NCBI GenBank assembly: GCA_964545385.1
Contig: CAZJFG010000001.1
Location: 40,365-104,364, forward strand
Direction of reading: 5' to 3'
Length of the DNA stretch: 64,000 bases
DNA from: an uncultured Gammaproteobacteria bacterium
Lineage (GTDB): Bacteria > Patescibacteriota > Microgenomatia > UBA1406 > GWC2-37-13
Shown: positions 1 through 64,000 of the stretch, one piece after another
How positions within the stretch are numbered: position 1 is the stretch's first letter
How the letters are laid out: every line of letters starts with the position of its first letter
Program-made: the position numbers and the translations under genes
Notes under the pieces: generated by a model
What the model saw: only the letters and a program-made list of their open reading frames with translations
Told to the model about the DNA's origin: nothing
The model's database searches: none

Positions 1-1038
1 CGCAAACTTTCCACCTGGCAGCTGGACAACCGGTCGCAGATCAGGCGGAATGACAGGAAGTACTGTTAAGATCATCCATTTGGGTGATATTTTGGCTTTG
101 ACAAATGCTTCAAGACAACGAATTCTTTTTAATAATTTGTTTCTTTTTTCACCTTTTGTTTCTTCAAGTTGCTTTAAAACATCATTGTATTCTTTATCAA
201 TATCAAGATTGGACAATACTTCAAAAACTGTTTCTGCGCCCATACCAACAACAATAAAGTCTTCAATATTTTTTTCTCGGTAAAACAAATAGTCGTCTTC
301 TTCCAAAGTATCAAAAACATTTAAGACCTTTGTTGTTTTGATAAGCCGATCGTAAAAAGCTGTTTTTTGGGCTTTTTGACCTCCAAATCTATCGGTCAAG
401 AGTCTCAGTTGTTCTCTTTCTTTAAAATCAATCTCTTCACGAGTAATTTCTTTTTGTTCTTTGTTAGTAATTTTGTCTAAAAGCTTTTTTCTTTCTTTTA
501 TAAAACCTTCTTTCACTTTTTCTTCTTCTTTCCTAAAGTCTTCCCGAAGTTCTTCCAATACTTTTTTTTTCTCATCTTCAATAACTTTAATGGCTTTTTT
601 CTGTTTATCTTTATCTACCGACTTAATAAGGTAAAGGGCATAGTAAATTACTCTTTCCAACGCTTGAGTTGGAACGTTTAGAACCGTACTCAAGATTGAA
701 GAAGTCCCTTTAAAATACCAAATATGAGCGATTGGTGAAGCTAGTTTAATATGGCCCATGCGCTCACGCCTGACAGCTGATGTCGTAATTTCCACTCCAC
801 AGCGATCGCAAACAATCCCCTTATAGCGAATTCTTTTGTACTTTCCACAGTAACATTCGTAGTCTTTGGTCGGCCCGAAGATTTTTTCATCAAAAAGACC
901 GTCTTTTTCGGCTCTGAAAGTGCGGTAGTTTATGGTTTCTGGTTTAGTCACCTCGCCATAAGACCACTTTAAAATTGCCTCGGGCGAGGCAAGACTTATT
1001 CTTAAGCCGGAAAAATCTATCAAATCCAGTTCATCCAT
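1..1038 (-). CDS. rpoC: DNA-directed RNA polymerase subunit beta' (N-terminal 346 codons; gene runs off the window start)
   Basis: Own translation of the minus strand from ATG at 1036-1038 gives [40 protein letters not shown]...[22 protein letters not shown] (beta' zinc-binding region). It starts 4 nt downstream of the rpoB stop. It is absent from the ORF track because it is open at the window edge. Confidence 0.93.
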
Positions 1039-1042
1039 AATT

Positions 1043-4000
1043 TTATTTAATGTAATCAATTGACAACCCCAAAGCATTCAGTTCTTTCACAAGAACGTGG
1101 AACGACTCTGGCACACTCGACTGCGGGATATCAATTCCTTTGATAATTGCTTCAAAAGCTCTGGTTCGACCACGAACATCGTCACTTTTTATAGTCAACA
1201 TTTCCTGTAGTGTATGTGGTACACGATGGGACTCAAGTGCCCAGACTTCCATCTCACCAAAACGTTGACCACCCATCTGAGATTTTCCACCAAGTGGTTG
1301 TTGGGTAACTAAAGAATATGGACCAACCGACCTTGCATGGAACTTGTCTTCAACCATATGAATCAGCTTCATGATGTAACTTATACCGACTAAAACTGGC
1401 TTTTCATATGGTTTACCGGTCTGAGCATCATATAAAGTAACCTTACCATCAACCGACCAACCGATTTTTTCAAGCTCTTCCGTAATAAATTGTTCACGAA
1501 TTTTTTCAAAGACCGGAACCGAGATGGTGGTTGCGGTTTGATTTGCTACTAGTCCAAGAAGAGCTTCATAAAGCTGTCCTAAATTCATTCTTGAAAGAAT
1601 CGACAAAGGTGAAAGAATAACATCAACCGGTGTTCCATCCTCAAGATAAGGCATCTCCCATTCAGGTAAAATCCTTGAGATAACACCCTTATTTCCGTGT
1701 CGACCGGCCAGTTTATCTCCAATCGAAATTTTGCGGAGTGAAGCCGTATTGACAATAATTCTTTTAAGAATACTTGGTTCAAGTTCATTTGGATCTTTTT
1801 TAGAATCAATTACTTCAATATTAACAACTGTTCCGGTTTTCCCGTAGGGCATACGTAAAGAAGTATCTTTGACATCTTTTGCTTTTTCGCCAAAAATAGC
1901 TCGCAGTAATCTTTCCTCGGCTGTCAGTTCTTTTTCGCCTTTTGGTGCAACTTTTCCGACCAAAATATTGCCACCTTCAACTTCTGTACCAACAACTACA
2001 AGTCCTTCTTTATCAAGATTTTGTAAAACCTCTTCTCGAACATTTGGAATATCACGTGTCAGTTCTTCCGGACCAAGTTTTGTATCAACCAAATCGGCGA
2101 TAAACTCCTCCATAGTGATAGAACTGAGCATATCATTTTTAATTAATCTTTCAGAAATAACAAATCCGTCTTCATAACCAAGACCATTTAACGAAGTATA
2201 GGCAACCACAAGATTTTGACCAAGTGAAAGCTTCCCATCATCTGTTGCCGGACCATCGATGAGTACTTTCCCTTTTTTTACCTTTTCATTGAGTTCAACC
2301 TTTGGCCGTTGATCAAAAACTACGTCTTTGTTTGTCCTGACAAATCTTTCAACTTTATATTTATAATTTTTTCCGCTTTTTCCTTTAAAAATAACTTGTT
2401 GGCCATCAACATATGTGACAGTGCCGTCTTCTGGTGCAAAGATTGTACGATTCATCGATGAGGCAATTTTTTCTTCAAGTCCGGTTCCAACCAAAGGTTG
2501 TCTAGGCTTGACCAAGGGCACGGCTTGGCATTGCATGTGAGTACCCATCAATGCTCGTGAAGCATCATCGTTCTGCAAAAAAGGAATAAGACTGGCCGAA
2601 GCACCTACTACCTGTCGAGGTGAAATATCTATAAGATCAAGTTTCTCAACCGGTACCTCAACTAAATCACCGTTAAAACGGGCTACAACATTAACATCAA
2701 TGATAAAACCGTTTTTGTCTAAATTTACAGTGTCTGAGGTAATATAATATTTTTCTTCGTCGTCCGCTTGCAGGTAAATAATTTCATTTGAAATCTTTAC
2801 TTTTATTTTTCCGCCGTTTTTTTCTTTAATCAGTTTGCGATATGGTGTTTCTATAAAACCATATTGATTCACTTTCGCATACAAAGAAAGGTAAGTAACA
2901 ACACCAATATTGGGCCCCTCTGGGGATCTAATCGGACAAATTCTTCCGTACTGAGATGAAGAAATGTCACGAATTGAGAAGGCGGCTCTTTCTTTTTCAA
3001 TACCTCCCGGTCCGCCAACCGTTACTCTTCGCAGATTGTCAAGTTCAGATAAAGGATTAGTCTGGTCAACGATGGTTGAAAGCTGGCTTGTTCGGTAAAA
3101 AGAATTTATACTTACGGTAAGTGGTTTTGAGTTGACAATTTGAGCCGGTAGAACATGCGTTTCACCAGCTACCAAACTCATTCTTTCCTTAATCTCCCGC
3201 TCAACCCGTAGCATACCGACTCGAATTCCATACATACCGACAAGTTCATCAACAGTTCGCAGATATCGATTACTCAAATGATCAATATCGTCAAACTTTC
3301 CTTTTCCAATAGTCAAATTAAGAAGATATTTGATCGTTTCAATAAAATCGTCTTTTGTCAAAAGAAAGTTTTCTTTTTCAATTGGAAGGTTAATTCCTAG
3401 TTTTCGGTTGATTTTGAAACGGCCGACATCGGCTAAGGAATACCTACGGCTGTTGAAAAAAAGACTATTGAGGGTATCGTAAGCATTTTCCAAAATCAAA
3501 GGTTCTCCTGGCTTGATCTTTCGATAGATCTCAATTGCCGCATCGTCTTTGTTTTTCGTATGATCTTTTTTCAGAGTCGGATTTAAATATTTTTCGACCA
3601 AAGTAGGATCAAGGCCTTTAAAGTGTTCCAAGATTTCCGCTGTCGTTTCATTGTCGAAAACTTTCAAAAAAACAGTTGCTAAAAATTTTCTTCTTTTGTT
3701 AACCTTCATTTCAATCAGATTGTTTTTATTGATAGTGATATCAATCCAAGCGCCGATATAAGGCCGGATCTCGGCATTGTAAAGAGTTTGGCGGGTAACT
3801 TTATCAATCTCGGCTGTAAAATAAACACCAGGCGATCTGGCAATCTGGTTTATGATTGCCCGTTCAATTCCGTTTATGATAAATGTTCCACGATCGGTCA
3901 TTTTGGGAAGATTGAAAAAGTAAACATCTTGTGCTTTTTCACTGCCGGTTTTTTTGTTATGAAGAGTAAGTTTTACATAGACTGGAACATCGTAGGTCAA

Positions 4001-4258
4001 TTTTTTTTGAAGGCAAAGATCAAGAGAATAACGAGGCTCACCAAAATAAAGATCGTTAAAATAAAGGGTAAATTTTTTTCCCGTATAGTCTTCAATGGGG
4101 AAAAATTCATTGATGATCTCACGAATACTTTCATCGATAAATTTTTTCCAAGATTGCTTTTGAATTTCTATTAAGTCAAGTTTTTCTAGTTCTTTATCTG
4201 GTTTTCCAAGGAATAGTTTTTTTTGGGGTTTAATAATGATTTGATCTGTCTTGCTCAT
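1043..4258 (-). CDS. rpoB: DNA-directed RNA polymerase subunit beta
   Basis: 1071-aa ORF with hallmark beta-subunit blocks ([78 protein letters not shown]), followed directly by rpoC. Confidence 0.97.
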
Positions 4259-4278
4259 TTTCTTTTTTTAAAAACAAT

Positions 4279-4300
4279 AAAAAACCCCTACCCTAAGGGG
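4279..4300 (-). terminator. Rho-independent terminator-like hairpin after the Nudix gene
   Basis: Minus strand reads CCCCT-TAGGGT-AGGGG followed by TTTTTTATTGTTTTT. Confidence 0.5.
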
Positions 4301-4328
4301 AGAAGTTAAAAAAGTTCTTATTAATATA

Positions 4329-4760
4329 CTACAAATCATGCTTTATGTCAAGCACTTTTTTAAAAGCATCCTGGTCTGATTTATATGTCAGTGTTTTTAT
4401 TACCTCTTCTTTGGTGACAAATTTTGCCTCACTCATCTCCCAATCATGGCTAGACGGATCACCGCTTACATACTCCATTAAAAAATAATAAACGGTTTTT
4501 TTTATTAACTTTTCATCAAACTGATATTCGTAAAAAACTTTTATCGGCTCATTTTCAACAATTTTTGCTTTGATTCCACCTTCTTCTTCAACTTCACGCA
4601 AAGCTGCCTGTTCTTTCGATTCGGTACTATTTTCATCCCCGACCAGTCCTTTGGGGAATACCCAACCACGATGTTGGCTATGTTGACAAATTAGCCACTG
4701 CAAATTTGGATTTTTTTTATAAACAATACCGCCTGCGGAAATTTGTCTGATGATTTTCAT
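4329..4760 (-). CDS. Nudix hydrolase
   Basis: Nudix box GWVFPKGLVGDENSTESKEQAALREVEEEGGI (GX5EX7REUXEEXGU pattern). Confidence 0.85.
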   Translation of the reverse strand: MKIIRQISAGGIVYKKNPNLQWLICQHSQHRGWVFPKGLVGDENSTESKEQAALREVEEEGGIKAKIVENEPIKVFYEYQFDEKLIKKTVYYFLMEYVSGDPSSHDWEMSEAKFVTKEEVIKTLTYKSDQDAFKKVLDIKHDL

Positions 4761-4785
4761 TGGAATTGAAAATTACACGTTAAAA

Positions 4786-5529
4786 TTATTTTTTATAATA
4801 CTGACCTCCCATTTCATAATCAAAGATCGGTTTTTTTATCGGCCCGAAAAATAGTTGGTATAAAATTGCCTTTATTGATTTATATAAACTATACCACAAT
4901 CCCTCTTTTTCAAACCGGCGAGTGGAAACATAAAGAACCGGTTGTTTGAAAACTCTGAAATTGGCTTTTTGCTTATGAGCTTTTTGTACCAGATCAAAAT
5001 CCTCGCCAAAAATAATTTCTTCATCGAACTTACCGATTTTTTCAAATAGTTCTTTTTTTATGACAATGCAGGGTCCGTTGGCTGAAGGCTTTATTTTTTG
5101 GAAAAGAGACATATTGATGTTTAATAAAAACAAAACAATTTTTCCGGTCAGACTTTTTGTTTTGGATCTATTCCAAACGGTTGTCATATCAAGATTAAAT
5201 TCTTGGATTTTATTTTTTATTTCAAAAATAAAATCTTTAGTAAGTTCGACATCACTGTCCAGAAATATCAAAAATTTACCGTTTGTTTTCGAAGCTCCGT
5301 AGTTTCGCGCCGCACTTACATTTTTTGTTTTGTGAGAGATAAACTTAAACCGAGGAATTTTTTTTTCAAACTTAATTGCTTTTTTTGGAGTCGCGTCGGT
5401 TGAATAACTATCAATGACAAACACTTCAAAATCCTGATCTGTTTGTTTAGTAATTGAAGTTAACAATATGGGTAAATTTATTTCTTCATTTAAAGAAGGA
5501 ATAACAATCGAAAAAAAAGGCTTAATCAT
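4786..5529 (-). CDS. Glycosyltransferase family 2
   Basis: N-terminal FSIVIPSLNEE...VIDSYSTD...FLDSDV motifs typical of GT-A/GT2. Paralogous to 41780..42610. Confidence 0.85.
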   Translation of the reverse strand: MIKPFFSIVIPSLNEEINLPILLTSITKQTDQDFEVFVIDSYSTDATPKKAIKFEKKIPRFKFISHKTKNVSAARNYGASKTNGKFLIFLDSDVELTKDFIFEIKNKIQEFNLDMTTVWNRSKTKSLTGKIVLFLLNINMSLFQKIKPSANGPCIVIKKELFEKIGKFDEEIIFGEDFDLVQKAHKQKANFRVFKQPVLYVSTRRFEKEGLWYSLYKSIKAILYQLFFGPIKKPIFDYEMGGQYYKK

Positions 5530-5563
5530 CTGTTAAATTCATTATATAGTATTATATATATAA

Positions 5564-7030
5564 ATGAAAATAAAAAAGTTTACCATCCTTCATTCAAACG
5601 ACATGCATGGCGATTTTTTGGCTGAGGTACAAAAAGGCGGTGGTAAACTGATAGGTGGTCTCTCACTTCTGTCTGGATATGTTAACAAAGTCAGACGTGA
5701 GGAAGAAAACGTTTTATATCTTATTGCCGGCGACATGCTCCAGGGATCTTTAATCGATTCTGAGTGGAAAGGAGTTTCGACGATTGAAATTATGAACTGG
5801 CTGGCTCCGGATGTTGTTGCCATCGGTAATCACGAAGTAGACTACGGTCTCTCCCATCTCCTTTTTTTAGAAAAACTGGCCAACTTTCCAATCGTCAACG
5901 CCAATCTCTATATACGAAAAAACAACAAAAGACTTCTCAACCCATATCTTATTTTGAAAAAAGCTGGTTTTGATATCATGTTTACCGGCATTATCACAGA
6001 AAAAATCATGGACTCGATAAAACAAGACAAACTTATTGGCAGTTTTGTTACCCTTTCAGAAGCCAGTGAGGAGGTTGGAAAAATCTGTAACGCCTATAAA
6101 AATGACGATATTGATCTAACGATCTTACTTACTCATATCGGTTATGACTCGGATTTAAAACTGGCCAAATTATTAAAACCCGAGTGGGGTGTGGACATGA
6201 TTGTCGGTGGTCACTCTCATACAATTCTTGAAAAACCAGCCAAAATAAATAATATTCTGATTGCTCAAGCCGGTGTCGGCACAGACCAGATAGGACGATT
6301 TGATATTACTGTTGACGATGATACAAACAGTATCATTGAATATAAATGGAGGCTTATTCCAATAAATGAAAATTTGGCTGCACCGGATAAAAAACTTGAA
6401 GGATACATTGACAAATACAAAACAGATGTTGACCGCAAATATAGTACTATTATCTGTAAACTGACCAAAGTTGCTACCCACCCAAAACGGGAAATTGAAA
6501 CTTCGCTCGGAAATCTTATTGCCGATGCTTTTTCTCAAAATGCTAAAACCGATGTCATGCTTGTTGGCAGCGGCTCAATCCGCGTCAAACAGATCGGACC
6601 GATCATCACCTTAAAAGATTTTATTTGCTGTTTCCCGTATGATGATGCTCTTACTCGTTTTGAAGTATCAGGCAGCAAGCTAAAAAAAATATTTTCTTTT
6701 ATTATGCGGCCGGAAAACCAAAATAGCGAAGGCGAATCCTACCAGGTAAACCACGGTGTTGAGGCAATCTATGACAATAAATTGAAAAAATTAGTTTCCC
6801 TAAAGATAAATAAAAAGGTTGTCGATGACAAAAAAAATTATACCATCTGCATGCAGAATTTTCATTTCTCAAGCTGTAAAGAGTATCTTGGAATTACAGA
6901 AGAAGAACTCCTGGCTTCAAAAAAACAAAAGGTGACGACAACTTCGGCCCAACAGGTTTTGGAAGAGTACTTTCGCACTCATCAACTCCTTACTCCAAAA
7001 ATCGAAGGCCGGTTAATTTTCAAAAAATAA
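5564..7030 (+). CDS. Bifunctional metallophosphatase / 5'-nucleotidase family protein
   Basis: Calcineurin-like motifs ILHSNDMHGDF, AGDMLQG, GNHEVDYG and GGHSHT, plus a C-terminal 5'-nucleotidase-type domain. Confidence 0.85.
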   Translation: MKIKKFTILHSNDMHGDFLAEVQKGGGKLIGGLSLLSGYVNKVRREEENVLYLIAGDMLQGSLIDSEWKGVSTIEIMNWLAPDVVAIGNHEVDYGLSHLLFLEKLANFPIVNANLYIRKNNKRLLNPYLILKKAGFDIMFTGIITEKIMDSIKQDKLIGSFVTLSEASEEVGKICNAYKNDDIDLTILLTHIGYDSDLKLAKLLKPEWGVDMIVGGHSHTILEKPAKINNILIAQAGVGTDQIGRFDITVDDDTNSIIEYKWRLIPINENLAAPDKKLEGYIDKYKTDVDRKYSTIICKLTKVATHPKREIETSLGNLIADAFSQNAKTDVMLVGSGSIRVKQIGPIITLKDFICCFPYDDALTRFEVSGSKLKKIFSFIMRPENQNSEGESYQVNHGVEAIYDNKLKKLVSLKINKKVVDDKKNYTICMQNFHFSSCKEYLGITEEELLASKKQKVTTTSAQQVLEEYFRTHQLLTPKIEGRLIFKK

Positions 7031-7031
7031 C

Positions 7032-8201
7032 TCACTCAAACATCCTCTGTTCTACAGGTGAAAAAAGAAACACTAATAATGGCAAAAAACCGACGATAAA
7101 CAAGGTAACCGGCAAGGACCGATCAGTAAGCATACCGACAAACGGATTGACAACGGCCAAAGCCAGTCGCCGGAACATGGAAATTGCCGACAAAATCGTA
7201 GCTCGCTGTTCAGAGGGAATTAACCGGTTCATATAACCCGTCATCAACTCAAGTCGCGTCAAACCGAATCCTCCGGCAAAGATCACAAATAAAATAACAA
7301 CAGGCAGTTTGGGAACAAAAGCCGTTAAGATAAAGAAAATAAAAACAACTATTGCCGAAACCCTCATATAAGATCTGGCTCCACCCAGGATTTTTTCAAG
7401 GTAAATAAAATTGCTGGCGATAATAAATTCAGACAGAACCATAAGTGAGCTTATCCAACCAAAATACTTGATGGGAAATTTCAAACTCATAAGAAGTGGC
7501 TGATATAACCAAGTTACAAAATATGCAGCCACAGATACAACAACCGCATCAAGAGCGATCAACCGTAAAACTTTATGATGATAAAAATATCTTATTCCTT
7601 TTTTTGCTATCTCAAAATAGCGAGTTGTTTCTTTTGTCTTGTCAAAAACCTTTGGCTCTTTTATGGAAAAAGCAATGCCTGCGGCAATCAAAAAAGGAAT
7701 CGCCGAAACCAATATCGGTGCGTTTAAACCAAACTTCGCCGCAATTATACCGCCAACCGGCCCGGCAATGAACATGGCCAAAAGCCGGAAAGAATGCGTT
7801 TGGCTGTTTGCTTTTTTGATTTCGTCTTCGCGACCTTCTTCTTTTAAACAATCGTACAAAAGAGCATCGTCTGCCCCGGACATAAAAGAAAAAGCCATGG
7901 CAAATAAAAACTCACCAATCAAAAAAACGTAAAAATTGGGTACACTTCCGTAGACAAGAGCGGCTAAAGACACAATAATAGCACCAAACGCTAAGGAATA
8001 TTTACGACCAAAACGGTCGGCAACCACACCGGTTGGCACCTCCAAAAGAAAAATCCAAAACATATACCAAGACTGTAAAAGTTGGGCTTTGGCAATCGAA
8101 ATTTTTCCCCATTCGGTAAAAAACGGCATAAGTACCGCTCCAAAAAAATGAAGATAGATAAAAAACGTAAATAGATAGTATCGCCAAACTCTGTTTTTCA
8201 T
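7032..8201 (-). CDS. MFS transporter
   Basis: About 12 predicted TM helices and an MFS loop motif VADRFGRKY. Confidence 0.85.
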   Translation of the reverse strand: MKNRVWRYYLFTFFIYLHFFGAVLMPFFTEWGKISIAKAQLLQSWYMFWIFLLEVPTGVVADRFGRKYSLAFGAIIVSLAALVYGSVPNFYVFLIGEFLFAMAFSFMSGADDALLYDCLKEEGREDEIKKANSQTHSFRLLAMFIAGPVGGIIAAKFGLNAPILVSAIPFLIAAGIAFSIKEPKVFDKTKETTRYFEIAKKGIRYFYHHKVLRLIALDAVVVSVAAYFVTWLYQPLLMSLKFPIKYFGWISSLMVLSEFIIASNFIYLEKILGGARSYMRVSAIVVFIFFILTAFVPKLPVVILFVIFAGGFGLTRLELMTGYMNRLIPSEQRATILSAISMFRRLALAVVNPFVGMLTDRSLPVTLFIVGFLPLLVFLFSPVEQRMFE

Positions 8202-8204
8202 ATT

Positions 8205-8233
8205 AAAAAAAACCAGCCTTTTTTTTTGGCTGG
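8205..8233 (-). terminator. Rho-independent terminator downstream of tRNA-Ser
   Basis: Minus strand reads CCAGCC-A9-GGCTGG followed by a T-run, placed just before the MFS start codon. Confidence 0.5.
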
Positions 8234-8374
8234 TGTTTCAGTTTGTTACTATTTTGTTTTTAACTTTTGAAAACCAGACGACCAGCATAAAAGATCTCGA
8301 TATCGCTACCAAGATACACTGGATTTTTTCTGGCAGACCAAAAGTTAAACATATTTGTATATTATAACAGAAAA

Positions 8375-8465
8375 TGGCGGTGGGGGCGAGATTTGAACTC
8401 GCGATAACCTTTAGGGTTATGCAGGTTTTCGAAACCTGTGCAATCAACCGCTCTGCCACCCCACC
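8375..8465 (-). tRNA. tRNA-Ser (anticodon CGA)
   Basis: Cloverleaf read by eye. Acceptor GGTGGGG/CCCCACC, anticodon stem CAGGT/ACCTG with loop TTCGAAA, long variable arm, T-arm GCGAG-TTCAAAT-CTCGC, encoded CCA. Confidence 0.9.
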
Positions 8466-8513
8466 ATTTTTGATAGCTATATTTTACCCTAATATACTAT
8501 AATATTAAAGCTA

Positions 8514-8597
8514 CCAGAGGTGCCGGAGTGGTCAATCGGAAGAGTCTGTAAAACTCTCGGGCTTTGCCCTACGGAGGTTCGAATCCTCCCCTCTGGA
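8514..8597 (+). tRNA. tRNA-Tyr (anticodon GTA)
   Basis: Acceptor CCAGAGG/CCTCTGG, anticodon stem AGAGT/ACTCT with loop CTGTAAA, long variable arm (bacterial Tyr type), T-loop GGTTCGAATCC. CCA is not encoded. Confidence 0.9.
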
Positions 8598-8621
8598 CAT
8601 TTCTTAAAATGTTTCTTTTTT

Positions 8622-9260
8622 TTATTTTGCCTTCGTGTAAACCGTCATTTTGGCAGACATGCCGTTTTTGATCGCCGGATAAGCGGTCGTATTAAACTTG
8701 GCATAGACGGTAAATTGCTGTGTCACTCGCTCGGTCGAGGTCGAAAAAGAAAACGTCTGCGTATTAGCGCTAGGTGAAATCTGATCAATATAACCCCAAA
8801 AAGTTTTTCCGGGAAGAGCGTCGATTGTGAAAGAAACTACCTGACCAACATGAATAGCCGTTAAACCTTTATCTTCATCGATTGTTCCCACAACTCTTAA
8901 GTTGACCGGCCGGATCATCTGAATCAACGCTGTCTGCGGCCCGGCCATCGAACCGGTAATATCACTTGCGGCAATTATTAAACCCTCCGTATCAGCCCGA
9001 ATTGTTTGCGAACCTACTATCGCCAAAATATCGCCCGTCTGCACCATCTGCCCTTCTTTAACATTTATTTCATAAACTTTACCCGTGGTTGACGGAGAGA
9101 TTGTAATTACCGGCGCCTGAATCAAAGAATTGTCAATACGAATTCTTCCGGTTGTTCCTTGAAAAAAGAGATATAAGCCGACGGCTGAAATTAAAATTAC
9201 AAATGTTCCAGTTAACCAAAGAAATGTTTTATTTTTTAGGAACGCCAGTATTTTTCTCAT
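8622..9260 (-). CDS. HlyD-family periplasmic adaptor (membrane fusion) protein, short form
   Basis: N-terminal TM, then a lipoyl-like hairpin (APVITISPSTTGKVYEINVKEGQMVQTGDILAIV) and a beta-barrel segment. Overlaps the upstream adaptor gene by 4 nt. Confidence 0.75.
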   Translation of the reverse strand: MRKILAFLKNKTFLWLTGTFVILISAVGLYLFFQGTTGRIRIDNSLIQAPVITISPSTTGKVYEINVKEGQMVQTGDILAIVGSQTIRADTEGLIIAASDITGSMAGPQTALIQMIRPVNLRVVGTIDEDKGLTAIHVGQVVSFTIDALPGKTFWGYIDQISPSANTQTFSFSTSTERVTQQFTVYAKFNTTAYPAIKNGMSAKMTVYTKAK

Positions 9261-10363
9261 AAAACTTTATATTTAAACGATGAAATGTATTTGGGATTAA
9301 TAATTATCTCGTCTTCTGCGGTTAATCCTTCTAAAACTTCCATTTTATCACCATGAATTTTGCCGATTTTTATCTCTTTTAGCTTCGGCGTTGTTTTATT
9401 CTTAACCCAGATATATTTATTGCCTAAGACAGTCCAAGCTGGCACCAAAGCCACATTTTTAGAATTTGTACTAATTAACGCTGTTCCCGTCTGGTCTAAC
9501 TTAGCCAGTTCTTTTAATTCATCACTAACGATGTCTACCTGATAAACTCCCTCTCCTGTAGGTAATATTACTTTCGCCGGATAAATTTTAACTATCGTAC
9601 CGGTAATTTTTTTTGATAAACCATCAATGGCCAACGTCACGCTATTACCTTCTGAGAGATAATAAATATATTCCAGGGGAACATTGGCCCGAAAAACCAT
9701 AGTAGTGGGATCGGCAACAACAAAACTGACTGAAGGAGTAATATTGACACCGGCCACCATTACATCTTCATGAGTAATAACTCCATTAAGAGGCGAGGTT
9801 AAAGTGGAAAGTTGAAGAGCGTAGTTGGCCAACTCAACATTAATAACGGAATTATTAAGATTTGCTTGATATTGCTCTATGATTCTTTGGATTGTGTTAT
9901 TTATGGCATCATTTTTGTCGCTTCCCGAAAGACCGGCATTTTTGTAATAATCATAAGGTAAGGTTTGCTGCGCAACAGCAACATTATCGGCCACATTATC
10001 TTTAGTTTGATCAAAAGCGTTGCGCGCAACCTTGTAATTGTTCAGGGCTGCTTCCAGCTGTTTTTGAACGCTGTATGAATCAAGTTTAGCAATCGTTTGG
10101 CCGGCATATACTCTATCTCCTTCTTTAAAAGGTAAATAAACAAGCTTGCCGGCGGTCTGGAAATTAAGTCGAGCCTGGTCTTGAGCAACCACTGCCCCTC
10201 CAACATTAATAGTTGAGGAGACAAATTTTATGGCGCTTGACGTGGTGGCCCCGGTTTCAAATTCGGTCGCAACTTTATTTTGAAAAAATCGCAAACCTGT
10301 CTCCGTTATTCCCAGACCCAAAACGATGATAAAAATGGAAATAAAAATTCTTTTTATTTTCAT
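9257..10363 (-). CDS. Efflux transporter periplasmic adaptor subunit (HlyD/RND-MFP family)
   Basis: N-terminal TM, coiled-coil hairpin, lipoyl and beta-barrel segments. I place the start at ATG 10361-10363 (GGGAGG 7 nt upstream, ATGA overlap with the marR stop) rather than the TTG at 10378 used in the track. Confidence 0.8.
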   Translation of the reverse strand: MKIKRIFISIFIIVLGLGITETGLRFFQNKVATEFETGATTSSAIKFVSSTINVGGAVVAQDQARLNFQTAGKLVYLPFKEGDRVYAGQTIAKLDSYSVQKQLEAALNNYKVARNAFDQTKDNVADNVAVAQQTLPYDYYKNAGLSGSDKNDAINNTIQRIIEQYQANLNNSVINVELANYALQLSTLTSPLNGVITHEDVMVAGVNITPSVSFVVADPTTMVFRANVPLEYIYYLSEGNSVTLAIDGLSKKITGTIVKIYPAKVILPTGEGVYQVDIVSDELKELAKLDQTGTALISTNSKNVALVPAWTVLGNKYIWVKNKTTPKLKEIKIGKIHGDKMEVLEGLTAEDEIIINPKYISSFKYKVL

Positions 10364-10794
10364 AGCTGTTCCTCCCAATTTTTTTTCAATTTTTTTAAAA
10401 TCGTGATAAACTCTCTTTTTTCTTTATTTGTTAGATAAGAAAAAATTTCGTTAAGCTTTTGATGCTGTATATAAACTATTTGCTTTAATATTCTTTTTCC
10501 TTTATCAGTTAATTCTAATCTAACTATCCGTCTATCTTCAAGATCTGAATTTCGCTTGATGAGTTTTTGATCACATAATTTATTAACCAAACTGGTTGCC
10601 GACGGCAACTCAATACGAAAATAATCGGCAATATTACCCATTGTAATATTTTTGTTATCCTTAATTAAGGCGAGAGTTTTTATCTGTAAAAGACTCAAAT
10701 GGGCAAATTCGCATTTATACGGAAGTTTTTTTTTCATCAAGCGAAAAATCTGATATAATAATTCCATTAATTCCGCTTGATAGTTAGACTTCAT
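10360..10794 (-). CDS. MarR family transcriptional regulator
   Basis: Winged-helix block LSLLQIKTLALIKDNKNITMGNIADYFRIELPSATSLVNKLCDQKLIKRNSDLEDRRIVRLELTDKGK. Divergent from the ABC exporter pair. Confidence 0.88.
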   Translation of the reverse strand: MKSNYQAELMELLYQIFRLMKKKLPYKCEFAHLSLLQIKTLALIKDNKNITMGNIADYFRIELPSATSLVNKLCDQKLIKRNSDLEDRRIVRLELTDKGKRILKQIVYIQHQKLNEIFSYLTNKEKREFITILKKLKKNWEEQL

Positions 10795-10872
10795 AATTAT
10801 TAGATTATTTAACTATTATAGAGTATAATATATAAACCTATTTCTGTCAAGATAGTTTAAAATCAAAATAAA

Positions 10873-12612
10873 ATGGAAAGACTATTTCATTATCTTAAGC
10901 CCTATCGTTTTTTATTATTTGTAATTTTCCTTTTGGCTATTGGCCAGTCTTCTGCCAATCTCTATTTGCCAAATTTAATGTCAGATATCGTCAACAACGG
11001 TATCGCGGCTTTTGATACCAACTATATTTGGCGTACCGGAGGAATAATGGTACTCGTAGCTATTGGAGGAACATTATGTTCCATAATCGGCATGTATTTT
11101 TCCACAAGAGTCGCCACCGGCATGGTAAAAACTATTCGAACGGATATTTTTAGAAAAGTGCAAAATTTTTCCCTTCATGAGTTTGATATTTTAAACACTT
11201 CTTCACTAATCACTCGCACGACCAACGACACTATCCAAATTCAACAGCTAATGGTAATTATGCTTGGCCTTTTGATTACGGCTCCGATCACTTTGGTCGT
11301 CGGCGTTGTTTTAGCTCTTAATCAAGATCTGGCGCTTTCCTGGATCATTATTATAATAATACCCATTATTGTCACCTTGGTAGTTGTCCTTCTTTTTAAA
11401 GCCGTCCCTCTTTTTACCTTAATCCAAACCAAGCTTGACCGACTTAACCTTATTCTTGATGAAAATTTGATTGGTGTTCGAGTTATTCGCGCTTTTAATA
11501 AACAAAAACATGAAGAAGAGCGGTTTGATACCGCCAACCGCGATCTCACCAATATTGCTATAAGTGTTAACCGCCTCATTGCCATCATGATGCCAATAAT
11601 GATGCTTATTATTAATCTTTCAACTATTGCCATTATCTGGTTTGGCAGTTTGCGGGTGGCGGCAAATGATCTGCAAATTGGAGCGATGTTTGCTTTTTTG
11701 CAGTATACGATGCAGATTCTTATTTCTCTTTTGATGGTGGCTTTGATGTTTATTATGATTCCCCGGGCTCAAGCTTCCGCCAAAAGAATCAATGAAGTTT
11801 TAGCAATGGAACCGGAAATAAAAGATCCGCCACAAACTGTAGCTATCGGGAAAAAACGCGGCTTTGTTGAATTTCAAGATGTTACTTTTAATTATTTTGG
11901 AGCGGAAAAGCCAGCTTTACAACACATATCATTTAAGGCCGTGCCCGGCCAGACAACGGCCATTATTGGCGGAACAGGTTCCGGAAAGTCGACATTGGTC
12001 AATTTAATAATGCGTTTTTATGACCTTAAGCAAGGAAAAATTTTAGTTGACGGCGTGGATGTCCGCCAAATATCCCAGCAAAACCTACGAGCAAGAATCG
12101 GTTTTGTCCCCCAAAAAGCTATTCTTTTTGCCGGAACCGTTAATGAAAATTTACTTTTCGGCAAAGAAAATGCGACTTATAAAGAAATCGAGCATGCTAC
12201 CAAAATTGCCCAAGCCTATGAATTTATAAAAAAATTGCCGAAAGGTTTCAACTCGCCGATTGCTCAAGGCGGAACCAATATCTCTGGTGGTCAGATGCAG
12301 CGATTATCAATTGCTCGTGCGCTAATTCGTAAACCGGAAATTTATATTTTTGATGATGCCTTTTCCGCCTTGGATTTTAAAACCGATGCTAAATTACGAG
12401 CGGCTTTGAAAGCAGAAACGCGCCAATCAACGGTGATAATCGTTGCCCAACGCGTGAGCACAATTATGGACGCGGATCAGATTATTGTTTTGGATGAAGG
12501 ACGTGTTGCCGGCCAAGGCAAACATCAGGAGTTAATGAAAAATTGTGAGGTTTATCGGGATATTGTTTCCTCACAACTTTCCCAAGTAGAAATTAGCCAA
12601 AAAATAAAATGA
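10873..12612 (+). CDS. ABC transporter permease/ATP-binding protein (exporter half-transporter)
   Basis: Six-TM exporter domain plus Walker A GGTGSGKST, signature ISGGQMQR and Walker B IYIFDDAFSALD. Confidence 0.92.
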   Translation: MERLFHYLKPYRFLLFVIFLLAIGQSSANLYLPNLMSDIVNNGIAAFDTNYIWRTGGIMVLVAIGGTLCSIIGMYFSTRVATGMVKTIRTDIFRKVQNFSLHEFDILNTSSLITRTTNDTIQIQQLMVIMLGLLITAPITLVVGVVLALNQDLALSWIIIIIIPIIVTLVVVLLFKAVPLFTLIQTKLDRLNLILDENLIGVRVIRAFNKQKHEEERFDTANRDLTNIAISVNRLIAIMMPIMMLIINLSTIAIIWFGSLRVAANDLQIGAMFAFLQYTMQILISLLMVALMFIMIPRAQASAKRINEVLAMEPEIKDPPQTVAIGKKRGFVEFQDVTFNYFGAEKPALQHISFKAVPGQTTAIIGGTGSGKSTLVNLIMRFYDLKQGKILVDGVDVRQISQQNLRARIGFVPQKAILFAGTVNENLLFGKENATYKEIEHATKIAQAYEFIKKLPKGFNSPIAQGGTNISGGQMQRLSIARALIRKPEIYIFDDAFSALDFKTDAKLRAALKAETRQSTVIIVAQRVSTIMDADQIIVLDEGRVAGQGKHQELMKNCEVYRDIVSSQLSQVEISQKIK

Positions 12613-14555
12613 ATCCAACAACTGCCAATAAAACCGAACGCAAAAAAATACAAGGTAGATTAAAAGGCATAGGTATGGGTCGACCGGTCGAAAAAGCCAA
12701 AGATTTTTGGGGAACGCTGCGCCGACTTCTCCACTATTTTTCTGATGAAAAAATTCGCCTTTCGATTGTAATAGGTGCCGCTATCTTAGGCACAACATTC
12801 CATATTATTGGCCCAAAAATCCTTGGTTTGGCTACAACAAAATTATTTAATAATCTTATATCCAGTTTTATTGTCCAGGTTAAAAATTATCTTTTGCAAC
12901 AGCAACTGGCAAAAAATCCTCAACTGCCTCTTAAACTCGAACCGGTACCGGGAATCGAGTTTGGATATATTGGCAGGATAATGCTTATCCTATTGGGATT
13001 ATATATCTTGAGTTCCGTTTTTATATTTATCCAGCAATATCTTATGGCCGGCGTCGCCCAAAAAACTATTTATAAAATTCGCAAACAGGTCGATAAAAAA
13101 CTTTCCCGCCTGCCTCTTAAATACTTTGATGGCCGAACTCATGGAGAAATTTTAAGTCGAGCCGTTAATGATGTTGACAACATGAGTTCAACTCTCCAGC
13201 AAAGTATTTCTCAGCTTATTACTTCTGTTGTTACTTTAATCGGAGTTTTGTCCATGATGCTCTCAATCAGCGGCAGACTAACGGTTATCGTCTTGCTGAC
13301 TTTACCCCTAAGCCTTTTTATCGTTTCCGGCATTGCCAAAAAATCTCAGGAATATTTTAGACACCAGCAATATGCCATAGGTGATTTAAACGGTCACGTT
13401 GAAGAAATGTATATCGGTCATAAAATCGTCAGAGCTTTTAACTACGAAAAAAAAGCTATTCATCGATTTAATATTCTCAACGAAAGACTGTATAACGCCG
13501 GTTGGAAAGCCCAGTATGTTTCTGGAATTATTATGCCTCTTATGAGGTTTGTTGGTAATCTTGGTTATGTTTTAGTCGCCATCGCCGGAGGAATTATGAC
13601 AACACAGGGAGCAATAAGTTTGGGTGATGTACAAGCTTTTATCCAGTATTCAAACCAGTTTACCCAACCTATCACTCAACTCGCTAATATCGCCAATGTT
13701 ATTCAATCAACGATAGCCTCAGCCGAACGGGTTTTTGAGTTTTTGGATGAAGAAGAAGAGGTGCCGGAAACAACGACGCCGATTATCATTAAAAATCCCA
13801 AAGGAGCTGTCAGGTTTGAACATGTTTTTTTTGGTTATCAAAAAAATAAGCTTCTCATTAAAGATATGAATATTGATGTTAAACCCGGACAGATGGTTGC
13901 CATTGTCGGTCCAACCGGTGCAGGCAAAACAACTTTAGTTAATCTGCTGATGCGCTTTTATGAGATAAATAGTGGCCGTATTCTAATTGACGGAGTAGAT
14001 ATTACAAAACTTAAAAGAGCTGATCTTCGTCACATGTTTGGTATGGTTCTCCAAGATACCTGGCTTTTCAATGGGACTATCCGAGATAATATCGCCTATG
14101 GTAAAGAAAATGCGACGATGGAGGAAATTATTAAAGCAGCCGATGCCGCTTATGCTGATCACTTCATAAGAAGACTTCCCGACGGCTATAACATGGTCTT
14201 AAATGAAGAAGCAACCAACATCTCTCAAGGCCAAAAACAACTTTTAACAATTGCCCGTGCTTTTTTGGCTGACCCGGAAATCCTTATTTTAGATGAGGCA
14301 ACAAGCAGTGTCGACACTCGGACCGAACAGTTGATTCAAAACGCAATGAAAAATATTATGAAAAACCGAACAAATTTCGTCATTGCCCATAGGCTATCAA
14401 CTATCCGTGATGCCGATCTAATACTTGTTATGAATCACGGTACAATCATCGAAAAAGGTACTCATGAAGGACTGTTGGCAAAAAATGGTTTTTATGCCGA
14501 TCTTTACAACAGCCAGTTTAACACTTATATTAATTCCACTAAAAAAGCCCTCTAG
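12609..14555 (+). CDS. ABC transporter permease/ATP-binding protein (exporter half-transporter, partner of 10873..12612)
   Basis: Walker A GPTGAGKTT, signature ISQGQKQ, Walker B ILILDEATSSVD. ATGA overlap with the upstream gene. Confidence 0.92.
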   Translation: MNPTTANKTERKKIQGRLKGIGMGRPVEKAKDFWGTLRRLLHYFSDEKIRLSIVIGAAILGTTFHIIGPKILGLATTKLFNNLISSFIVQVKNYLLQQQLAKNPQLPLKLEPVPGIEFGYIGRIMLILLGLYILSSVFIFIQQYLMAGVAQKTIYKIRKQVDKKLSRLPLKYFDGRTHGEILSRAVNDVDNMSSTLQQSISQLITSVVTLIGVLSMMLSISGRLTVIVLLTLPLSLFIVSGIAKKSQEYFRHQQYAIGDLNGHVEEMYIGHKIVRAFNYEKKAIHRFNILNERLYNAGWKAQYVSGIIMPLMRFVGNLGYVLVAIAGGIMTTQGAISLGDVQAFIQYSNQFTQPITQLANIANVIQSTIASAERVFEFLDEEEEVPETTTPIIIKNPKGAVRFEHVFFGYQKNKLLIKDMNIDVKPGQMVAIVGPTGAGKTTLVNLLMRFYEINSGRILIDGVDITKLKRADLRHMFGMVLQDTWLFNGTIRDNIAYGKENATMEEIIKAADAAYADHFIRRLPDGYNMVLNEEATNISQGQKQLLTIARAFLADPEILILDEATSSVDTRTEQLIQNAMKNIMKNRTNFVIAHRLSTIRDADLILVMNHGTIIEKGTHEGLLAKNGFYADLYNSQFNTYINSTKKAL

Positions 14556-14568
14556 AAAAGAGGGCTTT
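14547..14568. terminator. Bidirectional terminator hairpin between the convergent ABC and hsp20 genes
   Basis: AAAAAA-GCCCTCT-agaaa-AGAGGGC-TTT. The TAG stop of the ABC gene lies inside the stem. Confidence 0.6.
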
Positions 14569-14591
14569 ATATTAGATATCTAGTTAAAACT

Positions 14592-15014
14592 TTATTTACT
14601 TGTTTTAACAGATATTCTTTTGGGTTTTGCCGCCTCAGCAATAGGTGCTTTTACCGTCAAAACTCCATTTTTTATCTCTGCTTCAATTTTCTTCTCGTCG
14701 ATTGGCCGAGGCAGATATGTACTGTAATCAAACGAAGAAATTCTCTGCATCTTGTGAACAATCCTATTTTTCTTCTTTTCTTCTGTTTTTTCTTCGGACT
14801 TTCCCTGAATGTGTAAAACACCGTCTTCGTAGGTTATTTCCAATTTATCTTCAGGAATTCCCGGGACAGATGCTTCAACCATAACATTCCCATTTTCTTC
14901 GTAAACGTTTAAACCTTCTGTCATCGTTAATTCCGGCCACTCATCTTCGTCAAAAAATGGTCGGAAAAACTGTTGTTGCATTTGTGTAAAAGGATCAAGG
15001 CGAATTATTGCCAT
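14592..15014 (-). CDS. Hsp20 / alpha-crystallin family small heat-shock protein
   Basis: Alpha-crystallin domain (VYEENGNVMVEASVPGIPEDKLEITYEDGVLHIQGK ... AEIKNGVLTVKAP). Confidence 0.9.
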   Translation of the reverse strand: MAIIRLDPFTQMQQQFFRPFFDEDEWPELTMTEGLNVYEENGNVMVEASVPGIPEDKLEITYEDGVLHIQGKSEEKTEEKKKNRIVHKMQRISSFDYSTYLPRPIDEKKIEAEIKNGVLTVKAPIAEAAKPKRISVKTSK

Positions 15015-15036
15015 TTTTACTCACCTCCTTTCCCAA

Positions 15037-15071
15037 TTAGCAGTATAACAACTAGTATGCTAAATTGTCAA
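15037..15071 (-). promoter_or_regulatory. hsp20 promoter with an overlapping CIRCE-like inverted repeat
   Basis: Minus strand reads TTGACA-18 nt-TATACT, then AGGAGG 8 nt before the ATG. The inverted repeat TTAGCAtac-N9-tacTGCTAA spans the -10 region. Confidence 0.5.
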
Positions 15072-15175
15072 GAGGTTTAATTGAATCTACAATATACACA
15101 TACTGGAAAAGCTAATATGTCAGGAGTTGATTGTTAAGAAAAAATTGGCAAATAAGGCAATGGTTTTTTCCATAT

Positions 15176-16285
15176 TTATTTTTTACCCAAATCAAACATC
15201 CATTTAACAAACGTTATGTAAAAGAATGGCAAAATTAAAATAAAATATCTGGGAAAAGGAGCTTGAATACCAAGATAAAAAAGATAAATAATAGAAATTG
15301 AGGAGAATAGTAATTCGGTATTTATTAATTTTTTTCTAAAAATTTTGATTGATTTAATAAAAGAAACAAAAAATGTAATTGGCCAAAGCCAGGACCATTG
15401 ATCTGTCCTGACTATTGAGTAGTTACCCCACCAGCTTTTATAAAAACCTCCTAAAAAAAGAGTCAATGATGAAAAAGGAATATTGGTCATAGAATGTTCC
15501 TTCCAGTATTTCAACAACTTCATTTGAAAGAAAAATATGTTAAAAAAACCGTTTCTATTTATAAAAGCTTTAAGATAGGTTAAACTAAAAACAATAAATC
15601 CGATTAAGAGTTGTTGAAAAACTGTCTTTAATTTGACTTTTTTCTTAATTAAGTTATAACCGTTTAACACAATTACAAAAAAAGGAACCGCACCCCAAAA
15701 CTTTGCGCTGGCAAATAGACCTAAAAATAATCCCTGTAGCCAAAAATTGTCTTTTTTGTACAAAACGAAAAATAGATAAGTCAACAAAAAACACGCCTGA
15801 CCCATCTCAAAAGAGGCGTCGCCGGAAAGCATTATGAAAAGTGGATCGAAAATAAGTAATAAACTTGTTACGGCAGCAATTTTTGTAGAACGGAATAGCT
15901 TAAAAGCAAGTACATATGTTAACAACAGGTAGAGAATGCAAAAAAATATCTCCAAATGGAATGGATTTTTCGTAAGAAGAATTGTTAGACCATACAGATA
16001 CTTAACAAAAGGAGTGTGTTGAAAATGATACTCTGTAGGATCTGCACCTTTAATATATAGATATCCTGCGGCAATATGCAGATCTCCGTCGGAAAGAAAT
16101 AATCTTCTGCATGGTGGTTCATAAGTAATATCTTGAGAGCAAAAATATTTTTTAATTAAAGACGTATTAAATCTGTATGAAAAAACATGAGGCTGAAAAA
16201 AATAAATGGTTATTAAATATATAACGATAATTAAAAAAAAATAAAAAAAATGCTTTGGCAGAGTCCTATTTTTAACAGGAATCAT
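15176..16285 (-). CDS. Polytopic membrane protein, probable GT-C fold glycosyltransferase (PMT/ArnT-like)
   Basis: About 10 TM helices. The first extracytoplasmic loop carries a DGDLHIAAGY...HTPFVKYLYGL pattern resembling the PMT/ArnT family. The assignment rests on pattern only. Confidence 0.5.
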   Translation of the reverse strand: MIPVKNRTLPKHFFYFFLIIVIYLITIYFFQPHVFSYRFNTSLIKKYFCSQDITYEPPCRRLFLSDGDLHIAAGYLYIKGADPTEYHFQHTPFVKYLYGLTILLTKNPFHLEIFFCILYLLLTYVLAFKLFRSTKIAAVTSLLLIFDPLFIMLSGDASFEMGQACFLLTYLFFVLYKKDNFWLQGLFLGLFASAKFWGAVPFFVIVLNGYNLIKKKVKLKTVFQQLLIGFIVFSLTYLKAFINRNGFFNIFFFQMKLLKYWKEHSMTNIPFSSLTLFLGGFYKSWWGNYSIVRTDQWSWLWPITFFVSFIKSIKIFRKKLINTELLFSSISIIYLFYLGIQAPFPRYFILILPFFYITFVKWMFDLGKK

Positions 16286-16292
16286 AAATTTA

Positions 16293-17327
16293 TTATACCC
16301 TAATCACCTTCTTGTCAATAACAGAAAGCTCAACAATTTCCGATTCTGCTGTTGTTAAAATAGTTTGATATTTAGTAATTAAATCAAGAATCAGCTTTTT
16401 ATTTTTTAAATCAAGTTCAGAAAAAACATCGTCCAAAAGCAGAATCGGTTTTTTATCAAAAATACTTTCATAGTATTTTATTTCATTAATCTTCAACCAG
16501 AAAATTCCTAAGCGATGTTCACTCCGCGATCCAAAGCGATGAATATTTTTTTTATCCAGATAGATTTGAAAATCATCTTTTTGAGGCCCGATTATTGTCC
16601 TCCTATACCTTTTTTCAACTTCAAAAACTCCTTTAAGTCTTTTTTTGGTAAATAAGTTAGGCTGATATTTAATAAAAAATGATTTACTGTCAAGATTGGG
16701 ATTTTTATTTAAAAATTCAATATATGAAATCCTTTTCTCGGAAAGATAATCTCCTTGTTCTTCCAAGTAATCATCCCAAAAAAAAAGTTCGTCGGTCAGT
16801 GCTTTTTCCGTACGATAAGTTTCTAAAACTTTATTTCTTTTTCTTAGAGCGTTTTGATAGTTATTTAACTTTTTTTTGTAATTTTGGTCATAAAAAGAAA
16901 TTTGTTTGTCCAAATACTCCCTTCTTTGATCTGGAGATCCGGATATGATTTCAAGTTGCTGAGGAGAAAAAAGGACTGACTTTATCCCCTCTTGTTGAAA
17001 ATGGCTTAGTTTTTTGACAGTATTATTGATCACATATTTTTTTCCAAAAATGTTTTTAGTTTTTTGAAAGACAATCCTTAAAGTAACTTTGTTTCTCTCA
17101 TTGATAAAAAGCCCTTCAATTTCAGCGTTGTTTTTACCAATATTGATCAGCTCTTCTTCTTTCGACTCCCGAAAACCCGATCCTTGAGTTAAACAATATG
17201 CCGCTTCCAAAAGATTCGTCTTTCCTTGGGCATTTTCACCATAAATAATGGTTAGAAATGGACTAAATGTAAATTTCAGATCGCTAAAATTTCTAAAATT
17301 ATGGAGAGTAATTTTTTCTAATATCAT
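16293..17327 (-). CDS. recF: DNA replication and repair protein RecF
   Basis: LEKITLHNFRNF start, Walker A GENAQGKTNLLEA, C-terminal ILLLDDVFSELD. Confidence 0.9.
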   Translation of the reverse strand: MILEKITLHNFRNFSDLKFTFSPFLTIIYGENAQGKTNLLEAAYCLTQGSGFRESKEEELINIGKNNAEIEGLFINERNKVTLRIVFQKTKNIFGKKYVINNTVKKLSHFQQEGIKSVLFSPQQLEIISGSPDQRREYLDKQISFYDQNYKKKLNNYQNALRKRNKVLETYRTEKALTDELFFWDDYLEEQGDYLSEKRISYIEFLNKNPNLDSKSFFIKYQPNLFTKKRLKGVFEVEKRYRRTIIGPQKDDFQIYLDKKNIHRFGSRSEHRLGIFWLKINEIKYYESIFDKKPILLLDDVFSELDLKNKKLILDLITKYQTILTTAESEIVELSVIDKKVIRV

Positions 17328-18667
17328 TTCTTTTTTAACAAAAAGACTGTTTCGAAGAATGATGGTAATCTAAAATATGAACGCCTAAGGATTGAGATAT
17401 TTTCAAAAGAGAGAAAAAGATTTTGCCAATACCGGCGCGTAAAAACCGATATATGAGAAAAGTCATAACCGTGGGTGAAATTAATCCAGTAATTCTCCAA
17501 GGTATAGATTTTATGGAGAACGTATTTGTTTGAGACACGAATTGTCTCACTTACCGCTTTTTTCAACTTTGATCTTTCCAAATGTTCCATAACATCGTAG
17601 GTAAGAACCAAATCAAATTTATTATCCTCATAGGGAATGTCTATAATATCAGACTCCTTAACAAAAGGTTTTATTTTTTTATCAACAAGTGCCAAAGCAT
17701 GTTTGGAAATCTCCACTCCATAAGCCTCTATTCCAAAAAATCTCAACCAACGGATCAGCTGTCCGGCTCCACACCCGACGTCGAGACAGTTTTTGGGATT
17801 AATAAATATTTTTATTATTAAAGCCCGATAAAAATTAATAATATTGTGAAATATTTTTCCAAAAAAAGATTCGACAAAACTCAGCCGGTACTCACCTTTT
17901 TTACCTTGATAATAATCTCTATCATAAAAACCAGCCTCAATATGGAAGGGTGCAATTACAGTTCCCTTAAATTCGTCACCTTCAATTATTTTTTCCAGAT
18001 TCTTAAAATCTTTGCCATTTGCAATGATTGTCGTTAAATTTAGTTTTTTTGCTAGTTTTGTGGCAATCGGATCAAAAGGAGCCGAAAGACCAGGCAACCA
18101 TTTTCCATTAACTAACAATTTATCCATCATTTTTTCCATCTGTTCCCAAGTAATTTTTTTAATAATTTTCGCATCCTTATTTTTTTTAGGATCTTTATCA
18201 TATAACCAATCGATATTGGACAAATTGATTATCATTTTACCGCCATAATCCTGGGCTATTTTGACAGCATTATAATCTGTCGACCAACCCGGCTTCCAAC
18301 CGGCCCCAATAGCAATCGGTTCCTGCCAGTTTAAAAGTCTTCGCTCGTAGTTTTCAATAATCCGAGGATGAGAAATGTCTTCAAAAATAGTACGCAAAAG
18401 ATGTGCATTAAGCCGTGTTACGTGAATCGCAATCCAATCAAGATCTTCATCGGTCACGTTGCCGATAACCGCACTACCCGTATCTCGATAAACGCGGGAA
18501 AGCTTTCCTCCGCCTGCCACTAAAAAAAACCGCCGTCCTTTTTTAACTTGCTCCCGAATGAAAATATTGAGTTTGGAGAGGAATTGATTGTCAGGTCCTC
18601 CGTTTGGAACAATTAGACTACCACCGACAGAAATTATGATTGGTGGTTCTTTGTAGTTAAAAAGCAT
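17324..18667 (-). CDS. Fusion protein: amino-acid-kinase fold (archaeal-type UMP kinase-like) N-domain plus class I SAM-dependent methyltransferase C-domain
   Basis: N-terminal IISVGGSLIVP...FLVAGGGKLSRVY...GWKPGWSTD (PyrH-like). C-terminal motif I LDVGCGAGQLIRWL and DLVLTYDVMEHL. Confidence 0.75.
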   Translation of the reverse strand: MLFNYKEPPIIISVGGSLIVPNGGPDNQFLSKLNIFIREQVKKGRRFFLVAGGGKLSRVYRDTGSAVIGNVTDEDLDWIAIHVTRLNAHLLRTIFEDISHPRIIENYERRLLNWQEPIAIGAGWKPGWSTDYNAVKIAQDYGGKMIINLSNIDWLYDKDPKKNKDAKIIKKITWEQMEKMMDKLLVNGKWLPGLSAPFDPIATKLAKKLNLTTIIANGKDFKNLEKIIEGDEFKGTVIAPFHIEAGFYDRDYYQGKKGEYRLSFVESFFGKIFHNIINFYRALIIKIFINPKNCLDVGCGAGQLIRWLRFFGIEAYGVEISKHALALVDKKIKPFVKESDIIDIPYEDNKFDLVLTYDVMEHLERSKLKKAVSETIRVSNKYVLHKIYTLENYWINFTHGYDFSHISVFTRRYWQNLFLSFENISILRRSYFRLPSFFETVFLLKKK

Positions 18668-18716
18668 CCTAAATATCGATTATATGTGATAGACGAAATA
18701 AAATCAATTGGATAAA

Positions 18717-19031
18717 TTAAAAAATTCCTTCTCCTAACCCGAAAATCGATGTCAAAATTTTTACTATTGCATAGGCAAAAATCAGCAAAACAAATCCGAT
18801 AATACCTGTTGTAATTTTGGCTTGAGCACCTTTTAACTTGTCTGGTTGGCCCCTGGACATCATAAAATCATATCCGCCCCAGATCAAAACAAAAAGAAGA
18901 ATGATTCCGGCAAGTGGAATCAGAAGAGAAACAATCTTGTTCACAATATCACCTAAAGTACTCACGCCTTCAAGCGGCCCTTCAATTGCCTGGCCGCCGA
19001 CATTGATTGACTGTGCCAAAATTTTATTCAT
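18717..19031 (-). CDS. Small two-TM protein, TrbC/VirB2-like (T4SS-pilin-like) family
   Basis: TM1, a loop MSRGQPDKLKGAQAKITTGIIG, then TM2. The same architecture and loop motif occur in 28974..29681, 46849..47145 and 47142..47489. Confidence 0.6.
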   Translation of the reverse strand: MNKILAQSINVGGQAIEGPLEGVSTLGDIVNKIVSLLIPLAGIILLFVLIWGGYDFMMSRGQPDKLKGAQAKITTGIIGFVLLIFAYAIVKILTSIFGLGEGIF

Positions 19032-19702
19032 CTTTTGAAGATTAAACGGGTAACTTTGAAAAAAATAATTAAAATAAAATTTGTAATTGCCGAAAACAAC
19101 AAATAAAAATTTATATTTTGAAAAAACTCAAAAAAACCGTTGGTGATAAGTTTGTTGTTAAATATAAAATCAAGATTTATATTAAAAACATATATCACTC
19201 CAACAATAATAATTATAACCGGAATAATTAAAACAAAATCAACTAAATCCTGATTTGATGAAAACATGGTTGAAGAAACGGCAAATACGATATAACCAAA
19301 AATAATATTCTCCAATAAACTATCACTGGGAAAAAGATGAAACTTTGCCAAAAACCAAAAAAAAATTAAGCCAAAAAAAATCGGAGCAATGCCGACCAGA
19401 ACTCCACGGAGAAAATCTTTTTTTTCATACAAAACACTTCCAAGTTTTATCCTATTTTTTTCCCATTGGGGTAAAAGTCTTACCTCGTGAACTCGTAAAT
19501 TTAAAATCGTGGCTGCCATAAAATGTCCCATCTCATGGACAATGGTTCCTGGGAAAAATAGGAAACTGACTAAAATATAAATGATTTTTTCTTTTCTGAA
19601 AAACATCCTTAAGAAACGGAATAGTTCGTTTATTGTCAAACGGGATAAAAAAAAGATTAAAATAATTTGAAGAAGTATTAGTAGTGAAAAAGTTATTGAC
19701 AT
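19028..19702 (-). CDS. Membrane protein with HExxH motif (putative intramembrane zinc metalloprotease-like)
   Basis: IVHEMGHFMAA inside a multi-TM protein. 4-nt overlap with the downstream pilin-like gene. Confidence 0.6.
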   Translation of the reverse strand: MSITFSLLILLQIILIFFLSRLTINELFRFLRMFFRKEKIIYILVSFLFFPGTIVHEMGHFMAATILNLRVHEVRLLPQWEKNRIKLGSVLYEKKDFLRGVLVGIAPIFFGLIFFWFLAKFHLFPSDSLLENIIFGYIVFAVSSTMFSSNQDLVDFVLIIPVIIIIVGVIYVFNINLDFIFNNKLITNGFFEFFQNINFYLLFSAITNFILIIFFKVTRLIFKR

Positions 19703-20019
19703 TATTTTTCGAGTTCACTTGCGTTCGTTGCCTCCGGAGTAATTGTTGTTTCAGGTTCCTCTGCAATGGTCGGACTTAGCGAAGCAGTAGTTGGCGTTAT
19801 AAGCTCAAGTGTCGGTTCAACGGTTGGAACAACAGTTGTCGGAGTTGGTGTAATCGATTCCTGAACGGCGGTCGAGCTTATCTTTTTTTGAATCAAAACA
19901 AAAAGCATGATGGCCAAAATTAAAGCCGTCAAAGTAACAATAACAAGTAAAACTGTATTCAAACCGCTATCTTTACCTTCCAGTTTTTTTACATCAATTG
20001 GCGTGTAATTGTTGTCCAT
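19702..20019 (-). CDS. Membrane-anchored Pro/Thr-rich protein
   Basis: One TM helix (LLVIVTLTALILAIMLFVLI) followed by a T/P-rich tail. Confidence 0.5.
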   Translation of the reverse strand: MDNNYTPIDVKKLEGKDSGLNTVLLVIVTLTALILAIMLFVLIQKKISSTAVQESITPTPTTVVPTVEPTLELITPTTASLSPTIAEEPETTITPEATNASELEK

Positions 20020-23000
20020 TTTGTTGTTTTTGAGCTGTCAATCCAACAAGCTCAACTTTTGTACTTTCGCATTTGGGACAAATTGTCGTTGCTCGTTCAA
20101 TCACTTCGGTCTTAAATTTATTCGAACAGTTTTCACAAATAAATTCCTTAACTTTTATTTTATCGACATCGGGAACAGCAATCTTCTCAGTTTTTTCGAT
20201 ATTGAAAATAAATTCGTTTCCGTCAAAATCAACAGCTACCTGATCGCCCTGTTTGATTTTTTGCTCAATAATTAAACTTGAAATCGGATTTTCAATAAGT
20301 TTTTGTATCGCGCGCCGCAGTGGTCTTGCTCCATAGATTGGGTCAAATCCAGCACGAACGATTTCTTTGACGGCCGCTTCGCTATAGGTAAAACCAATCT
20401 CTTGTTCTTCAAGCAACTTGGTAATACCCTTAAATTGAAGTTTAACAATATCCATCATATGAGTAAACTTCAAAAGCTCAAAAATAATGACCTCGTCAAA
20501 ACGATTGATAAGTTCAGGTCGGAAAAACTGCCTAAGATCATTCATGACTTTTCCCTTAATCAGTTCGTACTTCTTTTTGTCAATCTCGTCATCGATCTTT
20601 CTTTTTTCCGTAACCTCTTTTTCAAGTGGAAAGTCTTTGCCGAAATACTCCTTCAAAGATTGCATCTTCCAGCTCTTTTCATTAGCCGTTTTTTCATAGA
20701 CATTGTCGCCGACAATTATTATTTCGGCACCCAAGGCCGAAAATGTATGAATATCCCAGTATCCGGTAGGAGGAGCTCCATAGTCTTTTAAATATCCTGT
20801 CTGCCACTCTTTTGAACTTGCTTTACGCATCCAGTAACGGTCTTTATAGCTGACAATTTCCATTTCTCCAGGATTAAAACTATGAGTTTTTATTTTCGCG
20901 GTCGGTAACTGTTCATCCGGCGCATCGGGAAGCGCATTAATAACAATATTTTCTTTAAAATAATCAATAAGGGTTGTCTCTTTCCAAGTTTTTGCGGTTG
21001 TTGAGGTTCGCATATAAACATTTCCACCTTTGGTAATTATCTCAACTCCTTGAGCTGAGATTGCATGGCTGTCAAAACCATGAATAGGAAAGTCACCCTT
21101 TTCTACTTCCTGTCCTGAAAAATAGTCAAGGAGCATTCCTTCTTTCCAAGACTCTTTATCGCGATCACGCTCAAAATATTTATTACCTATTGTTAAAATT
21201 TCCCGACCCCGTGGCGAAACCGTATATGTTGAAAGTGTGGGAGGCTCTTCAATCTCCATCTTACCGCTTTTTAAAATTTCGTCTTGAATAATTTTGGTCC
21301 CGATATTTGATGTACAGATAACAACAGTATTTTTGAAAGAGATTACATGACCTTTGTTGTCGGTCAATCGACCATCATCAAGAATCTGAAGTAATATGTT
21401 AAAAATATCGGGGTGAGCTTTTTCCACCTCATCAAACAGAACAACCGAATACGGTTTACGTCTTACAGCCTCAGTAAGCTTTCCTCCTTCTTCATAACCG
21501 ACATATCCAGGGGGCGCTCCCAAAAGCTTTGCCACTTCATGTTTTTCCATAAACTCGGTCATGTCAAATCGAATCATCGCTTCCTCCTGGCCAAAAAGAA
21601 TTTCAGCCAAAGTTTTAGCAAGCTCTGTCTTTCCAACACCAGTTGGTCCAAGAAAAATAAAACTTCCAATTGGTCTGGCATGAGATTTCAGTCCGGCTCG
21701 ACCACGGCGAACAGCCTGTGCAACGGCCGTTACCGCCACTTCTTGATCAATCAAACGCTCATGCATTGCCTGCTCAAGCGTTGCTAGTTTTTCCACCTCT
21801 GATGATGTGATTTTTGAAACCGGAACGCCTGTCCATCGGGAAACAATATCTTTTATGATCTCAATTGAAACAGCGCTTGTTGTTTGGCCTTTTTTCATAT
21901 CAAACTCGCTCTTTTTTTCCTTAAGACTCGCCTCAATATCGTCAAGCTTTGATTTCAAAATTCTTGCTTTTACCTTGTCACTGGTTTTTTCCGCCTCCTT
22001 TAATTCTTGAGTCAACTGAGCAATACGTTCTTCAATTGATCTAATTTCCTCAGGTAAAGAAATAAGGGGAAGGCGCACAGCCGATGCCGCTTCATCAATA
22101 AGGTCAACGGCTTTATCCGGCAAAAAGCGGTCACCGACATAACGCTTGGAAAATTTAACCGCCGCTTCAATCGCTTCATCTGGAATCTTAACCCGATGAA
22201 AAGCTTCATATTTATCTTTGGTCGATTTGAGCATTTTGATTGTTTGTTCAACACTTGGCTCCGGAACGATTACAGGTTGAAACCTGCGTTCAAGTGCCGG
22301 ATCCTTCTCTATATATTTCCTATACTCGGTTAAGGTAGTGGTACCGATCATCTGAAGCTCACCACGTGCCAGGGCCGGTTTTAAAAAGTTTGAAGCATCA
22401 AGTGATCCTTCACCTGATGCACCGGCGCCAACAATATTGTGAATTTCATCTATAAAAAGAATTATCTCTCCCCGGCTATTTTTTACTTCTTCAATTAGGT
22501 TTTTCATTCTTTCTTCAAACTCGCCCCGATGAGAAGCACCGGCTAAAATACTCATCAGATCAAGCTGTAAAATTCTTTTTTTCAATAATGGTTCGGGAAC
22601 CTGTTTTGAAACAATTTTTTGGGCCAGTCCTTCAACTACTGCCGTTTTTCCGACACCAGCCTCACCGACCATCACAGGATTATTCTTGGTTCTTCTGGAA
22701 AGGATATGGATCATTCGTTCAATCACATTGGAACGCTCGACAACAGGATCTAAAAGTCCTTGACTGGCTTTGGTTGTCAGATCAATCGTAAACTGCTCCA
22801 AAACGCTTTTTTTCTTGGCTGCTTCTTTCTGGTCTGCCTCTAAACCTTCTTTTTTGCCTGTAATTTTTTTGTTTAAAGCCTCTTTGGGTAGATTTAATTT
22901 GGCCAAAATCCGGGCACCAGCCCCTTCTCCTTCTTCATATAAAGCAAGTAAAATATGCTCTGGTGAAATAAACTCAAAACCAAGCTTCCGGGCCACAACC

Positions 23001-23617
23001 AACGAGTTGTCAAGAATTCTTTTGACTCGCGGTGAAAGCTGGGGAATACTGTTATTTGTCTCATGTTTATAAATCCGAGCAAGTTCGGTCTCAACTGTTT
23101 GCGGTTGAACTTTTACCTCAACCAGTAGATTGTAAATTTCCGAGTCTGATAAAAGACCGTGAAGCAAATGTTCGCTGTCAACAAATGTCGCTTTTAGCTC
23201 TTTGGCTTTGTTCTGCGCCGAAATAAAAACACGATTTGACCGCTGTGTTAAATGAGTCATCAGATCAAGTTCTGCTTTTTTCTTCTCCTCAGGAGTCTGA
23301 GAGGTAGAAACTGGAGGCTTGACGTTTGAAGTTTGATTATCCAATTTTAACTTTCCAGCATCTTGTGTTTGGTCGGCTTTAGGATTTAAGTTTTGGTTTT
23401 GAGTTTTGACATTTGAGTTTTGAGTTTGTATCGGCGGTGTTCCAATTCCCGAATAAGGCTTTATTCCACCGGGTGGCGTACCAATCCCACTGTAGCTTGT
23501 CGGTTGAGGTGGAGTCGTTTGTTGGATAGGAGGCTGAACAACTGGTTGTTGAGGAGCCCCTTGTTGATATAGAGTTGCATTGCTGTTTGGTTTTTTAATA
23601 AAATCAAAAAAGGCCAT
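19994..23617 (-). CDS. ClpC/ClpB-type two-ring AAA+ chaperone with a Q/P-rich N-extension, a large repeat insertion in NBD2 and a C-terminal zinc ribbon
   Basis: Clp_N repeats. NBD1 has [10 protein letters not shown] and [11 protein letters not shown]2 has [35 protein letters not shown] and GARPLRR. I place the start at ATG 23615-23617 (MAFFDF). The track's upstream extension to 23734 is hydrophobic junk overlapping the divergent gene. Confidence 0.9.
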
Positions 23618-23651
23618 AGAATCATTATTAAAAATAATTAATGTTTTGTCA

Positions 23652-24803
23652 ATGAATAAAAAGATTATTTTTATTTTAAGCGGAGTCCTAATTTTTATTA
23701 TCGTTGTTACAATAATTCTTTCAAGCATTTCCAAAAAAACAAGTCAGACCGGAACAAATAGAACAAATCAAAAAACAAAAACAACCAGCTTGGCAACTAA
23801 CAGTGAAAAAAGCTTTACACCAACCACTCAAAGCCTGACGACGATTGAGGATAATACTAATTTTAAAGTTGAGTATTCACCTCAGACCAAAAAATATGTT
23901 GTTACCAAAAAAACAGTTTCGGCAGATGAGGCGGTTTCCGACTGGCTGACTGAAAATAATCTTTCAACCACATTAAACAATGTTTCGATTGTTGACAAAT
24001 CTGGAGCTTCGGACCTTGCGGCAAATCCCGAAAACAATCAACCAACCAATCTGTCTGACAGTTCAATATCCATCTCCCCGACTGTTTTTTCACTCTCACC
24101 AACAAAAACCGAAGACGAGCTTGCTTATGAAAATAATGCCAAGGTCTTGATTGATCTTTTAAACATTTTTCTAAACGGCGGATCAACAAGCGAAACAACC
24201 AGTCCAACTACCGATTCATCTTCTCTATCTCCAAGTTCAATTCTAACTCTTTCGCCAACAAGCAAAAAAACCGCCGGTTCAGCATCAACAAAGTATGTTT
24301 ACTATGCCCAGTGCGGAGGAAGTTTCGACAACTATGCCCTACCTTCTGGCTGTACTGTCTGTGTGGCCGGTTGCGGCCCAACAACCGTTGCCATGATCGT
24401 CGCTTCCTATATCGACAAAAGTGTTACGCCAAAGACCGTGGTCGACCTTTACAGACAAAAAGGATATTTTTTAGGCTGTGCCGGTTCACGGACAACAGAC
24501 GCCAAAGCAGCTCTTGCTTCATATGGTGTTAAAACAACTGATTACATGACATTCAACTATGCGACAATAGATACGGCGGCTTCGGAGTTCAAAAATTACC
24601 TTAACAACGGCTGGACAATCTTTGTTCTGACCAGTTTTTGCGACAGCGGCTGCGGCCATTTTTTCTGGATTACAGCCCTTGGAGGCGACAACGCCACCTG
24701 GGCCTACGATCCTTATTATGGAAAAAGCCAGACACCACCGATTAATGAAAAAACTCGTTACCCGTTTCCAAAGTACCGGATTGCGTTTGGAGTTAAAAAA
24801 TAA
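23652..24803 (+). CDS. Membrane-anchored S/T-rich protein with C-terminal papain-like (peptidase C39-like) domain
   Basis: I place the start at MNKKIIFILSGVLIFIIVV (23652). C-terminal YYAQCGG...VAGCGPTTVAMIVASY (catalytic Cys context) and a downstream GCGHFFWITA (His). Confidence 0.7.
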   Translation: MNKKIIFILSGVLIFIIVVTIILSSISKKTSQTGTNRTNQKTKTTSLATNSEKSFTPTTQSLTTIEDNTNFKVEYSPQTKKYVVTKKTVSADEAVSDWLTENNLSTTLNNVSIVDKSGASDLAANPENNQPTNLSDSSISISPTVFSLSPTKTEDELAYENNAKVLIDLLNIFLNGGSTSETTSPTTDSSSLSPSSILTLSPTSKKTAGSASTKYVYYAQCGGSFDNYALPSGCTVCVAGCGPTTVAMIVASYIDKSVTPKTVVDLYRQKGYFLGCAGSRTTDAKAALASYGVKTTDYMTFNYATIDTAASEFKNYLNNGWTIFVLTSFCDSGCGHFFWITALGGDNATWAYDPYYGKSQTPPINEKTRYPFPKYRIAFGVKK

Positions 24804-24915
24804 TTTTCAATTTTTAAGTACCAATTTTCAATCAATTTATAATTAATTAATAATCAATAAAAAATTAATTTATTGAAAATTCATTGAAAATTGAAAATTG
24901 AAAATTGTAAATTTA
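24802..24915. repeat. Long imperfect AT-rich palindrome built from (TTGAAAATT)-type sub-repeats
   Basis: Left arm AATTTTCAATTTTTAAGTACCAATTTTCAATCAATTT. Right arm TTATTGAAAATTCATTGAAAATTGAAAATTGAAAATTG is its imperfect reverse complement. It fills the intergenic spacer. Confidence 0.65.
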
Positions 24916-24919
24916 TAGT

Positions 24920-25375
24920 ATGGATAAACAAAAACAAACTTTACTAATAATCGGCCTAGTTGTCCTTTTGGGATTTTTATCCATTATGGTCCTTGTTCTG
25001 CAAACCAAGAAAAACAATAAAGGGACGGACAAAACTGAAAACACAGTTGTTGCTACACCTACATCTGTTGAAAATATTTTTGAGGTTCCCTCGGTCTCAC
25101 CCGGCCTCTCACCAACCGATATTCCGGTCTCCACTCAGACCGGCGCCCTAGACGAATCTCTACCTGACACAACTCAAAATCTCGCCACCCAGAAACAAGA
25201 ACTAAAATCCAAGCTTCCCATAAATAACAATAACTTCGTCATTGTTTTTGATTACTCAGTCGACCAGTTCATCGTTACCTTAAAATCCCCAAAGGACACC
25301 AACAAGACGGTCTTTGAAGACTGGTTGGCCGAAAACTACCCCGCAATCCCGATAGACAGATTTACAATAAAATGA
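24920..25375 (+). CDS. Membrane-anchored hypothetical protein
   Basis: N-terminal TM (LLIIGLVVLLGFLSIMVLVL), a P/T/S linker and a small C-terminal domain. Confidence 0.6.
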   Translation: MDKQKQTLLIIGLVVLLGFLSIMVLVLQTKKNNKGTDKTENTVVATPTSVENIFEVPSVSPGLSPTDIPVSTQTGALDESLPDTTQNLATQKQELKSKLPINNNNFVIVFDYSVDQFIVTLKSPKDTNKTVFEDWLAENYPAIPIDRFTIK

Positions 25376-25383
25376 AAACTGGA

Positions 25384-25432
25384 GACTTGATGCTAGAATC
25401 TAGATATGATGCTAGAAATTTGAAGCTAGAAG
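25384..25432. repeat. Family-1 hairpin element, left arm (flanks four-helix-bundle gene)
   Basis: CTTGATGCTAGAATCTAGATATGATGCTAGAAATTTGAAGCTAGAAGG. Its ends are reverse complements of the ends of 25815..25868. Confidence 0.65.
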
Positions 25433-25789
25433 GTTTGCCAATTTCTTTTAAGTTTCGTTAATTTTCTACCTAAAATATTATATCTATTTACAAGATTATC
25501 GCAAAATTCTTTTTTCCAATATCTTAAATCTCTAGCAATTTCAATATGCACCTCCATTTCATTAGCAGAACCAATGCAAATATCTAGGTGTTTTTTAAAT
25601 TCTTTTTCATGATTCCTTTTAGACCAACCTTCGGCAATATTGGCTGGTATTGATTTTGGAACCTTTCTCATCTGGGAAATTAAATCGTTTTTTTTCAAAA
25701 AAAGGGAGTTTAACTATTTCTTGGTGGATTAAAATCATTAGCTGATATGATTCTTGATAAACTTCAAGATCACGAAATGACTTGATCAT
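25426..25789 (-). pseudogene. Four-helix-bundle protein (23S rRNA intervening-sequence protein / Avd family), split by a 1-nt frameshift in an A8 run
   Basis: ATG at 25787-25789 gives MIKSFRDLEVYQESYQLMILIHQEIVKLPFFEKK. The family continues as NDLISQMRKVPKSIPANIAEGWSKRNHEKEFKKHLDICIGSANEMEVHIEIARDL in the frame of track ORF 25426..25698. The two frames differ by 1 nt at T7-G-A8 (25688-25703). Confidence 0.75.
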
Positions 25790-25814
25790 AAATAAATGAT
25801 AACAGACTTATCAA

Positions 25815-25868
25815 ATTTCCAACTTCTAGCCTCGTTATCCAGTTTCAAGTATCTAGCCTCAAGCTTCC
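25815..25868. repeat. Family-1 hairpin element, right arm
   Basis: CCAACTTCTAGCCTCGTTATCCAGTTTCAAGTATCTAGCCTCAAGC. The terminal TCTAGCCTCAAG pairs with CTTGATGCTAGA of the left arm. Confidence 0.65.
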
Positions 25869-25905
25869 CATTGACCATGAACGATATTTCCGCTACTATG
25901 AATCT

Positions 25906-27609
25906 ATGTTCTCTTTTTTAAAGAAAGTATTCAGTATCACTAAAAAAGTCTTTCTTGTAATTGCTGTTTATTTTACCATCATTAGTCTTTTCATGTATTT
26001 TTTCAACAAAGAAAAACCAAAAACAACCTACGACCCTATCCAAAAAAATAGACAAGAAATATACAAAGTTATTAACGATAAAAAAATTGCATCGACAAAA
26101 GAAGGAAGAACAATATTGAAAATCTATCGGGCGGTTATGTGTTCGTTTATCGGCGAAGCCTGTACAGATAACCCTGAAGATGGAGACAAAAATTTTAATA
26201 AAAGTATTTTAGGTCGAACTAGTAACTTGATAACTCTTACTTATTCAAATCCACCGGCATCAGGTGTCTACTGGGCTTATTCTAGTCTGGAAAACGCAGG
26301 ATTTATTCCAAAAACCTATGCGGCCGAAGGCTTGGGATTCAACGCACTAAAACCTTTTATGAATATCTGGAAGGTATTTCGAGATATTTGCTATATGCTT
26401 CTTGTAATTGTTCTTATTGCCATTGGTTTTATGGTCATGTTTAGAACAAAAATTAATCCCCAGACTATAATTTCTGTGGAAAATGCCCTTCCAAGAATCG
26501 TAATTTCATTAATTCTTATTACCTTTTCTTTTCCAATCGCCGGTCTACTGATTGATTTAATGTATGTATTTATTGTTATAGCAATTGCCATTCTTGGTAA
26601 TAAAGGTAATTTTTTTAATATTACTGAGTTTCAAAATAAATATCTTGGGGCAAACTTTTTTACAATAGGCACTGGTCTTTTTCCTCTTGGTTTTTTTACA
26701 ACTATAGGAAGACTTGCGAACTCAATAGTTGCTTTATTACCAATAATTATAAACCAATTCCTAAGACTAGCCTTGGGAATTACGGGTTCAATTTTATTGA
26801 TGCAGCTTTCACACCCAATATTTAGCACACTTAGTTCAATAAATGAAACTGTTAGTGGGAATATAGCGACTGAACCCGTTGGAGGAATATTTGAAATTTT
26901 TATAGAGGGAATTATTTCCGTTTTATTAGGAATTGTTGGTTTTGGATTGGGCTATACAAGTTTAACTATTGTTGTTGGTATCTTAGTATTTTTTACTTTT
27001 ATATTTACACTTTTCAGAATTTTTTTTCTTCTTTTTTCTTCTTATATAAAAATTTTCTTGATGGCGATATTCTCGCCTTTTTTCGCCCTTTTTGAGGCTA
27101 TTCCTGGCAAAAACAGTTTTAGTTATTGGTTAAAAAGTCTTTCTGCGGAAATTTTTGTCTTTCCGATTGTTATTATCTGCTTTGCCCTTTCTTATTTAAT
27201 TATTAATATACTTCCTCTAAATGGTAATATTTGGCAACCTCCTTTTTTGACACAGCTTGACCCAGAAGCGTTTACGACACTTCTTGCGATTGGTATTTTA
27301 TTTTTAATTCCCGATATCGTTAAGCTTGTCAAACAGATGTTTGGAATAAAAGATACACCGATTAACCTTGGAGTTGGGACATATTTTGGTGGAGCAGGTG
27401 CTGCAATAGGTGGAACTCAAGGAGCTATGAGTGGTCTTTCATCCCTTTCACAAATGCCGTTTATTGGTTTGAAAATTAGACAGGCAGCTTTGAATAGACC
27501 AGATGACAAACCTGGCTTCTGGGGCACCCTATTCCCGGTATCTATAGCTGAAAAATACTACAATCAACAACTACAGAATGCTAATAAAGAAGCTAAAAAA
27601 AATGGATAA
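25906..27609 (+). CDS. Large polytopic membrane protein (possible TrbL/VirB6-like; function unassigned)
   Basis: 567 aa with at least 9 hydrophobic helices and a Gly-rich C-terminal segment GGAGAAIGGTQGAMSG. I recognise no enzymatic motif. The VirB6-like suggestion rests only on topology and pilin-like neighbours. Confidence 0.6.
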   Translation: MFSFLKKVFSITKKVFLVIAVYFTIISLFMYFFNKEKPKTTYDPIQKNRQEIYKVINDKKIASTKEGRTILKIYRAVMCSFIGEACTDNPEDGDKNFNKSILGRTSNLITLTYSNPPASGVYWAYSSLENAGFIPKTYAAEGLGFNALKPFMNIWKVFRDICYMLLVIVLIAIGFMVMFRTKINPQTIISVENALPRIVISLILITFSFPIAGLLIDLMYVFIVIAIAILGNKGNFFNITEFQNKYLGANFFTIGTGLFPLGFFTTIGRLANSIVALLPIIINQFLRLALGITGSILLMQLSHPIFSTLSSINETVSGNIATEPVGGIFEIFIEGIISVLLGIVGFGLGYTSLTIVVGILVFFTFIFTLFRIFFLLFSSYIKIFLMAIFSPFFALFEAIPGKNSFSYWLKSLSAEIFVFPIVIICFALSYLIINILPLNGNIWQPPFLTQLDPEAFTTLLAIGILFLIPDIVKLVKQMFGIKDTPINLGVGTYFGGAGAAIGGTQGAMSGLSSLSQMPFIGLKIRQAALNRPDDKPGFWGTLFPVSIAEKYYNQQLQNANKEAKKNG

Positions 27610-27702
27610 AACTTACTTTAAACTCTTAAAATAACAATTTTATTTAATTTAAGTAAAATGTTTAACTTATTCTTTTAAGCAATTGTGTCCTTAATAAATA
27701 AT

Positions 27703-27873
27703 TTATTGTTTTTTTGCATCTTCTGTAGAAACATAAAGAGCTTTTGCAAAATCACCAAGTTTAATTTTTCTTGATTTATTTTTTCTTACAAATCCATACA
27801 TATTTTTATCAATTGTCACTTGTGATTTTCCATTAAAAAGCAATCTACCAAATTTTTCTTCTCGGATGAACAA
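27703..27873 (-). CDS. Small PqqD-like (RiPP recognition element-like) ORF, TTG start, tentative
   Basis: Own translation gives (M)FIREEKFGRLLFNGKSQVTIDKNMYGFVRKNKSRKIKLGDFAKALYVSTEDAKKQ*. The pattern resembles PqqD-family peptide chaperones. It sits immediately downstream of the radical SAM gene. There is no ATG, and it is below the ORF-track length cut-off. Confidence 0.3.
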   Translation of the reverse strand: MFIREEKFGRLLFNGKSQVTIDKNMYGFVRKNKSRKIKLGDFAKALYVSTEDAKKQ

Positions 27874-27908
27874 ATTTGGTATAAATTTATAAAAACTATT
27901 TGGGTTTA

Positions 27909-28719
27909 TTAAGTCTGTTTGGGATAAAGAATAGTTGTGTAAAAAATCAGGTTTTCTTGAAAAATCGGCGTAAAGATCAGATTCTTTTCCATTTTTTCCC
28001 AGGTTTTATTAAGCCCATCAAATATATTTCCATATGTTAAAGAAAGATGTGGACAAGGTCTTATTGGACCATCAATCCCGATAATGATCAAGTTTCTTCC
28101 GGCACTGCATCTTTTTGCGCCAAAGAAATCATAATCATTTTGATTGTCAAAAAGACAAATCGGATAAGAAGTTAACGTATCAACCTCAATTCTGATTTCT
28201 TCTTTGATTCGTTTTAATTCATCGAGGGCATATCTAATTTGAGCAGGGGTCAGAGCGAACATACTAAAATCCTTACAAGGTAATGGTCTGCAAGCTTTTG
28301 TCGCTGAAAATTTAGAAGTTTCTAGTTCTTTTGCTAGTTTTGCTATTTTAAATAGATGATTTAATAACTTAATTTTTTTGGCGATTTCGTCGGTCAGTAA
28401 TGTTAAGTTAGAATTAATATTTGTTTGAATACTTTTTTTTGTTAAACGAACAAGGTGAGGATAAATATCATTCGGTAATAATTATTTTGTAAACTTGATT
28501 TTTTATTAACTCATCGACTATTTTTTTATATGTATTTTTAATTTTATTTTTATTAACGATGAGTTTTTTTGTTTCCGTGCTTCTCCAATAGTTATAACAA
28601 TACAAACAATTATGATTACAGTTATCCGTAACTTCCCAATGAGTATAAAGAAGACTTTTTAAAGTAATTAGACTTTGTTGTATAATCATTAATTTACAGA
28701 GCAATTGCAACTTACGCAT
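27909..28719 (-). pseudogene. Radical SAM peptide maturase with SPASM/Twitch-type C-domain, disrupted at the GGE motif
   Basis: Fragment 1 (28468..28719) has the CNHNCLYCY (CX3CX2C) cluster and ends ...VYKIIITE* where GGEP is expected. The reading frame continues in another frame from 28481 (LLPNDIYPHLVRLTKK...INSNLTLLTDEIAKK...) into fragment 2 (27909..28262). Fragment 2 carries CSAGRNLIIIGIDGPIRPCPH...YGNIFDGLNKTW. Confidence 0.75.
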
Positions 28720-28837
28720 GAATCACAAGAATAATAATGACAGTCGCAAGGAAATCTTAAACCGCCTAAATCTTACAGTAAATCCTCTAGCTTGTTTTTC
28801 TTTTAATATTTTTTTCTTTCTTTTCTGTCTTTCTCAT
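28689..28837 (-). pseudogene. Remnant of a Cys-rich RiPP precursor (SCIFF/ranthipeptide-like)
   Basis: Own translation of 28692-28772 gives DLGG-LRFPCDCHYYSCDSCVSCNCSVN, then TAA overlapping the ATG at 28687-28689 (TAATG). Upstream in the same frame is KKNKLEDLL followed by TAA. A Lys-rich leader MRKTEKKEKNIKRK lies in a neighbouring frame. Confidence 0.4.
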
Positions 28838-28973
28838 CACGTTACTCTTGTTCTTTTCTTTTTTTTCATTTTCAGCGTCTATCGCAGCTTGTTTCGCAGC
28901 ATTTATTCCGTTAAGAATTATTTTCAATCTTCTGAAGACATATGACAACATTATAATTTCCTTTATTATCAAC

Positions 28974-29681
28974 CTAACCACCAAATCCTGGAATTTTCAG
29001 AATATCCACTCCAATTAATCTCAATATAAATACTGAAAAAACAATAAGCATCAATCCCATGATACAAGAGATAAGAAGCTCCTGGGCTTTTTTGATTTTC
29101 TCCGGATTACCTCGTGAAGATTGAAGCTGGAAGACGGAAAAAATTATACAGATCATAGCAATAATTCCAGCCAAGCCCACTCCCCAACTAAGTAAAAATT
29201 CTGAAACAAAACTTGAAAAATCACCAGGGATACACCCCAAAGCTGTCCAAATTCCACCACTGTTCCCACATGTTTCACAGGTTGATTTTTCGTCTGAAGA
29301 AATATATTTATCGCAAAGGTTTTTTACCGCCTCAATTGGTGTAGGGGTAATCTGCGACTCTTTTAAACATGTACAATTGTTCAAATCGCTTGTGTCAGAA
29401 GGATAACCTATAACACAAGGAACTATATTTTGACTTCTTTTTAACAAAGAAATTATTTGGACAATTTTGTTGATAAACTCTATGCTTTGTAATGCGGATG
29501 GAATTGTTGGTGTTGAAACATCAATTTCTTGACAACATTTTATTGAGGTTGGTTCGGTTGCTTCCGCATTCCCGCAGGAAACGCCTGGAAGCGCAATGCG
29601 TGGAGTCGGTGTTTGAGCATAAACAGTATTAATTTTGCCAAACATTAATACTGCAAGGATAATTAATAATATCTTTTTCAT
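28974..29681 (-). CDS. Secreted Cys-rich protein with C-terminal T4SS-pilin-like two-TM module
   Basis: Signal peptide MKKILLIILAVLMFGKINTVYA, a Cys-rich ectodomain of about 140 aa, then GIWTALGCIP-TM-SSRGNPEKIKKAQELL-TM. Confidence 0.65.
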   Translation of the reverse strand: MKKILLIILAVLMFGKINTVYAQTPTPRIALPGVSCGNAEATEPTSIKCCQEIDVSTPTIPSALQSIEFINKIVQIISLLKRSQNIVPCVIGYPSDTSDLNNCTCLKESQITPTPIEAVKNLCDKYISSDEKSTCETCGNSGGIWTALGCIPGDFSSFVSEFLLSWGVGLAGIIAMICIIFSVFQLQSSRGNPEKIKKAQELLISCIMGLMLIVFSVFILRLIGVDILKIPGFGG

Positions 29682-29727
29682 AATTCTATTACACTCAATT
29701 TATTTATTTTTTTCAAATATAAACCTA

Positions 29728-32700
29728 TTATTTTTTACCTTCGGTATCTTGCATGGCTTTTTTTATATAAGCCCACATTAAATACATTGCTAAAAAATAG
29801 ATAATAGTCGGGGCGACGTCTCCAAAAATGAATGTATCTGTTTTAGCATCGAAGGCTAAATCTAGTTGATTAACCGAATATAGTCCTTCAATAGGAATAG
29901 CATGCAGTTCATGTCCAAGCCTTCGGAAGTAATCACGAGCCGCATTTTCATCCCAACTCATTGCATGAATACTGTGACCAAGAATTTTTGATAAAGAAAT
30001 TTTTTTGCCCATTGACCAACGTAAAGGAAGATTGAACGGGGCTCTAAAAAACGGCACTCTTGTATTGCTGTGTTCATAAAAATATTGAGTAACTACCGAG
30101 GCAAGAATATAGTTTGCCCGATGAGCATACTCTGACCCCATGACATTTTTAAGCGTGGAATAAAGAGTTTGATGAATCTCGAAAATTTCTTTTAAATCTC
30201 TCGATTCGGCAACGTGCTGCAGTTTTTCATCAAGATGGGAAATCTCAACAATTAGTTTAGAAACTGTACTAGCATCACCCAAGCGTCTTTTTATAATATC
30301 TTCACCAACTTCCCCAATATATTTATAGGAAGAAAAATGATCGAGATCAGGAGAAAAAGGATTGGTTCTTACTTGTTTTAGAGTCCAAATTTCACCTATA
30401 TGATAAAACAAACCAAAATGGCCGATCTCAAATTTACCTTCTTCATTAAAGCCACCAGAATCTTGTTTCTCCAAAATATTAAATAAACCGTTTTGACTAA
30501 ATATCAGGCTTTTTATTTTTTTATCGTCAAAATCCGTATCAGTAATTTCTCCTCTTTTTTTTAAAGAATAATTTATGCCTTTATTCTTAATGGTTTTCTT
30601 TTCGTCTTTTTGGAGCATACGTTCAAAAGCTGTCCCAGATTGTTGAGAAAAATATTCCATTGCAATTTTCCAGTCTTCACTGTCTTTTATTCTTTTACCA
30701 TTAAATTCCTTTCCTTTAAGTTGTTCTACTAATCCATCTTTATCAAAAATCCAAGCTCTCACTTTTCCCATCAATAAAAATGCCTCATCTCCCCAAAGCG
30801 CTCGTAATTTTTGCATTTTTTCAACCTGTTTTTCTATCTCAAGCTTTGTTTTCCCCAACTCGCCTTTATTTTTTTCTTTAAATGTTTTTTCATCAAGAAA
30901 AAAGTAGTTTATTTTGCTATCAAATAATTCGGGAGATATTTGAGATAAAAGCATAATAAAGTCTGCGGGGTTACGATGTAGATAGCGATAGAAGGTTTCG
31001 CCAATAATTTGATACATCTTCATCATTCGAAGCTCGGGAAACGTGAATTTTTTTTTCGTTCCTCTAGCATCAACTACAATTTCAAATTCTTTTTTGAGTG
31101 CATGCTCACCTTCGTTATATTCTTTAAATTCATAACTGTCAACTATATCTTTTTTAAGACGTTGGGCTAAATATCTTTTCATTTCATTTTCTGTACGCTC
31201 CTCTATCATCCACCATAAAGAAGAGTTACCATATATTTTCATGCTTAAGTCAAAATACTGGTCCCATTCTTTTTTCCCCCATTTATATTGATCTTTGATT
31301 CCTATCTTTTTTAAAGATTCACTTTCCTTCTCGGCAATTTCTGGTAACCTAACTTTTATTAGTGGTGAAACTCCCCAACCCATACGGCTGTTTGTACTTG
31401 TTGAAATATTCAGCATGCTTAATAGTTCTTGATAACTATGTTCTCTATCCAACAGTTCATTAAAAACTTTCTCGCCGTATTTGGCTTCTTTACCTTTGGC
31501 ATAATTATCAAAGCTTTCAGGAACCCAAGATTTTTTTTTGAATAATCTTGGGATAATGCCTCTTTGCTCAGGAAAAAGAGTTACCTCCATAGCCAGTAGA
31601 TGAGGAAAAAGTCCAGAAACCGGATAGCCTCGCCCCAACCCCCAGTTGTGTTTTGCTGATAATTGTGAAACTAAGGGATATATTCCTTTTAAGTTCGTAT
31701 CAACATCCGGATCGGCGGTACTAATAACTTCGGGATCAGTTAAACTTGCAAGACCTACTCCTATCGCATAAGTCCTGGCTCTTTTGTATTCCCACTCTTC
31801 GACATTTTCTTTTCTCAGAGATTTAATACGGGCCTTAATATTGTTTTCGATTTCCTCCATATCTTTAATACTATATCTCACTCCCTCCTCATCATATTTG
31901 CCCGAAAAAAGATCTGAAGGAATAGTGTTTTTATTAAGAGCTATGCGACGCCTCAAATGTAGAACTACTTCTTGTCTCGTTATTTCCATCATTCTGTCAT
32001 CCGGATCAAAGATCTCAGCAAGCTCTGAAGGAAAAAGTTGGCCTAAAAACTGTGGCCATTTTTCAAAACTACCAGCATCTTTTGCATAAAGCGGTAAATT
32101 ATGAAAAGTCTGTGCATATGTAAGGATTGTCCCTTGATATCTTCCTCGAACATCTTTGAGAAAATCAACGGTCTCGCGATCGTTTTGGAATTGATTTATT
32201 AAATTATCACAAAGATTTTCAATTACACCCTGCAGTCCTCCAAAATAATACTGATATTGGCTCGCGTTCATCGACATTGCCTGATCATAGAACTGTGAAG
32301 TATTATCGTGAATTGGTTCAAGAGCTTGAAAATGATACTTTGTAATCATTTTTTTAAATTTTTGTTTATCAAATTTAACATTTTTTTGTTTTTTATTATC
32401 TTTAGTTCTTGATTCTTCGAATATTATTATCTCGTTTTTTTTCAACTCATTCATAGAAAAATCATTACAAGCTCCGGTTAAAAGATTTCGCAGTCTGTCA
32501 TTCGTTAAAAAAACCATTAAGTGTTCAGGATCTGTTGAACGGAATATTTTTTTAAATAATTCTGAATAGTTTTTTAAATCGTCTTTTTCTAATCCAAGTT
32601 TTTTGATTGCAGATTCTAAAGATTCTGAGTCTCCCTCCACGCTATAGTAATATTTCATAAAAGCCATTCTTTCATCACTTGAAAGTTTATTTGGATCATT

Positions 32701-33477
32701 TACCTTGAGATAAATATTTTCTGCCAGTCTTTTCTGTATATCTTTGTTCAATTCTTCATATTCCTTCCTCTCTTCATACGTCGCACCGTTTTTACGTCTT
32801 CGATCATTATTTCCATTAAGCTCTTCAATAAAAAATTTTTCTTCTGCAGCTTCTTCACTTATTCCGTCAGTTGTCACGACCACTTCAATCAGTGATTTTT
32901 TTAATTGAGAATATAATTCATCATTAAACAGTTGTAACCAAATCATTTCTTTATATTCGTTTACCAACGAATCCGTATCTGTAATTTCTCCTTGTATAGT
33001 TTTTTTAAAAAGTTCATATAAAAAAGGAGCTTCTTGTTCTGTAACGTCTTGTGGTCGAATCTTTTCGCTTACTTTTTCTATGATTGTTTTAGATAAACCA
33101 GTAAGTTCAGGTGTATTTTCATTCTGAGGTGTTATTTTATTCTCTCGATTTTTATTTCCTAAAAGAAGCATTTTAATAACTTGAATTCGAACATTATCAG
33201 CTTTACCTTTTTCTGTAGTTTTGTCATTTTTTTCGCCAATAAATTCAGGTGTTTTTGTAGATTTTCGAAGTTCAGCTTCAATTTTATTTTTTAATCTACT
33301 TGCATCAATTGCAACCTCTAAAAACTCTTTTATTAATTCAGTTGAGGTTCTGGAGTTTATTTCCGTTTTTAAAGATTCTATCTCGCTTGCCCTTCCAGTT
33401 GACATGGGTTCTGGTGATGTCATATTTATTTTGATTAATTTATAATCAACTTTAACAGATTTTGGGAGGTGAAACAA
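29728..33477 (-). CDS. Giant (about 1250 aa) mostly helical hypothetical protein with a single C-terminal TM anchor
   Basis: Uninterrupted 1249-codon ORF in an AT-rich genome, with C-terminal VAPTIIYFLAMYLMWAYI followed by KKAMQDTEGKK. I found no Walker A, HExxH or other catalytic motif. The start may be the internal MTSPEPM. Confidence 0.8.
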   Translation of the reverse strand: MFHLPKSVKVDYKLIKINMTSPEPMSTGRASEIESLKTEINSRTSTELIKEFLEVAIDASRLKNKIEAELRKSTKTPEFIGEKNDKTTEKGKADNVRIQVIKMLLLGNKNRENKITPQNENTPELTGLSKTIIEKVSEKIRPQDVTEQEAPFLYELFKKTIQGEITDTDSLVNEYKEMIWLQLFNDELYSQLKKSLIEVVVTTDGISEEAAEEKFFIEELNGNNDRRRKNGATYEERKEYEELNKDIQKRLAENIYLKVNDPNKLSSDERMAFMKYYYSVEGDSESLESAIKKLGLEKDDLKNYSELFKKIFRSTDPEHLMVFLTNDRLRNLLTGACNDFSMNELKKNEIIIFEESRTKDNKKQKNVKFDKQKFKKMITKYHFQALEPIHDNTSQFYDQAMSMNASQYQYYFGGLQGVIENLCDNLINQFQNDRETVDFLKDVRGRYQGTILTYAQTFHNLPLYAKDAGSFEKWPQFLGQLFPSELAEIFDPDDRMMEITRQEVVLHLRRRIALNKNTIPSDLFSGKYDEEGVRYSIKDMEEIENNIKARIKSLRKENVEEWEYKRARTYAIGVGLASLTDPEVISTADPDVDTNLKGIYPLVSQLSAKHNWGLGRGYPVSGLFPHLLAMEVTLFPEQRGIIPRLFKKKSWVPESFDNYAKGKEAKYGEKVFNELLDREHSYQELLSMLNISTSTNSRMGWGVSPLIKVRLPEIAEKESESLKKIGIKDQYKWGKKEWDQYFDLSMKIYGNSSLWWMIEERTENEMKRYLAQRLKKDIVDSYEFKEYNEGEHALKKEFEIVVDARGTKKKFTFPELRMMKMYQIIGETFYRYLHRNPADFIMLLSQISPELFDSKINYFFLDEKTFKEKNKGELGKTKLEIEKQVEKMQKLRALWGDEAFLLMGKVRAWIFDKDGLVEQLKGKEFNGKRIKDSEDWKIAMEYFSQQSGTAFERMLQKDEKKTIKNKGINYSLKKRGEITDTDFDDKKIKSLIFSQNGLFNILEKQDSGGFNEEGKFEIGHFGLFYHIGEIWTLKQVRTNPFSPDLDHFSSYKYIGEVGEDIIKRRLGDASTVSKLIVEISHLDEKLQHVAESRDLKEIFEIHQTLYSTLKNVMGSEYAHRANYILASVVTQYFYEHSNTRVPFFRAPFNLPLRWSMGKKISLSKILGHSIHAMSWDENAARDYFRRLGHELHAIPIEGLYSVNQLDLAFDAKTDTFIFGDVAPTIIYFLAMYLMWAYIKKAMQDTEGKK

Positions 33478-33571
33478 GAGCGAAGAAACAAGCAGTTTTT
33501 CGGCATTTTTAGGCGTTTAGTTTGTATTGACCAAATCTTTTATTTTGCCGATTGCAAGATAATTATACCAT

Positions 33572-33597
33572 AAAAAGAGCTAAATAAAGCTCTTTTT
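33572..33597 (-). terminator. Terminator hairpin, followed on the minus strand by a TGgTATAAT extended -10 (33562-33567) for the 1249-aa gene
   Basis: AAAGAGC-taaataaa-GCTCTTT flanked by A/T runs. Confidence 0.5.
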
Positions 33598-33600
33598 AAA

Positions 33601-33655
33601 TTAAAAGTTAAAAGTGCAAAATTCAAAATTACAGTTTGAAATTGAAAATTTCAAT
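33601..33655. repeat. Family-2 hairpin element, left arm
   Basis: AAAAGTTAAAAGTGCAAAATTCAAAATTACAGTTTGAAATTGAAAATTTC. AAAGTTAAAAGT and AAAATTCAAAATTAC recur as reverse complements in 34021..34083. Confidence 0.6.
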
Positions 33656-34035
33656 ATTTATTTTTATTTTTTAAAGTCATAATAGAAGAACCTAATATTT
33701 TTGTTAATTCTTTAGTCCCATTTAACAATAATTCAATTTCCTCAATGAGGACTTGGTCAAAACCTTTTGAAAGAGAGAACTAGAATTTAGCTTCATTACC
33801 GCTTTTTAAAGCATGGTTAAGAAAATTTGTAAAATCACGTTTAGAACTAGCAGCTTGAGCTTCAATTATATTAGCTCCAATACTTGCTATTGCTCTTATC
33901 AATTGATCGCTTATAACCCAAGCCGATTTTTTATTGGGAAATCTATCTACTAAGAAAATTGTTCTTTTTGATAAAATAAATGCTCTACTTATAAGTACTT
34001 TCCTAAAATCTTGGCTTGTTTTCGTAATTTTGAAT
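33651..34035 (-). pseudogene. Four-helix-bundle (Avd / 23S IVS protein family) gene remnant with frameshift, in-frame TAG and no start codon
   Basis: Own translation gives helix 1, SQDFRKVLISRAFILSKRT, in one frame. The rest, IFLVDRFPNKKSAWVISDQLIRAIASIGANIIEAQAASSKRDFTNFLNHALKSGNEAKF-TAG-FSLSKGF...TLKNKNKY*, is in another frame. The TAG at 33780-33782 sits where the family usually has Trp. No ORF appears here in the track. Confidence 0.6.
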
Positions 34036-34083
34036 TTTAAATTGAAACTGTTAACTTTTAACTTTAAATTTTAAATTTAATTA
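34021..34083. repeat. Family-2 hairpin element, right arm
   Basis: CGTAATTTTGAATTTTAAATTGAAACTGTTAACTTTTAACTTTAAATT. Confidence 0.6.
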
Positions 34084-34338
34084 TCACACTCCCTTCAACA
34101 ACACGCTTAATCTGATCTTTAGTCCTCTGGCAATCTTGTGAAGAGCTCGGATAGTCGGGTTGGCTTTTCCTTTTTCAATGCGGGCGATATAGGTACGGTC
34201 GGTATCACAAAGCTCTCCAAGTCGTTCTTGAGATATTTTTTTTCGACATCTGGCGCAAAGAATATTTTCCCCTAATCTTTTATAAAAGAAGTTACCTTTC
34301 ATGGACATAAATTCAGATAAGATACAGAATATTTTCAA
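34084..34338 (-). CDS. XRE-family helix-turn-helix transcriptional regulator
   Basis: ISQERLGELCDTDRTYIARIEKGKANPTIRALHKIARGLKIRLSVLL. The start is possibly an internal Met. Confidence 0.8.
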   Translation of the reverse strand: MKIFCILSEFMSMKGNFFYKRLGENILCARCRKKISQERLGELCDTDRTYIARIEKGKANPTIRALHKIARGLKIRLSVLLKGV

Positions 34339-34418
34339 AGTTGTCGACGGACTATACGCTACAAAAATAAATTTTTAGCGCCGTGCAACAAATTATTTTT
34401 TCCCTTATATATCTTGGT

Positions 34419-34619
34419 TTATCTTCTATGAAAATAGTTTATAAAACTTGTGAAAATAAAAACTGTCAGTGAAGAGTTTGTCAAAAATTGAAAAAAATTA
34501 TCACAGTTGAGACAAGCTGATCTGTTAAACCAATAATAAATAAAATCAAAAATGAATATTAGTGGTAAAAAAAGAATTAAAAAAGGATTCTTATTTTCTT
34601 TATTCTGTTTTTGGCTCAT
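34419..34619 (-). CDS. Small hydrophobic ORF (doubtful)
   Basis: 66 aa with two hydrophobic segments. It overlaps the jag stop by 20 nt. No other support. Confidence 0.25.
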   Translation of the reverse strand: MSQKQNKENKNPFLILFLPLIFIFDFIYYWFNRSACLNCDNFFQFLTNSSLTVFIFTSFINYFHRR

Positions 34620-35073
34620 TACCTTTTAAGTCTATCACAAGTCGTCTGTCCCGGCCTTCATCAACCGAGTAAGAAACAAGTTCCGGGTAGTTGTTGGCAA
34701 TATACTCGTGAATAGATTTCCGCTCGTATGACGAAAGTTTGGAAAGATAACTTGGTTTTTTTGTTTCCTCAACCTGGCGAGCAAGGTCGTCGGCCATTGC
34801 CTCAAGTTTTTCTTTTTGTTTCTCCCTGTAGTCGTTGACATTTACCAAAAGTTTTATTGGTTCGCCAAACTGTTTATACAAAACAACCTCAAGAATTTTT
34901 TGTATGGCGCGGATTGTTTCTCCGTGACGGCCTATGACAGTCGGTGCTTCTTCTTCGGCTTTGATAATTACCAGAAAATTACCCTCAACTTCCGTCACTT
35001 CAACCTCAAACTGATTAATCATTTTGCCCAAAAGCTCTTCGGCTTCTTTTTTTATTACTTGTATTTTATCCAT
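34600..35073 (-). CDS. jag: KH/R3H-domain RNA-binding protein Jag (SpoIIIJ-associated)
   Basis: KH block VIGRHGETIRAIQ and R3H block SYERKSIHEYIANNYPELVSYSVDEG. Downstream of yidC. Confidence 0.85.
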   Translation of the reverse strand: MDKIQVIKKEAEELLGKMINQFEVEVTEVEGNFLVIIKAEEEAPTVIGRHGETIRAIQKILEVVLYKQFGEPIKLLVNVNDYREKQKEKLEAMADDLARQVEETKKPSYLSKLSSYERKSIHEYIANNYPELVSYSVDEGRDRRLVIDLKGNEPKTE

Positions 35074-35163
35074 ATTTAAAATTAATTAAAAATTCAAAAT
35101 GCAAAGTTTAAAGTTGCAGTTTAAAATTGAAAATTTTTAATTTTGAAATGTAATTTTTAACTT
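35074..35163. repeat. Family-2 hairpin element, gene-less ('empty') copy filling the whole jag-yidC spacer
   Basis: AAAAATTCAAAATGCAAAGTTTAAAGTTGCAGTTTAAAATTGAAAATTT abuts TTAATTTTGAAATGTAATTTTTAACTTTTAATTTTTAACTTTTAAC. GCAGTTTAAAATTGAAAATTT compares with ACAGTTTGAAATTGAAAATTT at 33630. Confidence 0.65.
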
Positions 35164-35967
35164 TTAATTTTTAACTTTTAACTGTCGATATTGAATAATA
35201 CTAAATATTGAAAAAATATTCCAATAAAGCGAAAGGCCGACAGGCAAGGTATAAGAAAAATAACCGATCATAAACGGAAATATATATTTCATCTGCATAT
35301 TCATTGCTTTCTGGAAGTCTTCGCTATTGCTTTTTTTGCTGTCTTTTTCCTTTCCGTTATCTTTTTTTTCAGTATAACCCGTATCCGTACTCATTCCTGT
35401 GGATTTAGCCTGAAAATACTGCAAAACACCGGTTATAACTGGAATCAAATAATAGTACCAAAGACCGCTTTTGGCTGGCGACAGACCAAGGTTAAACATA
35501 AAAAACCATGGATTAATCGTTTGAATTTTCAAAAAACCAAAATACAAAACTTTGTTTATCTCGACAATTAATTTATCAATATTTTTATTAAGCAAAAACA
35601 AAGAAAGTGTTTGATATAGGGCAATAAAAATCGGCATCTGGATAATGAGGAAAAGACAACCTGAAGCCGGATTTATACCGGCCGACTGGTAAAGTTTCAT
35701 TTGTTCTTCCTGAAGCCTTTTTGGATCTTTTTTATGTTTGGCGGTAAGTTTGTCAAGATAAGGTTTGATCTCATTCATTTTTTTGGCTGTTTCAAGTTGC
35801 TGTTTAAAAAAGGGGTGAAGCAAAAAGCGTACCGATATTGTCAAACCAATCATCGCCCAACCTAAAGAGCCGGGAAGATTTATTGAGGAAAAAATTTTAT
35901 AAAAAGCCATCAAAACATTGAGAATCGGAATAACAAAAATCGTATTAAAAAAATTTGGGGTTAGCAT
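35164..35967 (-). CDS. yidC: Membrane protein insertase YidC (short, Gram-positive-like form)
   Basis: YidC/Oxa1 core (GWAMIGLTISVRFLLHPF, MKLYQSAGINPASGCLFLIIQMPIFIALY, PVGLSLYWNIFSIFSIIQ). Confidence 0.9.
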   Translation of the reverse strand: MLTPNFFNTIFVIPILNVLMAFYKIFSSINLPGSLGWAMIGLTISVRFLLHPFFKQQLETAKKMNEIKPYLDKLTAKHKKDPKRLQEEQMKLYQSAGINPASGCLFLIIQMPIFIALYQTLSLFLLNKNIDKLIVEINKVLYFGFLKIQTINPWFFMFNLGLSPAKSGLWYYYLIPVITGVLQYFQAKSTGMSTDTGYTEKKDNGKEKDSKKSNSEDFQKAMNMQMKYIFPFMIGYFSYTLPVGLSLYWNIFSIFSIIQYRQLKVKN

Positions 35968-35974
35968 ATAATTA

Positions 35975-36082
35975 TTTGATGCTAGATACTTGATGTTTGA
36001 ATCTAGATTGTGAATCTTGATGTCAGAGATTTGATCTCCAAACTTCTAGTTTCTAACTTCTTTATCTAGTTTCTAACTTCTA
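35975..36082. repeat. Family-1 hairpin element, gene-less ('empty') copy filling the yidC-rpmH spacer
   Basis: TTTGATGCTAGATACTTGATGTTTGAATCTAGATTGTGAATCTTGATG, then the mini hairpin GAGAT-TTG-ATCTC, then AACTTCTAGTTTCTAACTTCTTTATCTAGTTTCTAACTTC. It shares TTGATGCTAGA, GAATCTAGA, AACTTCTAG and TATCTAG with the arms at 25384/25815. Confidence 0.65.
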
Positions 36083-36214
36083 AACAGTTAACTTCCTTCT
36101 TCCGGTTTGTCTTCTTCTTTTGAGAACTTTTCTTCCTCCTTTTGTCTCCATCCTCACTAAAAATCCGTGTTTTTTATTCCTTTTTCCTTTTTTGGGTTGC
36201 CAAGTTCTTTTCAT
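36080..36214 (-). CDS. rpmH: 50S ribosomal protein L34
   Basis: Own translation gives [44 protein letters not shown]. It is below the ORF-track length cut-off. Confidence 0.9.
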
Positions 36215-36258
36215 ATAAAAATATGAATTATTAATTATTTAATTACGTCAGTAATTCG

Positions 36259-38397
36259 TTATTCGTAATTGGTTTTCAATATTGAATCTTTGTTATTGTT
36301 GAATATTTGAAAAATAGCCTCTGTCACAAAAGGTGTGAAAGGATGCAGCATCTTCAAATTTTCAAGATAAACGTTTTTCAATATATCCAAAGCTTCTATA
36401 TTACCATTTTGTAACTCTTCCTTCAACTCCTCTATATAGAAATCGGCAAAACGGTGCCACAAAAAATCATAAACTAGTCCAAAAGCCTTTGAGAATTGAT
36501 AGTTTTTCATGAATTTCAGATAATCAGTTTTTTCTTTCTCAAATTCTTTTTTTAAAGAGTTTAGAATTTTAGGGTTAGAATTTTTGGGTTGTTTCGGATT
36601 TGGAATTTCGGATTTGGAATTTCGGTTTATTTCGATGAACCGTCCGATATTCCAAACTTTATTTACAAAATTCCTCATCCCGATTACTTTTTCTTCGCCG
36701 AAAGAAAGATCGTTTCCTTCTTTTGTTTCAAATACAAGTGCGGTTCTTAAAGCATCTGCTCCGAACTTATCAATCATTACCATCGGATTTATAACATTAC
36801 CCTTGCTTTTACTCATTTTTTGGCCGACCCGGTCGCGAACCAAGCCATGCAGAAAAACCGTCTTAAACGGTACTGTCCCTGTTGTAAAATAACCGATCAT
36901 AATCATCCGCGCTACCCACCAGGGTAAAATATCATATCCTGTTTCCATCACCGACGTCGGATAAAATTTTTCAAACAGCTTTGAGTTTTGAGTTTTGGAT
37001 TTTGAGTTTGAGTAACTCATAAGAGTTGCGAAAGGCCACTGTGCCGAGGAAAACCAAGTATCAAAAGTATCTTCATCCTGTTCAAACTCACATTTTCCGC
37101 AGATTTGACATTTTTCCGGTTTTTCGACAGAAACAAACCATTTTTTCTCTTTTTTACAAAAATAAGCAGGAATTTGAATACCCCAAACTACCTGACGTGA
37201 GATATTCCAGTCATGAAAGTTTTTTAACCACCGGATAAGAATCTTTTTAAATTTTGCAGGAACAACTTTTATCTCCTCTTTTTCGATCAAAGGGATGACT
37301 TTTTCAGCAAGAGGTTTTATTTTCACAAACCATTGCTCTTTAGCCAAAGGCTCAATCGGTCGACCGCATTTATAACAATGACCAACACGATGTATATAGT
37401 TTTTTTCCTTTTCTAAAAGCTGCAGTTGTCTCAATTTTTTTACGACTATTTCTCTTGCTTGTTTGGGATAAAGATCCAAATACTCTTTGGGTACATTGAT
37501 CATTTTTCCGTTAAAATCAATAACTTTGATAAACTCAAGACCGTGTTTTTTACCAAGCGTCCAGTCGGCTTCGTCGTGAGCCGGAGTAACTTTTACCGCT
37601 CCTGTCCCAAATTTTGGGTCAACCGATTCATCGGCGATTATTTTAACTTCCCGATTGACAATCGGTACGATTACTTTTTCGCCAATCAGATTTTTGTATC
37701 TTTTGTCATCGGGATGGACAACAACAGCCGTATCACCAAGTAATGTCTCCGGCCGGGTTGTTGCTACAACAATAAACTTTGAGTTTTTAACTAAGGGATA
37801 ACGGATAAACCAAAGTTTTCCCCGTTTTTCTTTATAGACTACCTCCAGATCAGAAAAAGAAGTACCACAATATGTACAGTAATTTACCAATCTTTCATTC
37901 CGATAAACCAGTTTTTGATCAAAAAGTTTTTTAAAAGTTTTGTATACTATTTTGACGATATCTGGGTCAAGAGTGAATTTTTTTTTCTGCCAATCTAAAC
38001 CAAATCCCAATCGCTTCAACTGATTCTCCATGGTTGATTTATTTTGCTGGACAAAGTCCCAGATCATCTTAAAAAGTATCTTACGGTCGTAGTCAAACCG
38101 ACTTTTTCCCTTTTTGGCCAGAAATTTTTCAAAAACAAACTGTGTTTCAAAACCCGCATGATCGGCACCGGGCAGCCACAATACTTCGTCTCCCAGCATT
38201 TTGTGGAAACGAATCATTATATCTTCGTAGACATACATTACATGACCCATATGTAAATCGGCATTTGCGTTGGGAGGTGGAAGAATAATCGTAAAGGCTG
38301 GCTTTTTTGAGTTCTCGTCTGCACAAAAAAACTTATTTTCTTCCCAAAAACGATAGATTTTTTCCTCAACAAGCTTTGGCTGAAATTTTGATTCCAT
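36259..38397 (-). CDS. valS: Valine--tRNA ligase (short form, no long C-terminal coiled coil)
   Basis: PPPNANADLHMGH (HIGH), WLPGADHAGFETQ, editing-domain TTRPETLLGDTAVVVHPDD, KMSKSKGN. Confidence 0.93.
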   Translation of the reverse strand: MESKFQPKLVEEKIYRFWEENKFFCADENSKKPAFTIILPPPNANADLHMGHVMYVYEDIMIRFHKMLGDEVLWLPGADHAGFETQFVFEKFLAKKGKSRFDYDRKILFKMIWDFVQQNKSTMENQLKRLGFGLDWQKKKFTLDPDIVKIVYKTFKKLFDQKLVYRNERLVNYCTYCGTSFSDLEVVYKEKRGKLWFIRYPLVKNSKFIVVATTRPETLLGDTAVVVHPDDKRYKNLIGEKVIVPIVNREVKIIADESVDPKFGTGAVKVTPAHDEADWTLGKKHGLEFIKVIDFNGKMINVPKEYLDLYPKQAREIVVKKLRQLQLLEKEKNYIHRVGHCYKCGRPIEPLAKEQWFVKIKPLAEKVIPLIEKEEIKVVPAKFKKILIRWLKNFHDWNISRQVVWGIQIPAYFCKKEKKWFVSVEKPEKCQICGKCEFEQDEDTFDTWFSSAQWPFATLMSYSNSKSKTQNSKLFEKFYPTSVMETGYDILPWWVARMIMIGYFTTGTVPFKTVFLHGLVRDRVGQKMSKSKGNVINPMVMIDKFGADALRTALVFETKEGNDLSFGEEKVIGMRNFVNKVWNIGRFIEINRNSKSEIPNPKQPKNSNPKILNSLKKEFEKEKTDYLKFMKNYQFSKAFGLVYDFLWHRFADFYIEELKEELQNGNIEALDILKNVYLENLKMLHPFTPFVTEAIFQIFNNNKDSILKTNYE

Positions 38398-38427
38398 AAT
38401 AATCTTCTTATTATATAATGATATATC

Positions 38428-40557
38428 ATGAATTGGTTAGCTATCAGCTTACAATGGTATTTTCCCCTTTTTGTTCTTGGCATAATCTTTATTCCGCTGA
38501 CAAAAAAAATATTCGGAAAAGTTTTTTATGAGTTTGGTTATCCTTTTTCCAAAACTCTTGCTATTATTTTTTTAAGCTATGCTGTTTTTGTTCTTGGGGC
38601 AATTAAAGCTCTTCCATTCAATAAAACAAGCCTGTTTATAGTAATCGGTCTTTTTATTTTCATCAATCTCTTCATCCATAAAAAAAATCAACAACCTGCC
38701 GTCAAGGACCAACCACCATCTATATGGCTGATTCTTTTTGAAGAATTATTATTTCTTATCTCATTTATATTTTGGGTTTATGTTCGGAGCCAAGAACCTT
38801 CAATCCATGGCCTTGAAAAGTTTATGGACTTTGGTTTTATAAACTCAATTTTAAGATCTAAATTTTTTCCGCCGGCTGACATGTGGCTTCCCCCAAATCC
38901 TATAAACTATTATTATTTTGGCCATCTAGCCGGTGCTTTGCTTATTAAGCTGACTGAAATTAAACCTGCTGTCGGTTATAACTTAATTTTGGCTACAATT
39001 TTTGCTCTTGGTGTTACTCAAGTATTTTCTTTTGTCCTCAATATATGCTATCGCTATTTGACCAAAAACTCTCAAAAAAAAATTAAGATAAAAGATGCGC
39101 TTAAACTTTCATTCTTTGGCCTGGTCGGCTCTTTCATTGTCAACCTTGGGGGTAATCTTCACACTATCTATGTTTTTACTTCGGGCTACACAAATGAGGA
39201 ACCGATTCCTTTTTGGAAAATACTTGGAAGCTACAGCCCGCTAAAGTATTGGTATCCTAATGCCACCCGTTTTATTCCCTATACCATTCATGAATTTCCG
39301 TCATATTCTTATGTCGTAGCCGACCTTCATGGCCATGTTTTTGACATTCCTTTTGTCTTACTCACACTCGCAGTTTTATTTATTTTGTTTATCAACTTTA
39401 AAAAAATATTAAATACTAAATACTTAATGCTTTATACTATTTTTCTGGGCTTTCTCACTGCCGTTCACTATATGACTAATGCTTTCGACGGGCCAATCTA
39501 TCTTCTGTTTGTTGTTTTGATTTTTTTCATTCTTTTTGGACCTTCAGCCAAATTTATTATCCAATCTTTGGTTCTTGTTGCTTCTTTTTTAATATACTCT
39601 CTTCCATTTTCGGTTAACTTCGCTCCTTTTATTTCAGGAATTGGTGTCAACTGTAGTCCGGATTTTTTAACAAAAATCGGAAAACTAGGTCCATTTTTAT
39701 TTGAAAAAGGTAACTGTCAGGTCTCCCCACCTTGGATGCTTTTTATTCTCTGGGGTTTTTTCTGGATCTGTTTTTTGATGTTTATTTTCATTAACAAAAA
39801 ATCAACCACGAGTCACCAGTCACCAATCACCAACTTTATTTTTATTCTTTTTGCTTTTGGAACTTTCCTTATTATTATCCCGGAGTTTTTTTACATAAAA
39901 GATATATATCCGGCTCATTTCCGGGCCAATACCATGTTTAAACTCGGTTATCAGGCTTTTATAATGATGGGCATTGCCTCAGCATTTGTCTTTTTTTTAA
40001 TCAGGTTTGCAAATCGTAAAAAAAAATTTATCTTAAATCTTGTTTTTTCCTTTTTTTTCTTTTTTATCGCCATCTATCCTCTTTTTTCTATCCCCTCTTA
40101 CTACGGTAACTTAAAAAAAATACCCGAACTTGACGGAACTTTATGGCTTAGGGATTTTTATCCTGAAGACAAAGAAATTATTGATTTTTTAAACTCAAAG
40201 ATTAGCAATCAACCGGTAATTCTTGAAGCACAAGGAGACTCTTATACCGATTATGAAAGAATTTCGGCAAATACCGGTCTTCCGACAGTTGCCGGTTGGT
40301 GGGTTCATGAATGGCTTTGGCGAGGTTCCTCAGATGTGATTGGCGAGCGTATTCCGGAAGTTAAAAGTCTTTACGAATCGGAAAATATTAAACTGACCAA
40401 GGAATTAATTGAAAAATATCAAATTAAATTTGTTGTTATCTCGCAACTTGAAAAAGAGAAATATATCAATCTAAACTACGATAAGTTCAACAAGCTTGGT
40501 AAAATAATTTTTCGCTCCAAAAATAATAACGGATTATTGTATCAACTAAATCCTTAA
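38428..40557 (+). CDS. Large polytopic membrane protein of the YYY-motif / DUF2298 family (putative glycosyltransferase)
   Basis: 709 aa with many TM helices, the PINYYYFGH motif and a C-terminal soluble domain. Confidence 0.8.
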   Translation: MNWLAISLQWYFPLFVLGIIFIPLTKKIFGKVFYEFGYPFSKTLAIIFLSYAVFVLGAIKALPFNKTSLFIVIGLFIFINLFIHKKNQQPAVKDQPPSIWLILFEELLFLISFIFWVYVRSQEPSIHGLEKFMDFGFINSILRSKFFPPADMWLPPNPINYYYFGHLAGALLIKLTEIKPAVGYNLILATIFALGVTQVFSFVLNICYRYLTKNSQKKIKIKDALKLSFFGLVGSFIVNLGGNLHTIYVFTSGYTNEEPIPFWKILGSYSPLKYWYPNATRFIPYTIHEFPSYSYVVADLHGHVFDIPFVLLTLAVLFILFINFKKILNTKYLMLYTIFLGFLTAVHYMTNAFDGPIYLLFVVLIFFILFGPSAKFIIQSLVLVASFLIYSLPFSVNFAPFISGIGVNCSPDFLTKIGKLGPFLFEKGNCQVSPPWMLFILWGFFWICFLMFIFINKKSTTSHQSPITNFIFILFAFGTFLIIIPEFFYIKDIYPAHFRANTMFKLGYQAFIMMGIASAFVFFLIRFANRKKKFILNLVFSFFFFFIAIYPLFSIPSYYGNLKKIPELDGTLWLRDFYPEDKEIIDFLNSKISNQPVILEAQGDSYTDYERISANTGLPTVAGWWVHEWLWRGSSDVIGERIPEVKSLYESENIKLTKELIEKYQIKFVVISQLEKEKYINLNYDKFNKLGKIIFRSKNNNGLLYQLNP

Positions 40558-40597
40558 AAACCTTGACAACCAAAAAAATATCTGTTAATGTTTTGAT

Positions 40598-40653
40598 GAG
40601 CATTACTACTCGTCGTCCCCAATATACGAGCGGTAGTGATGCTCGTTTTTTTT
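40598..40653 (+). terminator. Strong rho-independent terminator after the YYY-family gene
   Basis: GAGCATTACTACTCGT...ACGAGCGGTAGTGATGCTC followed by G and T8. Confidence 0.6.
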
Positions 40654-41003
40654 GTCGCTAAAAACTATAATTGATAAAGTTTTATAGGCACCTGCAAATT
40701 CTTCTTAACAAGTTGTTTAAACTGATTACTAACAAAACCAAGAAGATCTTTTTTCTGATCAACCAAAGTTACTTTAGTTGAGATTTTAGCCCTTCTTGAT
40801 AATACACCATCATTCATAATTCAACTATAAACAATCAAAAAATATTTGTCAAGTCCTATAGAAAAATAAGACTTAACTATAAGTCAACCTATAATATATA
40901 TATTATAAATTAGCTCAGCCTATTGCTCCTTTATTTCTAAAAATAAAATTGTGGATAGTTTGTGGATTGGTATTTTTAAGGTTTTTTTATATAATTTAAT
41001 ACT

Positions 41004-41783
41004 ATGAAATTATCACTCCTTACCTATAACACTCTTTATAATATGGCGTTTAGCAAACTCCCTGATATTTTAAAAAAATACAAACCTGATATTGTCTGTC
41101 TTCAAGAAATAGATACAAATGATGATAATCTCAAAAAAATGGAAGATTATGGATATAGTCTGGCGGACTATGCTAACTGTTTTTTTGAGTTTGGCAAAAT
41201 CTGGGGAGTGGCCACATATTACAAGGCTGAAAAATTCGAATTTCTTAACTCAAAACCCATCCCTCTTATAAATGGCATTTATGAACTTATTAAGCTAATT
41301 ATTCGTATGTTCCGCAATAAGGGATTGCGACGAACGATTCTTAAAACAAACCTAAAAATTAAAAAAACAAATAGCAATATTACAATCTACAATCTTCATC
41401 TTTCAGCCATTGGTCTGAACAATCTTCGGCTAAAACAAATAAACATGATTGATTTTGAAGAAGTTGGTCAAAAAGGCTCAATAATTCTTACTGGTGATTT
41501 TAATTTTCCAGTTGAAAGAAAAAAACTGGAAAAAATAATGAATAAATATAATTTAAAAGAGGCAACTAACAACCTTTTATTTACAGTCAAATACCCAAAC
41601 TCAAACAAACCTTGGTATAGTTTTTTATATCGCTTATTTTCTAAAATAGCTCGAAAACTGTGGACTGACGAAGTCAAACTTGATTATATCTTTTATCGAG
41701 GTTTAAAAAATACCTTAACCAAAAGAGTAGATGTTAATTTTTCCGACCATTTCCCTATTTATGCAGAATTCGATACTCTTTAA
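41004..41783 (+). CDS. Endonuclease/exonuclease/phosphatase (EEP) family protein
   Basis: LLTYNTL, DIVCLQE, LTGDFNF, SDHFPIYAEF. Confidence 0.85.
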   Translation: MKLSLLTYNTLYNMAFSKLPDILKKYKPDIVCLQEIDTNDDNLKKMEDYGYSLADYANCFFEFGKIWGVATYYKAEKFEFLNSKPIPLINGIYELIKLIIRMFRNKGLRRTILKTNLKIKKTNSNITIYNLHLSAIGLNNLRLKQINMIDFEEVGQKGSIILTGDFNFPVERKKLEKIMNKYNLKEATNNLLFTVKYPNSNKPWYSFLYRLFSKIARKLWTDEVKLDYIFYRGLKNTLTKRVDVNFSDHFPIYAEFDTL

Positions 41784-42610
41784 ATTTTTTTTAACTGGTT
41801 TGAAAAAAATTTTTTTGTTTTTTCGAAGTTTTTGTTAAAATCAATCTTTATCAACTTCTCCTGGTAATCTTCTCCTCCCATTTTATAATCAAATATCTTC
41901 TTTTTAATATCACCTTTTATGAGCATATGTGCTATCGCTAACAAATATTTATATAAAACCAGAAGCTGTCCTTCCCGTTTCAATCTTCTTAGGCAAAACT
42001 TGACTTTAATATTTTTTAAGTATCTAGCACGCACACCCCAAAAGTTCGCTTTTTGAATAAGTTCATGATCTTCTGATATATATAGTTTTTCATTAAATCC
42101 TCCAATAAGCCGAAAAAAATTTTTTTCGAGAATCATGTTCCCTCCTGAGGAAAGCGGTTTATTTAAGCTTTGAGATAACTCGATTAAAAAATTGGAAACA
42201 CGAAAAGCAATCTGCGACTGGGCAGTATTTTCATCCGGGATAATCTGAGGAATAAATACCAAGCCTTTTTGCTTATCTATTGATTTTTTGAGATTTTTAA
42301 TAAAAGATTTATAAATGCCTGTGTCGGCATCTAAAAAAATCAGGTATTTACCATTTGAGTATTTAGCACCGTAGTTTCTTTGAACGGCAACATTTGAACC
42401 TTTATATTTAAAAAAAGTAATTGGTAATTTTTTTTGGAACTTGTCGACTACTTCTTTCGTCTTATCTTTTGAATAGCCATCGACAATAATAATTTCAAAA
42501 TCTTTATCTGATTGATTAAGCAAACTGTTTAGGAGTTTTGGCAAATAATGTTCTTCATTAAGGGTCGGAATAATGATCGAAAAAAAAGGCGACATATTGA
42601 TGAGAAACAT
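41780..42610 (-). CDS. Glycosyltransferase family 2
   Basis: FSIIIPTLNEE...IIVDGYSKD...FLDADT. Paralog of 4786..5529. Confidence 0.85.
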   Translation of the reverse strand: MFLINMSPFFSIIIPTLNEEHYLPKLLNSLLNQSDKDFEIIIVDGYSKDKTKEVVDKFQKKLPITFFKYKGSNVAVQRNYGAKYSNGKYLIFLDADTGIYKSFIKNLKKSIDKQKGLVFIPQIIPDENTAQSQIAFRVSNFLIELSQSLNKPLSSGGNMILEKNFFRLIGGFNEKLYISEDHELIQKANFWGVRARYLKNIKVKFCLRRLKREGQLLVLYKYLLAIAHMLIKGDIKKKIFDYKMGGEDYQEKLIKIDFNKNFEKTKKFFSNQLKKI

Positions 42611-42634
42611 TATAACATTTGATAAAATAATTTA

Positions 42635-43303
42635 ATGCGGATTTCTGTTGTCATACCTGTTTATAATGAAGAAAAATATCTTGGACGTTGTTTGGAAAGC
42701 TTAAGTAATCAGACAGAAAAACCAAACGAAATTATCATTGTCAATAACAACTCTACGGATAAAACAACCGATGTGGCTAAAAAATTCCCGGTTAAAATCG
42801 TTGATGAAAAAAATCAAGGAATCTCATGGGCACGCAATCGGGGTTTTAATGAAGCTAAATACGAAGTCATTGCTCGTTGTGATGCTGATTCTATTGTCCC
42901 AAAAAACTGGATCAAAATTATAAAAAAAGATTTTTTAGATTATAAAATCGACGGTTTGACAGGACCGATAAAATTTTACGATTTACCACTTCGATCCAAA
43001 TTGATCAGTGAAGTCTATTTAAAAAATCTTTATTGGTTGCAGGGGAAAAAAAATATTTTGATTGGTCCAAATATGGCTATTAGCAAAAAAATTTGGTTAA
43101 AAATTAACAATGATGTTTGTACCGATGATACAAAAATTCATGAAGACGTCGACCTGGCCATTCATATCAATAAACAAGCTGGAAAAATTATGGTAGATAA
43201 TAATCTTACGGTTTTGATCTCAGCACGAAGAATTATCCATAAACCTCAATCTTTTTTTCTGGAATACCCATTCAGATTGTTAAGAACTTATCTCAATCAT
43301 TGA
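42635..43303 (+). CDS. Glycosyltransferase family 2
   Basis: ISVVIPVYNEEKYL...IIVNNNSTD...RCDADS. Confidence 0.85.
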   Translation: MRISVVIPVYNEEKYLGRCLESLSNQTEKPNEIIIVNNNSTDKTTDVAKKFPVKIVDEKNQGISWARNRGFNEAKYEVIARCDADSIVPKNWIKIIKKDFLDYKIDGLTGPIKFYDLPLRSKLISEVYLKNLYWLQGKKNILIGPNMAISKKIWLKINNDVCTDDTKIHEDVDLAIHINKQAGKIMVDNNLTVLISARRIIHKPQSFFLEYPFRLLRTYLNH

Positions 43304-45030
43304 TTACCCTTTTGGTTCTTAAACATCTTTTCTATTTCTTGCAAAGTTGTTGTTTCTTTTGGATTTTTATCATTTCGAAAACGCTCAAGACGGGGAAAAC
43401 GAAAAGCGAACCCTGTTGTATGAACTGGCGATTTACTTATTTCATCAGCCCGAATCTCGACGACAATCCCCGGATTAATCCATACATCGCACTCCATCAT
43501 CTTATTAACTAAATAGTTATTTGGTTTACTTTCCACTTTTAACTTTTGAGCTTTAAATTTTAACTGCTTCCATTCCTCATCGGTCAGACCGGTCCCTATT
43601 TTTGCCATCGTTAAAAATCTATCTTTTTTCTCGTCATAAACACCGACTAAAAACGCTCCAATCCCAAAACTCGTTCTTTTTCCTCGGCCCAGGTCATAAC
43701 CCATAACCAGACAATCAATTGTATCGTTAACTTTTGAAGAATAACTATGCTTAAACTTAATCCAGCTCCAACCTCTGGCACCAGGTTGATAAAAACCGTT
43801 AAGTTTTTTAGCTATAATCCCTTCAAGACCTTTTCCAACTGCTTCGTCAAATAGTTCCTCTATTCTGGCGCCATCTTCAACCAATTCTCCGGGTGCAAGA
43901 ATTATATTTTTTTCTTTAACATCTTTTTTGGCCGAAATAATTTCTTCTAGCTTCTTTCTTCTCTGCTCATAAAAAGTATTTAAATAACTTTCTTTTCCAA
44001 GGTATAAAATTTCGAAAATAAAAAGCTTAAGCGGGACTTCTTTGGCTTTTTTTTGAATATCAAACTTTCTTTTACGTTGGACTGTTTCCTGGAAAGGCAA
44101 AAAATTGCAGGTTTTTGAATCAAAACCAATAGCCTCTCCTTCTAGAATTACTTTATTGACTCGAACTTCTTTTTTAACCGCTTCAACAATATCCGGATAC
44201 ATAAAAGTAACATCTTCAAGGCTTCGGGAATACAACTTCACTTTGTCATTCTTATAGTGAACCTGCAGTCGAAACCCATCATATTTGGGTTCGATAAAAC
44301 ATGGACCAATTTTTTTAACGATCTCAACGCCCGAGGAAAGACGCTCAGCCCGCATCATGATAATCGGAGTAAATATTTTGGGAACAATTTTGTCAAGCTC
44401 GGCAACTCCTTTTTTCTTAATCTCAGCAGCGATGAATCCAAGGTCTGGTCGGACATGATAAGCAGCTTGAATTTTTGGCCGGAGTGTTTTGTCGCTTGTA
44501 ATCATCCAAGAAAGCCCATCAAGCACGGTCATATCAGAAAATCCCATCCTCATGACGCCAAGCGGAATCCGAACAATATAACGGGCTGAAAGTGGGTCGG
44601 TTCTACGGATAAGATCGGCCAAGATACTCACCTTAAGCTCTTGTGATCCTTCGCCTGAAGCAGTTGCCAAAGAATATAGATTTTTATAAACTTCGTTTAT
44701 GGTAAAATCCGTCTCCTCCAGAGAAGGAAACTCTTTTTTAAACTTCTCAACGGTACGACCCAGATCGCCTTCTTTTTTAAATCTTTTATCAAAAAGCTTA
44801 CGATCAACATTGAGTGCGGATATTGAAGATTTTATAATAAGCCGCTCAGCAATGCCAAAATCTATTTTTTCAAACAAGGGTACAACCCGACCTTGCAGAA
44901 GATAGATAGTTTTATCAATCTCTTCTGGAGTAAGTTTGTTAAACAGTTCTGCAAGCAATCGTGTAATCTCAAGACGGGAAGACGTTTGTTCGATTTTTTC
45001 AAAATATCTGGAAAGCTGGGAGAACTTCAT
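43297..45030 (-). CDS. ATP-dependent DNA ligase (Lig1-like: DNA-binding, adenylation and OB domains)
   Basis: Motif I EPKYDGFRLQVH, then EGEAI, EGIIAK and WIKFK. The 577-aa length fits the archaeal/eukaryotic three-domain type. Confidence 0.9.
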   Translation of the reverse strand: MKFSQLSRYFEKIEQTSSRLEITRLLAELFNKLTPEEIDKTIYLLQGRVVPLFEKIDFGIAERLIIKSSISALNVDRKLFDKRFKKEGDLGRTVEKFKKEFPSLEETDFTINEVYKNLYSLATASGEGSQELKVSILADLIRRTDPLSARYIVRIPLGVMRMGFSDMTVLDGLSWMITSDKTLRPKIQAAYHVRPDLGFIAAEIKKKGVAELDKIVPKIFTPIIMMRAERLSSGVEIVKKIGPCFIEPKYDGFRLQVHYKNDKVKLYSRSLEDVTFMYPDIVEAVKKEVRVNKVILEGEAIGFDSKTCNFLPFQETVQRKRKFDIQKKAKEVPLKLFIFEILYLGKESYLNTFYEQRRKKLEEIISAKKDVKEKNIILAPGELVEDGARIEELFDEAVGKGLEGIIAKKLNGFYQPGARGWSWIKFKHSYSSKVNDTIDCLVMGYDLGRGKRTSFGIGAFLVGVYDEKKDRFLTMAKIGTGLTDEEWKQLKFKAQKLKVESKPNNYLVNKMMECDVWINPGIVVEIRADEISKSPVHTTGFAFRFPRLERFRNDKNPKETTTLQEIEKMFKNQKGNQ

Positions 45031-45039
45031 AAAAATAAT

Positions 45040-46107
45040 TTAAACCATAACATATCTTGCCGCTTTTGTACTTCCAATTTTTTTTATCAAACCGTTTTTA
45101 ATAAGTTCTTGTACATCACGTAAAACCGTATCCTCGGAAACATCGGTAAACAAACTGGCAAATGCTTTGTTTTGAAGATATCCCGTTTCTTGAATATATT
45201 CGACTATTTTTACCTGCCTGTCATTCAAGAAAATCTGCTGACCGCCTATTTTTTGCTTAAGTTTAACATCTTTTGAAAGTTTTAAAATTTTTTCTTTAAT
45301 TTTTTCAAACTCAACCGATGCTCCAAAAGTAAAATATTCAAGCCAACTCGTCAAATCCCCGTTTGAGGCTTTTTGAAGGTTTTCGTAATAGACAACCGCG
45401 TCTTTGTCGTAATATTCCTCCAGTGAAAAAAACCGGCGAATATCATAACCACCAAGAAGTAAAATTAAGGTTGCTAAAAGCCGAGCCACGCGGCCGTTAC
45501 CATCGATAAAGGGATGAATTCGAACAAGTTCATGATGGGCAATACCTGCCTTAAGTACCGGATGGATAATATCACCTTCGGTTTTATTCAGCCAATACAA
45601 AAAATCACGCATCAAATAAGGAACCTCGATTGGAGGAGGCGGTCTAAAAGTCACCTCACCGGTCTGGGAGTTTTTGACAATTACCTGTTTTGTCCTGTAT
45701 TCTCCGCAAAGCTCTGTTGATAAAATCTTGTCAACAGTAATCCGATGAAGTTTTTTTACCAAAGGTTCGGTAATCTTCTCGATTTTCTTTTTTGCTTCAT
45801 CGTCAATAAATTCAATCACCCGACGATAGTTAATTACCTCTTGGATATCTCGTGGACGACCGATCACCGAACGACCCATTAAAATATCTTTGGCTTCATC
45901 CTTCCGAAGAGCATTCCCTTCAATATGAGTGCCGTGATGGGCCGAACGGATGATTGCATCTTCTTTAAACTTTTTTTCCCACAAAGGCAAAAGAGGTGAG
46001 TTTTTAATTACTTCTTCCGATGCTTCAATTTTGGAGATATTGGTTAAAATTCTGTTGGTAATAGAAAAACTGGGCGTAAACATAAAAAATATTATACTAT
46101 CTTCCAA
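45040..46107 (-). CDS. Fic family protein (AMPylase-type) with C-terminal winged-helix domain
   Basis: Fic motif HPFIDGNGRVARLL. Confidence 0.9.
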   Translation of the reverse strand: MEDSIIFFMFTPSFSITNRILTNISKIEASEEVIKNSPLLPLWEKKFKEDAIIRSAHHGTHIEGNALRKDEAKDILMGRSVIGRPRDIQEVINYRRVIEFIDDEAKKKIEKITEPLVKKLHRITVDKILSTELCGEYRTKQVIVKNSQTGEVTFRPPPPIEVPYLMRDFLYWLNKTEGDIIHPVLKAGIAHHELVRIHPFIDGNGRVARLLATLILLLGGYDIRRFFSLEEYYDKDAVVYYENLQKASNGDLTSWLEYFTFGASVEFEKIKEKILKLSKDVKLKQKIGGQQIFLNDRQVKIVEYIQETGYLQNKAFASLFTDVSEDTVLRDVQELIKNGLIKKIGSTKAARYVMV

Positions 46108-46789
46108 AACGTCTTTGGCGATTCATGTAGTCTTTTACACACGTTTCAAAATTGTCAGGAGTAAAGTCAGGAAAATATTTATCAACAAAAATCAATTCAG
46201 AGTACTGAGACTGCCAAAGCATAAATCCGGATAACCGTTTCTCCCCTCCCGGCCGGATAATAAGATCGGGATTTGGATAAGGTAAATTTTTTGTATCCAA
46301 TAAATCTTCAAATACTTTTTTTGATAAATTCTGAGCCTTGAGCTTTGAGTTTTGGACTTGCCGTGCTGCTCGTAATATTTCGTCCTGCCCGCCATAGTCT
46401 AAGGCAATAACCAAATAGTGTTTGTTGAATTTTTTTGTCTTTTCTTCAGCATCTTCTATTTTTTTTCGAAGTATTTCGCCGATTCTATCTTTCCTCCCGA
46501 TATGAATAATCCTTATTTCATCTTCCATGGCTTCTTTTAAATACTGGCCGACAAGAAAGGAAAAAATATTCATCAGATGGTTAATCTCTTTTTTTGACCG
46601 ACTCCAGTTTTCGGTTGAAAAAGCCCAAAGAGTAAGTATTTTTATGCCCATCTTTCGAGCTCGACGACCGATTTTAAGCGCCTGTTCATAACCTTTTTTA
46701 TGACCTTCTACGGTTGTAAGATTTTTTTTACGAGCCCAGCGGCGATTGCCATCCGGAATAATTGCCACGTGTTTTGGAAGTTTGTCCAT
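46097..46789 (-). CDS. uppS: Di-trans,poly-cis-undecaprenyl-diphosphate synthase
   Basis: HVAIIPDGNRRWA, FSTENWSR, IRPGGEKRLSGFMLWQSQYSEL. Confidence 0.93.
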   Translation of the reverse strand: MDKLPKHVAIIPDGNRRWARKKNLTTVEGHKKGYEQALKIGRRARKMGIKILTLWAFSTENWSRSKKEINHLMNIFSFLVGQYLKEAMEDEIRIIHIGRKDRIGEILRKKIEDAEEKTKKFNKHYLVIALDYGGQDEILRAARQVQNSKLKAQNLSKKVFEDLLDTKNLPYPNPDLIIRPGGEKRLSGFMLWQSQYSELIFVDKYFPDFTPDNFETCVKDYMNRQRRFGR

Positions 46790-46848
46790 TTTATATATTA
46801 TAACTCTATTGACTTAAGAAATCATTTTTATTAGACTCTAAATTAGTT

Positions 46849-47145
46849 ATGATCTATGCCCTTACGATTAATGAAAGTAATTTTGCGCCGGCCAAATTTA
46901 AAAACATCGCATCATTTATAAACATTATTCTTCCAATTCTCATGAGTGGTGCAGCAATGGTTTTTTTAATCATGGCTCTTTTTGGCGCAATTACCTGGTT
47001 AACCTCAGGCGGCAACTCGGAAAATCTGGCTAAAGCCAGTAAAACTTTTATCAACGCCATTATCGGTCTTATTATCGTTGTTTTTGCTTATGCTCTTACT
47101 AATATTATCGGACATCTGTTAAACGTTCAAATTTTGCCGCAATGA
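46849..47145 (+). CDS. Small two-TM T4SS-pilin-like protein
   Basis: TM, then TSGGNSENLAKASKTFINAIIG, then TM. Confidence 0.6.
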   Translation: MIYALTINESNFAPAKFKNIASFINIILPILMSGAAMVFLIMALFGAITWLTSGGNSENLAKASKTFINAIIGLIIVVFAYALTNIIGHLLNVQILPQ

Positions 47146-47489
47146 GATTAATCGCCAACGATGTCTCAAATATTTTTGGTACGGTCGCACCTCCTGTTTC
47201 TACTGTCCCTACAGAAGCCTCAAGTGCCATTGGTAGTTTAATCTCTTTGGGACTTAAGATTTTTATTTTTATAGCAGCCGTTGCTCTTTTGATATATTTG
47301 TTGCTTGGTGCCTTCGAATGGATTATCTCAGGCGGTGAAAAAGAGAAATTATCCAAAGCCCAAGGAAAAATCACCAATGCACTTATCGGAATTATTGTAA
47401 TTATCCTTGTTTTGAGTGTTTTCTGTCTTGTCACTCAAAATATCTTGGGATGGGGAAGCTGTTTTGAATTTCCTCTTCCTAACTTATAA
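47142..47489 (+). CDS. Small two-TM T4SS-pilin-like protein (tandem paralog)
   Basis: TM, then ISGGEKEKLSKAQGKITNALIG, then TM. ATGA overlap with the preceding paralog. Confidence 0.6.
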   Translation: MRLIANDVSNIFGTVAPPVSTVPTEASSAIGSLISLGLKIFIFIAAVALLIYLLLGAFEWIISGGEKEKLSKAQGKITNALIGIIVIILVLSVFCLVTQNILGWGSCFEFPLPNL

Positions 47490-48459
47490 TTCTTGCGCCT
47501 TCGCTTGGTTTATTAGCAATAAGACTCCGTATAAACGGTTGATTTTTTAATTGCTTGATTAGTTCTTTTTCGTTTTTACCTTCGGTAATCAAATAAGGAT
47601 GCGGTCCGGCATCAATCGTAAAAAAAACAGGCAATCCTTTTTCTCTTAAATTTTGCGTTAATTTCATAATCCCAACTGTTTCCGGCTGCCAATAAATCAA
47701 AGATGGAGTCGATGTCAACATGATAGAGTGCATTTCCAGAGATTCGTTTTCAACGATCTGGCCAAACTGTAAAAAATTTCTCATTTTGATTGACTGTTTA
47801 ATTGTAGCGACTTTTTTCTCGATTTTTTCAAGCCGGACCGGAAAAAAAGGACTGGTTTTGGTAAGTTTATGACCTTTGGTTGAACTTATTTTTTTTTCAC
47901 TGTCTGAAACCAATACGGCAATGATTGATAAATCCCAATAATCTTGCGGGAAAATTGAAAAAGCATATGAACTATTGTCATCTTCTCCTTTTTGCCATTC
48001 TACAAAACCATCAGGAATTGACCGGCAGGCCGATCCGGAACCAAGCCGAGCGAGCTTTGAAAGTTCTTTTTCCGAAATATTTAATCCGGTTGCGGCGACT
48101 GCAGCCTGGGTGAGCGCGGCAAAACCGGAAGCTGATGAAGCAAGACCAGAAGCGGTCGGAAAGTTGTTCTCTGTTTCTACTTTAGCCTTATAGTTAATAT
48201 CCGCTATCTTTCTTACCCGATCAAGATGGCTGATAATTCTTTCTATTCCTTTTTGTTTTTTTTGATGGTTTAAAAAAAACTCGTCTGTCAAAAAATCTTT
48301 GGAAAACTCGACGGTTGTTTTTGTATAAATACCGCTAAGGTTAACAGAAACACTGCTGTTTGCTGGAAGTCTAAGTTTTTCGTCTTTTTTTCCCCAATAT
48401 TTAATTAATGCGATATTGGACGGAGCAACGGATGTTTTTTTCATAAAATTATTTTTCAA
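47479..48459 (-). CDS. mvaD: Diphosphomevalonate decarboxylase
   Basis: APSNIALIKYWGK, GLASSASGFAAL, GSGSACRS. Confidence 0.9.
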   Translation of the reverse strand: MKNNFMKKTSVAPSNIALIKYWGKKDEKLRLPANSSVSVNLSGIYTKTTVEFSKDFLTDEFFLNHQKKQKGIERIISHLDRVRKIADINYKAKVETENNFPTASGLASSASGFAALTQAAVAATGLNISEKELSKLARLGSGSACRSIPDGFVEWQKGEDDNSSYAFSIFPQDYWDLSIIAVLVSDSEKKISSTKGHKLTKTSPFFPVRLEKIEKKVATIKQSIKMRNFLQFGQIVENESLEMHSIMLTSTPSLIYWQPETVGIMKLTQNLREKGLPVFFTIDAGPHPYLITEGKNEKELIKQLKNQPFIRSLIANKPSEGARIIS

Positions 48460-49360
48460 TTCTTACACCTTGAGCATTGGTATCAACTTCTATTACCTGA
48501 CCAAGGACTGAACCAATTGCTGAAACAACTTTAGATTTTTTTTCATCCGAAACCAAAGCAACCATACAGTCACCGCCGCCTGCACCAGACAGTTTGGCGC
48601 CATAGGCTCCGGCACCAACTGCAGCCTGACACATTCTATCCAGTTTTTCCGTACTCACCTCAAGACTCTGTAATAGTCTATGGTTTTCGTTCATCAAGCT
48701 TCCGACTTTTTTCCAATTGCTTGTTAATAGTTCTTTTTTTGCCTCCTCAACTATCGAAACAATCTTGTCAAATATTTCTTCAGTTTTTAGCTTTGAATTT
48801 TGAGCTTTGAGTTTCAATTGTTTTACAATCGATGGTGTATCGGCCTTTATTCCCGAATAACCGATTACCAAGTTTATTTTTTTTAAAGATAAGGGTTCGA
48901 TTTTTTTTCCAGCGGTCAAAAAATAGACAGTCCCTCCATAAGTGGCTGCTGCGATATCAAATCCCGAACCGACACCTTGAACTTCCAAAGTGATTTTATA
49001 ACCCAAGTCAAAAATTTCTTTTTGGGAGAGATTAATATTATAAAGTTTGGCCAGTGCGGCCAAAAGGGCAACGGTTACGGCCGATGAAGAACCAAAACCA
49101 TATTGACAAGAAAAGTCACTTTTGGTTCTTATTGATAAACCGTTACCTGTTTTGAATCTGTCTTTAAAAAACCTTAAAGTTTCTTCAACGAAACGAACAT
49201 CTTTTACTTGTGGTGCATCGATCCTGAAACGTCCCGGAGTTTTTTCAAGTTCAATATGAATTCTTGAGGAAACGGCGGTCACAATACATGGTCTATCATA
49301 AACAACTGCATGTTCGCCAAAAAGCATTAGTTTTCCGGGTGCCGATACTTTAATTTTCAT
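48449..49360 (-). CDS. GHMP-family kinase of the mevalonate pathway (second kinase; probable phosphomevalonate kinase or a second mevalonate kinase)
   Basis: SAPGKLMLFGEHAVVY, GFGSSSAVTVA, GAKLSGAGGGDC. Confidence 0.75.
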   Translation of the reverse strand: MKIKVSAPGKLMLFGEHAVVYDRPCIVTAVSSRIHIELEKTPGRFRIDAPQVKDVRFVEETLRFFKDRFKTGNGLSIRTKSDFSCQYGFGSSSAVTVALLAALAKLYNINLSQKEIFDLGYKITLEVQGVGSGFDIAAATYGGTVYFLTAGKKIEPLSLKKINLVIGYSGIKADTPSIVKQLKLKAQNSKLKTEEIFDKIVSIVEEAKKELLTSNWKKVGSLMNENHRLLQSLEVSTEKLDRMCQAAVGAGAYGAKLSGAGGGDCMVALVSDEKKSKVVSAIGSVLGQVIEVDTNAQGVRIEK

Positions 49361-50288
49361 AAATTAGTCCTTGATAATCTTGTTTGAATTTATAAAAGCG
49401 TAAATTTTTTTTTGCCAAAATATCATTCAGTTCTTTTCCTTTTTTAGAATAAAATAATATGAAACCAGAACCTATCTTTTTACCGCCGGCACCTGTTACC
49501 TTTCCGGCACCGAAACTCGTCAGATCATCCAAAAGATCTTTGGTTTTTTTGGACACTACTTTCAACCGTTCAAGATAGGTTTGATTATCGGCAATGTTTT
49601 TGGAAAAAAAGTTGGCGTCCTCTTTTACAATCGCAACTGTCATCTTTTTGGTTATTTTTTCCATACTTGATAAAATATCATTTATAATTTTTGGCTTTTT
49701 ATTATACAATTTTCCAACCGCCAAAACCATATCGGCGGTTGATTCCGCCGCTTTTCCACTATCAATAATGTAGAGATTTTCCTCGATTTTTTCGGGAATT
49801 TTAAAATTTAGACTGGAAATATTTTTTAAAAACTCAAACTCTTTGCGAAAAAAAATAAGTCCACCAAAGGTCGAAGCGGCGACATCAACGCCGGATGGAT
49901 TTTTGTGAAAGTATTTTTCCGCTTGATAAGCAAGGTTGCTTATTGTTTCTTGTGAGTATTTTTTTCCTGAATAAAACCTTAAAAATGCAGCTGTTGCCGC
50001 AACAGATAGAGCTGCTGATGATCCCAAACCCTGACCAATAGGGATCTCCGATTCAATTTGGCAAGAAAAATTTTTATTTTGGAAATGAATATTTTCTTTT
50101 TTAAGAAACTTTTTCACCAGGTCGGCGATAAAAACTATCGACTTTTTCTCTGTTGATTTAATATCTCCCCAAATGGAAAACCGCAGTCGAAGATTAATCG
50201 CCGAGACCAAACTAGGCTTACCGTAAACCACCGCATGTTCACCGGATAGAATAACTTTGGCCGGTGCGGAACAAACAATTTTTTTCAT
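49350..50288 (-). CDS. mvk: Mevalonate kinase
   Basis: SAPAKVILSGEHAVVYG, GLGSSAALSVA, KVTGAGGKKIG. Confidence 0.8.
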   Translation of the reverse strand: MKKIVCSAPAKVILSGEHAVVYGKPSLVSAINLRLRFSIWGDIKSTEKKSIVFIADLVKKFLKKENIHFQNKNFSCQIESEIPIGQGLGSSAALSVAATAAFLRFYSGKKYSQETISNLAYQAEKYFHKNPSGVDVAASTFGGLIFFRKEFEFLKNISSLNFKIPEKIEENLYIIDSGKAAESTADMVLAVGKLYNKKPKIINDILSSMEKITKKMTVAIVKEDANFFSKNIADNQTYLERLKVVSKKTKDLLDDLTSFGAGKVTGAGGKKIGSGFILFYSKKGKELNDILAKKNLRFYKFKQDYQGLIYEN

Positions 50289-50584
50289 AAGGGTTTGAAT
50301 TTTATACCATAAACAATCACGCCATCAACTGTCCCCTCTCGTACCCGTCGTAAAACTGCTATGACTTTTTTCCCTATTTTTAGATCTTTTTCCTTCCAAT
50401 CAATCATCTGACCATACGCTTTTTCTTTTTTTTCAAACTCGACCATGATAACAGGATATGGAGCATATTTTTTAAAATCTGCGCTCGGTGTAAATATTTT
50501 TGTCCACGTTATTATTTTGCCCTTTTGACCAAGTATTTTTTTTATTTCTTTTTGTCTTCTCCAAATTTTTACCGGACTTATCAT
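50285..50584 (-). CDS. DUF35-type OB-fold protein (thiolase/HMG-CoA synthase scaffold-like, lacking the zinc ribbon)
   Basis: 99 aa with an OB-fold pattern (ITWTKIF...YPVIMVEFE...GQMIDW...GKKV). It sits between the thiolase and kinase genes with 4-nt overlaps. Confidence 0.65.
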   Translation of the reverse strand: MISPVKIWRRQKEIKKILGQKGKIITWTKIFTPSADFKKYAPYPVIMVEFEKKEKAYGQMIDWKEKDLKIGKKVIAVLRRVREGTVDGVIVYGIKFKPL

Positions 50585-50598
50585 ATAAAAAATAATGA

Positions 50599-51750
50599 TT
50601 AAACTCCTAATATTGTTACAACTGCCGTCCCTCCAGAACCGCCTACGTTTTGAGCTAATCCGTATTTAGCATTTTTTACCTGACGACCGATCGCCTGTTT
50701 GCTCAGTTGCAGGTATATTTCACCAATTTGCTTGATGCCGGTTGCACCGACTGGATGCCCGGCCGCTTTCAATCCGCCCGAAGTATTTACTGTCAACATT
50801 GATCCGGAATTAAGCATGGTCATTTTTTTTGTAATTTCTTCTCCGCCTTTTCCTTTCCTCCAAAATCCTAGATCTTCCATGGCTAAAATCTCTGCAATTG
50901 AAAAACAATCATGAACTTCAGCAACAGAGATATCTTTTCTTTCAACCTGAGCCTCGGTAAACGCCTGATCGGCAGCAATTTTGGTTGCAAGAATTTCATC
51001 GAGCCTTTTTCTTGACTTTAAAGAAATTGCATCATTCACTACTTTTGACGAAAAAATTCTTACCGGGCTTTTTATTCTTTTTATAAAATTCTTATTGTTG
51101 GTAATGATTAAAGCTGAAGCACCGTCTGATATGGGTGAACTATCTAGAACCTTCAAAGGTACAGCAATATAAGAGCTTTTTAATACCTGTTCAATCGTAA
51201 TAATATTTCGAAAATGAGCTTTATCATTTAAGCTTCCATGAAAATGGTTTTTGACAGAAACATAGGCTAGATTTTCTTCTGTATAGCGATATTTTTTAAG
51301 ATAGAAGTTAGCCATCATAGCATAAAGCCCGGGAAATGTAAGACCAGTCTCTTGCTCTTCTCCTGATGCGGCTCCAGCCAAGCTTTCAGTTGTTTCTTCA
51401 GGCGAATAGTCCGTCATTTTTTCAGCGCCCAGAACCAAAACCGTTTTATTGGGATTTGCTTCCAAATAATTTTTTGCTAAATTAAAAGCTACTCCACCCG
51501 AAGCGCAGGCTGCTTCAACCCGATAAACTGGAATATTAACTTTAAAAAGCTCGGCTATTTTGGCCGAAGTATGAAGATTATTTTCCAAACGCCCTGCCAA
51601 CATATTGGCAAAAAAAATTGCATCAATCTCACCAATTCCAATTCCGGTATTTTTTAAAGCACCGACTGCCGCTTCCTCGACCAGGTCAAAAAGAGACTTA
51701 TCCCAAAGCTCACCAAATTTTGTTGTGTAATAACTGACTACCGAAATCAT
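50599..51750 (-). CDS. Thiolase (acetyl-CoA C-acetyltransferase, archaeal-like)
   Basis: Active-site context VEAACASGG, C-terminal AEVHDCFS and NTSGGLKAAGHPVGATG. Confidence 0.88.
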   Translation of the reverse strand: MISVVSYYTTKFGELWDKSLFDLVEEAAVGALKNTGIGIGEIDAIFFANMLAGRLENNLHTSAKIAELFKVNIPVYRVEAACASGGVAFNLAKNYLEANPNKTVLVLGAEKMTDYSPEETTESLAGAASGEEQETGLTFPGLYAMMANFYLKKYRYTEENLAYVSVKNHFHGSLNDKAHFRNIITIEQVLKSSYIAVPLKVLDSSPISDGASALIITNNKNFIKRIKSPVRIFSSKVVNDAISLKSRKRLDEILATKIAADQAFTEAQVERKDISVAEVHDCFSIAEILAMEDLGFWRKGKGGEEITKKMTMLNSGSMLTVNTSGGLKAAGHPVGATGIKQIGEIYLQLSKQAIGRQVKNAKYGLAQNVGGSGGTAVVTILGV

Positions 51751-52769
51751 ATTATTTCTAGAAATTTTAAATAAGCCGTGTAATCTATGTACTTTTTTTC
51801 CTTAATCATTTTTTGAAAATTATGACGCCTTTTTTCTAAATTTTTTGTTATGCGGAAAATAAATGCATCTGATCCGGCACCCGATCCATAAGAAGCAAGA
51901 AGAATAAGCTGATCTTTTTTAGCTTTTTCCAAAACCGCAACAAGTCCCATCAAACTTGAGGCAGTATAAGAATTTCCAAGATAATTTGAAACCAATGAGT
52001 TTTCTAATTGAGTTTCCGAAAATCCTAAAATATAAGCAGCTTTTTTTGGAAACTTACTGTTGGGCATGTGAAAAATAACATGAGAAAAATCAGCCTGTGT
52101 CAACTTGTTTTTTTTAATAATTGATCTAACTGCCTGTTCAATATGGTAAAAATAAGAAGGTTTGCCGGAAAACCTTCCGCCGTGTGAAGGATAACGAATG
52201 CCTTCACGACGCCAAAAATCCGGCGTATCCGAAGAAAATGAATAAAAATCAACAAGTTCTAAGATCGGATCAGTTTTACCAACAAGCAAACTGACTGATC
52301 CGGAGGCGGCCGTATACTCAAGCGGGTCGTGAGGTTTGGCCACTCCTTTATCCGAAGCAACTACCAAGCCATAGTTTCCATACCCTGATTTAATCATTCC
52401 AAAAGTAGAAATAAGGGCACCGGTTGCCGCCTTACAGGCAAACTCGGTATCATAGGCCGAATAGTTTTTTTCAATTCCTAAAAATTCAGCCAAAATTGTA
52501 GATGTCGGATTGACAGCATAAGGAGCGGTTTCAGAACCGAAAAAAACTGTTTTGATTTCCTTCTTTTTTGCCTCAAAACCCGATAGGGCCATACTTGCCG
52601 ATTCAAAAGCCATGGTAAGCGCGTCCTCATCTACTCCGCCAACAGCTTTTTCTTCAATCCCCAAAGAATTTATAATATCCAAATAGTTTTTCCCCCAAAC
52701 ACTGGCAATACTTTCGGTTTTGATTCGATATTTTGGTATATAAAATCCGTATGAACAGATGCCCAGCAT
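51747..52769 (-). CDS. Hydroxymethylglutaryl-CoA synthase (archaeal-like short form)
   Basis: YDTEFACKAATGAL (catalytic Cys), FHMPNSKF, SYGSGAGSD. Confidence 0.85.
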   Translation of the reverse strand: MLGICSYGFYIPKYRIKTESIASVWGKNYLDIINSLGIEEKAVGGVDEDALTMAFESASMALSGFEAKKKEIKTVFFGSETAPYAVNPTSTILAEFLGIEKNYSAYDTEFACKAATGALISTFGMIKSGYGNYGLVVASDKGVAKPHDPLEYTAASGSVSLLVGKTDPILELVDFYSFSSDTPDFWRREGIRYPSHGGRFSGKPSYFYHIEQAVRSIIKKNKLTQADFSHVIFHMPNSKFPKKAAYILGFSETQLENSLVSNYLGNSYTASSLMGLVAVLEKAKKDQLILLASYGSGAGSDAFIFRITKNLEKRRHNFQKMIKEKKYIDYTAYLKFLEII

Positions 52770-52771
52770 AT

Positions 52772-53824
52772 TTATCTCCCCAGTTTCTTGTGAGCTTTGG
52801 CCAGACTTCCTTCAGCAAGTGATGCTAAAAGTGAGATTTCTCCGGCCAAAACTGCACCGGCCAAAATCATTGAAAGTTCATCTGCTGTTTTAGCTCCAAC
52901 AATTGATAACGCTTCTTTTTTAATTTTTAGTTTCGTCCCGCCACCTACCAATCCGATCATTAAATCAGGCAAATAAACAGAGACATAAAGATTGTTATTT
53001 TTTACAATTTTCATGGTCGTCATTCCAATACTTCCTTCAACCACATGAGCCATATCTTGGCCTGTTGCCGCAAAAAAAGCAGCAACTACGTTGGCAAAGT
53101 GGGCATTGAATCCTATTGATCCTGTCATGGCCGATCCGATCATGCATTTGGAAAACCAAACATCAAAAAGTTTTTGAGGCGTAGTTTTCAAAACTTTTTC
53201 AATTACTTCCTTTTTTAGAACCGCTTCCGCCCAAACCTTTCTTCCCCGGCCGGAAATAAAATTTAACCAACTGGGTTTTTTATCCACACAAAAATTTCCG
53301 GAAATCGATAAGCATTTTACCTTTGTTTTTATCTCAATTATTCGAATAATCTCTTCTGTGGCGATCGTTACCATATTCATGCCCATTGCTTCATCGGTAT
53401 TAAAATAAAAACGGACATATACATAACAGCCTGTAGTTCGTATTTCAAGTTTTAGTAATTTGAGATGAGAAGAAGTTTTTTCAGCTTCGTTTTTTAACAG
53501 GTTAAAATTTTTGTTTAACCAGTCCTTGAACTTCAAACTTTCTTTAATCCCGGAAGTTTCAAAAACCGGCCCACGGGTTGTTCCGACAAACTCAGTGGCG
53601 GTTGTCGCGCCACCGGATAAATTGATGGCTTTGCATCCGCGATGAACAGAAGCTATCAACGCCCCTTCGGTGGTTGCAAGCGGTATCGAATAGTTACGAA
53701 GATTGCATATTTTCAACGGTCCGGCAACACCCATTGGGATAATGGTTGCACCAATCAAATTCTCACAATGGATCAATTCTTTATTATCATATAAGGCTTT
53801 CCCAATAAGTTTTACTTTACCCAT
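52772..53824 (-). CDS. HMG-CoA reductase, class I catalytic domain (short)
   Basis: CENLIGATIIPMGVAGPL, ATTEGALIAS, DAMGMNMV, LVGGGTK. Confidence 0.9.
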   Translation of the reverse strand: MGKVKLIGKALYDNKELIHCENLIGATIIPMGVAGPLKICNLRNYSIPLATTEGALIASVHRGCKAINLSGGATTATEFVGTTRGPVFETSGIKESLKFKDWLNKNFNLLKNEAEKTSSHLKLLKLEIRTTGCYVYVRFYFNTDEAMGMNMVTIATEEIIRIIEIKTKVKCLSISGNFCVDKKPSWLNFISGRGRKVWAEAVLKKEVIEKVLKTTPQKLFDVWFSKCMIGSAMTGSIGFNAHFANVVAAFFAATGQDMAHVVEGSIGMTTMKIVKNNNLYVSVYLPDLMIGLVGGGTKLKIKKEALSIVGAKTADELSMILAGAVLAGEISLLASLAEGSLAKAHKKLGR

Positions 53825-53901
53825 ATTAATTTAGTCGTTACAGGATTTAAAAACATTTCCTCCTCCACCTCCGGGGTGAAATTCGGATCACCACAACAAC
53901 C

Positions 53902-54504
53902 TTAAATAAAGGGAATTCGAAAGATTTTGAAATAATAAAGAAATACTGAATAAGGAATAAACCAAGCAAAAAATAAAATCATCCAGTAAATAATTTTGTA
54001 AAAATTCGCTTTTGTAGAAAAACGTATCGAAAGAAAAAAAAGAATTAATTTCCAAGCAAGAAGACTAATTGAATAAGCAATAAAAAAAATACTGAATCCT
54101 TTTCCCAAAAGCGAAAATGTACGGGGCGGCGGAACCAAAATATATAAAATTGAATTACTGATAAACCAAACAAGAGTGGGGAAAAGTGAATAAGCAAAGG
54201 TGTAAACAAAACTGCGGAAAAAAATTTTTTTTTCGTTTTTGCCCAATAGATAAAAAAAACTCGTTGTCAAAAAAAAATTAATTGAAAAAACCAAGAAAAT
54301 TAAACTGGCAGGATAAGGATCGCTCCGCAAGAAATATATAAATTTGAAATAAATAAAAACAAGAAAAAAAATTATCGCCAGTTGATAAGGATCGTTTTCA
54401 TTGCTAACTTTACGCATTGTTTTGTAAGGAAACAAAATGAGAAGAAAAAAATTACGGATAACAAGAATTAATGCCGTAACTAGTTTTATAAGTTCAGAAA
54501 CCAT
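53902..54504 (-). CDS. Polytopic membrane protein, function unknown
   Basis: 200 aa with 5-6 hydrophobic helices. Co-directional with the sigma/anti-sigma pair. Confidence 0.6.
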   Translation of the reverse strand: MVSELIKLVTALILVIRNFFLLILFPYKTMRKVSNENDPYQLAIIFFLVFIYFKFIYFLRSDPYPASLIFLVFSINFFLTTSFFYLLGKNEKKIFFRSFVYTFAYSLFPTLVWFISNSILYILVPPPRTFSLLGKGFSIFFIAYSISLLAWKLILFFLSIRFSTKANFYKIIYWMILFFAWFIPYSVFLYYFKIFRIPFI

Positions 54505-54727
54505 ATTGTAATATGGTAGTTAACCTCACCAAAAAATAACCAAAAACAAAATATAGACAAATGGCAACAAAAAAAGATAAAGGAATTATGATAATAAAGG
54601 GGGCAGTCTTAAAATAACTGGAGATTTTTTTATAAAAAGTAGTTGCCGGTTTAAAAAATAAATCATTTGGTTCAATAGAATAAACTTCGTTAAATTTTTT
54701 ATGTAACCGATGATTTATTGTTTTCAT
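54494..54727 (-). CDS. Small single-TM protein, possible anti-sigma factor
   Basis: 77 aa, starting 2 nt after the ECF sigma gene, with a TM near the C-terminus. The assignment is by position only. Confidence 0.4.
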   Translation of the reverse strand: MKTINHRLHKKFNEVYSIEPNDLFFKPATTFYKKISSYFKTAPFIIIIPLSFFVAICLYFVFGYFLVRLTTILQYGF

Positions 54728-54728
54728 A

Positions 54729-55274
54729 TTAGGCGGTTTTAAAAATCTTTATAAATGCCTGCCTTGCCCGAAAAAGCAGACTTTCGGTAGCCTTAAAACT
54801 TAGGTTAAAATTTTGAGCAATCTCGCCGACTTTTGCTTCTTCTATATATTTTTGTCTTAAAACCTTTCGGTAATCATTCGGAAGTCTTAAAAAAACTTTC
54901 TCAATTTTTCTTGTTAAAACTTTTTTTTCAATCTCCTCATCCATCAAAACAATCTTTAACCCTTCAACGACATAATCAGGAAGCATTGAAAAAATTATTT
55001 TTTTTATTTTTTTCTTTCTCATCCAATCGATTGTTTTATTTTTAGCAATGGAAAAAAGAAATGTTTTTAAAGACGATTGGAATCGAAAATCTCGTAAAGC
55101 GTCCAAGAAATCAACAAAACTATCCTGGGTTAGTTCTTCCGAAAGGTGATAATTTTTGGTTTTCCTATAAATAAAATTAAAAACTTGTTTTTGATAGCTG
55201 TTATAAAAAACACGAAAAGCTTTTTCGTCTTTTTTTAGTATTCTTTCAACAATTTCCGACTCATTTAATTTCAT
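54729..55274 (-). CDS. RNA polymerase sigma-70 factor, ECF subfamily
   Basis: Region 2 (FYNSYQKQVFNFIYRKT...EELTQDSFV) and region 4 (LPNDYRKVLRQKYIEEAKVGEIAQNFNLSFKATESLLFRARQ). Confidence 0.88.
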   Translation of the reverse strand: MKLNESEIVERILKKDEKAFRVFYNSYQKQVFNFIYRKTKNYHLSEELTQDSFVDFLDALRDFRFQSSLKTFLFSIAKNKTIDWMRKKKIKKIIFSMLPDYVVEGLKIVLMDEEIEKKVLTRKIEKVFLRLPNDYRKVLRQKYIEEAKVGEIAQNFNLSFKATESLLFRARQAFIKIFKTA

Positions 55275-55279
55275 AAATA

Positions 55280-57043
55280 CTAATCAAGGTCGACTTGATA
55301 AATTTTTTCTTTAATCAAAACATAACAGACATCATCATAGACTACAATATCATTACCCTTACCGAGGATTGTTGATTGTATTTGTTTTTCATAAGTGCCA
55401 TTTTTACTTAGAATGTATAGACTTCCTTTATCTTTATCCCAACTATAGACCTTTTCTAAATCCTTTGTCGTAAAAATTTTTGTTAAATTAAAATTTTCAT
55501 CCGGGAAAGAAGTTCTAAAAGTTTCTCTTCCGCCTGCTGTAAACTTGGCCGTATAGTCTGGAAATCCAATATACAAGGAAGAGTCGATCATCAGCGATGT
55601 CGCTTGATCAAGACTAATTGCATCTTCTGATTTTAGATAATCGATTTTCTCTCCATAGCCGTCTTCTGCCACAATATATTTGTAAATTTTGCTTTTTCCA
55701 GAATCCAATAGATAAATATTGCCGTTGTAAATTGACATGCTTTTAATTTTTCCCCAATCTTTATCGTATTTAATAACTATTTTTGCTCTACCGTCTTCAC
55801 CTACTTTATAAATGCCTTTTGAAGGAACTAAAAAAAAAGTGTCATACTGATATGCGGCAATAGTACTTGCATTTTTAATCTCCGTATTGATTACCTTATC
55901 CAGCGATTTTTTTGAAAGTGACAAAAGATATATGGCCCCTTGAGCTTTATCCAAAATAGCCAAAGTATCTTCGTTTAAATACAAACTGTCTCCTTGAGCT
56001 TCTTTTTTATCAAGAGTAAGATCGTAAAATTCTTCATATTTTTTATCTTCTTTTTTGACAATTTTATTTTCCTTTTTATTAATCAAGTTTTCAATTTCTT
56101 TGATTTCCGCGCGGTCTTCTTTAACTTCTTTTTTAAGACTGTTTAACTCTTTTCTTGCTTCGATAACCAAAGCTTGAGCCCGTGGTAGATTTAAAGAAGC
56201 TACTTCTTCTGCTTGATCAAGTTTTTGGGTAATTAATTCTTCGCTTTTTTTAATCTTTTCGTTTGTCAATCCTTCCTGTCGACGAACCACACCAAGCCCC
56301 ACGCTCCAAAAAAGAATAATAACTATGACAACAGCCAAACCCATTGTTAAAGTTCTTTTTTTCCCGCCTTCGGCCTGATAGTCTTGAAATTTCTGCAAAA
56401 GTTTTGTTAAAAAAAGTTGAGTTTTTTCAAGAACCTGCGGTTTTGTAACAATTTTAGCTCTTTTCTCTTGCTGTCTGTATTCGATCTCGTTTTCAAAAAA
56501 CTGTAAAAAAAGAGCTACGACACCGGAATCTCTGTTAATATTCATCTCCGACGCCAAACTCTCGACTACTTGATTGGGTTTTTTATTGTCAAAAATTCGC
56601 TCAAGATTTTTTTCACCAAACAAATTGACAAACTTCGTTGTTGTCAAAACAAAAAAATCTTTTTTTTCAATAAAACCCGAGGCGGTTTTTTCTCCTTCGA
56701 TAATTTTGGTTAATTTATTTTTCCGTTGTAAAAAAATCAGGCCGGAGCCAATTGTTTTTAAATAACAAATATTATCAACCACTAAACCAGTGGCAAGGGA
56801 AAGACCTGCCGGTAAATTATAATTTTTTATTTCTTCATTGATAAAATTTTCAAAATCAGTTAGATTTCCGACTTTTTTGATTTGGAAATCTTTTTTTATT
56901 TTATTTAGCATCTCTCTACCTAGTTCTTTAGATAATCCTTCCTCAATATCAACCACCAAAAAAAATTTTTCCTCAGGTATAAATCCAAAAAAACCATTTT
57001 CTGTGTCCTTTCCCAAATAAACGGCAAGCTGAGCTTTTAGCAT
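55280..57043 (-). CDS. Large single-pass membrane protein: cytoplasmic N-domain, TM, coiled coil, repeat-rich extracytoplasmic domain
   Basis: I place the start at MLKAQLAVYLGK (57041-57043), 2 nt after the upstream stop. TM LTMGLAVVIVIILFWSVGLGVV, then a Lys/Glu coiled coil, then a beta-rich C-terminus. Confidence 0.7.
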   Translation of the reverse strand: MLKAQLAVYLGKDTENGFFGFIPEEKFFLVVDIEEGLSKELGREMLNKIKKDFQIKKVGNLTDFENFINEEIKNYNLPAGLSLATGLVVDNICYLKTIGSGLIFLQRKNKLTKIIEGEKTASGFIEKKDFFVLTTTKFVNLFGEKNLERIFDNKKPNQVVESLASEMNINRDSGVVALFLQFFENEIEYRQQEKRAKIVTKPQVLEKTQLFLTKLLQKFQDYQAEGGKKRTLTMGLAVVIVIILFWSVGLGVVRRQEGLTNEKIKKSEELITQKLDQAEEVASLNLPRAQALVIEARKELNSLKKEVKEDRAEIKEIENLINKKENKIVKKEDKKYEEFYDLTLDKKEAQGDSLYLNEDTLAILDKAQGAIYLLSLSKKSLDKVINTEIKNASTIAAYQYDTFFLVPSKGIYKVGEDGRAKIVIKYDKDWGKIKSMSIYNGNIYLLDSGKSKIYKYIVAEDGYGEKIDYLKSEDAISLDQATSLMIDSSLYIGFPDYTAKFTAGGRETFRTSFPDENFNLTKIFTTKDLEKVYSWDKDKGSLYILSKNGTYEKQIQSTILGKGNDIVVYDDVCYVLIKEKIYQVDLD

Positions 57044-57045
57044 AA

Positions 57046-57273
57046 TTAAACAAACAATACAGCATAACCGAAAACTATTAATGAAAAAAGTATTTGAATA
57101 AAAGAAATAGTATTGACTAGTTTTTCCCATCTGGTTTTCAGAATTTTATTCATAACCTGGACCTGTTTATAAATAACCAAGGAAAACAAAATATAAATAA
57201 ACGAAAAAATAATACTAAATGCTTTAACGGCTATATTGAGAAGTTCTTTGTTGTTCAACAAATTTAAACTCAT
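57046..57273 (-). CDS. Small two-TM membrane protein
   Basis: 75 aa and hydrophobic, tightly packed between neighbouring genes (4-nt overlap upstream). Confidence 0.5.
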   Translation of the reverse strand: MSLNLLNNKELLNIAVKAFSIIFSFIYILFSLVIYKQVQVMNKILKTRWEKLVNTISFIQILFSLIVFGYAVLFV

Positions 57274-57818
57274 ATTTTATTTTGTATTAAATCGTTAATA
57301 ATTTTGGCAACTTCTGAAGGTTTTGGAACATTAATAAACTCAACATTGGCTTCGGTTCCCGCAGTCTGGACACAGACGTTGCCAAAGCCGAAAGCCGAAG
57401 AAAAAAACCCACCTGATTTGGAAGTGACATCTTCAATTTTTCCAAGAAGAGCTATTGTTACCTCTTTATACAAAACACTATGGAGATCTATGTCAACAAC
57501 TCTTTGGTTAGTCACAATACCAACATTAAAAAACCAGTCAATTGCATTAAACCACAAATAACCAAAAACAACCCCGATCGCAAACAGATTGAAGAATATT
57601 ATTTGATAGACATTAAGTAATTTTGTTAATAAAAAATTAATTAAAAAAAAAGTTAACGCCAATATTACCGTATTTAATAACCAGTAAAATTGAGTTATCG
57701 GATGAGCACGAAGTCTGAGAATAATTTTTTCGCCTTGGTTTTGCCCATCAAATTTAGTGAATGGAAAAACGCAAAAAGAATGGAGAAAATGATGTTTCTC
57801 TTGCAATTTGGTCATCAA
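57270..57818 (-). CDS. Membrane protein with bacterial PH (YdbS/YdbT-like) domain
   Basis: Two TM helices followed by VVDIDLHSVLYKEVTIALLGKIEDV...VCVQTAG. The assignment is pattern-level. Confidence 0.55.
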   Translation of the reverse strand: MMTKLQEKHHFLHSFCVFPFTKFDGQNQGEKIILRLRAHPITQFYWLLNTVILALTFFLINFLLTKLLNVYQIIFFNLFAIGVVFGYLWFNAIDWFFNVGIVTNQRVVDIDLHSVLYKEVTIALLGKIEDVTSKSGGFFSSAFGFGNVCVQTAGTEANVEFINVPKPSEVAKIINDLIQNKI

Positions 57819-57840
57819 TATAATTATACATCTTCAATTG

Positions 57841-57869
57841 TTGATATTTAATCCACGATCTTTTATAAT
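57841..57869 (+). promoter_or_regulatory. Sigma-70-type promoter of the 5S rRNA gene
   Basis: TTGATA-17 nt-TATAAT, ending 5 nt before the 5S 5' end. Confidence 0.5.
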
Positions 57870-57874
57870 TAGAG

Positions 57875-57996
57875 TGCCCTGGTTACTTGAGCGACTTGGT
57901 CCCACCCTTTTCCATTCCGAACAAGGAAGTGAAACGAGTCAGCGCCGATGATACTTTCCGACTTGTCGGAAGGGAACGTAGGTCGTAGCCGGGGCA
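57875..57996 (+). rRNA. rrf: 5S ribosomal RNA (not linked to 23S/16S within this window)
   Basis: Terminal helix TGCCCTGG/CCGGGGCA. Conserved blocks GGTCCCACCCTTTTCCATTCCGAACAAGGAAGTGAAAC, CAGCGCCGATGATACT and GGGAACGTAGGTCG. Confidence 0.9.
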
Positions 57997-58593
57997 TTAT
58001 TTTTTATTCTTAAACAGGATATTTGCTGGAACATAAAAAATTTCTGCGTCAATATTTTTTTTTCGGCAACTTTGCATAAGCTTTGTAGCTTCGGCACTGT
58101 TGGTTGCTATTTTTTCTTCTAGACCTAATTTGGCAAGTTGTTTGATCACCAAATCCAAATCGCCAAAACTAATCATTGTTTCAACGACAGGTACAAAAGA
58201 AGATAAACCACATAATTTTTCACCTACATACTGATCATTAAACCAATGAAAATAACAGCCGTCGTTAAAGACCATATTCTCCTTTTTGTTTTTTTGGTCA
58301 AGAACAGCTTTGATTTTTTTGTCTTTTATAAAAATATCAACCAATAAATTATCTATTTTGCCGGAACAAACCCAAGGCCCGGTTAAATCTAATGTAAGTT
58401 TGGGCTGGGTATTGTTTTGTGTATGATTTGATTTAAGGTTTGAGCTTTGACTTTGAGTTTTAAGCTTTGGGTTTTGATTTTGATTGAATTTATAAACCAA
58501 AGCAACAATAATGACAGCAATCGGAATAAAAATAATAATTTTAGATAAAATAGAGAATACTTCAAAAACATCGTCGTGATCAATATTGGCCAT
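57997..58593 (-). CDS. Membrane-anchored hypothetical protein
   Basis: N-terminal TM, a low-complexity QNQNPKLKTQSQSSNLKSN linker, and a C-terminal domain of about 120 aa. Confidence 0.6.
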   Translation of the reverse strand: MANIDHDDVFEVFSILSKIIIFIPIAVIIVALVYKFNQNQNPKLKTQSQSSNLKSNHTQNNTQPKLTLDLTGPWVCSGKIDNLLVDIFIKDKKIKAVLDQKNKKENMVFNDGCYFHWFNDQYVGEKLCGLSSFVPVVETMISFGDLDLVIKQLAKLGLEEKIATNSAEATKLMQSCRKKNIDAEIFYVPANILFKNKK

Positions 58594-58600
58594 ATGATAA

Positions 58601-59695
58601 TTAATTATTCCCAGGTTCTAATAAATCTAATTCTTTAAGTTGAGGAAACTCCGAGCCAGTTTTTCCGGTTATTTTTCCGACAATTCTTGCAGTCCCTTTA
58701 ATTATTTTTTCCATTTGTTCTTCTCTATCTTTCCAAATACTTTCAAAAGCTCTTTTTTCTCTATCCAGTTCCTTTTTCATTGATAAGTAACTTTCTATTA
58801 TTCCTTCAATTTGTTGGCGGAATTCATAACCCATGACATAAGAATAAAGCTCTTCGGCTGTTGTTTCCTTATGCTGACTTATATATTTTTCTCTAGCAAC
58901 CTCAACTAATCTTTGCCTTATTAATTCTGCTAAAACAACCGCAAATGGAAATGTACAAATCCAAACACCATTTTTATAATATATCGAAGATTGACTTTCT
59001 TTGGGCATAACCGATGTCACAATTATTGGGATATTTGCCTTGGCTGATCTCAAATCTTCTTTTAATTTAATAATATATTCATCTTTCCATGTTTTTGTTC
59101 TTTTTGATTCCCATAAAATTACTCCACAATTATTCCCTTTTACTGTTTTGACAACTTGTTTGACATCAGCTCCCCTATCTCCTTTTTTAATCTCAATAAT
59201 TTCATCTGTCGGAAAAGAGTTTTTTAATTCTTTTTCTAAATCAATTTCCATTACCTCTCCTTGGTTTTGTTGAGATCCTTGGGTAGCTTTAATTTGTGCA
59301 TCTTCCAAGGCTTTTCTCAAATCGTTGATTAATTTATCTTTTTCTGCATCTTTGAAATGTTGTTTTTCTAATATCTCTTTTGCTGTTGTTTGACGAATTT
59401 TCTCTCTTTCTAAGTCTATCTGTCTTTGTTTGTCTAATTCAAAAGTTCGTTTTGCTTCGTTAAGTTGATTTCGTTCTTTTCGTAGCTCCAATTCAATTTT
59501 TTGCGATTCTTCAATTTGTTTATCTTTTTTTTCATTTTGCTCTTGAAGGTATTTTATTTCTTGACTCATCTCTTTCTTGGCTTTCAATTTAGCTTCTTTT
59601 GAAATTGTTTCTCTAACTTGATGACTCAAAGCTTCTTCAACAGAAATTTGTTTTCCACAATAAGGACATGTCATTATCAGTTGTTTATCGTCCAT
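58601..59695 (-). CDS. Zinc-ribbon plus long coiled-coil protein with a C-terminal globular domain (DUF2130-like)
   Basis: N-terminal CPYCGKQ, about 130 aa of heptad-rich K/E/Q sequence, and a C-terminal domain with D/E-K patterns. The family call is from memory of its architecture. Confidence 0.6.
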   Translation of the reverse strand: MDDKQLIMTCPYCGKQISVEEALSHQVRETISKEAKLKAKKEMSQEIKYLQEQNEKKDKQIEESQKIELELRKERNQLNEAKRTFELDKQRQIDLEREKIRQTTAKEILEKQHFKDAEKDKLINDLRKALEDAQIKATQGSQQNQGEVMEIDLEKELKNSFPTDEIIEIKKGDRGADVKQVVKTVKGNNCGVILWESKRTKTWKDEYIIKLKEDLRSAKANIPIIVTSVMPKESQSSIYYKNGVWICTFPFAVVLAELIRQRLVEVAREKYISQHKETTAEELYSYVMGYEFRQQIEGIIESYLSMKKELDREKRAFESIWKDREEQMEKIIKGTARIVGKITGKTGSEFPQLKELDLLEPGNN

Positions 59696-59751
59696 ATTAT
59701 GTAATTTTACTTTATTTACTTTTTTTTTGGTAAAATAAAACCTTAACCTAT

Positions 59752-60849
59752 ATGAAAAAAGTAATTGTTTTGTTTCTTTTGGTTATCGGAAGTTTATTTT
59801 TTATCAGCCGGCCGATCACCGCGCAGGAAAAAATAACTATAGATTTTTTTTACTCACCCACCTGTCCTCATTGTCTTAACGAAGAAAGTTTTTTGGATAA
59901 ACTGGAAAAAGAAAACAAAAACTTGCAAATTAACCGTTATGAAGCGTCTAAAAATCAAGTCCTTCTTAACAGTTATTACAAAAAATACAATGTGCCACTT
60001 TTCTACCAAGGAGCAATTCCCGTCACATTTGTTAAGAACAAATATTTTTTGGGATTTAGCGATGATATTGGTCAAAATATCAAAAATGAACTTTTTAGTA
60101 CAGAAAAAAAAGAGTTAAATCTTGTTGAAAAAATAGCTAAAAAAAAATATTCTCTACCATTACTTGCTGTTATTTTGGGCACTCTTGATGGATTTAACAT
60201 CTGCTCACTTGGCGCGCTTCTTATTATCCTTGCTCTCGCCATGTCTTTTCGTTCAAGAAAAAAAATATTTGCTTTTGGCATAACTTATCTTGTAACAACC
60301 GCAACAATTTATGGATTTTTAATCTTTTTTTGGTATCAACTTTTTAACCTGATCACTCCTTATATCCGCAAGATGGAAATTGTCATCGGCTTTTTGACGC
60401 TTGCTGGTGGGATTTATTTTATTAATGAATTTATTAAATCTTATAAACACGGACCAAAATGTGAAATTGATGAAGGGAAAAAAATCTCCGGCAAGTTTTC
60501 CGTCAAAATGAAAAAAAAGATTGCCGAAAACTCAAAACTTTTGCCGATGATTATAAGTATTTTATTTTTTGCAGGAATAATTACAATAGTCGAGTTTCCA
60601 TGCTCGGCCGCCGTTCCGCTTACCTTTGCAAGTATGCTCAGCCATGCCAAGCTTTCGTCTTCTTTTTATTTAATTTATATTGCTCTATTTGTAATTTTTT
60701 ACCTTTTGGATGAAATTATTATTTTTTTCACCACTGTTTTTACAATGAGACTTTGGTTATCCTCTCCAAAATTTGTTACCGGTATTATTTTAGTCCAGGC
60801 AATCATCATGTTTCTGTTAAGCTTTCACTACTTTTTCGGTCTTTTCTGA
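59752..60849 (+). CDS. Thioredoxin-fold (CPHC) domain fused to a DsbD/CcdA-like membrane domain
   Basis: Signal/TM, SPTCPHCLNEE, then 6 TM helices with Cys-containing helices (FNICSLGA, EFPCSAAV). Confidence 0.75.
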   Translation: MKKVIVLFLLVIGSLFFISRPITAQEKITIDFFYSPTCPHCLNEESFLDKLEKENKNLQINRYEASKNQVLLNSYYKKYNVPLFYQGAIPVTFVKNKYFLGFSDDIGQNIKNELFSTEKKELNLVEKIAKKKYSLPLLAVILGTLDGFNICSLGALLIILALAMSFRSRKKIFAFGITYLVTTATIYGFLIFFWYQLFNLITPYIRKMEIVIGFLTLAGGIYFINEFIKSYKHGPKCEIDEGKKISGKFSVKMKKKIAENSKLLPMIISILFFAGIITIVEFPCSAAVPLTFASMLSHAKLSSSFYLIYIALFVIFYLLDEIIIFFTTVFTMRLWLSSPKFVTGIILVQAIIMFLLSFHYFFGLF

Positions 60850-60851
60850 TC

Positions 60852-62090
60852 TTACAGTTTGCAGTTAAATTTACACTTACAATAAGGGCATTCCGTATGC
60901 CATGTTTCCGGTTTATCTTTTAATTCACCTTGAATTATTGCATGACAGTGCGGGCACTCATAATCGTCATAGCGCTCCGAGTTGTTTGTAAGTTCTACAG
61001 CTGACTTATGGTTGATAATTCCATTGTTATTAAGAATCGACTCCCATCCTGTTTGGAAAGAGGATTTTACATGTTCGGTGTCGACCGAACAGCTGCCACC
61101 ACCCACGACCACCGCTTCTTTGTGGATATAATTCTGTTTTATTGTCATCATCATCTGATAGTCGGAGTAATCAGGATATTCTACAGACCTTTTTACCTGA
61201 AGTTTTAGACAATCATCTTTTATATCCCGGGCAAGATTGTAAATTCCGGCAAGTGTTTTTTTCGCTTCATCTATTAAAATACTTTTTTTGCCGATATTAC
61301 CTTCTTGAATTGCGTCAAAAATTACCTGAATATATTCATTAAGCCATTCCCTGAATAAAACTTCTTTGTCCAGTTTTTTTTGGAATTTCTTGAATTCGGA
61401 CAAATCCCAAAAACCAATCTCAGCCAGAAATTTTTCAGGTTCTGTCACTTTGGCAAACAGCGGGTCTTTTAAAAAACCATTGACGTCTGTATCTTTAACA
61501 AGTTTTTTGTCGGATTTTACCAATGGAAAAAAAGATATTAGTTTTTCGTATACTTTCTCGGTTTTTCCCAAATTTTGATTTTCGTTTTCATACCTTAGAA
61601 TATATTCATCAATGTGCCCAATTTCATCCTTAATCAAAATAAATAAAAAACCATAGTTTCCAAAACCTTTCTCACCAATAGACGGTGGTGACAACCAAAA
61701 AGCAGTATTTGCCTCGTCGTTTGCAAATTTTTTTTCGATCTTTTCAAAACCAACCGCCTCGGCATACTCTCGGCTGTTTACACCTTTAACCTGACCTCTT
61801 TCTTTATAAGACTCTTCGACAGGCTTTGCTACGCCGTCAAACATGATCTGCCCATCAACCATTTGGTAATCAACCTTATCAACCAGAATCTTGCCGACAA
61901 ACTCTCCCAAAAAGCGGTAAACAGAATTATTAATATATCTTTTTGCGCTTTCTGGATTTACTCCCTGTTTTAGCTGCTTTAGAACAAAATTAACTTCATT
62001 CCCAACGCTATAGTATTTAAAAATAGAGTTTATTTCTGGTGGTTGTTGATTTTCGCAGTCGTAATATAAATTTTCTTGATATAAAGACAT
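60852..62090 (-). CDS. Hypothetical protein with C-terminal CxxC...CxxC zinc ribbon
   Basis: 412-aa ORF with C-terminal YECPHCHAIIQG...HTECPYCKCKFNC. I recognise no family. Confidence 0.7.
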   Translation of the reverse strand: MSLYQENLYYDCENQQPPEINSIFKYYSVGNEVNFVLKQLKQGVNPESAKRYINNSVYRFLGEFVGKILVDKVDYQMVDGQIMFDGVAKPVEESYKERGQVKGVNSREYAEAVGFEKIEKKFANDEANTAFWLSPPSIGEKGFGNYGFLFILIKDEIGHIDEYILRYENENQNLGKTEKVYEKLISFFPLVKSDKKLVKDTDVNGFLKDPLFAKVTEPEKFLAEIGFWDLSEFKKFQKKLDKEVLFREWLNEYIQVIFDAIQEGNIGKKSILIDEAKKTLAGIYNLARDIKDDCLKLQVKRSVEYPDYSDYQMMMTIKQNYIHKEAVVVGGGSCSVDTEHVKSSFQTGWESILNNNGIINHKSAVELTNNSERYDDYECPHCHAIIQGELKDKPETWHTECPYCKCKFNCKL

Positions 62091-62094
62091 AAAT

Positions 62095-62205
62095 TTCCCT
62101 GCTCGGGGCCATCCTCCAAAATCCGGAGGACTTGGTTGATGTTCGGACTGTCACCGTAGCGGCACTGTCGCTGACTTACACAGCGTTCCCACAACCAGAT
62201 TTTTA
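62095..62205. other. GC-rich structured intergenic segment (candidate cis-regulatory RNA or small ncRNA; strand unresolved)
   Basis: Local GC is far above the surroundings. Nested complementarity: CCTCC-AAAATCC-GGAGG, CGCTG-ACTTACA-CAGCG, and outer TTGGTTG...CAACCAG followed by ATTTTT on the plus strand. Confidence 0.35.
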
Positions 62206-62269
62206 ACCAGTTATAAAATAATCTTTTTTATTTAAAAAATCAACAGATTTTTTCCAGTATAATAAAAAA

Positions 62270-63619
62270 ATGGGTCTTTCAATTCCGGTCAAACTGATTT
62301 TGTCACTTCTTCTTGGTGCTGTTGTCGGACTTGAACGGGAATCGTACGAAAAGAAAGTAGATAAAACCCATTTGAATGGTACGGGCAGTCTTGGAATTCG
62401 AAGTTTTTCACTGATCGCTTTTCTTGGGACGCTTGCCGGAATTTTGGCAAAACCCAACTTCAGTCTTTTTCTTTTGATCTCATGTACTTTTATGCTTCTT
62501 CTCATCTGCTACTATATCATCGGTAGTTTTTTTACTAAAGATAACGGTATCACAACAGAACTTGCGATAATGATTGCTTTTTTAATCGGCATCTTTATCG
62601 GCATGGAAATCTTTTCGACTCAACTTGTTATTGCTATCACCGTGATTCTTGTTTTGATTCTTTCTCTTAAGGAACAGATTCAGCTTTTTGTCGCAGAAAT
62701 AAAACAAAATGAACTTCAATCTTTTATAAGTTATGCGATTATTGCTTTGGTTATTCTTCCTTTTGCCCCAAATATCTCCTATTCACTCTCCAATTTCCCT
62801 TGGTTAATTGATATTCTTGCGGCTTTTAATATCAATGTAAAACAAATTGTCGGAGTGGAAATTTTCAATCCTTTTAGCCTTTGGCGGATTGTTGTTATTA
62901 TTACCGGCATTGAGGTGATTGGTTATATCTTGAAAAAAACAATTGGTCAAAAAAAAGGACTGGTTTTTGCCAGCTTGGCAGGCGGTTTTATTTCCTCAAC
63001 TTCAACTACTCAGTCACTTGCAAACCAAAGTAAAAATTCTGAGAATATCAATTCTCTGGTCAGTGCTGCTGTTTTTGCCAATCTTTCAAGTTTTTTTCAA
63101 AATTTTATTTTAATTGCCACGGTAAGCAGTATTTTTTTAGTCAAAGCTTCTTTTTTCCTTTTGGCAATATCAGTAACCGCGGCAACTATCGGTTTTACCT
63201 TACTTATGCTTCAAAAAAATAACAAGCAAGAAAATTCAGAAAAAACTCAAAAACAATTAAAAGAAGATAAAATATTTTCTCTTAAACCAGCTCTTCAGTT
63301 TGCTCTTATTTTTTTAACAGTTAAACTCTTTTCAAATCTTTCTTTAATTCTTTTTGGCGAAGGGGCATTCCTAATTACGGCCGTACTGGCTTCGCTTACC
63401 GGAATGGATGCAATCACCATCAACTTAGCCCAACTTGCCGGGACAACCATTACTTTTCAAACCGCCCTATTTGCACTGGTTTTGGCAAATAGTGTCAACC
63501 TTGTCTCCAAAGCTATCTACAGTTTTATTCAAGGAAAAAAAGAGTTTGCGCTTAAGTTTTCTTTAAGCGTCTTACTTATTACCCTTTCCGGCTTTGTCAG
63601 TCTTCTTTTTTCCTATTAA
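62270..63619 (+). CDS. MgtC/SapB-family membrane protein with C-terminal DUF4010-like extension
   Basis: N-terminal ILSLLLGAVVGLERE MgtC signature and about 10 further TM helices. Confidence 0.85.
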   Translation: MGLSIPVKLILSLLLGAVVGLERESYEKKVDKTHLNGTGSLGIRSFSLIAFLGTLAGILAKPNFSLFLLISCTFMLLLICYYIIGSFFTKDNGITTELAIMIAFLIGIFIGMEIFSTQLVIAITVILVLILSLKEQIQLFVAEIKQNELQSFISYAIIALVILPFAPNISYSLSNFPWLIDILAAFNINVKQIVGVEIFNPFSLWRIVVIITGIEVIGYILKKTIGQKKGLVFASLAGGFISSTSTTQSLANQSKNSENINSLVSAAVFANLSSFFQNFILIATVSSIFLVKASFFLLAISVTAATIGFTLLMLQKNNKQENSEKTQKQLKEDKIFSLKPALQFALIFLTVKLFSNLSLILFGEGAFLITAVLASLTGMDAITINLAQLAGTTITFQTALFALVLANSVNLVSKAIYSFIQGKKEFALKFSLSVLLITLSGFVSLLFSY

Positions 63620-63658
63620 ATCACATAAAAAGTCTTATTTATGATATAATTTGAGTCT

Positions 63659-63692
63659 GATCCGCCTTAGTTTACGGTGGGTCATTTTTTTT
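63659..63692 (+). terminator. Terminator hairpin between the MgtC-like gene and typA
   Basis: GATCCGCC-ttagtttac-GGTGGGTC followed by A and T8. It ends 4 nt before the typA ATG. Confidence 0.55.
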
Positions 63693-63695
63693 CGT

Positions 63696-64000
63696 ATGGA
63701 TATCAAAAATATTATTATTATCGCCCATGTCGATCATGGTAAAACCACACTGGTTGATGCCATTTTAAAACAGACGCATACCTTTCGGGAAAACCAAAAA
63801 GAAATGAATGAGAGTCTGATCATGGACTCAAACGACCTTGAGAGGGAAAAAGGCATCACCATTATTGCTAAAAATACTGCGGTTTTTTACCAAGATGTAA
63901 AAATAAATATTATTGATACGCCGGGACACGCAGATTTTGGAGGCGAGGTGGAACGGGTAATTAATATGGCTAGTGGTGCTATTTTGCTGGTCGATGCAGC
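63696..64000 (+). CDS. typA: Translational GTPase TypA/BipA (N-terminal part; runs off the window end)
   Basis: Own translation gives [34 protein letters not shown]...[17 protein letters not shown]. Confidence 0.92.

Follow-up and report, generated by a model that had tools for sequence, protein, structure and literature searches.

Heptad-repeat hairpins with and without four-helix-bundle genes in bacterial intergenic spacers: a probable counterpart of 23S rRNA intervening sequences

The ORF-bearing intervening sequences (IVSs) of 23S rRNA found in Leptospira, Coxiella burnetii and Azospirillum place a PF05635 ORF in a stem-loop bounded by terminal inverted repeats; the ORFs are often decaying and the distribution is sporadic. 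PF05635/TIGR02436 is also the family to which Avd belongs, a protein that acts as accessory factor in diversity-generating retroelements (DGRs). In the Coxiella IVS, GACAGAT heptamers stand in tandem ahead of the ORF and RNase III cuts at the first repeat (PMC4990558). In the 23S rRNA IVS of A. lipoferum (L145, identified by its Rfam LSU match), a homologous gene is flanked by heptad-repeat arms that are complementary to each other and contain the heptamers GGACAGA/GGACGGA. Other known elements share some of these traits. The gene-less 23S IVSs of enterobacteria and MITE-like repeats (Correia, REPIN and similar) are imperfect hairpins of ∼100 nt in non-coding positions, and their presence varies among relatives. 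Intergenic heptanucleotide repeats, including the cyanobacterial STRRs, have a 7-nt unit, form inverted arrays at times and are lineage-specific in otherwise syntenic spacers. The taxa that carry them are rich in four-helix-bundle genes. The units described include GGGAATC/GGGGAYT in Xanthomonas and Nostoc (PMC4692102) and TAACTGA in Beggiatoaceae, Cyanobacteria and Bacteroidetes (PMC4679880).

Here, we compare these systems with five loci in a 64-kb stretch of DNA from a CPR genome of Microgenomates/Roizmanbacteria-like affiliation (the window; Table 1). A preliminary description had proposed five hairpin loci, either occupied by a four-helix-bundle gene or empty. These are real: two PF05635/TIGR02436 pseudogenes, each enclosed by complementary arms of ∼50 nt, together with three hairpins that lack a gene. 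Every one of the five loci takes up an entire intergenic spacer. Among the ungapped inverted repeats of the window, the arms of cassette 2, the yidC–jag hairpin and the (TTGAAAA)n hairpin, all of the Family 2 type, rank as the three longest. The segment 30080–42214, which includes three of the loci, is free of gaps and 99.8–99.95% identical across four independent assemblies; thus, the hairpins are not assembly artefacts. The only rRNA in the window is a 5S gene (57878–57994), with no 23S or 16S rRNA, so that none of the loci lies in rRNA, as originally stated. With moderate confidence, we assign all five loci to a single class, a heptad-repeat hairpin cassette of the 23S rRNA IVS type that is mobile or rapidly turning over.

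Table 1. Hairpin loci and adjoining host genes in the window.
Feature	Position	Strand	Remarks
Gene-less (TTGAAAA)n heptad hairpin	24802..24913	.	fills spacer between C39-like ORF and 151-aa ORF
Cassette 1 (Family 1) 3′ arm	25379..25432	-	pyrimidine-rich on gene's strand; begins at stop codon 25426-25428
Cassette 1 gene, PF05635/TIGR02436, 120 codons	25426..25789	-	four-helix-bundle, frameshifted
Cassette 1 5′ arm (gene's sense)	25815..25868	-	purine-rich heptads GAGGCTA GATACTT GAAACTG GATAACG ...
Cassette 2 (Family 2) 3′ arm	33594..33650	-	complementary to 5′ arm
Cassette 2 four-helix-bundle pseudogene, PF05635	33651..34020	-	remnant
Cassette 2 5′ arm	34026..34080	-	heptads AAAGTTA AAAGTTA ACAGTTT ...
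jag/khpB (KH + R3H domains), host gene	34600..35073	-	
Gene-less heptad hairpin, Family 2	35074..35181	.	fills yidC-jag spacer; covers final 6 yidC codons
yidC, host gene	35164..35967	-	between two gene-less hairpins
Degenerate heptad hairpin without a gene, Family 1 type	35968..36082	.	fills rpmH-yidC spacer; end overlaps rpmH stop codon
rpmH (ribosomal protein L34), host gene	36080..36214	-	abuts Family 1 gene-less hairpin

The gene of cassette 1 is antisense to both of its neighbours and is disabled by a +1 frameshift, one extra base in a T8 run (25688–25695). It matches the Pfam family with an E value of 3e-19 as a fragment and 5e-26 with the frameshift repaired. Homologues of the protein are 63–79% identical to it, and the 90-residue fragment is a gene call in 11 public contigs (P0008). 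The 5′ arm has a self-identity of 0.51 at a lag of 7 nt. Aligned with the reverse complement of its partner, the arm matches at 37 positions and mismatches at 12 (score 45, against 29 for the best of 500 shuffles), in agreement with the proposal that the Family 1 arms flank a four-helix-bundle gene and are mutually complementary. The pseudogene of cassette 2 lacks a start codon and carries an in-frame TAG at 33780–33782, derived from a tryptophan codon (TGG); its arms are 76% complementary over 55 nt, and intact orthologues occupy the equivalent site in two other loci (L036 and L150).

Among the gene-less hairpins, the (TTGAAAA)n hairpin has 50-nt arms with 82% complementarity and a fold z-score of about −5 on both strands. 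The yidC–jag hairpin is a palindrome with 52-nt arms (81% complementary), and over 53 nt the left arm shares 85% identity with that of cassette 2, 1.4 kb away, which confirms that the Family 2 arms flank the second remnant and recur without a gene. The corresponding claim for Family 1 stands in part. The GAGAT-TTG-ATCTC centre and the motifs quoted for the rpmH–yidC hairpin are both present, and TTGATGCTAGA, allowing at most one mismatch, occurs six times against 1.0 expected; the likeness to cassette 1 is confined to short words. This hairpin is weak (arm score 27, shuffle maximum 29) and its folds barely surpass those of shuffled sequences (plus-strand z = −1.7, minus-strand z = −2.9). Its better blastn partners are arms from other genomes (L006 and L014).

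Hairpins that each fill exactly one spacer, inside or between operons, might instead serve the host as terminators, attenuators or signals for mRNA stabilization or processing, with the four-helix-bundle gene being incidental; in several lineages some of these spacers contain one hairpin or another, which would suit such a role. We consider it very improbable, since G+C-rich stems with a T-run are absent and terminator-like and promoter-like sites do not exceed shuffles. Furthermore, the yidC–jag hairpin folds stably only antisense to yidC and jag (−23.3 versus −12.2 kcal/mol), either cassette orientation is found at one site and the same spacers are hairpin-free, at 1–12 nt, in the closest relatives.

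The preliminary description had separated two families and a (TTGAAAATT)n palindrome. We find that the arms of both families and the palindrome follow one grammar, in which tandem heptads of the form GAnnnnn (in the window TAGAnnn/TTGAnnn, or AT-drifted to AAAAGTT/GAAAATT) stand opposite their complement. A full unit consists of ∼7–9 tandem heptads, a short leader, the 120-codon gene and a complementary heptad array that starts at the gene's stop codon; the paired arrays form a stem of 50–75 bp with the gene in the loop. Homologous genes with this flanking architecture occur at more than 30 loci in CPR bacteria, Omnitrophota, Bacteroidota, Brocadiaceae, Nostoc and Azospirillum. At most of 30 such loci the 100-nt flanks form duplexes of −48 to −68 kcal/mol, compared with a mean of −24.4 (s.d. 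8.4, minimum −45.6) for 75 control genes, and the predicted stems contain 36–77 bridging pairs. The self-identity of 40 arms is 0.54, 0.47 and 0.43 at lags of 7, 14 and 21, against 0.28 for random 70-mers from the window. Likewise, the median periodicity statistic is 0.33 upstream and 0.30 downstream for 36 loci and 0.04 and 0.07 for 126 control genes (Mann–Whitney p = 2e-13 and 7e-13, respectively). Two-sided changes are seen in seven of the 27 consensus pairs, and the T.GA columns of the consensus stem are invariant at 7-nt spacing. In the 50 kb covered of the Nostoc plasmid pCC7120gamma, just three heptad arrays occur: two bracket the sole four-helix-bundle gene of this segment, while the third forms a hairpin with no gene. 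At some cyanobacterial loci (L147 and L146) the arrays on the two sides are direct rather than inverted, so the stem is not universal. Strong purifying selection acts on the protein (dN/dS of 0.03–0.16). The heptad-arm architecture is a conserved property of the PF05635 gene family across phyla.

Whether the unit is present, which way it points and how intact it is vary among orthologous spacers. The rpmH–yidC spacer holds the 115-nt hairpin in the window and measures 6 nt in L034 and L036; the yidC–jag spacer measures 90 nt in the window and 12 nt in L034. The spacer between the C39-like and 151-aa ORFs measures 116 nt in the window and 1 nt in L014; in L006 it contains a hairpin of the Family 1 type. 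At the site between an HTH gene and a large ORF, the pseudogene of the window corresponds to the intact gene in L036 and L150 and to a single arm in L034. Between the 151-aa and 567-aa ORFs, the cassette runs in the same direction as its neighbours in L006, L009 and L014 and is inverted in the window. The suggestion that occupied and empty pairs are the trace of a mobile cassette is supported by presence/absence polymorphism at four orthologous sites. No target-site duplication is visible when filled and empty spacers are compared, and one metagenome scan for additional copies of Family 2 gave nothing beyond chance-like hits.

The same comparison bears on whether the hairpins came first. Heptad arrays could grow by replication slippage in AT-rich spacers and palindromes could arise by inverted duplication or template switching, with the gene inserting preferentially later, so that the gene-less loci would be unoccupied targets rather than remnants. 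Short heptad arrays at the yidC 3′ end and in the spacer of hairpin-free relatives (L034, and L148 with four units) fit such growth in place, and the yidC-proximal arm of the window hairpin overlaps homologous C-terminal codons. Unrelated hairpins lie in the same spacers in L036, L037 and L150, and precedents without any gene exist for IVS-like hairpins as well as for intergenic heptamer repeats (PMC4692102, PMC4679880). Nevertheless, L005 and L023 (from one MAG) are 91% identical and L005 and L007 80% identical over ∼590–700 nt, while their flanking genes are unrelated. Such identity of unit, arms and outer stem implies that at least the full cassette moves as one piece. Nor would independent slippage predict the similarity between the left arms of the yidC–jag hairpin and cassette 2, and the single arm kept in L034, where relatives carry the cassette, points to decay rather than to a target. 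We therefore regard an origin of the hairpins before the gene as a tentative reading, rather unlikely but deserving of weight, and favor the mobile or rapidly turning-over cassette.

In units hosted by a structured RNA, host-strand mismatches are skewed towards G.U (32, versus 12 A.C; p = 0.0037), reflecting RNA-level selection on the stem. At the CPR loci L010–L013 and L015, an rRNA gene contains the cassette, which adjoins or overlaps a weak group I intron match. Spacer-hosted units have no strand asymmetry (85 G.U versus 81 A.C), and selection on an RNA stem is accordingly only putative for the window's own loci; DNA-level homogenization of both arms could be an alternative route to their complementarity. 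This symmetry, the opposite cassette orientation at an orthologous site and the outer non-heptad terminal inverted repeats of L005/L007 and Nostoc would also be compatible with a DNA-level recombination element, in which a recombinase provided in trans would act on the arms as cruciforms or hairpins, on the model of integron attC sites, IS200/IS605 ends or an invertible switch whose flipped state is seen in the window. This strikes us as very improbable: the arms are just ∼75% complementary and differ between copies, and neither a transposase, an integrase, a recombinase nor a reverse transcriptase adjoins any unit in the window. Additionally, the 5′ leader and the stop-in-arm arrangement are inverted along with the gene, so the orientation differs for the whole unit and not just for the segment between the arms.

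The IVS-type cassette has a precedent, contrary to the earlier view that no described element class matches: it is of the IVS kind but located outside rRNA, and heptamer repeats had previously been noted in one IVS. The proposed likeness to ORF-bearing 23S IVSs holds, with the same kind of arms inside 23S rRNA in Azospirillum and the heptamers of Coxiella. The window units differ from those IVSs in occupying protein-gene spacers (in one case antisense to the neighbours), in that gene-less and full versions occur together in one genome and in that their excision by RNase III is only putative. They differ from MITE-like repeats in lacking a visible target-site duplication and a detected cognate transposase or RAYT, in having arms made of tandem heptads instead of unique terminal repeats and in that no two copies within the window are more than 85% alike. 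The intergenic heptanucleotide repeats have other unit sequences, many of their arrays are direct only and the two studies cited above draw no connection to PF05635 genes. Avd belongs to the same superfamily, a pentamer-forming four-helix bundle (Lin, 2006, as cited in PMC3936711), and a match to PDB entry 2GSC (Xcc0516) was found with E = 6e-11; the window genes, however, stand alone between hairpin arms, with no adjoining reverse transcriptase or template/variable repeat pair. Homing-endonuclease genes of group I introns are similarly small free-standing ORFs in a peripheral stem-loop of a structured RNA, and the CPR cassettes beside weak group I intron matches recall them, but the cassette protein is not of a nuclease family and no intron surrounds the window units.

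By analogy with Coxiella, the stem of the cassette is probably a substrate of RNase III; the absence of an rnc gene from the 64-kb window weighs neither way. A host transcript reading through the unit would allow the arms to form double-stranded RNA, RNase III would cut this duplex, as measured for the Coxiella IVS, and the insert would thereby be excised from the host RNA or insulated from it. The three gene-less hairpins may be copies from which the gene has been lost, copies that are non-autonomous, or landing pads with a common arm grammar. Removal or insulation of the insert in this way would explain how rRNA, introns and operons such as rpmH–yidC–jag tolerate the unit.

The window, a section of a 593,603-bp JGI metagenome contig, has a G+C content of 35%, and its proteins match best to those of Microgenomates/Roizmanbacteria, which belong to the Candidate Phyla Radiation (CPR). 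It contains five elements, each of which makes up one entire spacer between protein genes: cassettes 1 and 2, in which complementary arms enclose a gene copy of the four-helix-bundle family (PF05635/TIGR02436), and three hairpins that lack an ORF, in spacers with a G+C content of 12–30%. The arms abut rpmH, yidC, jag, an HTH protein, membrane proteins and ClpB. The only Rfam matches in the window are a 5S rRNA, two tRNAs and a cobalamin riboswitch; none of the five elements lies in rRNA. No LSU or SSU rRNA was found by Rfam, and the solitary 5S gene, with both 16S and 23S absent from the whole 64 kb, indicates that the rRNA genes are unlinked. Elsewhere in the window, a 1.4 kb stretch with short ORFs only resembles a decaying gene region, one of these ORFs being an 83-aa fragment that matches the beginning of a radical SAM domain, and the unusually long ClpB (1207 aa) has ∼270 residues between the second AAA domain (end ∼781) and the D2-small domain (start ∼1050).

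Coordinates of the elements and their neighbours in the window, with the heptad regions of Nostoc PCC 7120 plasmid pCC7120gamma (L153)
Feature	Position	Strand	Remarks
leuS	38397..36259	-	order of transcription
rpmH	36214..36080	-	
Gene-less hairpin	35968-36082		Family 1
yidC	35967..35164	-	
Gene-less hairpin	35074-35181		Family 2
jag/khpB	35073..34600	-	
HTH gene	34338..34084	-	
Cassette 2, arms	33594-33650, 34026-34080		Family 2; enclosing a gene remnant, distantly related within the same family
1249-aa ORF	33477..29728	-	
ClpB	19994-23617	-	
C39-like ORF	end at 24803	+	
Gene-less hairpin	24802-24913		third hairpin
151-aa ORF	24920-25375	+	
Cassette 1, arms	25379-25432, 25815-25868		Family 1; enclosing PF05635/TIGR02436 gene on -
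567-aa membrane protein	25906-27609	+	
Short ORFs only	27610-28973		
Radical SAM fragment	28468-28719		
5S rRNA	57878-57994		
L153, unit	12986-15507		
L153, other heptad region	37988-38260		

Both gene copies match the family models (PF05635, E = 5e-26 and 3e-17; TIGR02436, E = 2e-25 and 4e-22) and both are pseudogenes; no further family member encoded in the window was found. The cassette 1 gene is disabled by one surplus base in a homopolymer. The cassette 2 remnant lacks a start codon and has a Trp codon changed to TAG, reading EAKF*FSLSK where the intact orthologue in another genome (L150) reads ETKFWFVLSK. Two independent cassette pseudogenes have a conserved Trp codon replaced by a stop, at 33780–33782 of the window (EAKF*FSL) and at ∼728–730 of L009 (AEG*AKR), and both are compatible with TGG-to-stop transitions. 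The predicted fold is that of pentameric Xcc0516 (PDB 2GSC, E = 6e-11) and of Avd of diversity-generating retroelements (DGRs), and PADLOC returned zero matches. About six of the 21 CPR copies are broken; dN/dS between cassettes is 0.03–0.16, and the encoded protein is under strong purifying selection.

Arm complementarity scores across the loci range from 45 (cassette 1; maximum in 500 shuffles, 29) to 64 (24802–24913; shuffle maximum 46), with a value of 56 for 35074–35181 (shuffle maximum 40) and shuffle maxima of 29–46 overall. The exception is the Family 1 gene-less copy (35968–36082), which is degenerate, with an arm score of 27 versus 29 and fold z scores of -1.7 and -2.9. No ungapped inverted repeat in the entire window is longer than the three of Family 2 type. 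The hairpin at 24802–24913 folds with z of about -5 on both strands. The hairpin in the yidC–jag spacer (35074–35181) folds far better as the plus strand, which is antisense to the operon (-23.3 kcal/mol, z = -3.5), than as the minus strand (-12.2 kcal/mol, z = -0.4), because all of the G.U-compatible mismatches in 35074–35190 fall on the plus strand. Folding beyond shuffled controls, a check proposed in the preliminary description, is borne out for 24802–24913 and for the plus strand of 35074–35181, and scarcely for the Family 1 gene-less copy. The words quoted there as common to the arms are more frequent than chance. The existence of hairpin loci with and without a gene is established by the arm scores, the PF05635/TIGR02436 matches and four independent assemblies, concordant and gap-free over 30080–42214. 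Four near-identical strains (L001–L004), which are 99.8–99.95% identical to the window with zero indels, are too close to be informative on hairpin variation.

All arms of both cassettes and of the three gene-less hairpins consist of tandem heptads. Self-identity in 40 arms (17 cassettes plus the gene-less loci of the window) is 0.54, 0.47 and 0.43 at lags of 7, 14 and 21, compared with 0.28 for random window 70-mers; each window arm taken singly has a lag-7 self-identity of 0.48–0.75 (background 0.28). The unit of the purine-rich arm is GAnnnnn, in the form TAGAnnn/TTGAnnn in Family 1, AAAAGTT in Family 2 and GAAAATT in the third hairpin. The loci assigned earlier to two families are real, but all their arms, and those of the third hairpin, follow one heptad grammar. 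Aligning 11 cassettes shows T.GA columns that are invariant and spaced by 7 nt; the positions in between are variable, and seven of the 27 consensus pairs are altered on both sides yet still paired. Tandem 7-nt units in intergenic DNA, as in STRR-like repeats, are likewise present in the window. The window arms do carry stop triplets (TAG/TGA/TAA) at a 7-nt period; a stop triplet every 7 nt to close all frames was rejected as a general explanation, since it fails in GC-rich loci such as L027 and L033. A candidate sixth element within clpB (∼23300–23430) was also rejected, as it has the heptad grammar without a fold signal (z = +0.3 and +0.5). This DNA encodes an N-terminal low-complexity extension of ClpB in Family 1 grammar (TAGAAAC TGGAGGC TTGACGT TTGAAGT TTGATTA; GAGTTTT GACATTT GAGTTTT) and may be arm-derived sequence absorbed into the coding region, or a coincidence.

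A genome scan using the repaired cassette 1 protein as the query identified 29 loci. Nearly all CPR loci have a purine-rich heptad array 5′ of the gene and a complementary array from the stop codon on, with predicted stems of 36–77 pairs. In most loci the two flanks of the gene form a duplex of -48 to -68 kcal/mol, compared with a mean of -24.4 kcal/mol (sd 8.4, minimum -45.6) for the flanks of 75 control genes, and a periodicity statistic separates 36 loci from 126 control genes (Mann–Whitney p = 2e-13 upstream and 7e-13 downstream). The same architecture is found in Omnitrophota, Brocadiaceae, Cyclobacteriaceae, Mesonia and Aminicenantia. Among finished genomes, the copy on Azospirillum lipoferum plasmid AZO_p2 (L145), which is flanked by inverted GGACAGA/GGACGGA arrays, lies within a 23S rRNA gene (Rfam LSU) and is a classical intervening sequence (IVS). 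Five CPR loci (L010–L013 and L015) are in or beside 16S or 23S rRNA genes, with weak group I intron matches overlapping or adjoining (E = 1e-6 to 5e-3). Around the remaining loci no rRNA or known RNA family was found by Rfam, and the arms of non-rRNA loci abut neighbouring ORFs with gaps of 62–95 nt.

In 50 kb of Nostoc pCC7120gamma heptad arrays number just three, of which two complementary arrays bracket the sole four-helix-bundle gene and the third forms a gene-less hairpin (z = -4.9), located after mobF. Within this unit the gene is separated from its 5′ heptad arm by an inserted ISL3 transposase, and an extra non-heptad inverted repeat (GGCAACTTTTGGTGATCT...) lies at the outer ends. Two other cyanobacterial loci (L146 and L147) have direct rather than inverted flanking arrays. 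In L147 (Pseudanabaena galeata plasmid pPg_01, 46268–46627) these arrays are near-perfect, with (GCTAAAA)n upstream, (GCCAAAA)n downstream and a lag-7 identity of 0.9, and a stem is impossible. The L147 gene stands between cas6 and cas4, and the locus is relevant to the 'association' published between this family and cas loci; 18 genes of the family have been reported within such loci (PMC3936711).

Nearly identical units occur in unrelated contexts: two loci of one MAG with unrelated neighbours (L005 and L023) are 91% identical over ∼700 nt, and loci of different MAGs, again with unrelated neighbours (L005 and L007), share 80% identity across 593 nt, a stretch that takes in terminal inverted repeats of ∼100 nt. 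Upstream of the cassette, L005 (2668–2844) and L023 (443–621) also have in common a 180-nt non-coding segment, 85% identical, with internal hairpins and no Rfam match. The presence/absence polymorphism expected at orthologous spacers was found as well. The rpmH–yidC spacer, a 115-nt hairpin in the window, is 6 nt in L034 and L036 and contains unrelated hairpins in L037 and L150; the yidC–jag spacer, with a 90-nt hairpin, is 12 nt in L034 and 4 nt in L149 and has another hairpin in L036; and the spacer between the C39-like and 151-aa ORFs, with a 116-nt hairpin, is 1 nt in L014 and holds a Family 1-type hairpin in L006. Between the HTH gene and the large ORF, where the window has its pseudogene cassette, the cassette is intact in L036 and L150, only one arm is present in L034, and L148 and L149 have nothing. 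Between the 151-aa and 567-aa ORFs the window cassette is inverted, and those of L006, L009 (with an in-frame stop) and L014 are co-oriented with the neighbours; here the flanking proteins are 41–45% identical between genomes and the cassette protein 63–75%. On L006, a Roizmanbacteria contig (2311–2436, 3364–3500), a gene-less Family 1-type hairpin, a full cassette and a second gene-less hairpin are adjacent, the first hairpin occupying the spacer that bears the (TTGAAAA)n hairpin in the window and the second being nested immediately 3′ of the cassette gene.

The gene-less hairpins may descend from cassettes, as remnants or non-autonomous copies; the Family 2 arms are 85% identical over 53 nt, which is the best arm-to-arm identity within the 64-kb window, the Family 1 gene-less copy resembles cassette arms from other genomes, and a solo arm is retained in L034. 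Alternatively, they may have grown in place, since short heptad arrays span the yidC 3′ end and the spacer in L034 and L148, and the window arm overlaps the homologous final codons of yidC. No target-site duplication was found on comparing filled with empty rpmH–yidC and yidC–jag spacers, no transposase or recombinase was found near the units in the window, and a scan of viral contigs for a carrier gave no relatives. A metagenome scan for more Family 2 copies (CAGTTTRAAATTGAAAATT) was discarded as uninformative on copy number: it returned 103 stretches, and the 80 of these listed are single, chance-like matches, none of them in the source genome or in a comparable hairpin.

In Coxiella, RNase III cleaves the IVS stem; the 5′ cut falls at the first GACAGAT heptamer in a tandem set of three, and strains differ in heptamer number (PMC4990558). 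Mismatches on the host strand of the rRNA- or intron-hosted units comprise 32 G.U and 12 A.C (p = 0.0037), as predicted by selection on an RNA stem, versus 85 G.U and 81 A.C in spacer-hosted units; with all loci pooled p is 0.11, the bias being confined to the rRNA-hosted units. By analogy, the stem would be a device that allows the insert to be excised from, or insulated from, any host transcript, and in operon spacers the constraint on the RNA stem would be relaxed. Sense and antisense duplex energies, compared in order to assign a strand of selection, vary by locus with inconsistent sign. The window has no rnc gene. Recognisable promoters in the stems were not above chance, and an internal leaderless promoter was discarded because TGnTATnAT 6–7 nt before the ATG occurs only in the subgroup of WIN1 (cassette 1 of the window), L005, L006, L007 and L023.

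Comparison with known systems places the element in the IVS type, as a variant outside rRNA. Like ORF-bearing 23S IVSs, the window loci have a long stem of terminal inverted repeats, both cassettes carry a 23S_rRNA_IVP/four-helix-bundle ORF in the loop, and the arms share the ORF-adjacent tandem heptamers of the Coxiella IVS; unlike them, they are not inserted in a 23S helix (9, 25 or 45). They differ from MITEs and other non-autonomous transposons in having no target-site duplication, from DGRs, the context of Avd, in that no reverse transcriptase is among the genes abutting the units and no template/variable repeat pair adjoins them, and from ORF-containing group I introns in that the window has no Intron_gpI match at the gathering threshold. 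Intrinsic terminators were likewise rejected: the five loci lack the short G+C-rich stem with a T-run, no terminator-like site was detected in them, and counts equal those of shuffles. The finding is real, and its earlier reading is supported: the likeness to ORF-bearing 23S IVSs extends to arms, PF05635 gene and heptads, with a homologous unit in the Azospirillum 23S gene, and the search for copies elsewhere yielded the 29 loci and the near-identical units in unrelated contexts.

What intervening sequences of 23S rRNA are has been an unsettled question since 1990–93. The Coxiella paper continues to name a 'remnant of transposition' and a 'mobile element whose ORF aids mobility' as untested ideas (PMC4990558), and 23S_rRNA_IVP ORFs have been reported in CPR 16S and 23S insertions (PMC11270868). 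Intergenic heptamer repeats have been described in Xanthomonas and Nostoc (PMC4692102) and in Beggiatoaceae, Cyanobacteria and Bacteroidetes (PMC4679880), in neither case with a tie to the four-helix-bundle family. In the literature searched, where subscription journals are thinly covered, we found nothing connecting this family with heptamer repeats or with hairpins outside rRNA, and no description of the cassette in non-rRNA positions or of heptad arms as a general feature. What is new is that the IVS unit also resides in ordinary spacers of operons and in rRNA genes with weak group I intron matches alongside, is near-identical in unrelated contexts, is gained or lost at orthologous sites and codes for a protein on which purifying selection is strong. 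A PF05635 gene within an operon, such as a cas locus, is not necessarily functionally linked to it. These results raise the questions of whether the stem is an RNase III 'self-removal' device permitting the gene to reside anywhere in a transcript, whether the Avd-like pentamer binds heptad-repeat nucleic acid and whether cassettes are the source of the abundant heptamer repeats in intergenic DNA of cyanobacteria, Xanthomonas, Beggiatoaceae and Bacteroidetes. We tentatively entertain the rather doubtful possibility that heptad-arm hairpins with a four-helix-bundle gene form a bacteria-wide class of mobile cassette, of which 23S IVSs are merely the best-known habitat. If so, the Avd-like protein would be a factor recognizing, maintaining or copying heptad arrays, the gene-less hairpins would be non-autonomous copies or homing sites, the reported cas operon 'association' would reflect selfish insertion into operon spacers, and IVSs, intergenic heptamer repeats (STRR etc.) and a large uncharacterized protein family would be connected.

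Follow-up and report, generated by a model that had tools for sequence, protein, structure and literature searches.

A short run of broken frames with the look of a RiPP cassette lies in a 64,000-nt stretch of DNA (the window) from a Patescibacteria-like bacterium with a small genome, flanked on one side by a gene for a T4SS-type pilin and on the other by one for a polytopic membrane protein. Is this a live locus that has been badly assembled or the remains of a dead one, and what would its ancestor have made? We regard it as highly probable that the locus is a pseudogenised two-gene radical SAM/SPASM cassette, a judgement that covers the chemistry and decay proposed for it below. The original prediction had described a decayed RiPP-type cassette composed of a Cys-rich core, a radical SAM/SPASM enzyme and an RRE, and in this outline it holds. 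The parts are the following.

28787-28984, minus strand: 65-codon ORF with a TTG start and a Lys/Glu-rich segment (ORF listing)
28692-28775, minus strand: remnant of a Cys-rich tail, DLGGLRFPCDCHYYSCDSCVSCNCSVN, without a start codon and with an in-frame TAA (28775-28773) before it (sequence reading)
28468-28691, minus strand: TAATG overlap, then the N-terminal fragment of the radical SAM gene, 73 codons, with CNHNCLYC, ending at TGA 28470-28468 (ORF reading, Pfam, alignment)
28467-28476, minus strand: junction of lesion 1, a ~23-nt deletion with a frame shift (ACC-G-AAT) and loss of GGEPLLVF (homologue alignment columns 76-82 and base-level reading)
27909-28472, minus strand: middle fragment, 187 codons (NDIYPHL...), with NSNLTLLT, lesion 2 and the first SPASM half (C...CSAGRN...GPIRPC) (alignment)
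near 28362-28370, minus strand: lesion 2, where ~55 aa of the barrel are deleted in frame (alignment and NCBIfam profile jump)
27976-27986, minus strand: junction of lesion 3, a ~37-aa deletion with a frameshift and loss of the CxxCx5CxxxC ligands of the second SPASM cluster (alignment columns 302-338)
27703-27978, minus strand: fragment with the C-terminal RRE-like domain, 91 codons (DLYADFS...EDAKKQ and stop), containing the 56-codon ORF (frame reading, alignment)

Lesions in the radical SAM gene

The radical SAM gene is split over three frames of the minus strand (28689-27703), and its lesions were mapped by alignment to the intact homologues P0001-P0004 and P0008. Intact relatives are 436-444 aa long and share 57% identity across the parts that are retained in the window copy; P0001, an intact protein of 444 aa matched with a query coverage of 100%, scores 72.8 bits against Pfam Radical_SAM. 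The ATG at 28689-28687 (MIIQQSL...CNHNCLYCY), the internal start that had been preferred from the outset, is the true start according to this alignment, in which the N-terminal fragment aligns from homologue M1. The fragment matches Pfam Radical_SAM with an E of 1.5e-5.

Four lesions are apparent, namely the ~23-nt deletion at GGEP, the ~55-aa deletion in the barrel, the ~37-aa deletion with its frameshift and a shortened C-terminus. The first had been foreseen, and the alignment confirms that the reading frame breaks after IIIT, exactly at the expected GGEP. The predicted list of damage was correct in naming this frameshift and incomplete in missing the lesions near 28365 (~55 aa) and near 27980 (~37 aa with a frameshift). 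At lesion 2, the NCBIfam profile position passes from ~95 to ~210 while the query advances by only 33 residues; the window copy keeps CNHNCLYC, and both GGEP and ~55 aa of the barrel are gone. The pattern CSAGRNLIIIGIDGPIRPC, which had been read as SPASM, is indeed the first half of that domain. Only the first three of the seven SPASM Cys are left, and the deleted Cys of CxxCx5CxxxC are invariant or nearly invariant among 61 family members. The C-terminal domain ends ~19 aa early, within its last helix.

Could the locus be alive and its frameshifts be errors of sequencing or assembly, such as occur at homopolymers? The third lesion does adjoin A-runs, and a badly assembled live locus was one of the two readings originally offered. 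However, repair of the frame would not restore function. Every intact homologue has about 8, 55, 37 and 19 residues that the window copy lacks, and with them GGEP, core strands of the barrel and four invariant or nearly invariant SPASM cysteines have gone. The 55- and 37-aa deletions take out essential motifs and are not slips of the assembly. Outside this locus, long intact ORFs cover the window densely (table 11), and reading TGA as sense does not open the frame. A live locus is thus extremely improbable. Judged from its sequence, the radical SAM gene is a true pseudogene, and the cassette is dead and has no present function. An alternative code, in which the TGA after IIITE would encode Gly, was rejected as well, given that more stops follow within 21 codons and that the ORFs of the window are long under table 11.

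The Cys-rich frame and its upstream counterparts

Directly upstream of the enzyme, the minus-strand frame from 28772 to 28692 begins with DLGG and carries six Cys within its last 19 residues, as first described. The in-frame TAA that had been placed two codons before DLGG directly precedes it. At the other end, the TAA of the frame (28691-28689) overlaps the ATG of the radical SAM gene, and the TAATG coupling that had been proposed stands, the enzyme start being backed by the homologue alignment.

In the tree, the window copy falls into a clade with L004, L025 and L021 (SH-aLRT 100), with L026 as a sister branch (99). In all four of these intact clade relatives, a Cys-bearing tail forms the C-terminus of a co-oriented 182-305-aa protein encoded directly upstream (L021 is partial) and ending 7-48 nt before the enzyme start, and the tail remnant of the window lies directly upstream of its enzyme in the same way. 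The upstream carriers are as follows.

L004: carrier of 305 aa, with the tail ...CYHSSCYSCNACDSCDSCNCDGR
L025: carrier of 293 aa
L021: carrier, partial
L026: carrier of 182 aa

A search for an intact cassette had been suggested. Four intact clade relatives were found, each with an enzyme and an upstream carrier rather than the three genes envisaged; none of 121 related genomes has a cassette orthologue, and the best matches in them, 24-31% identical, are different radical SAM/SPASM proteins. The clade tails vary from 2 to 7 Cys, and the core motif is therefore loosely defined. Among 5.8 billion proteins the 305-aa carrier has no match other than itself, and Pfam recognises no domain in it. The carriers contain an IPG[IV]LI motif that is unmatched by a strict leader-motif regex built on short precursors, and because this regex fails, the likeness to the leader motif is visual only.

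The six Cys had been called very unlikely by chance. Six Cys in 19 codons also arise by chance elsewhere: the six reading frames of the window together contain four such places, of which two are stop-free, and this count led us to reject Cys density as sole evidence. The count, together with the small size of the frame (27 codons, without a start codon) and the shortness of its tail match, would fit a reading in which only the radical SAM pseudogene is real and the Cys-rich frame is a chance off-frame product of an AT-rich spacer. The position and likeness of the frame point the other way. It is the best tblastn match in the window to the L004 carrier tail (8/10 identical, E 0.017; SCDSCVSCNC vs ACDSCDSCNC), ends in TAATG exactly at the enzyme start, sits where 4/4 intact clade relatives hold Cys-bearing tails, has GLR-F-x-C in common with the L025 tail and resembles the cores of the wider family in Cys spacing and Cys-Asp pairs. 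An origin by chance is very unlikely, and the frame is best read as the remnant of a substrate gene.

The form of that gene is a separate matter. The original prediction envisaged a 45-50-aa precursor with a double-glycine leader. The clade tails instead sit on 182-305-aa proteins, and none has GG at that position; relatives read LERGFSC, FGLRNFDC and PLNFYHC, and GG is seen only in the window tail. Nor is the window frame a stand-alone six-Cys precursor of ~45 aa, since it is without a start and has a stop in front. An ancestral precursor that was a short stand-alone peptide of ~45-95 aa, not the tail of a 180-305-aa protein, would nevertheless suit the space available, with only 285 nt from the pilin stop to the radical SAM start. 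Short precursors are also used across the wider family, and no significant similarity to the carrier body survives, the likeness between window remnant and carriers being limited to ~10 tail residues. On the other hand, all four intact members of the window-copy clade have protein-sized upstream carriers, and the short precursors of the wider family sit downstream of the enzyme, not upstream. Furthermore, deletion of the carrier body would be in keeping with a locus whose enzyme itself has four deletions. A short ancestral precursor is accordingly considered unlikely. The ancestral substrate was probably protein-sized, and its gene would have been cut down to a tail without a start codon, behind a stop.

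Whether more of the carrier gene persists can be asked of the 65-codon ORF farther upstream. The carriers of L004, L025 and L026 start with K/E/Q-rich, coiled-coil-like stretches. BLASTP and tblastn gave no significant match between the 65-aa ORF and the carrier N-terminus, which leaves a K/E-rich compositional likeness by which the ORF may perhaps be an N-terminal remnant of the upstream carrier gene.

Enzyme architecture and likely chemistry

A PqqD-like gene had been proposed downstream of the maturase. The 56-codon ORF with a TTG start exists at 27703-27873 and lies within an RRE-like domain, but it is not a separate gene. It extends in frame upstream to 27978, and its counterpart in homologues is a fused C-terminal domain of the enzyme. 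In the AF2 model of the homologue (pLDDT 92.8), this domain consists of three strands and then three helices (pLDDT 91), and the domain alone retrieves mostly RRE-containing RiPP proteins in Foldseek (E 0.013-0.3), among them MccB, McbB, ThcOx, PqqD, TigE, PbtF, lasso B1 and SuiB; the Pfam PqqD model itself gives no match. The window copy keeps this PqqD-like RRE with its last helix shortened. For the homologue as a whole, the top Foldseek matches are SkfB, SuiB, CteB, TigE, anSME and PqqE, in agreement with the ranthipeptide and sactipeptide resemblance noted at the start. P0001 passes the SPASM model TIGR04085 (51.7 bits vs a cut-off of 27). No NCBIfam equivalog model reaches its cut-off for the family, and in the 25 top-ranked NCBIfam families of P0001, P0002 and P0003 the equivalogs lie far below their cut-offs.

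The family to which these enzymes belong comprises at least 427 clusters at 50% identity (E up to 1e-30). Its members come mostly from ultra-small Patescibacteria, with some from Clostridia, Desulfobacteria and archaeal MAGs, and no description of this radical SAM/SPASM family was found in the literature searched. In 55 of 75 family loci, a Cys/Asp-rich ORF of 30-85 aa lies directly downstream of the enzyme, and a Peptidase_MA protein is often near. The short precursors carry a conserved leader-like motif; neither ten of them nor the window tail is matched by NCBIfam precursor models.

Several known systems resemble this arrangement in part. Like SCIFF systems of the CteB/Tte1186 type, it combines a Cys-rich C-terminal core with an RRE-bearing radical SAM/SPASM enzyme, and CteB (5why) is one of the top structural matches. 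The SCIFF membership suggested earlier is nevertheless not supported: neither a SCIFF nor a PapB model approaches its cut-off, and the RRE lies at the C-terminus, in contrast to the N-terminal RRE of CteB. TIGR03974 (cut-off 425 bits) is missing from the 25 top-ranked NCBIfam families of P0001, P0002 and P0003, and the precursors of the window family are not ~45-aa SCIFF peptides (TIGR03973). PapB/PapA (freyrasin) is similar in that its radical SAM/SPASM enzyme has a core with repeated Cys and Asp acceptors as substrate, and PapB is among the better NCBIfam matches of P0001 (81 bits). However, its model (NF047865) has a cut-off of 340 bits, against 80.9 for P0001 and 16.6 for the joined window protein, and the window family differs in its C-terminal RRE and in a Cys spacing of 1-3 residues in place of CxxxD; in the window clade, moreover, a 182-305-aa protein bears the core as its tail. 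In CrpC/CrpA of Methanococcus voltae (TIGR04463), a full-size protein from the neighbouring gene receives ranthionine links in its Cys-rich C-terminal region from a SPASM enzyme (PMC13692751), a precedent for a protein-sized substrate. CrpC belongs to another enzyme family (TIGR04463 is not among the P0001 matches) and has an N-terminal RRE, and CrpA has ten 17-residue repeats as opposed to the 10-25-residue tails of the window clade. Finally, the PDB entry with the best match by sequence is PqqE (6c8v, E 7e-8), and the C-terminal domain superposes on PqqD (5sxy, TM 0.6), but PqqD is a separate protein or fused elsewhere, PqqE makes a Glu-Tyr C-C bond in PqqA, and pqq genes are absent here.

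In the preferred reading, the ancestral cassette encoded a protein with a Cys-rich C-terminal tail, whose cysteines were interspersed with Asp, Asn or Ser, in translational coupling with a ~440-aa radical SAM enzyme. The SPASM domain of that enzyme was complete, with two auxiliary [4Fe-4S] clusters, and its RRE, a PqqD-like winged helix, was fused at the C-terminus. In intact relatives, the RRE probably binds a short hydrophobic motif that precedes the Cys-rich core, and the enzyme would then modify this core through a 5'-deoxyadenosyl radical. The most likely product would be Cys-to-Asp/Asn thioether cross-links of the ranthionine or sactionine type; published precedents for Cys-Asp and Cys-Asn thioethers are PapB and NxxcB (PMC8326336). 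The chemistry of the family is proposed by analogy. A real family with some other chemistry, such as Cys oxidation as in anSME, epimerisation or C-C links, or Cys/Asp-rich peptides that serve as metal-binding partners, would agree with the absence of any thioether-forming equivalog at its cut-off (the best NCBIfam scores belong to the heme enzymes NirJ2 and AhbD and to ScmE), with the presence of anSME and PqqE among the top structural matches and with the capacity of such peptides to bind metals. Yet a fused RRE beside a peptide with a conserved leader-like motif is a standard signature of a RiPP substrate, and Cys makes up 28% of the family cores with Asp as the commonest residue after Cys (134 cases), much as in the Cys-plus-acidic-acceptor motifs of PapB substrates (PMC8326336, PMC9413430). 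Chemistry other than thioether formation is thus rather unlikely, though it is the most plausible of the alternatives considered, and thioether cross-linking is the preferred reading.

Genomic slot and loss of the cassette

The neighbourhood was considered for possible partners. A C39-type protease had been tentatively linked to the cassette, but the protein in question (23580-24803) scores 23.1 bits against a PF13529 cut-off of 24, it has orthologues in eight relatives without the cassette, and no such gene occurs in the sequenced flanks of intact clade loci. The membrane-protein gene adjoins the cassette in both the window and L004 (28% identity, E 1e-41); it is absent in L025, and a conserved link between cassette and membrane protein was rejected for this reason. 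A 1249-aa neighbour shows no similarity to a 995-aa neighbour in L004, and the flanks, when searched, contained no informative repeat or terminator that brackets the cassette. The cassette was probably acquired first and decayed afterwards.

The value of the dead locus is as a pointer to a large radical SAM/SPASM family beyond the curated equivalog models, with a clade whose enzymes appear to target full-size proteins at their tails, a type of substrate that was shown experimentally only recently (CrpC/CrpA). A wider reading, which we put forward tentatively as a possibility on the doubtful side of even, is that the intact relatives form an undescribed, Patescibacteria-centred RiPP-like class in which the RRE of the SPASM enzyme is unusual in being C-terminal and the cores to be cross-linked are extremely rich in Cys and Asp; in the window clade the whole precursor would be fused C-terminally to a 180-305-aa protein, whose tail the enzyme would staple instead of producing a small peptide, and the window would record a recent loss from a minimal genome. 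The product of such a class might be linked to the adjacent envelope or pilus genes. Confirmation would bring RiPP-like chemistry to organisms credited with little secondary metabolism. It would also provide a natural case in which such a system was acquired at a variable slot in the genome and subsequently worn down through deletions. The same slot between pilin and membrane-protein genes is empty in the related genome G006 and is occupied by a DOT1-like methyltransferase gene in G001.

Decay of the radical SAM enzyme gene

The cassette at this locus has decayed and no longer functions; it belongs to a radical SAM/SPASM-RRE family (RRE, RiPP recognition element) that is uncurated. When the minus strand from 28990 to 27700 is translated in all three frames, every sequence feature named in the original prediction is found again:

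28772-28692, minus strand: translation of the Cys-rich frame, DLGGLRFPCDCHYYSCDSCVSCNCSVN
28691-28689, minus strand: TAA overlapping the ATG at 28689-28687, the junction of the Cys-rich frame and the radical SAM ORF
28689-28687 (ATG) to 28470-28468 (TGA, after IIITE), minus strand: radical SAM N-terminal ORF, MIIQQSLITLKSLLYTHWEVTDNCNHNCLYCYNYW...
28472-27909, minus strand: second open frame, NDIYPHLVRL...NSNLTLLT...CSAGRNLIIIGIDGPIRPC...KTWEKMEKN...
27978-27703, minus strand: third open frame, DLYADFS...LFIREEKFGRLLFNGKSQ...EDAKKQ-stop, which includes the predicted 56-codon TTG ORF

Two details are amended: the in-frame TAA immediately precedes DLGG, rather than lying two codons ahead of it, and the 56-codon ORF exists but was drawn too short, as its frame stays open further upstream.

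Joined into a single 328-aa query, the three enzyme pieces are matched over 97-100% of their length by intact proteins of 425-444 aa, the closest being P0001 (444 aa, encoded at locus L004), with 57% identity over aligned columns. Alignment with intact homologues reveals four lesions in the window gene:

Near 28473, minus strand: lesion 1, GGEPLLVF lost through a ~23-nt deletion; one base remains, giving a frameshift as well
Near 28365, minus strand: lesion 2, in-frame deletion of ~55 aa of the barrel
Near 27980, minus strand: lesion 3, ~37 aa gone and the frame shifted; the CxxCx5CxxxC ligands of the second auxiliary cluster are lost with it
27703 (stop), minus strand: lesion 4, final ~19 residues missing, the stop falling within the last helix

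Across 61 family members, the Cys that lesion 3 removes show no or almost no variation. In HMM scans the pieces match radical SAM and SPASM profiles only weakly, and the matched profile positions leap from ~95 to ~210 over 33 query residues, which is consistent with the lesion map. Translating TGA as an amino acid still leaves the frame broken, and the remainder of the window contains dense long ORFs under table 11. The locus had been described as either a dying RiPP locus or a badly assembled live one. Deletions so large, which take out essential motifs, cannot be assembly slips, and judged from its sequence the enzyme gene is a pseudogene; the first of the two descriptions stands and the second falls.

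Upstream carrier proteins and the Cys-bearing tail

In intact close relatives, the enzyme is directly preceded by a carrier, a protein with a Cys-bearing C-terminal tail. At L004, the gene ending 11 nt ahead of P0001 encodes a 305-aa protein with the C-terminus ...IPGILIQDVLNGKGSLSLERGFSCYHSSCYSCNACDSCDSCNCDGR, and at L025, whose enzyme shares 62% identity with P0001, the upstream protein is a 293-aa orthologue (38.6% identity) ending in ...FGLRNFDCYSSNSATCN. The partial upstream gene at L021 ends in ...IPGIIFSSRGYKNIPLNFYHCDDSGYNCYTEMCMCAT, while at L026 the upstream protein has 182 aa and a K/E/Q-rich N-terminus, and its C-terminus, ...STSDGSCAGGC, is encoded 7 nt before the enzyme start. 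A maximum-likelihood tree groups the window pseudogene with L004, L025, and L021 (SH-aLRT 100), with L026 as the sister branch of this clade (99).

The Cys-rich frame is the window's best tblastn match to the L004 tail (SCDSCVSCNC vs. ACDSCDSCNC, E 0.017), and GLR-F-x-C is common to this frame and the L025 tail. Cys density taken alone is not rare, six Cys per 19 codons being found at four places in the window's six-frame translation, two of them stop-free. On the most economical view, the window formerly held a carrier gene of which the tail would be the sole survivor; a 65-codon K/E-rich ORF, whose BLASTP and tblastn similarity to the carriers is not significant, may be a second remnant, from the carrier's N-terminus. 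The GG of DLGG is not conserved, and thus the predicted double-glycine-type leader is unsupported.

The enzyme family and its putative chemistry

P0001 passes the SPASM model TIGR04085 (51.7 bits, cut-off 27) and reaches none of the equivalog cut-offs in a profile scan, its best scores being to NirJ2 (100 vs. a cut-off of 500), AhbD, ScmE, and PapB (81 vs. 340). The same holds for five more distant members, some of them from genomes of Clostridia and Azospirillum. From 61 family sequences AlphaFold2 gives a model with pLDDT 92.8, whose best PDB matches are enzymes of the SPASM or twitch type that modify peptides (SkfB, SuiB, CteB, TigE, anSME, and PqqE). The fold of the final ~90 residues is three strands and then three helices; modelled by itself (pLDDT 91), this domain matches mostly RRE-containing RiPP proteins, namely MccB, McbB, ThcOx, PqqD (TM 0.6), TigE, PbtF-RRE, lasso-peptide B1, and SuiB, and its sequence profile retrieves winged-helix proteins. 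The fold predicted for the PqqD-like ORF is therefore correct, but the ORF is no gene of its own: it is the C-terminal domain fused to the enzyme. In the CteB and SuiB structures the RRE is N-terminal, unlike the C-terminal RRE of the window's enzyme family. CrpC differs in the same way, its RRE being N-terminal (PMC13692751).

Scanned in full, a set of 1.84 billion representative proteins yields at least 427 clusters of the enzyme family at E up to 1e-30. Among the 150 matches listed, lengths of ~420-450 aa predominate, and many of the alignments reach the C-terminal domain. The named genomes are mostly Patescibacteria (Microgenomates, Daviesbacteria, WWE3, Uhrbacteria, Saccharibacteria, Shapirobacteria, and Paceibacterota), with fewer Clostridia, Desulfobacteraceae, Azospirillum, and archaeal MAGs. 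A same-strand ORF of 30-85 aa, with its start between -60 and +300 nt relative to the enzyme stop, is present in 55 of the 75 loci with enough downstream sequence, and the named genomes likewise show a short downstream ORF. These ORFs carry a short N-terminal hydrophobic motif (GFVSLV, GFETIL, GIVSLL, GIVPLV; a strict regex matches 28/55) and a C-terminal core with a median of five Cys per 19 residues (28% Cys, 19% Asp), in which Cys-Cys spacing is mostly 1-3 residues and Cys is followed most often by Asp (134 cases). No NCBIfam model matches the ten short downstream peptides scanned. The commonest other neighbor, a ~220-aa HExxH protein (31 loci), matches Peptidase_MA_2 in the two examples scanned (35.8 and 37.8 bits, cut-off 32.4) and is a plausible leader peptidase.

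Given these short Cys-rich ORFs and the enzyme architecture, the predicted organization of short Cys-rich precursor, radical SAM/SPASM enzyme, and RRE fits the wider family. The window's clade departs from it, with its substrate upstream and borne on a full-size protein, and the locus is not a SCIFF member. The dead locus by itself is of low interest, the enzyme family and protein-tail clade of moderate interest.

In intact relatives, the C-terminal RRE would dock the hydrophobic motif ahead of the core, and the radical SAM cluster would generate a 5'-deoxyadenosyl radical. An acceptor residue, probably the Asp or Asn that flanks each Cys, would then lose a hydrogen atom, and a thioether bond to Cys would form with the SPASM clusters assisting. 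Thioether formation has precedents in PapB (Cys-Asp), NxxcB (Cys-Asn), and CteB (PMC8326336, PMC9413430), and CrpC cross-links a protein-sized substrate, CrpA (PMC13692751). By analogy, intact family enzymes would form thioethers from Cys to flanking Asp/Asn; a radical outcome of another kind is rather unlikely, though it deserves some weight.

About 800 nt downstream from the enzyme gene, seven family loci (L048, L059, L065, L075, L080, L081, and L098) have an ORF of 85-93 aa with a Pro/Cys repeat tail (e.g., PPLPPPPCVGTPPPCVGTPPPPCYGEPPGCYG...), a second candidate precursor type. The distant family locus L023 (9129-11324) has, ~2.6 kb from its radical SAM gene, a gene for a YcaO-nitroreductase fusion and an ORF of 50 aa, which may represent another RiPP system of that contig.

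Genomic setting and neighboring genes

The cassette is flanked by two genes:

28974-29681: T4SS_pilin-family gene (PF18895), one flank
25906-27609: polytopic membrane-protein gene, 567 aa, convergent, the other flank

No enzyme orthologue is present in any of 121 relatives. The slot between the flanking genes (window 27610-28973) holds the dead cassette here, is 5 nt long in the related genome G006 (L193 4304-4310), and is occupied in G001, of the same genus, by a DOT1-like methyltransferase gene (PF08123, 67.7 bits; L192 9296-9913). Because its contents differ, the slot is variable, and the cassette was probably acquired there and later eroded by deletion. A homologue of the membrane protein adjoins the enzyme at L004 (28% identity, E 1e-41); none stands beside the enzyme at L025.

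The C39-like protein (23580-24803), proposed as a protease partner, scores below the Pfam cut-off and has orthologues in eight relatives without the cassette, and hence is not tied to it. In this 407-aa protein the sub-threshold Peptidase_C39_2 match is limited to the C-terminal 140 residues. Only the C-terminal half (residues ~180-407) is conserved among relatives, so the N-terminal half is lineage-specific.

An intact second system, L017 (G000:C1, ~25.3-29.4 kb), lies in the same genome ~11 kb before the window start. It comprises a 487-aa PapB/SCIFF-like radical SAM/SPASM enzyme with an N-terminal extension (1117-2580; PapB model 161 bits, cut-off 340) and, 16 nt downstream, a 274-aa protein (2596-3420) whose N-terminus is K/E-rich and whose tail, ...SSLDCSRDCSSPSGNDYCCM, bears Cys. 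This protein has no significant similarity to P0011; the architecture of the pair is analogous to that of the carrier clade. Finally, in L004 (7149-7523) and L025 (1-219), both of them close relatives with an intact cassette, genes or remnants of the 23S_rRNA_IVP family (four-helix-bundle, Avd-like) are found near the cassette.
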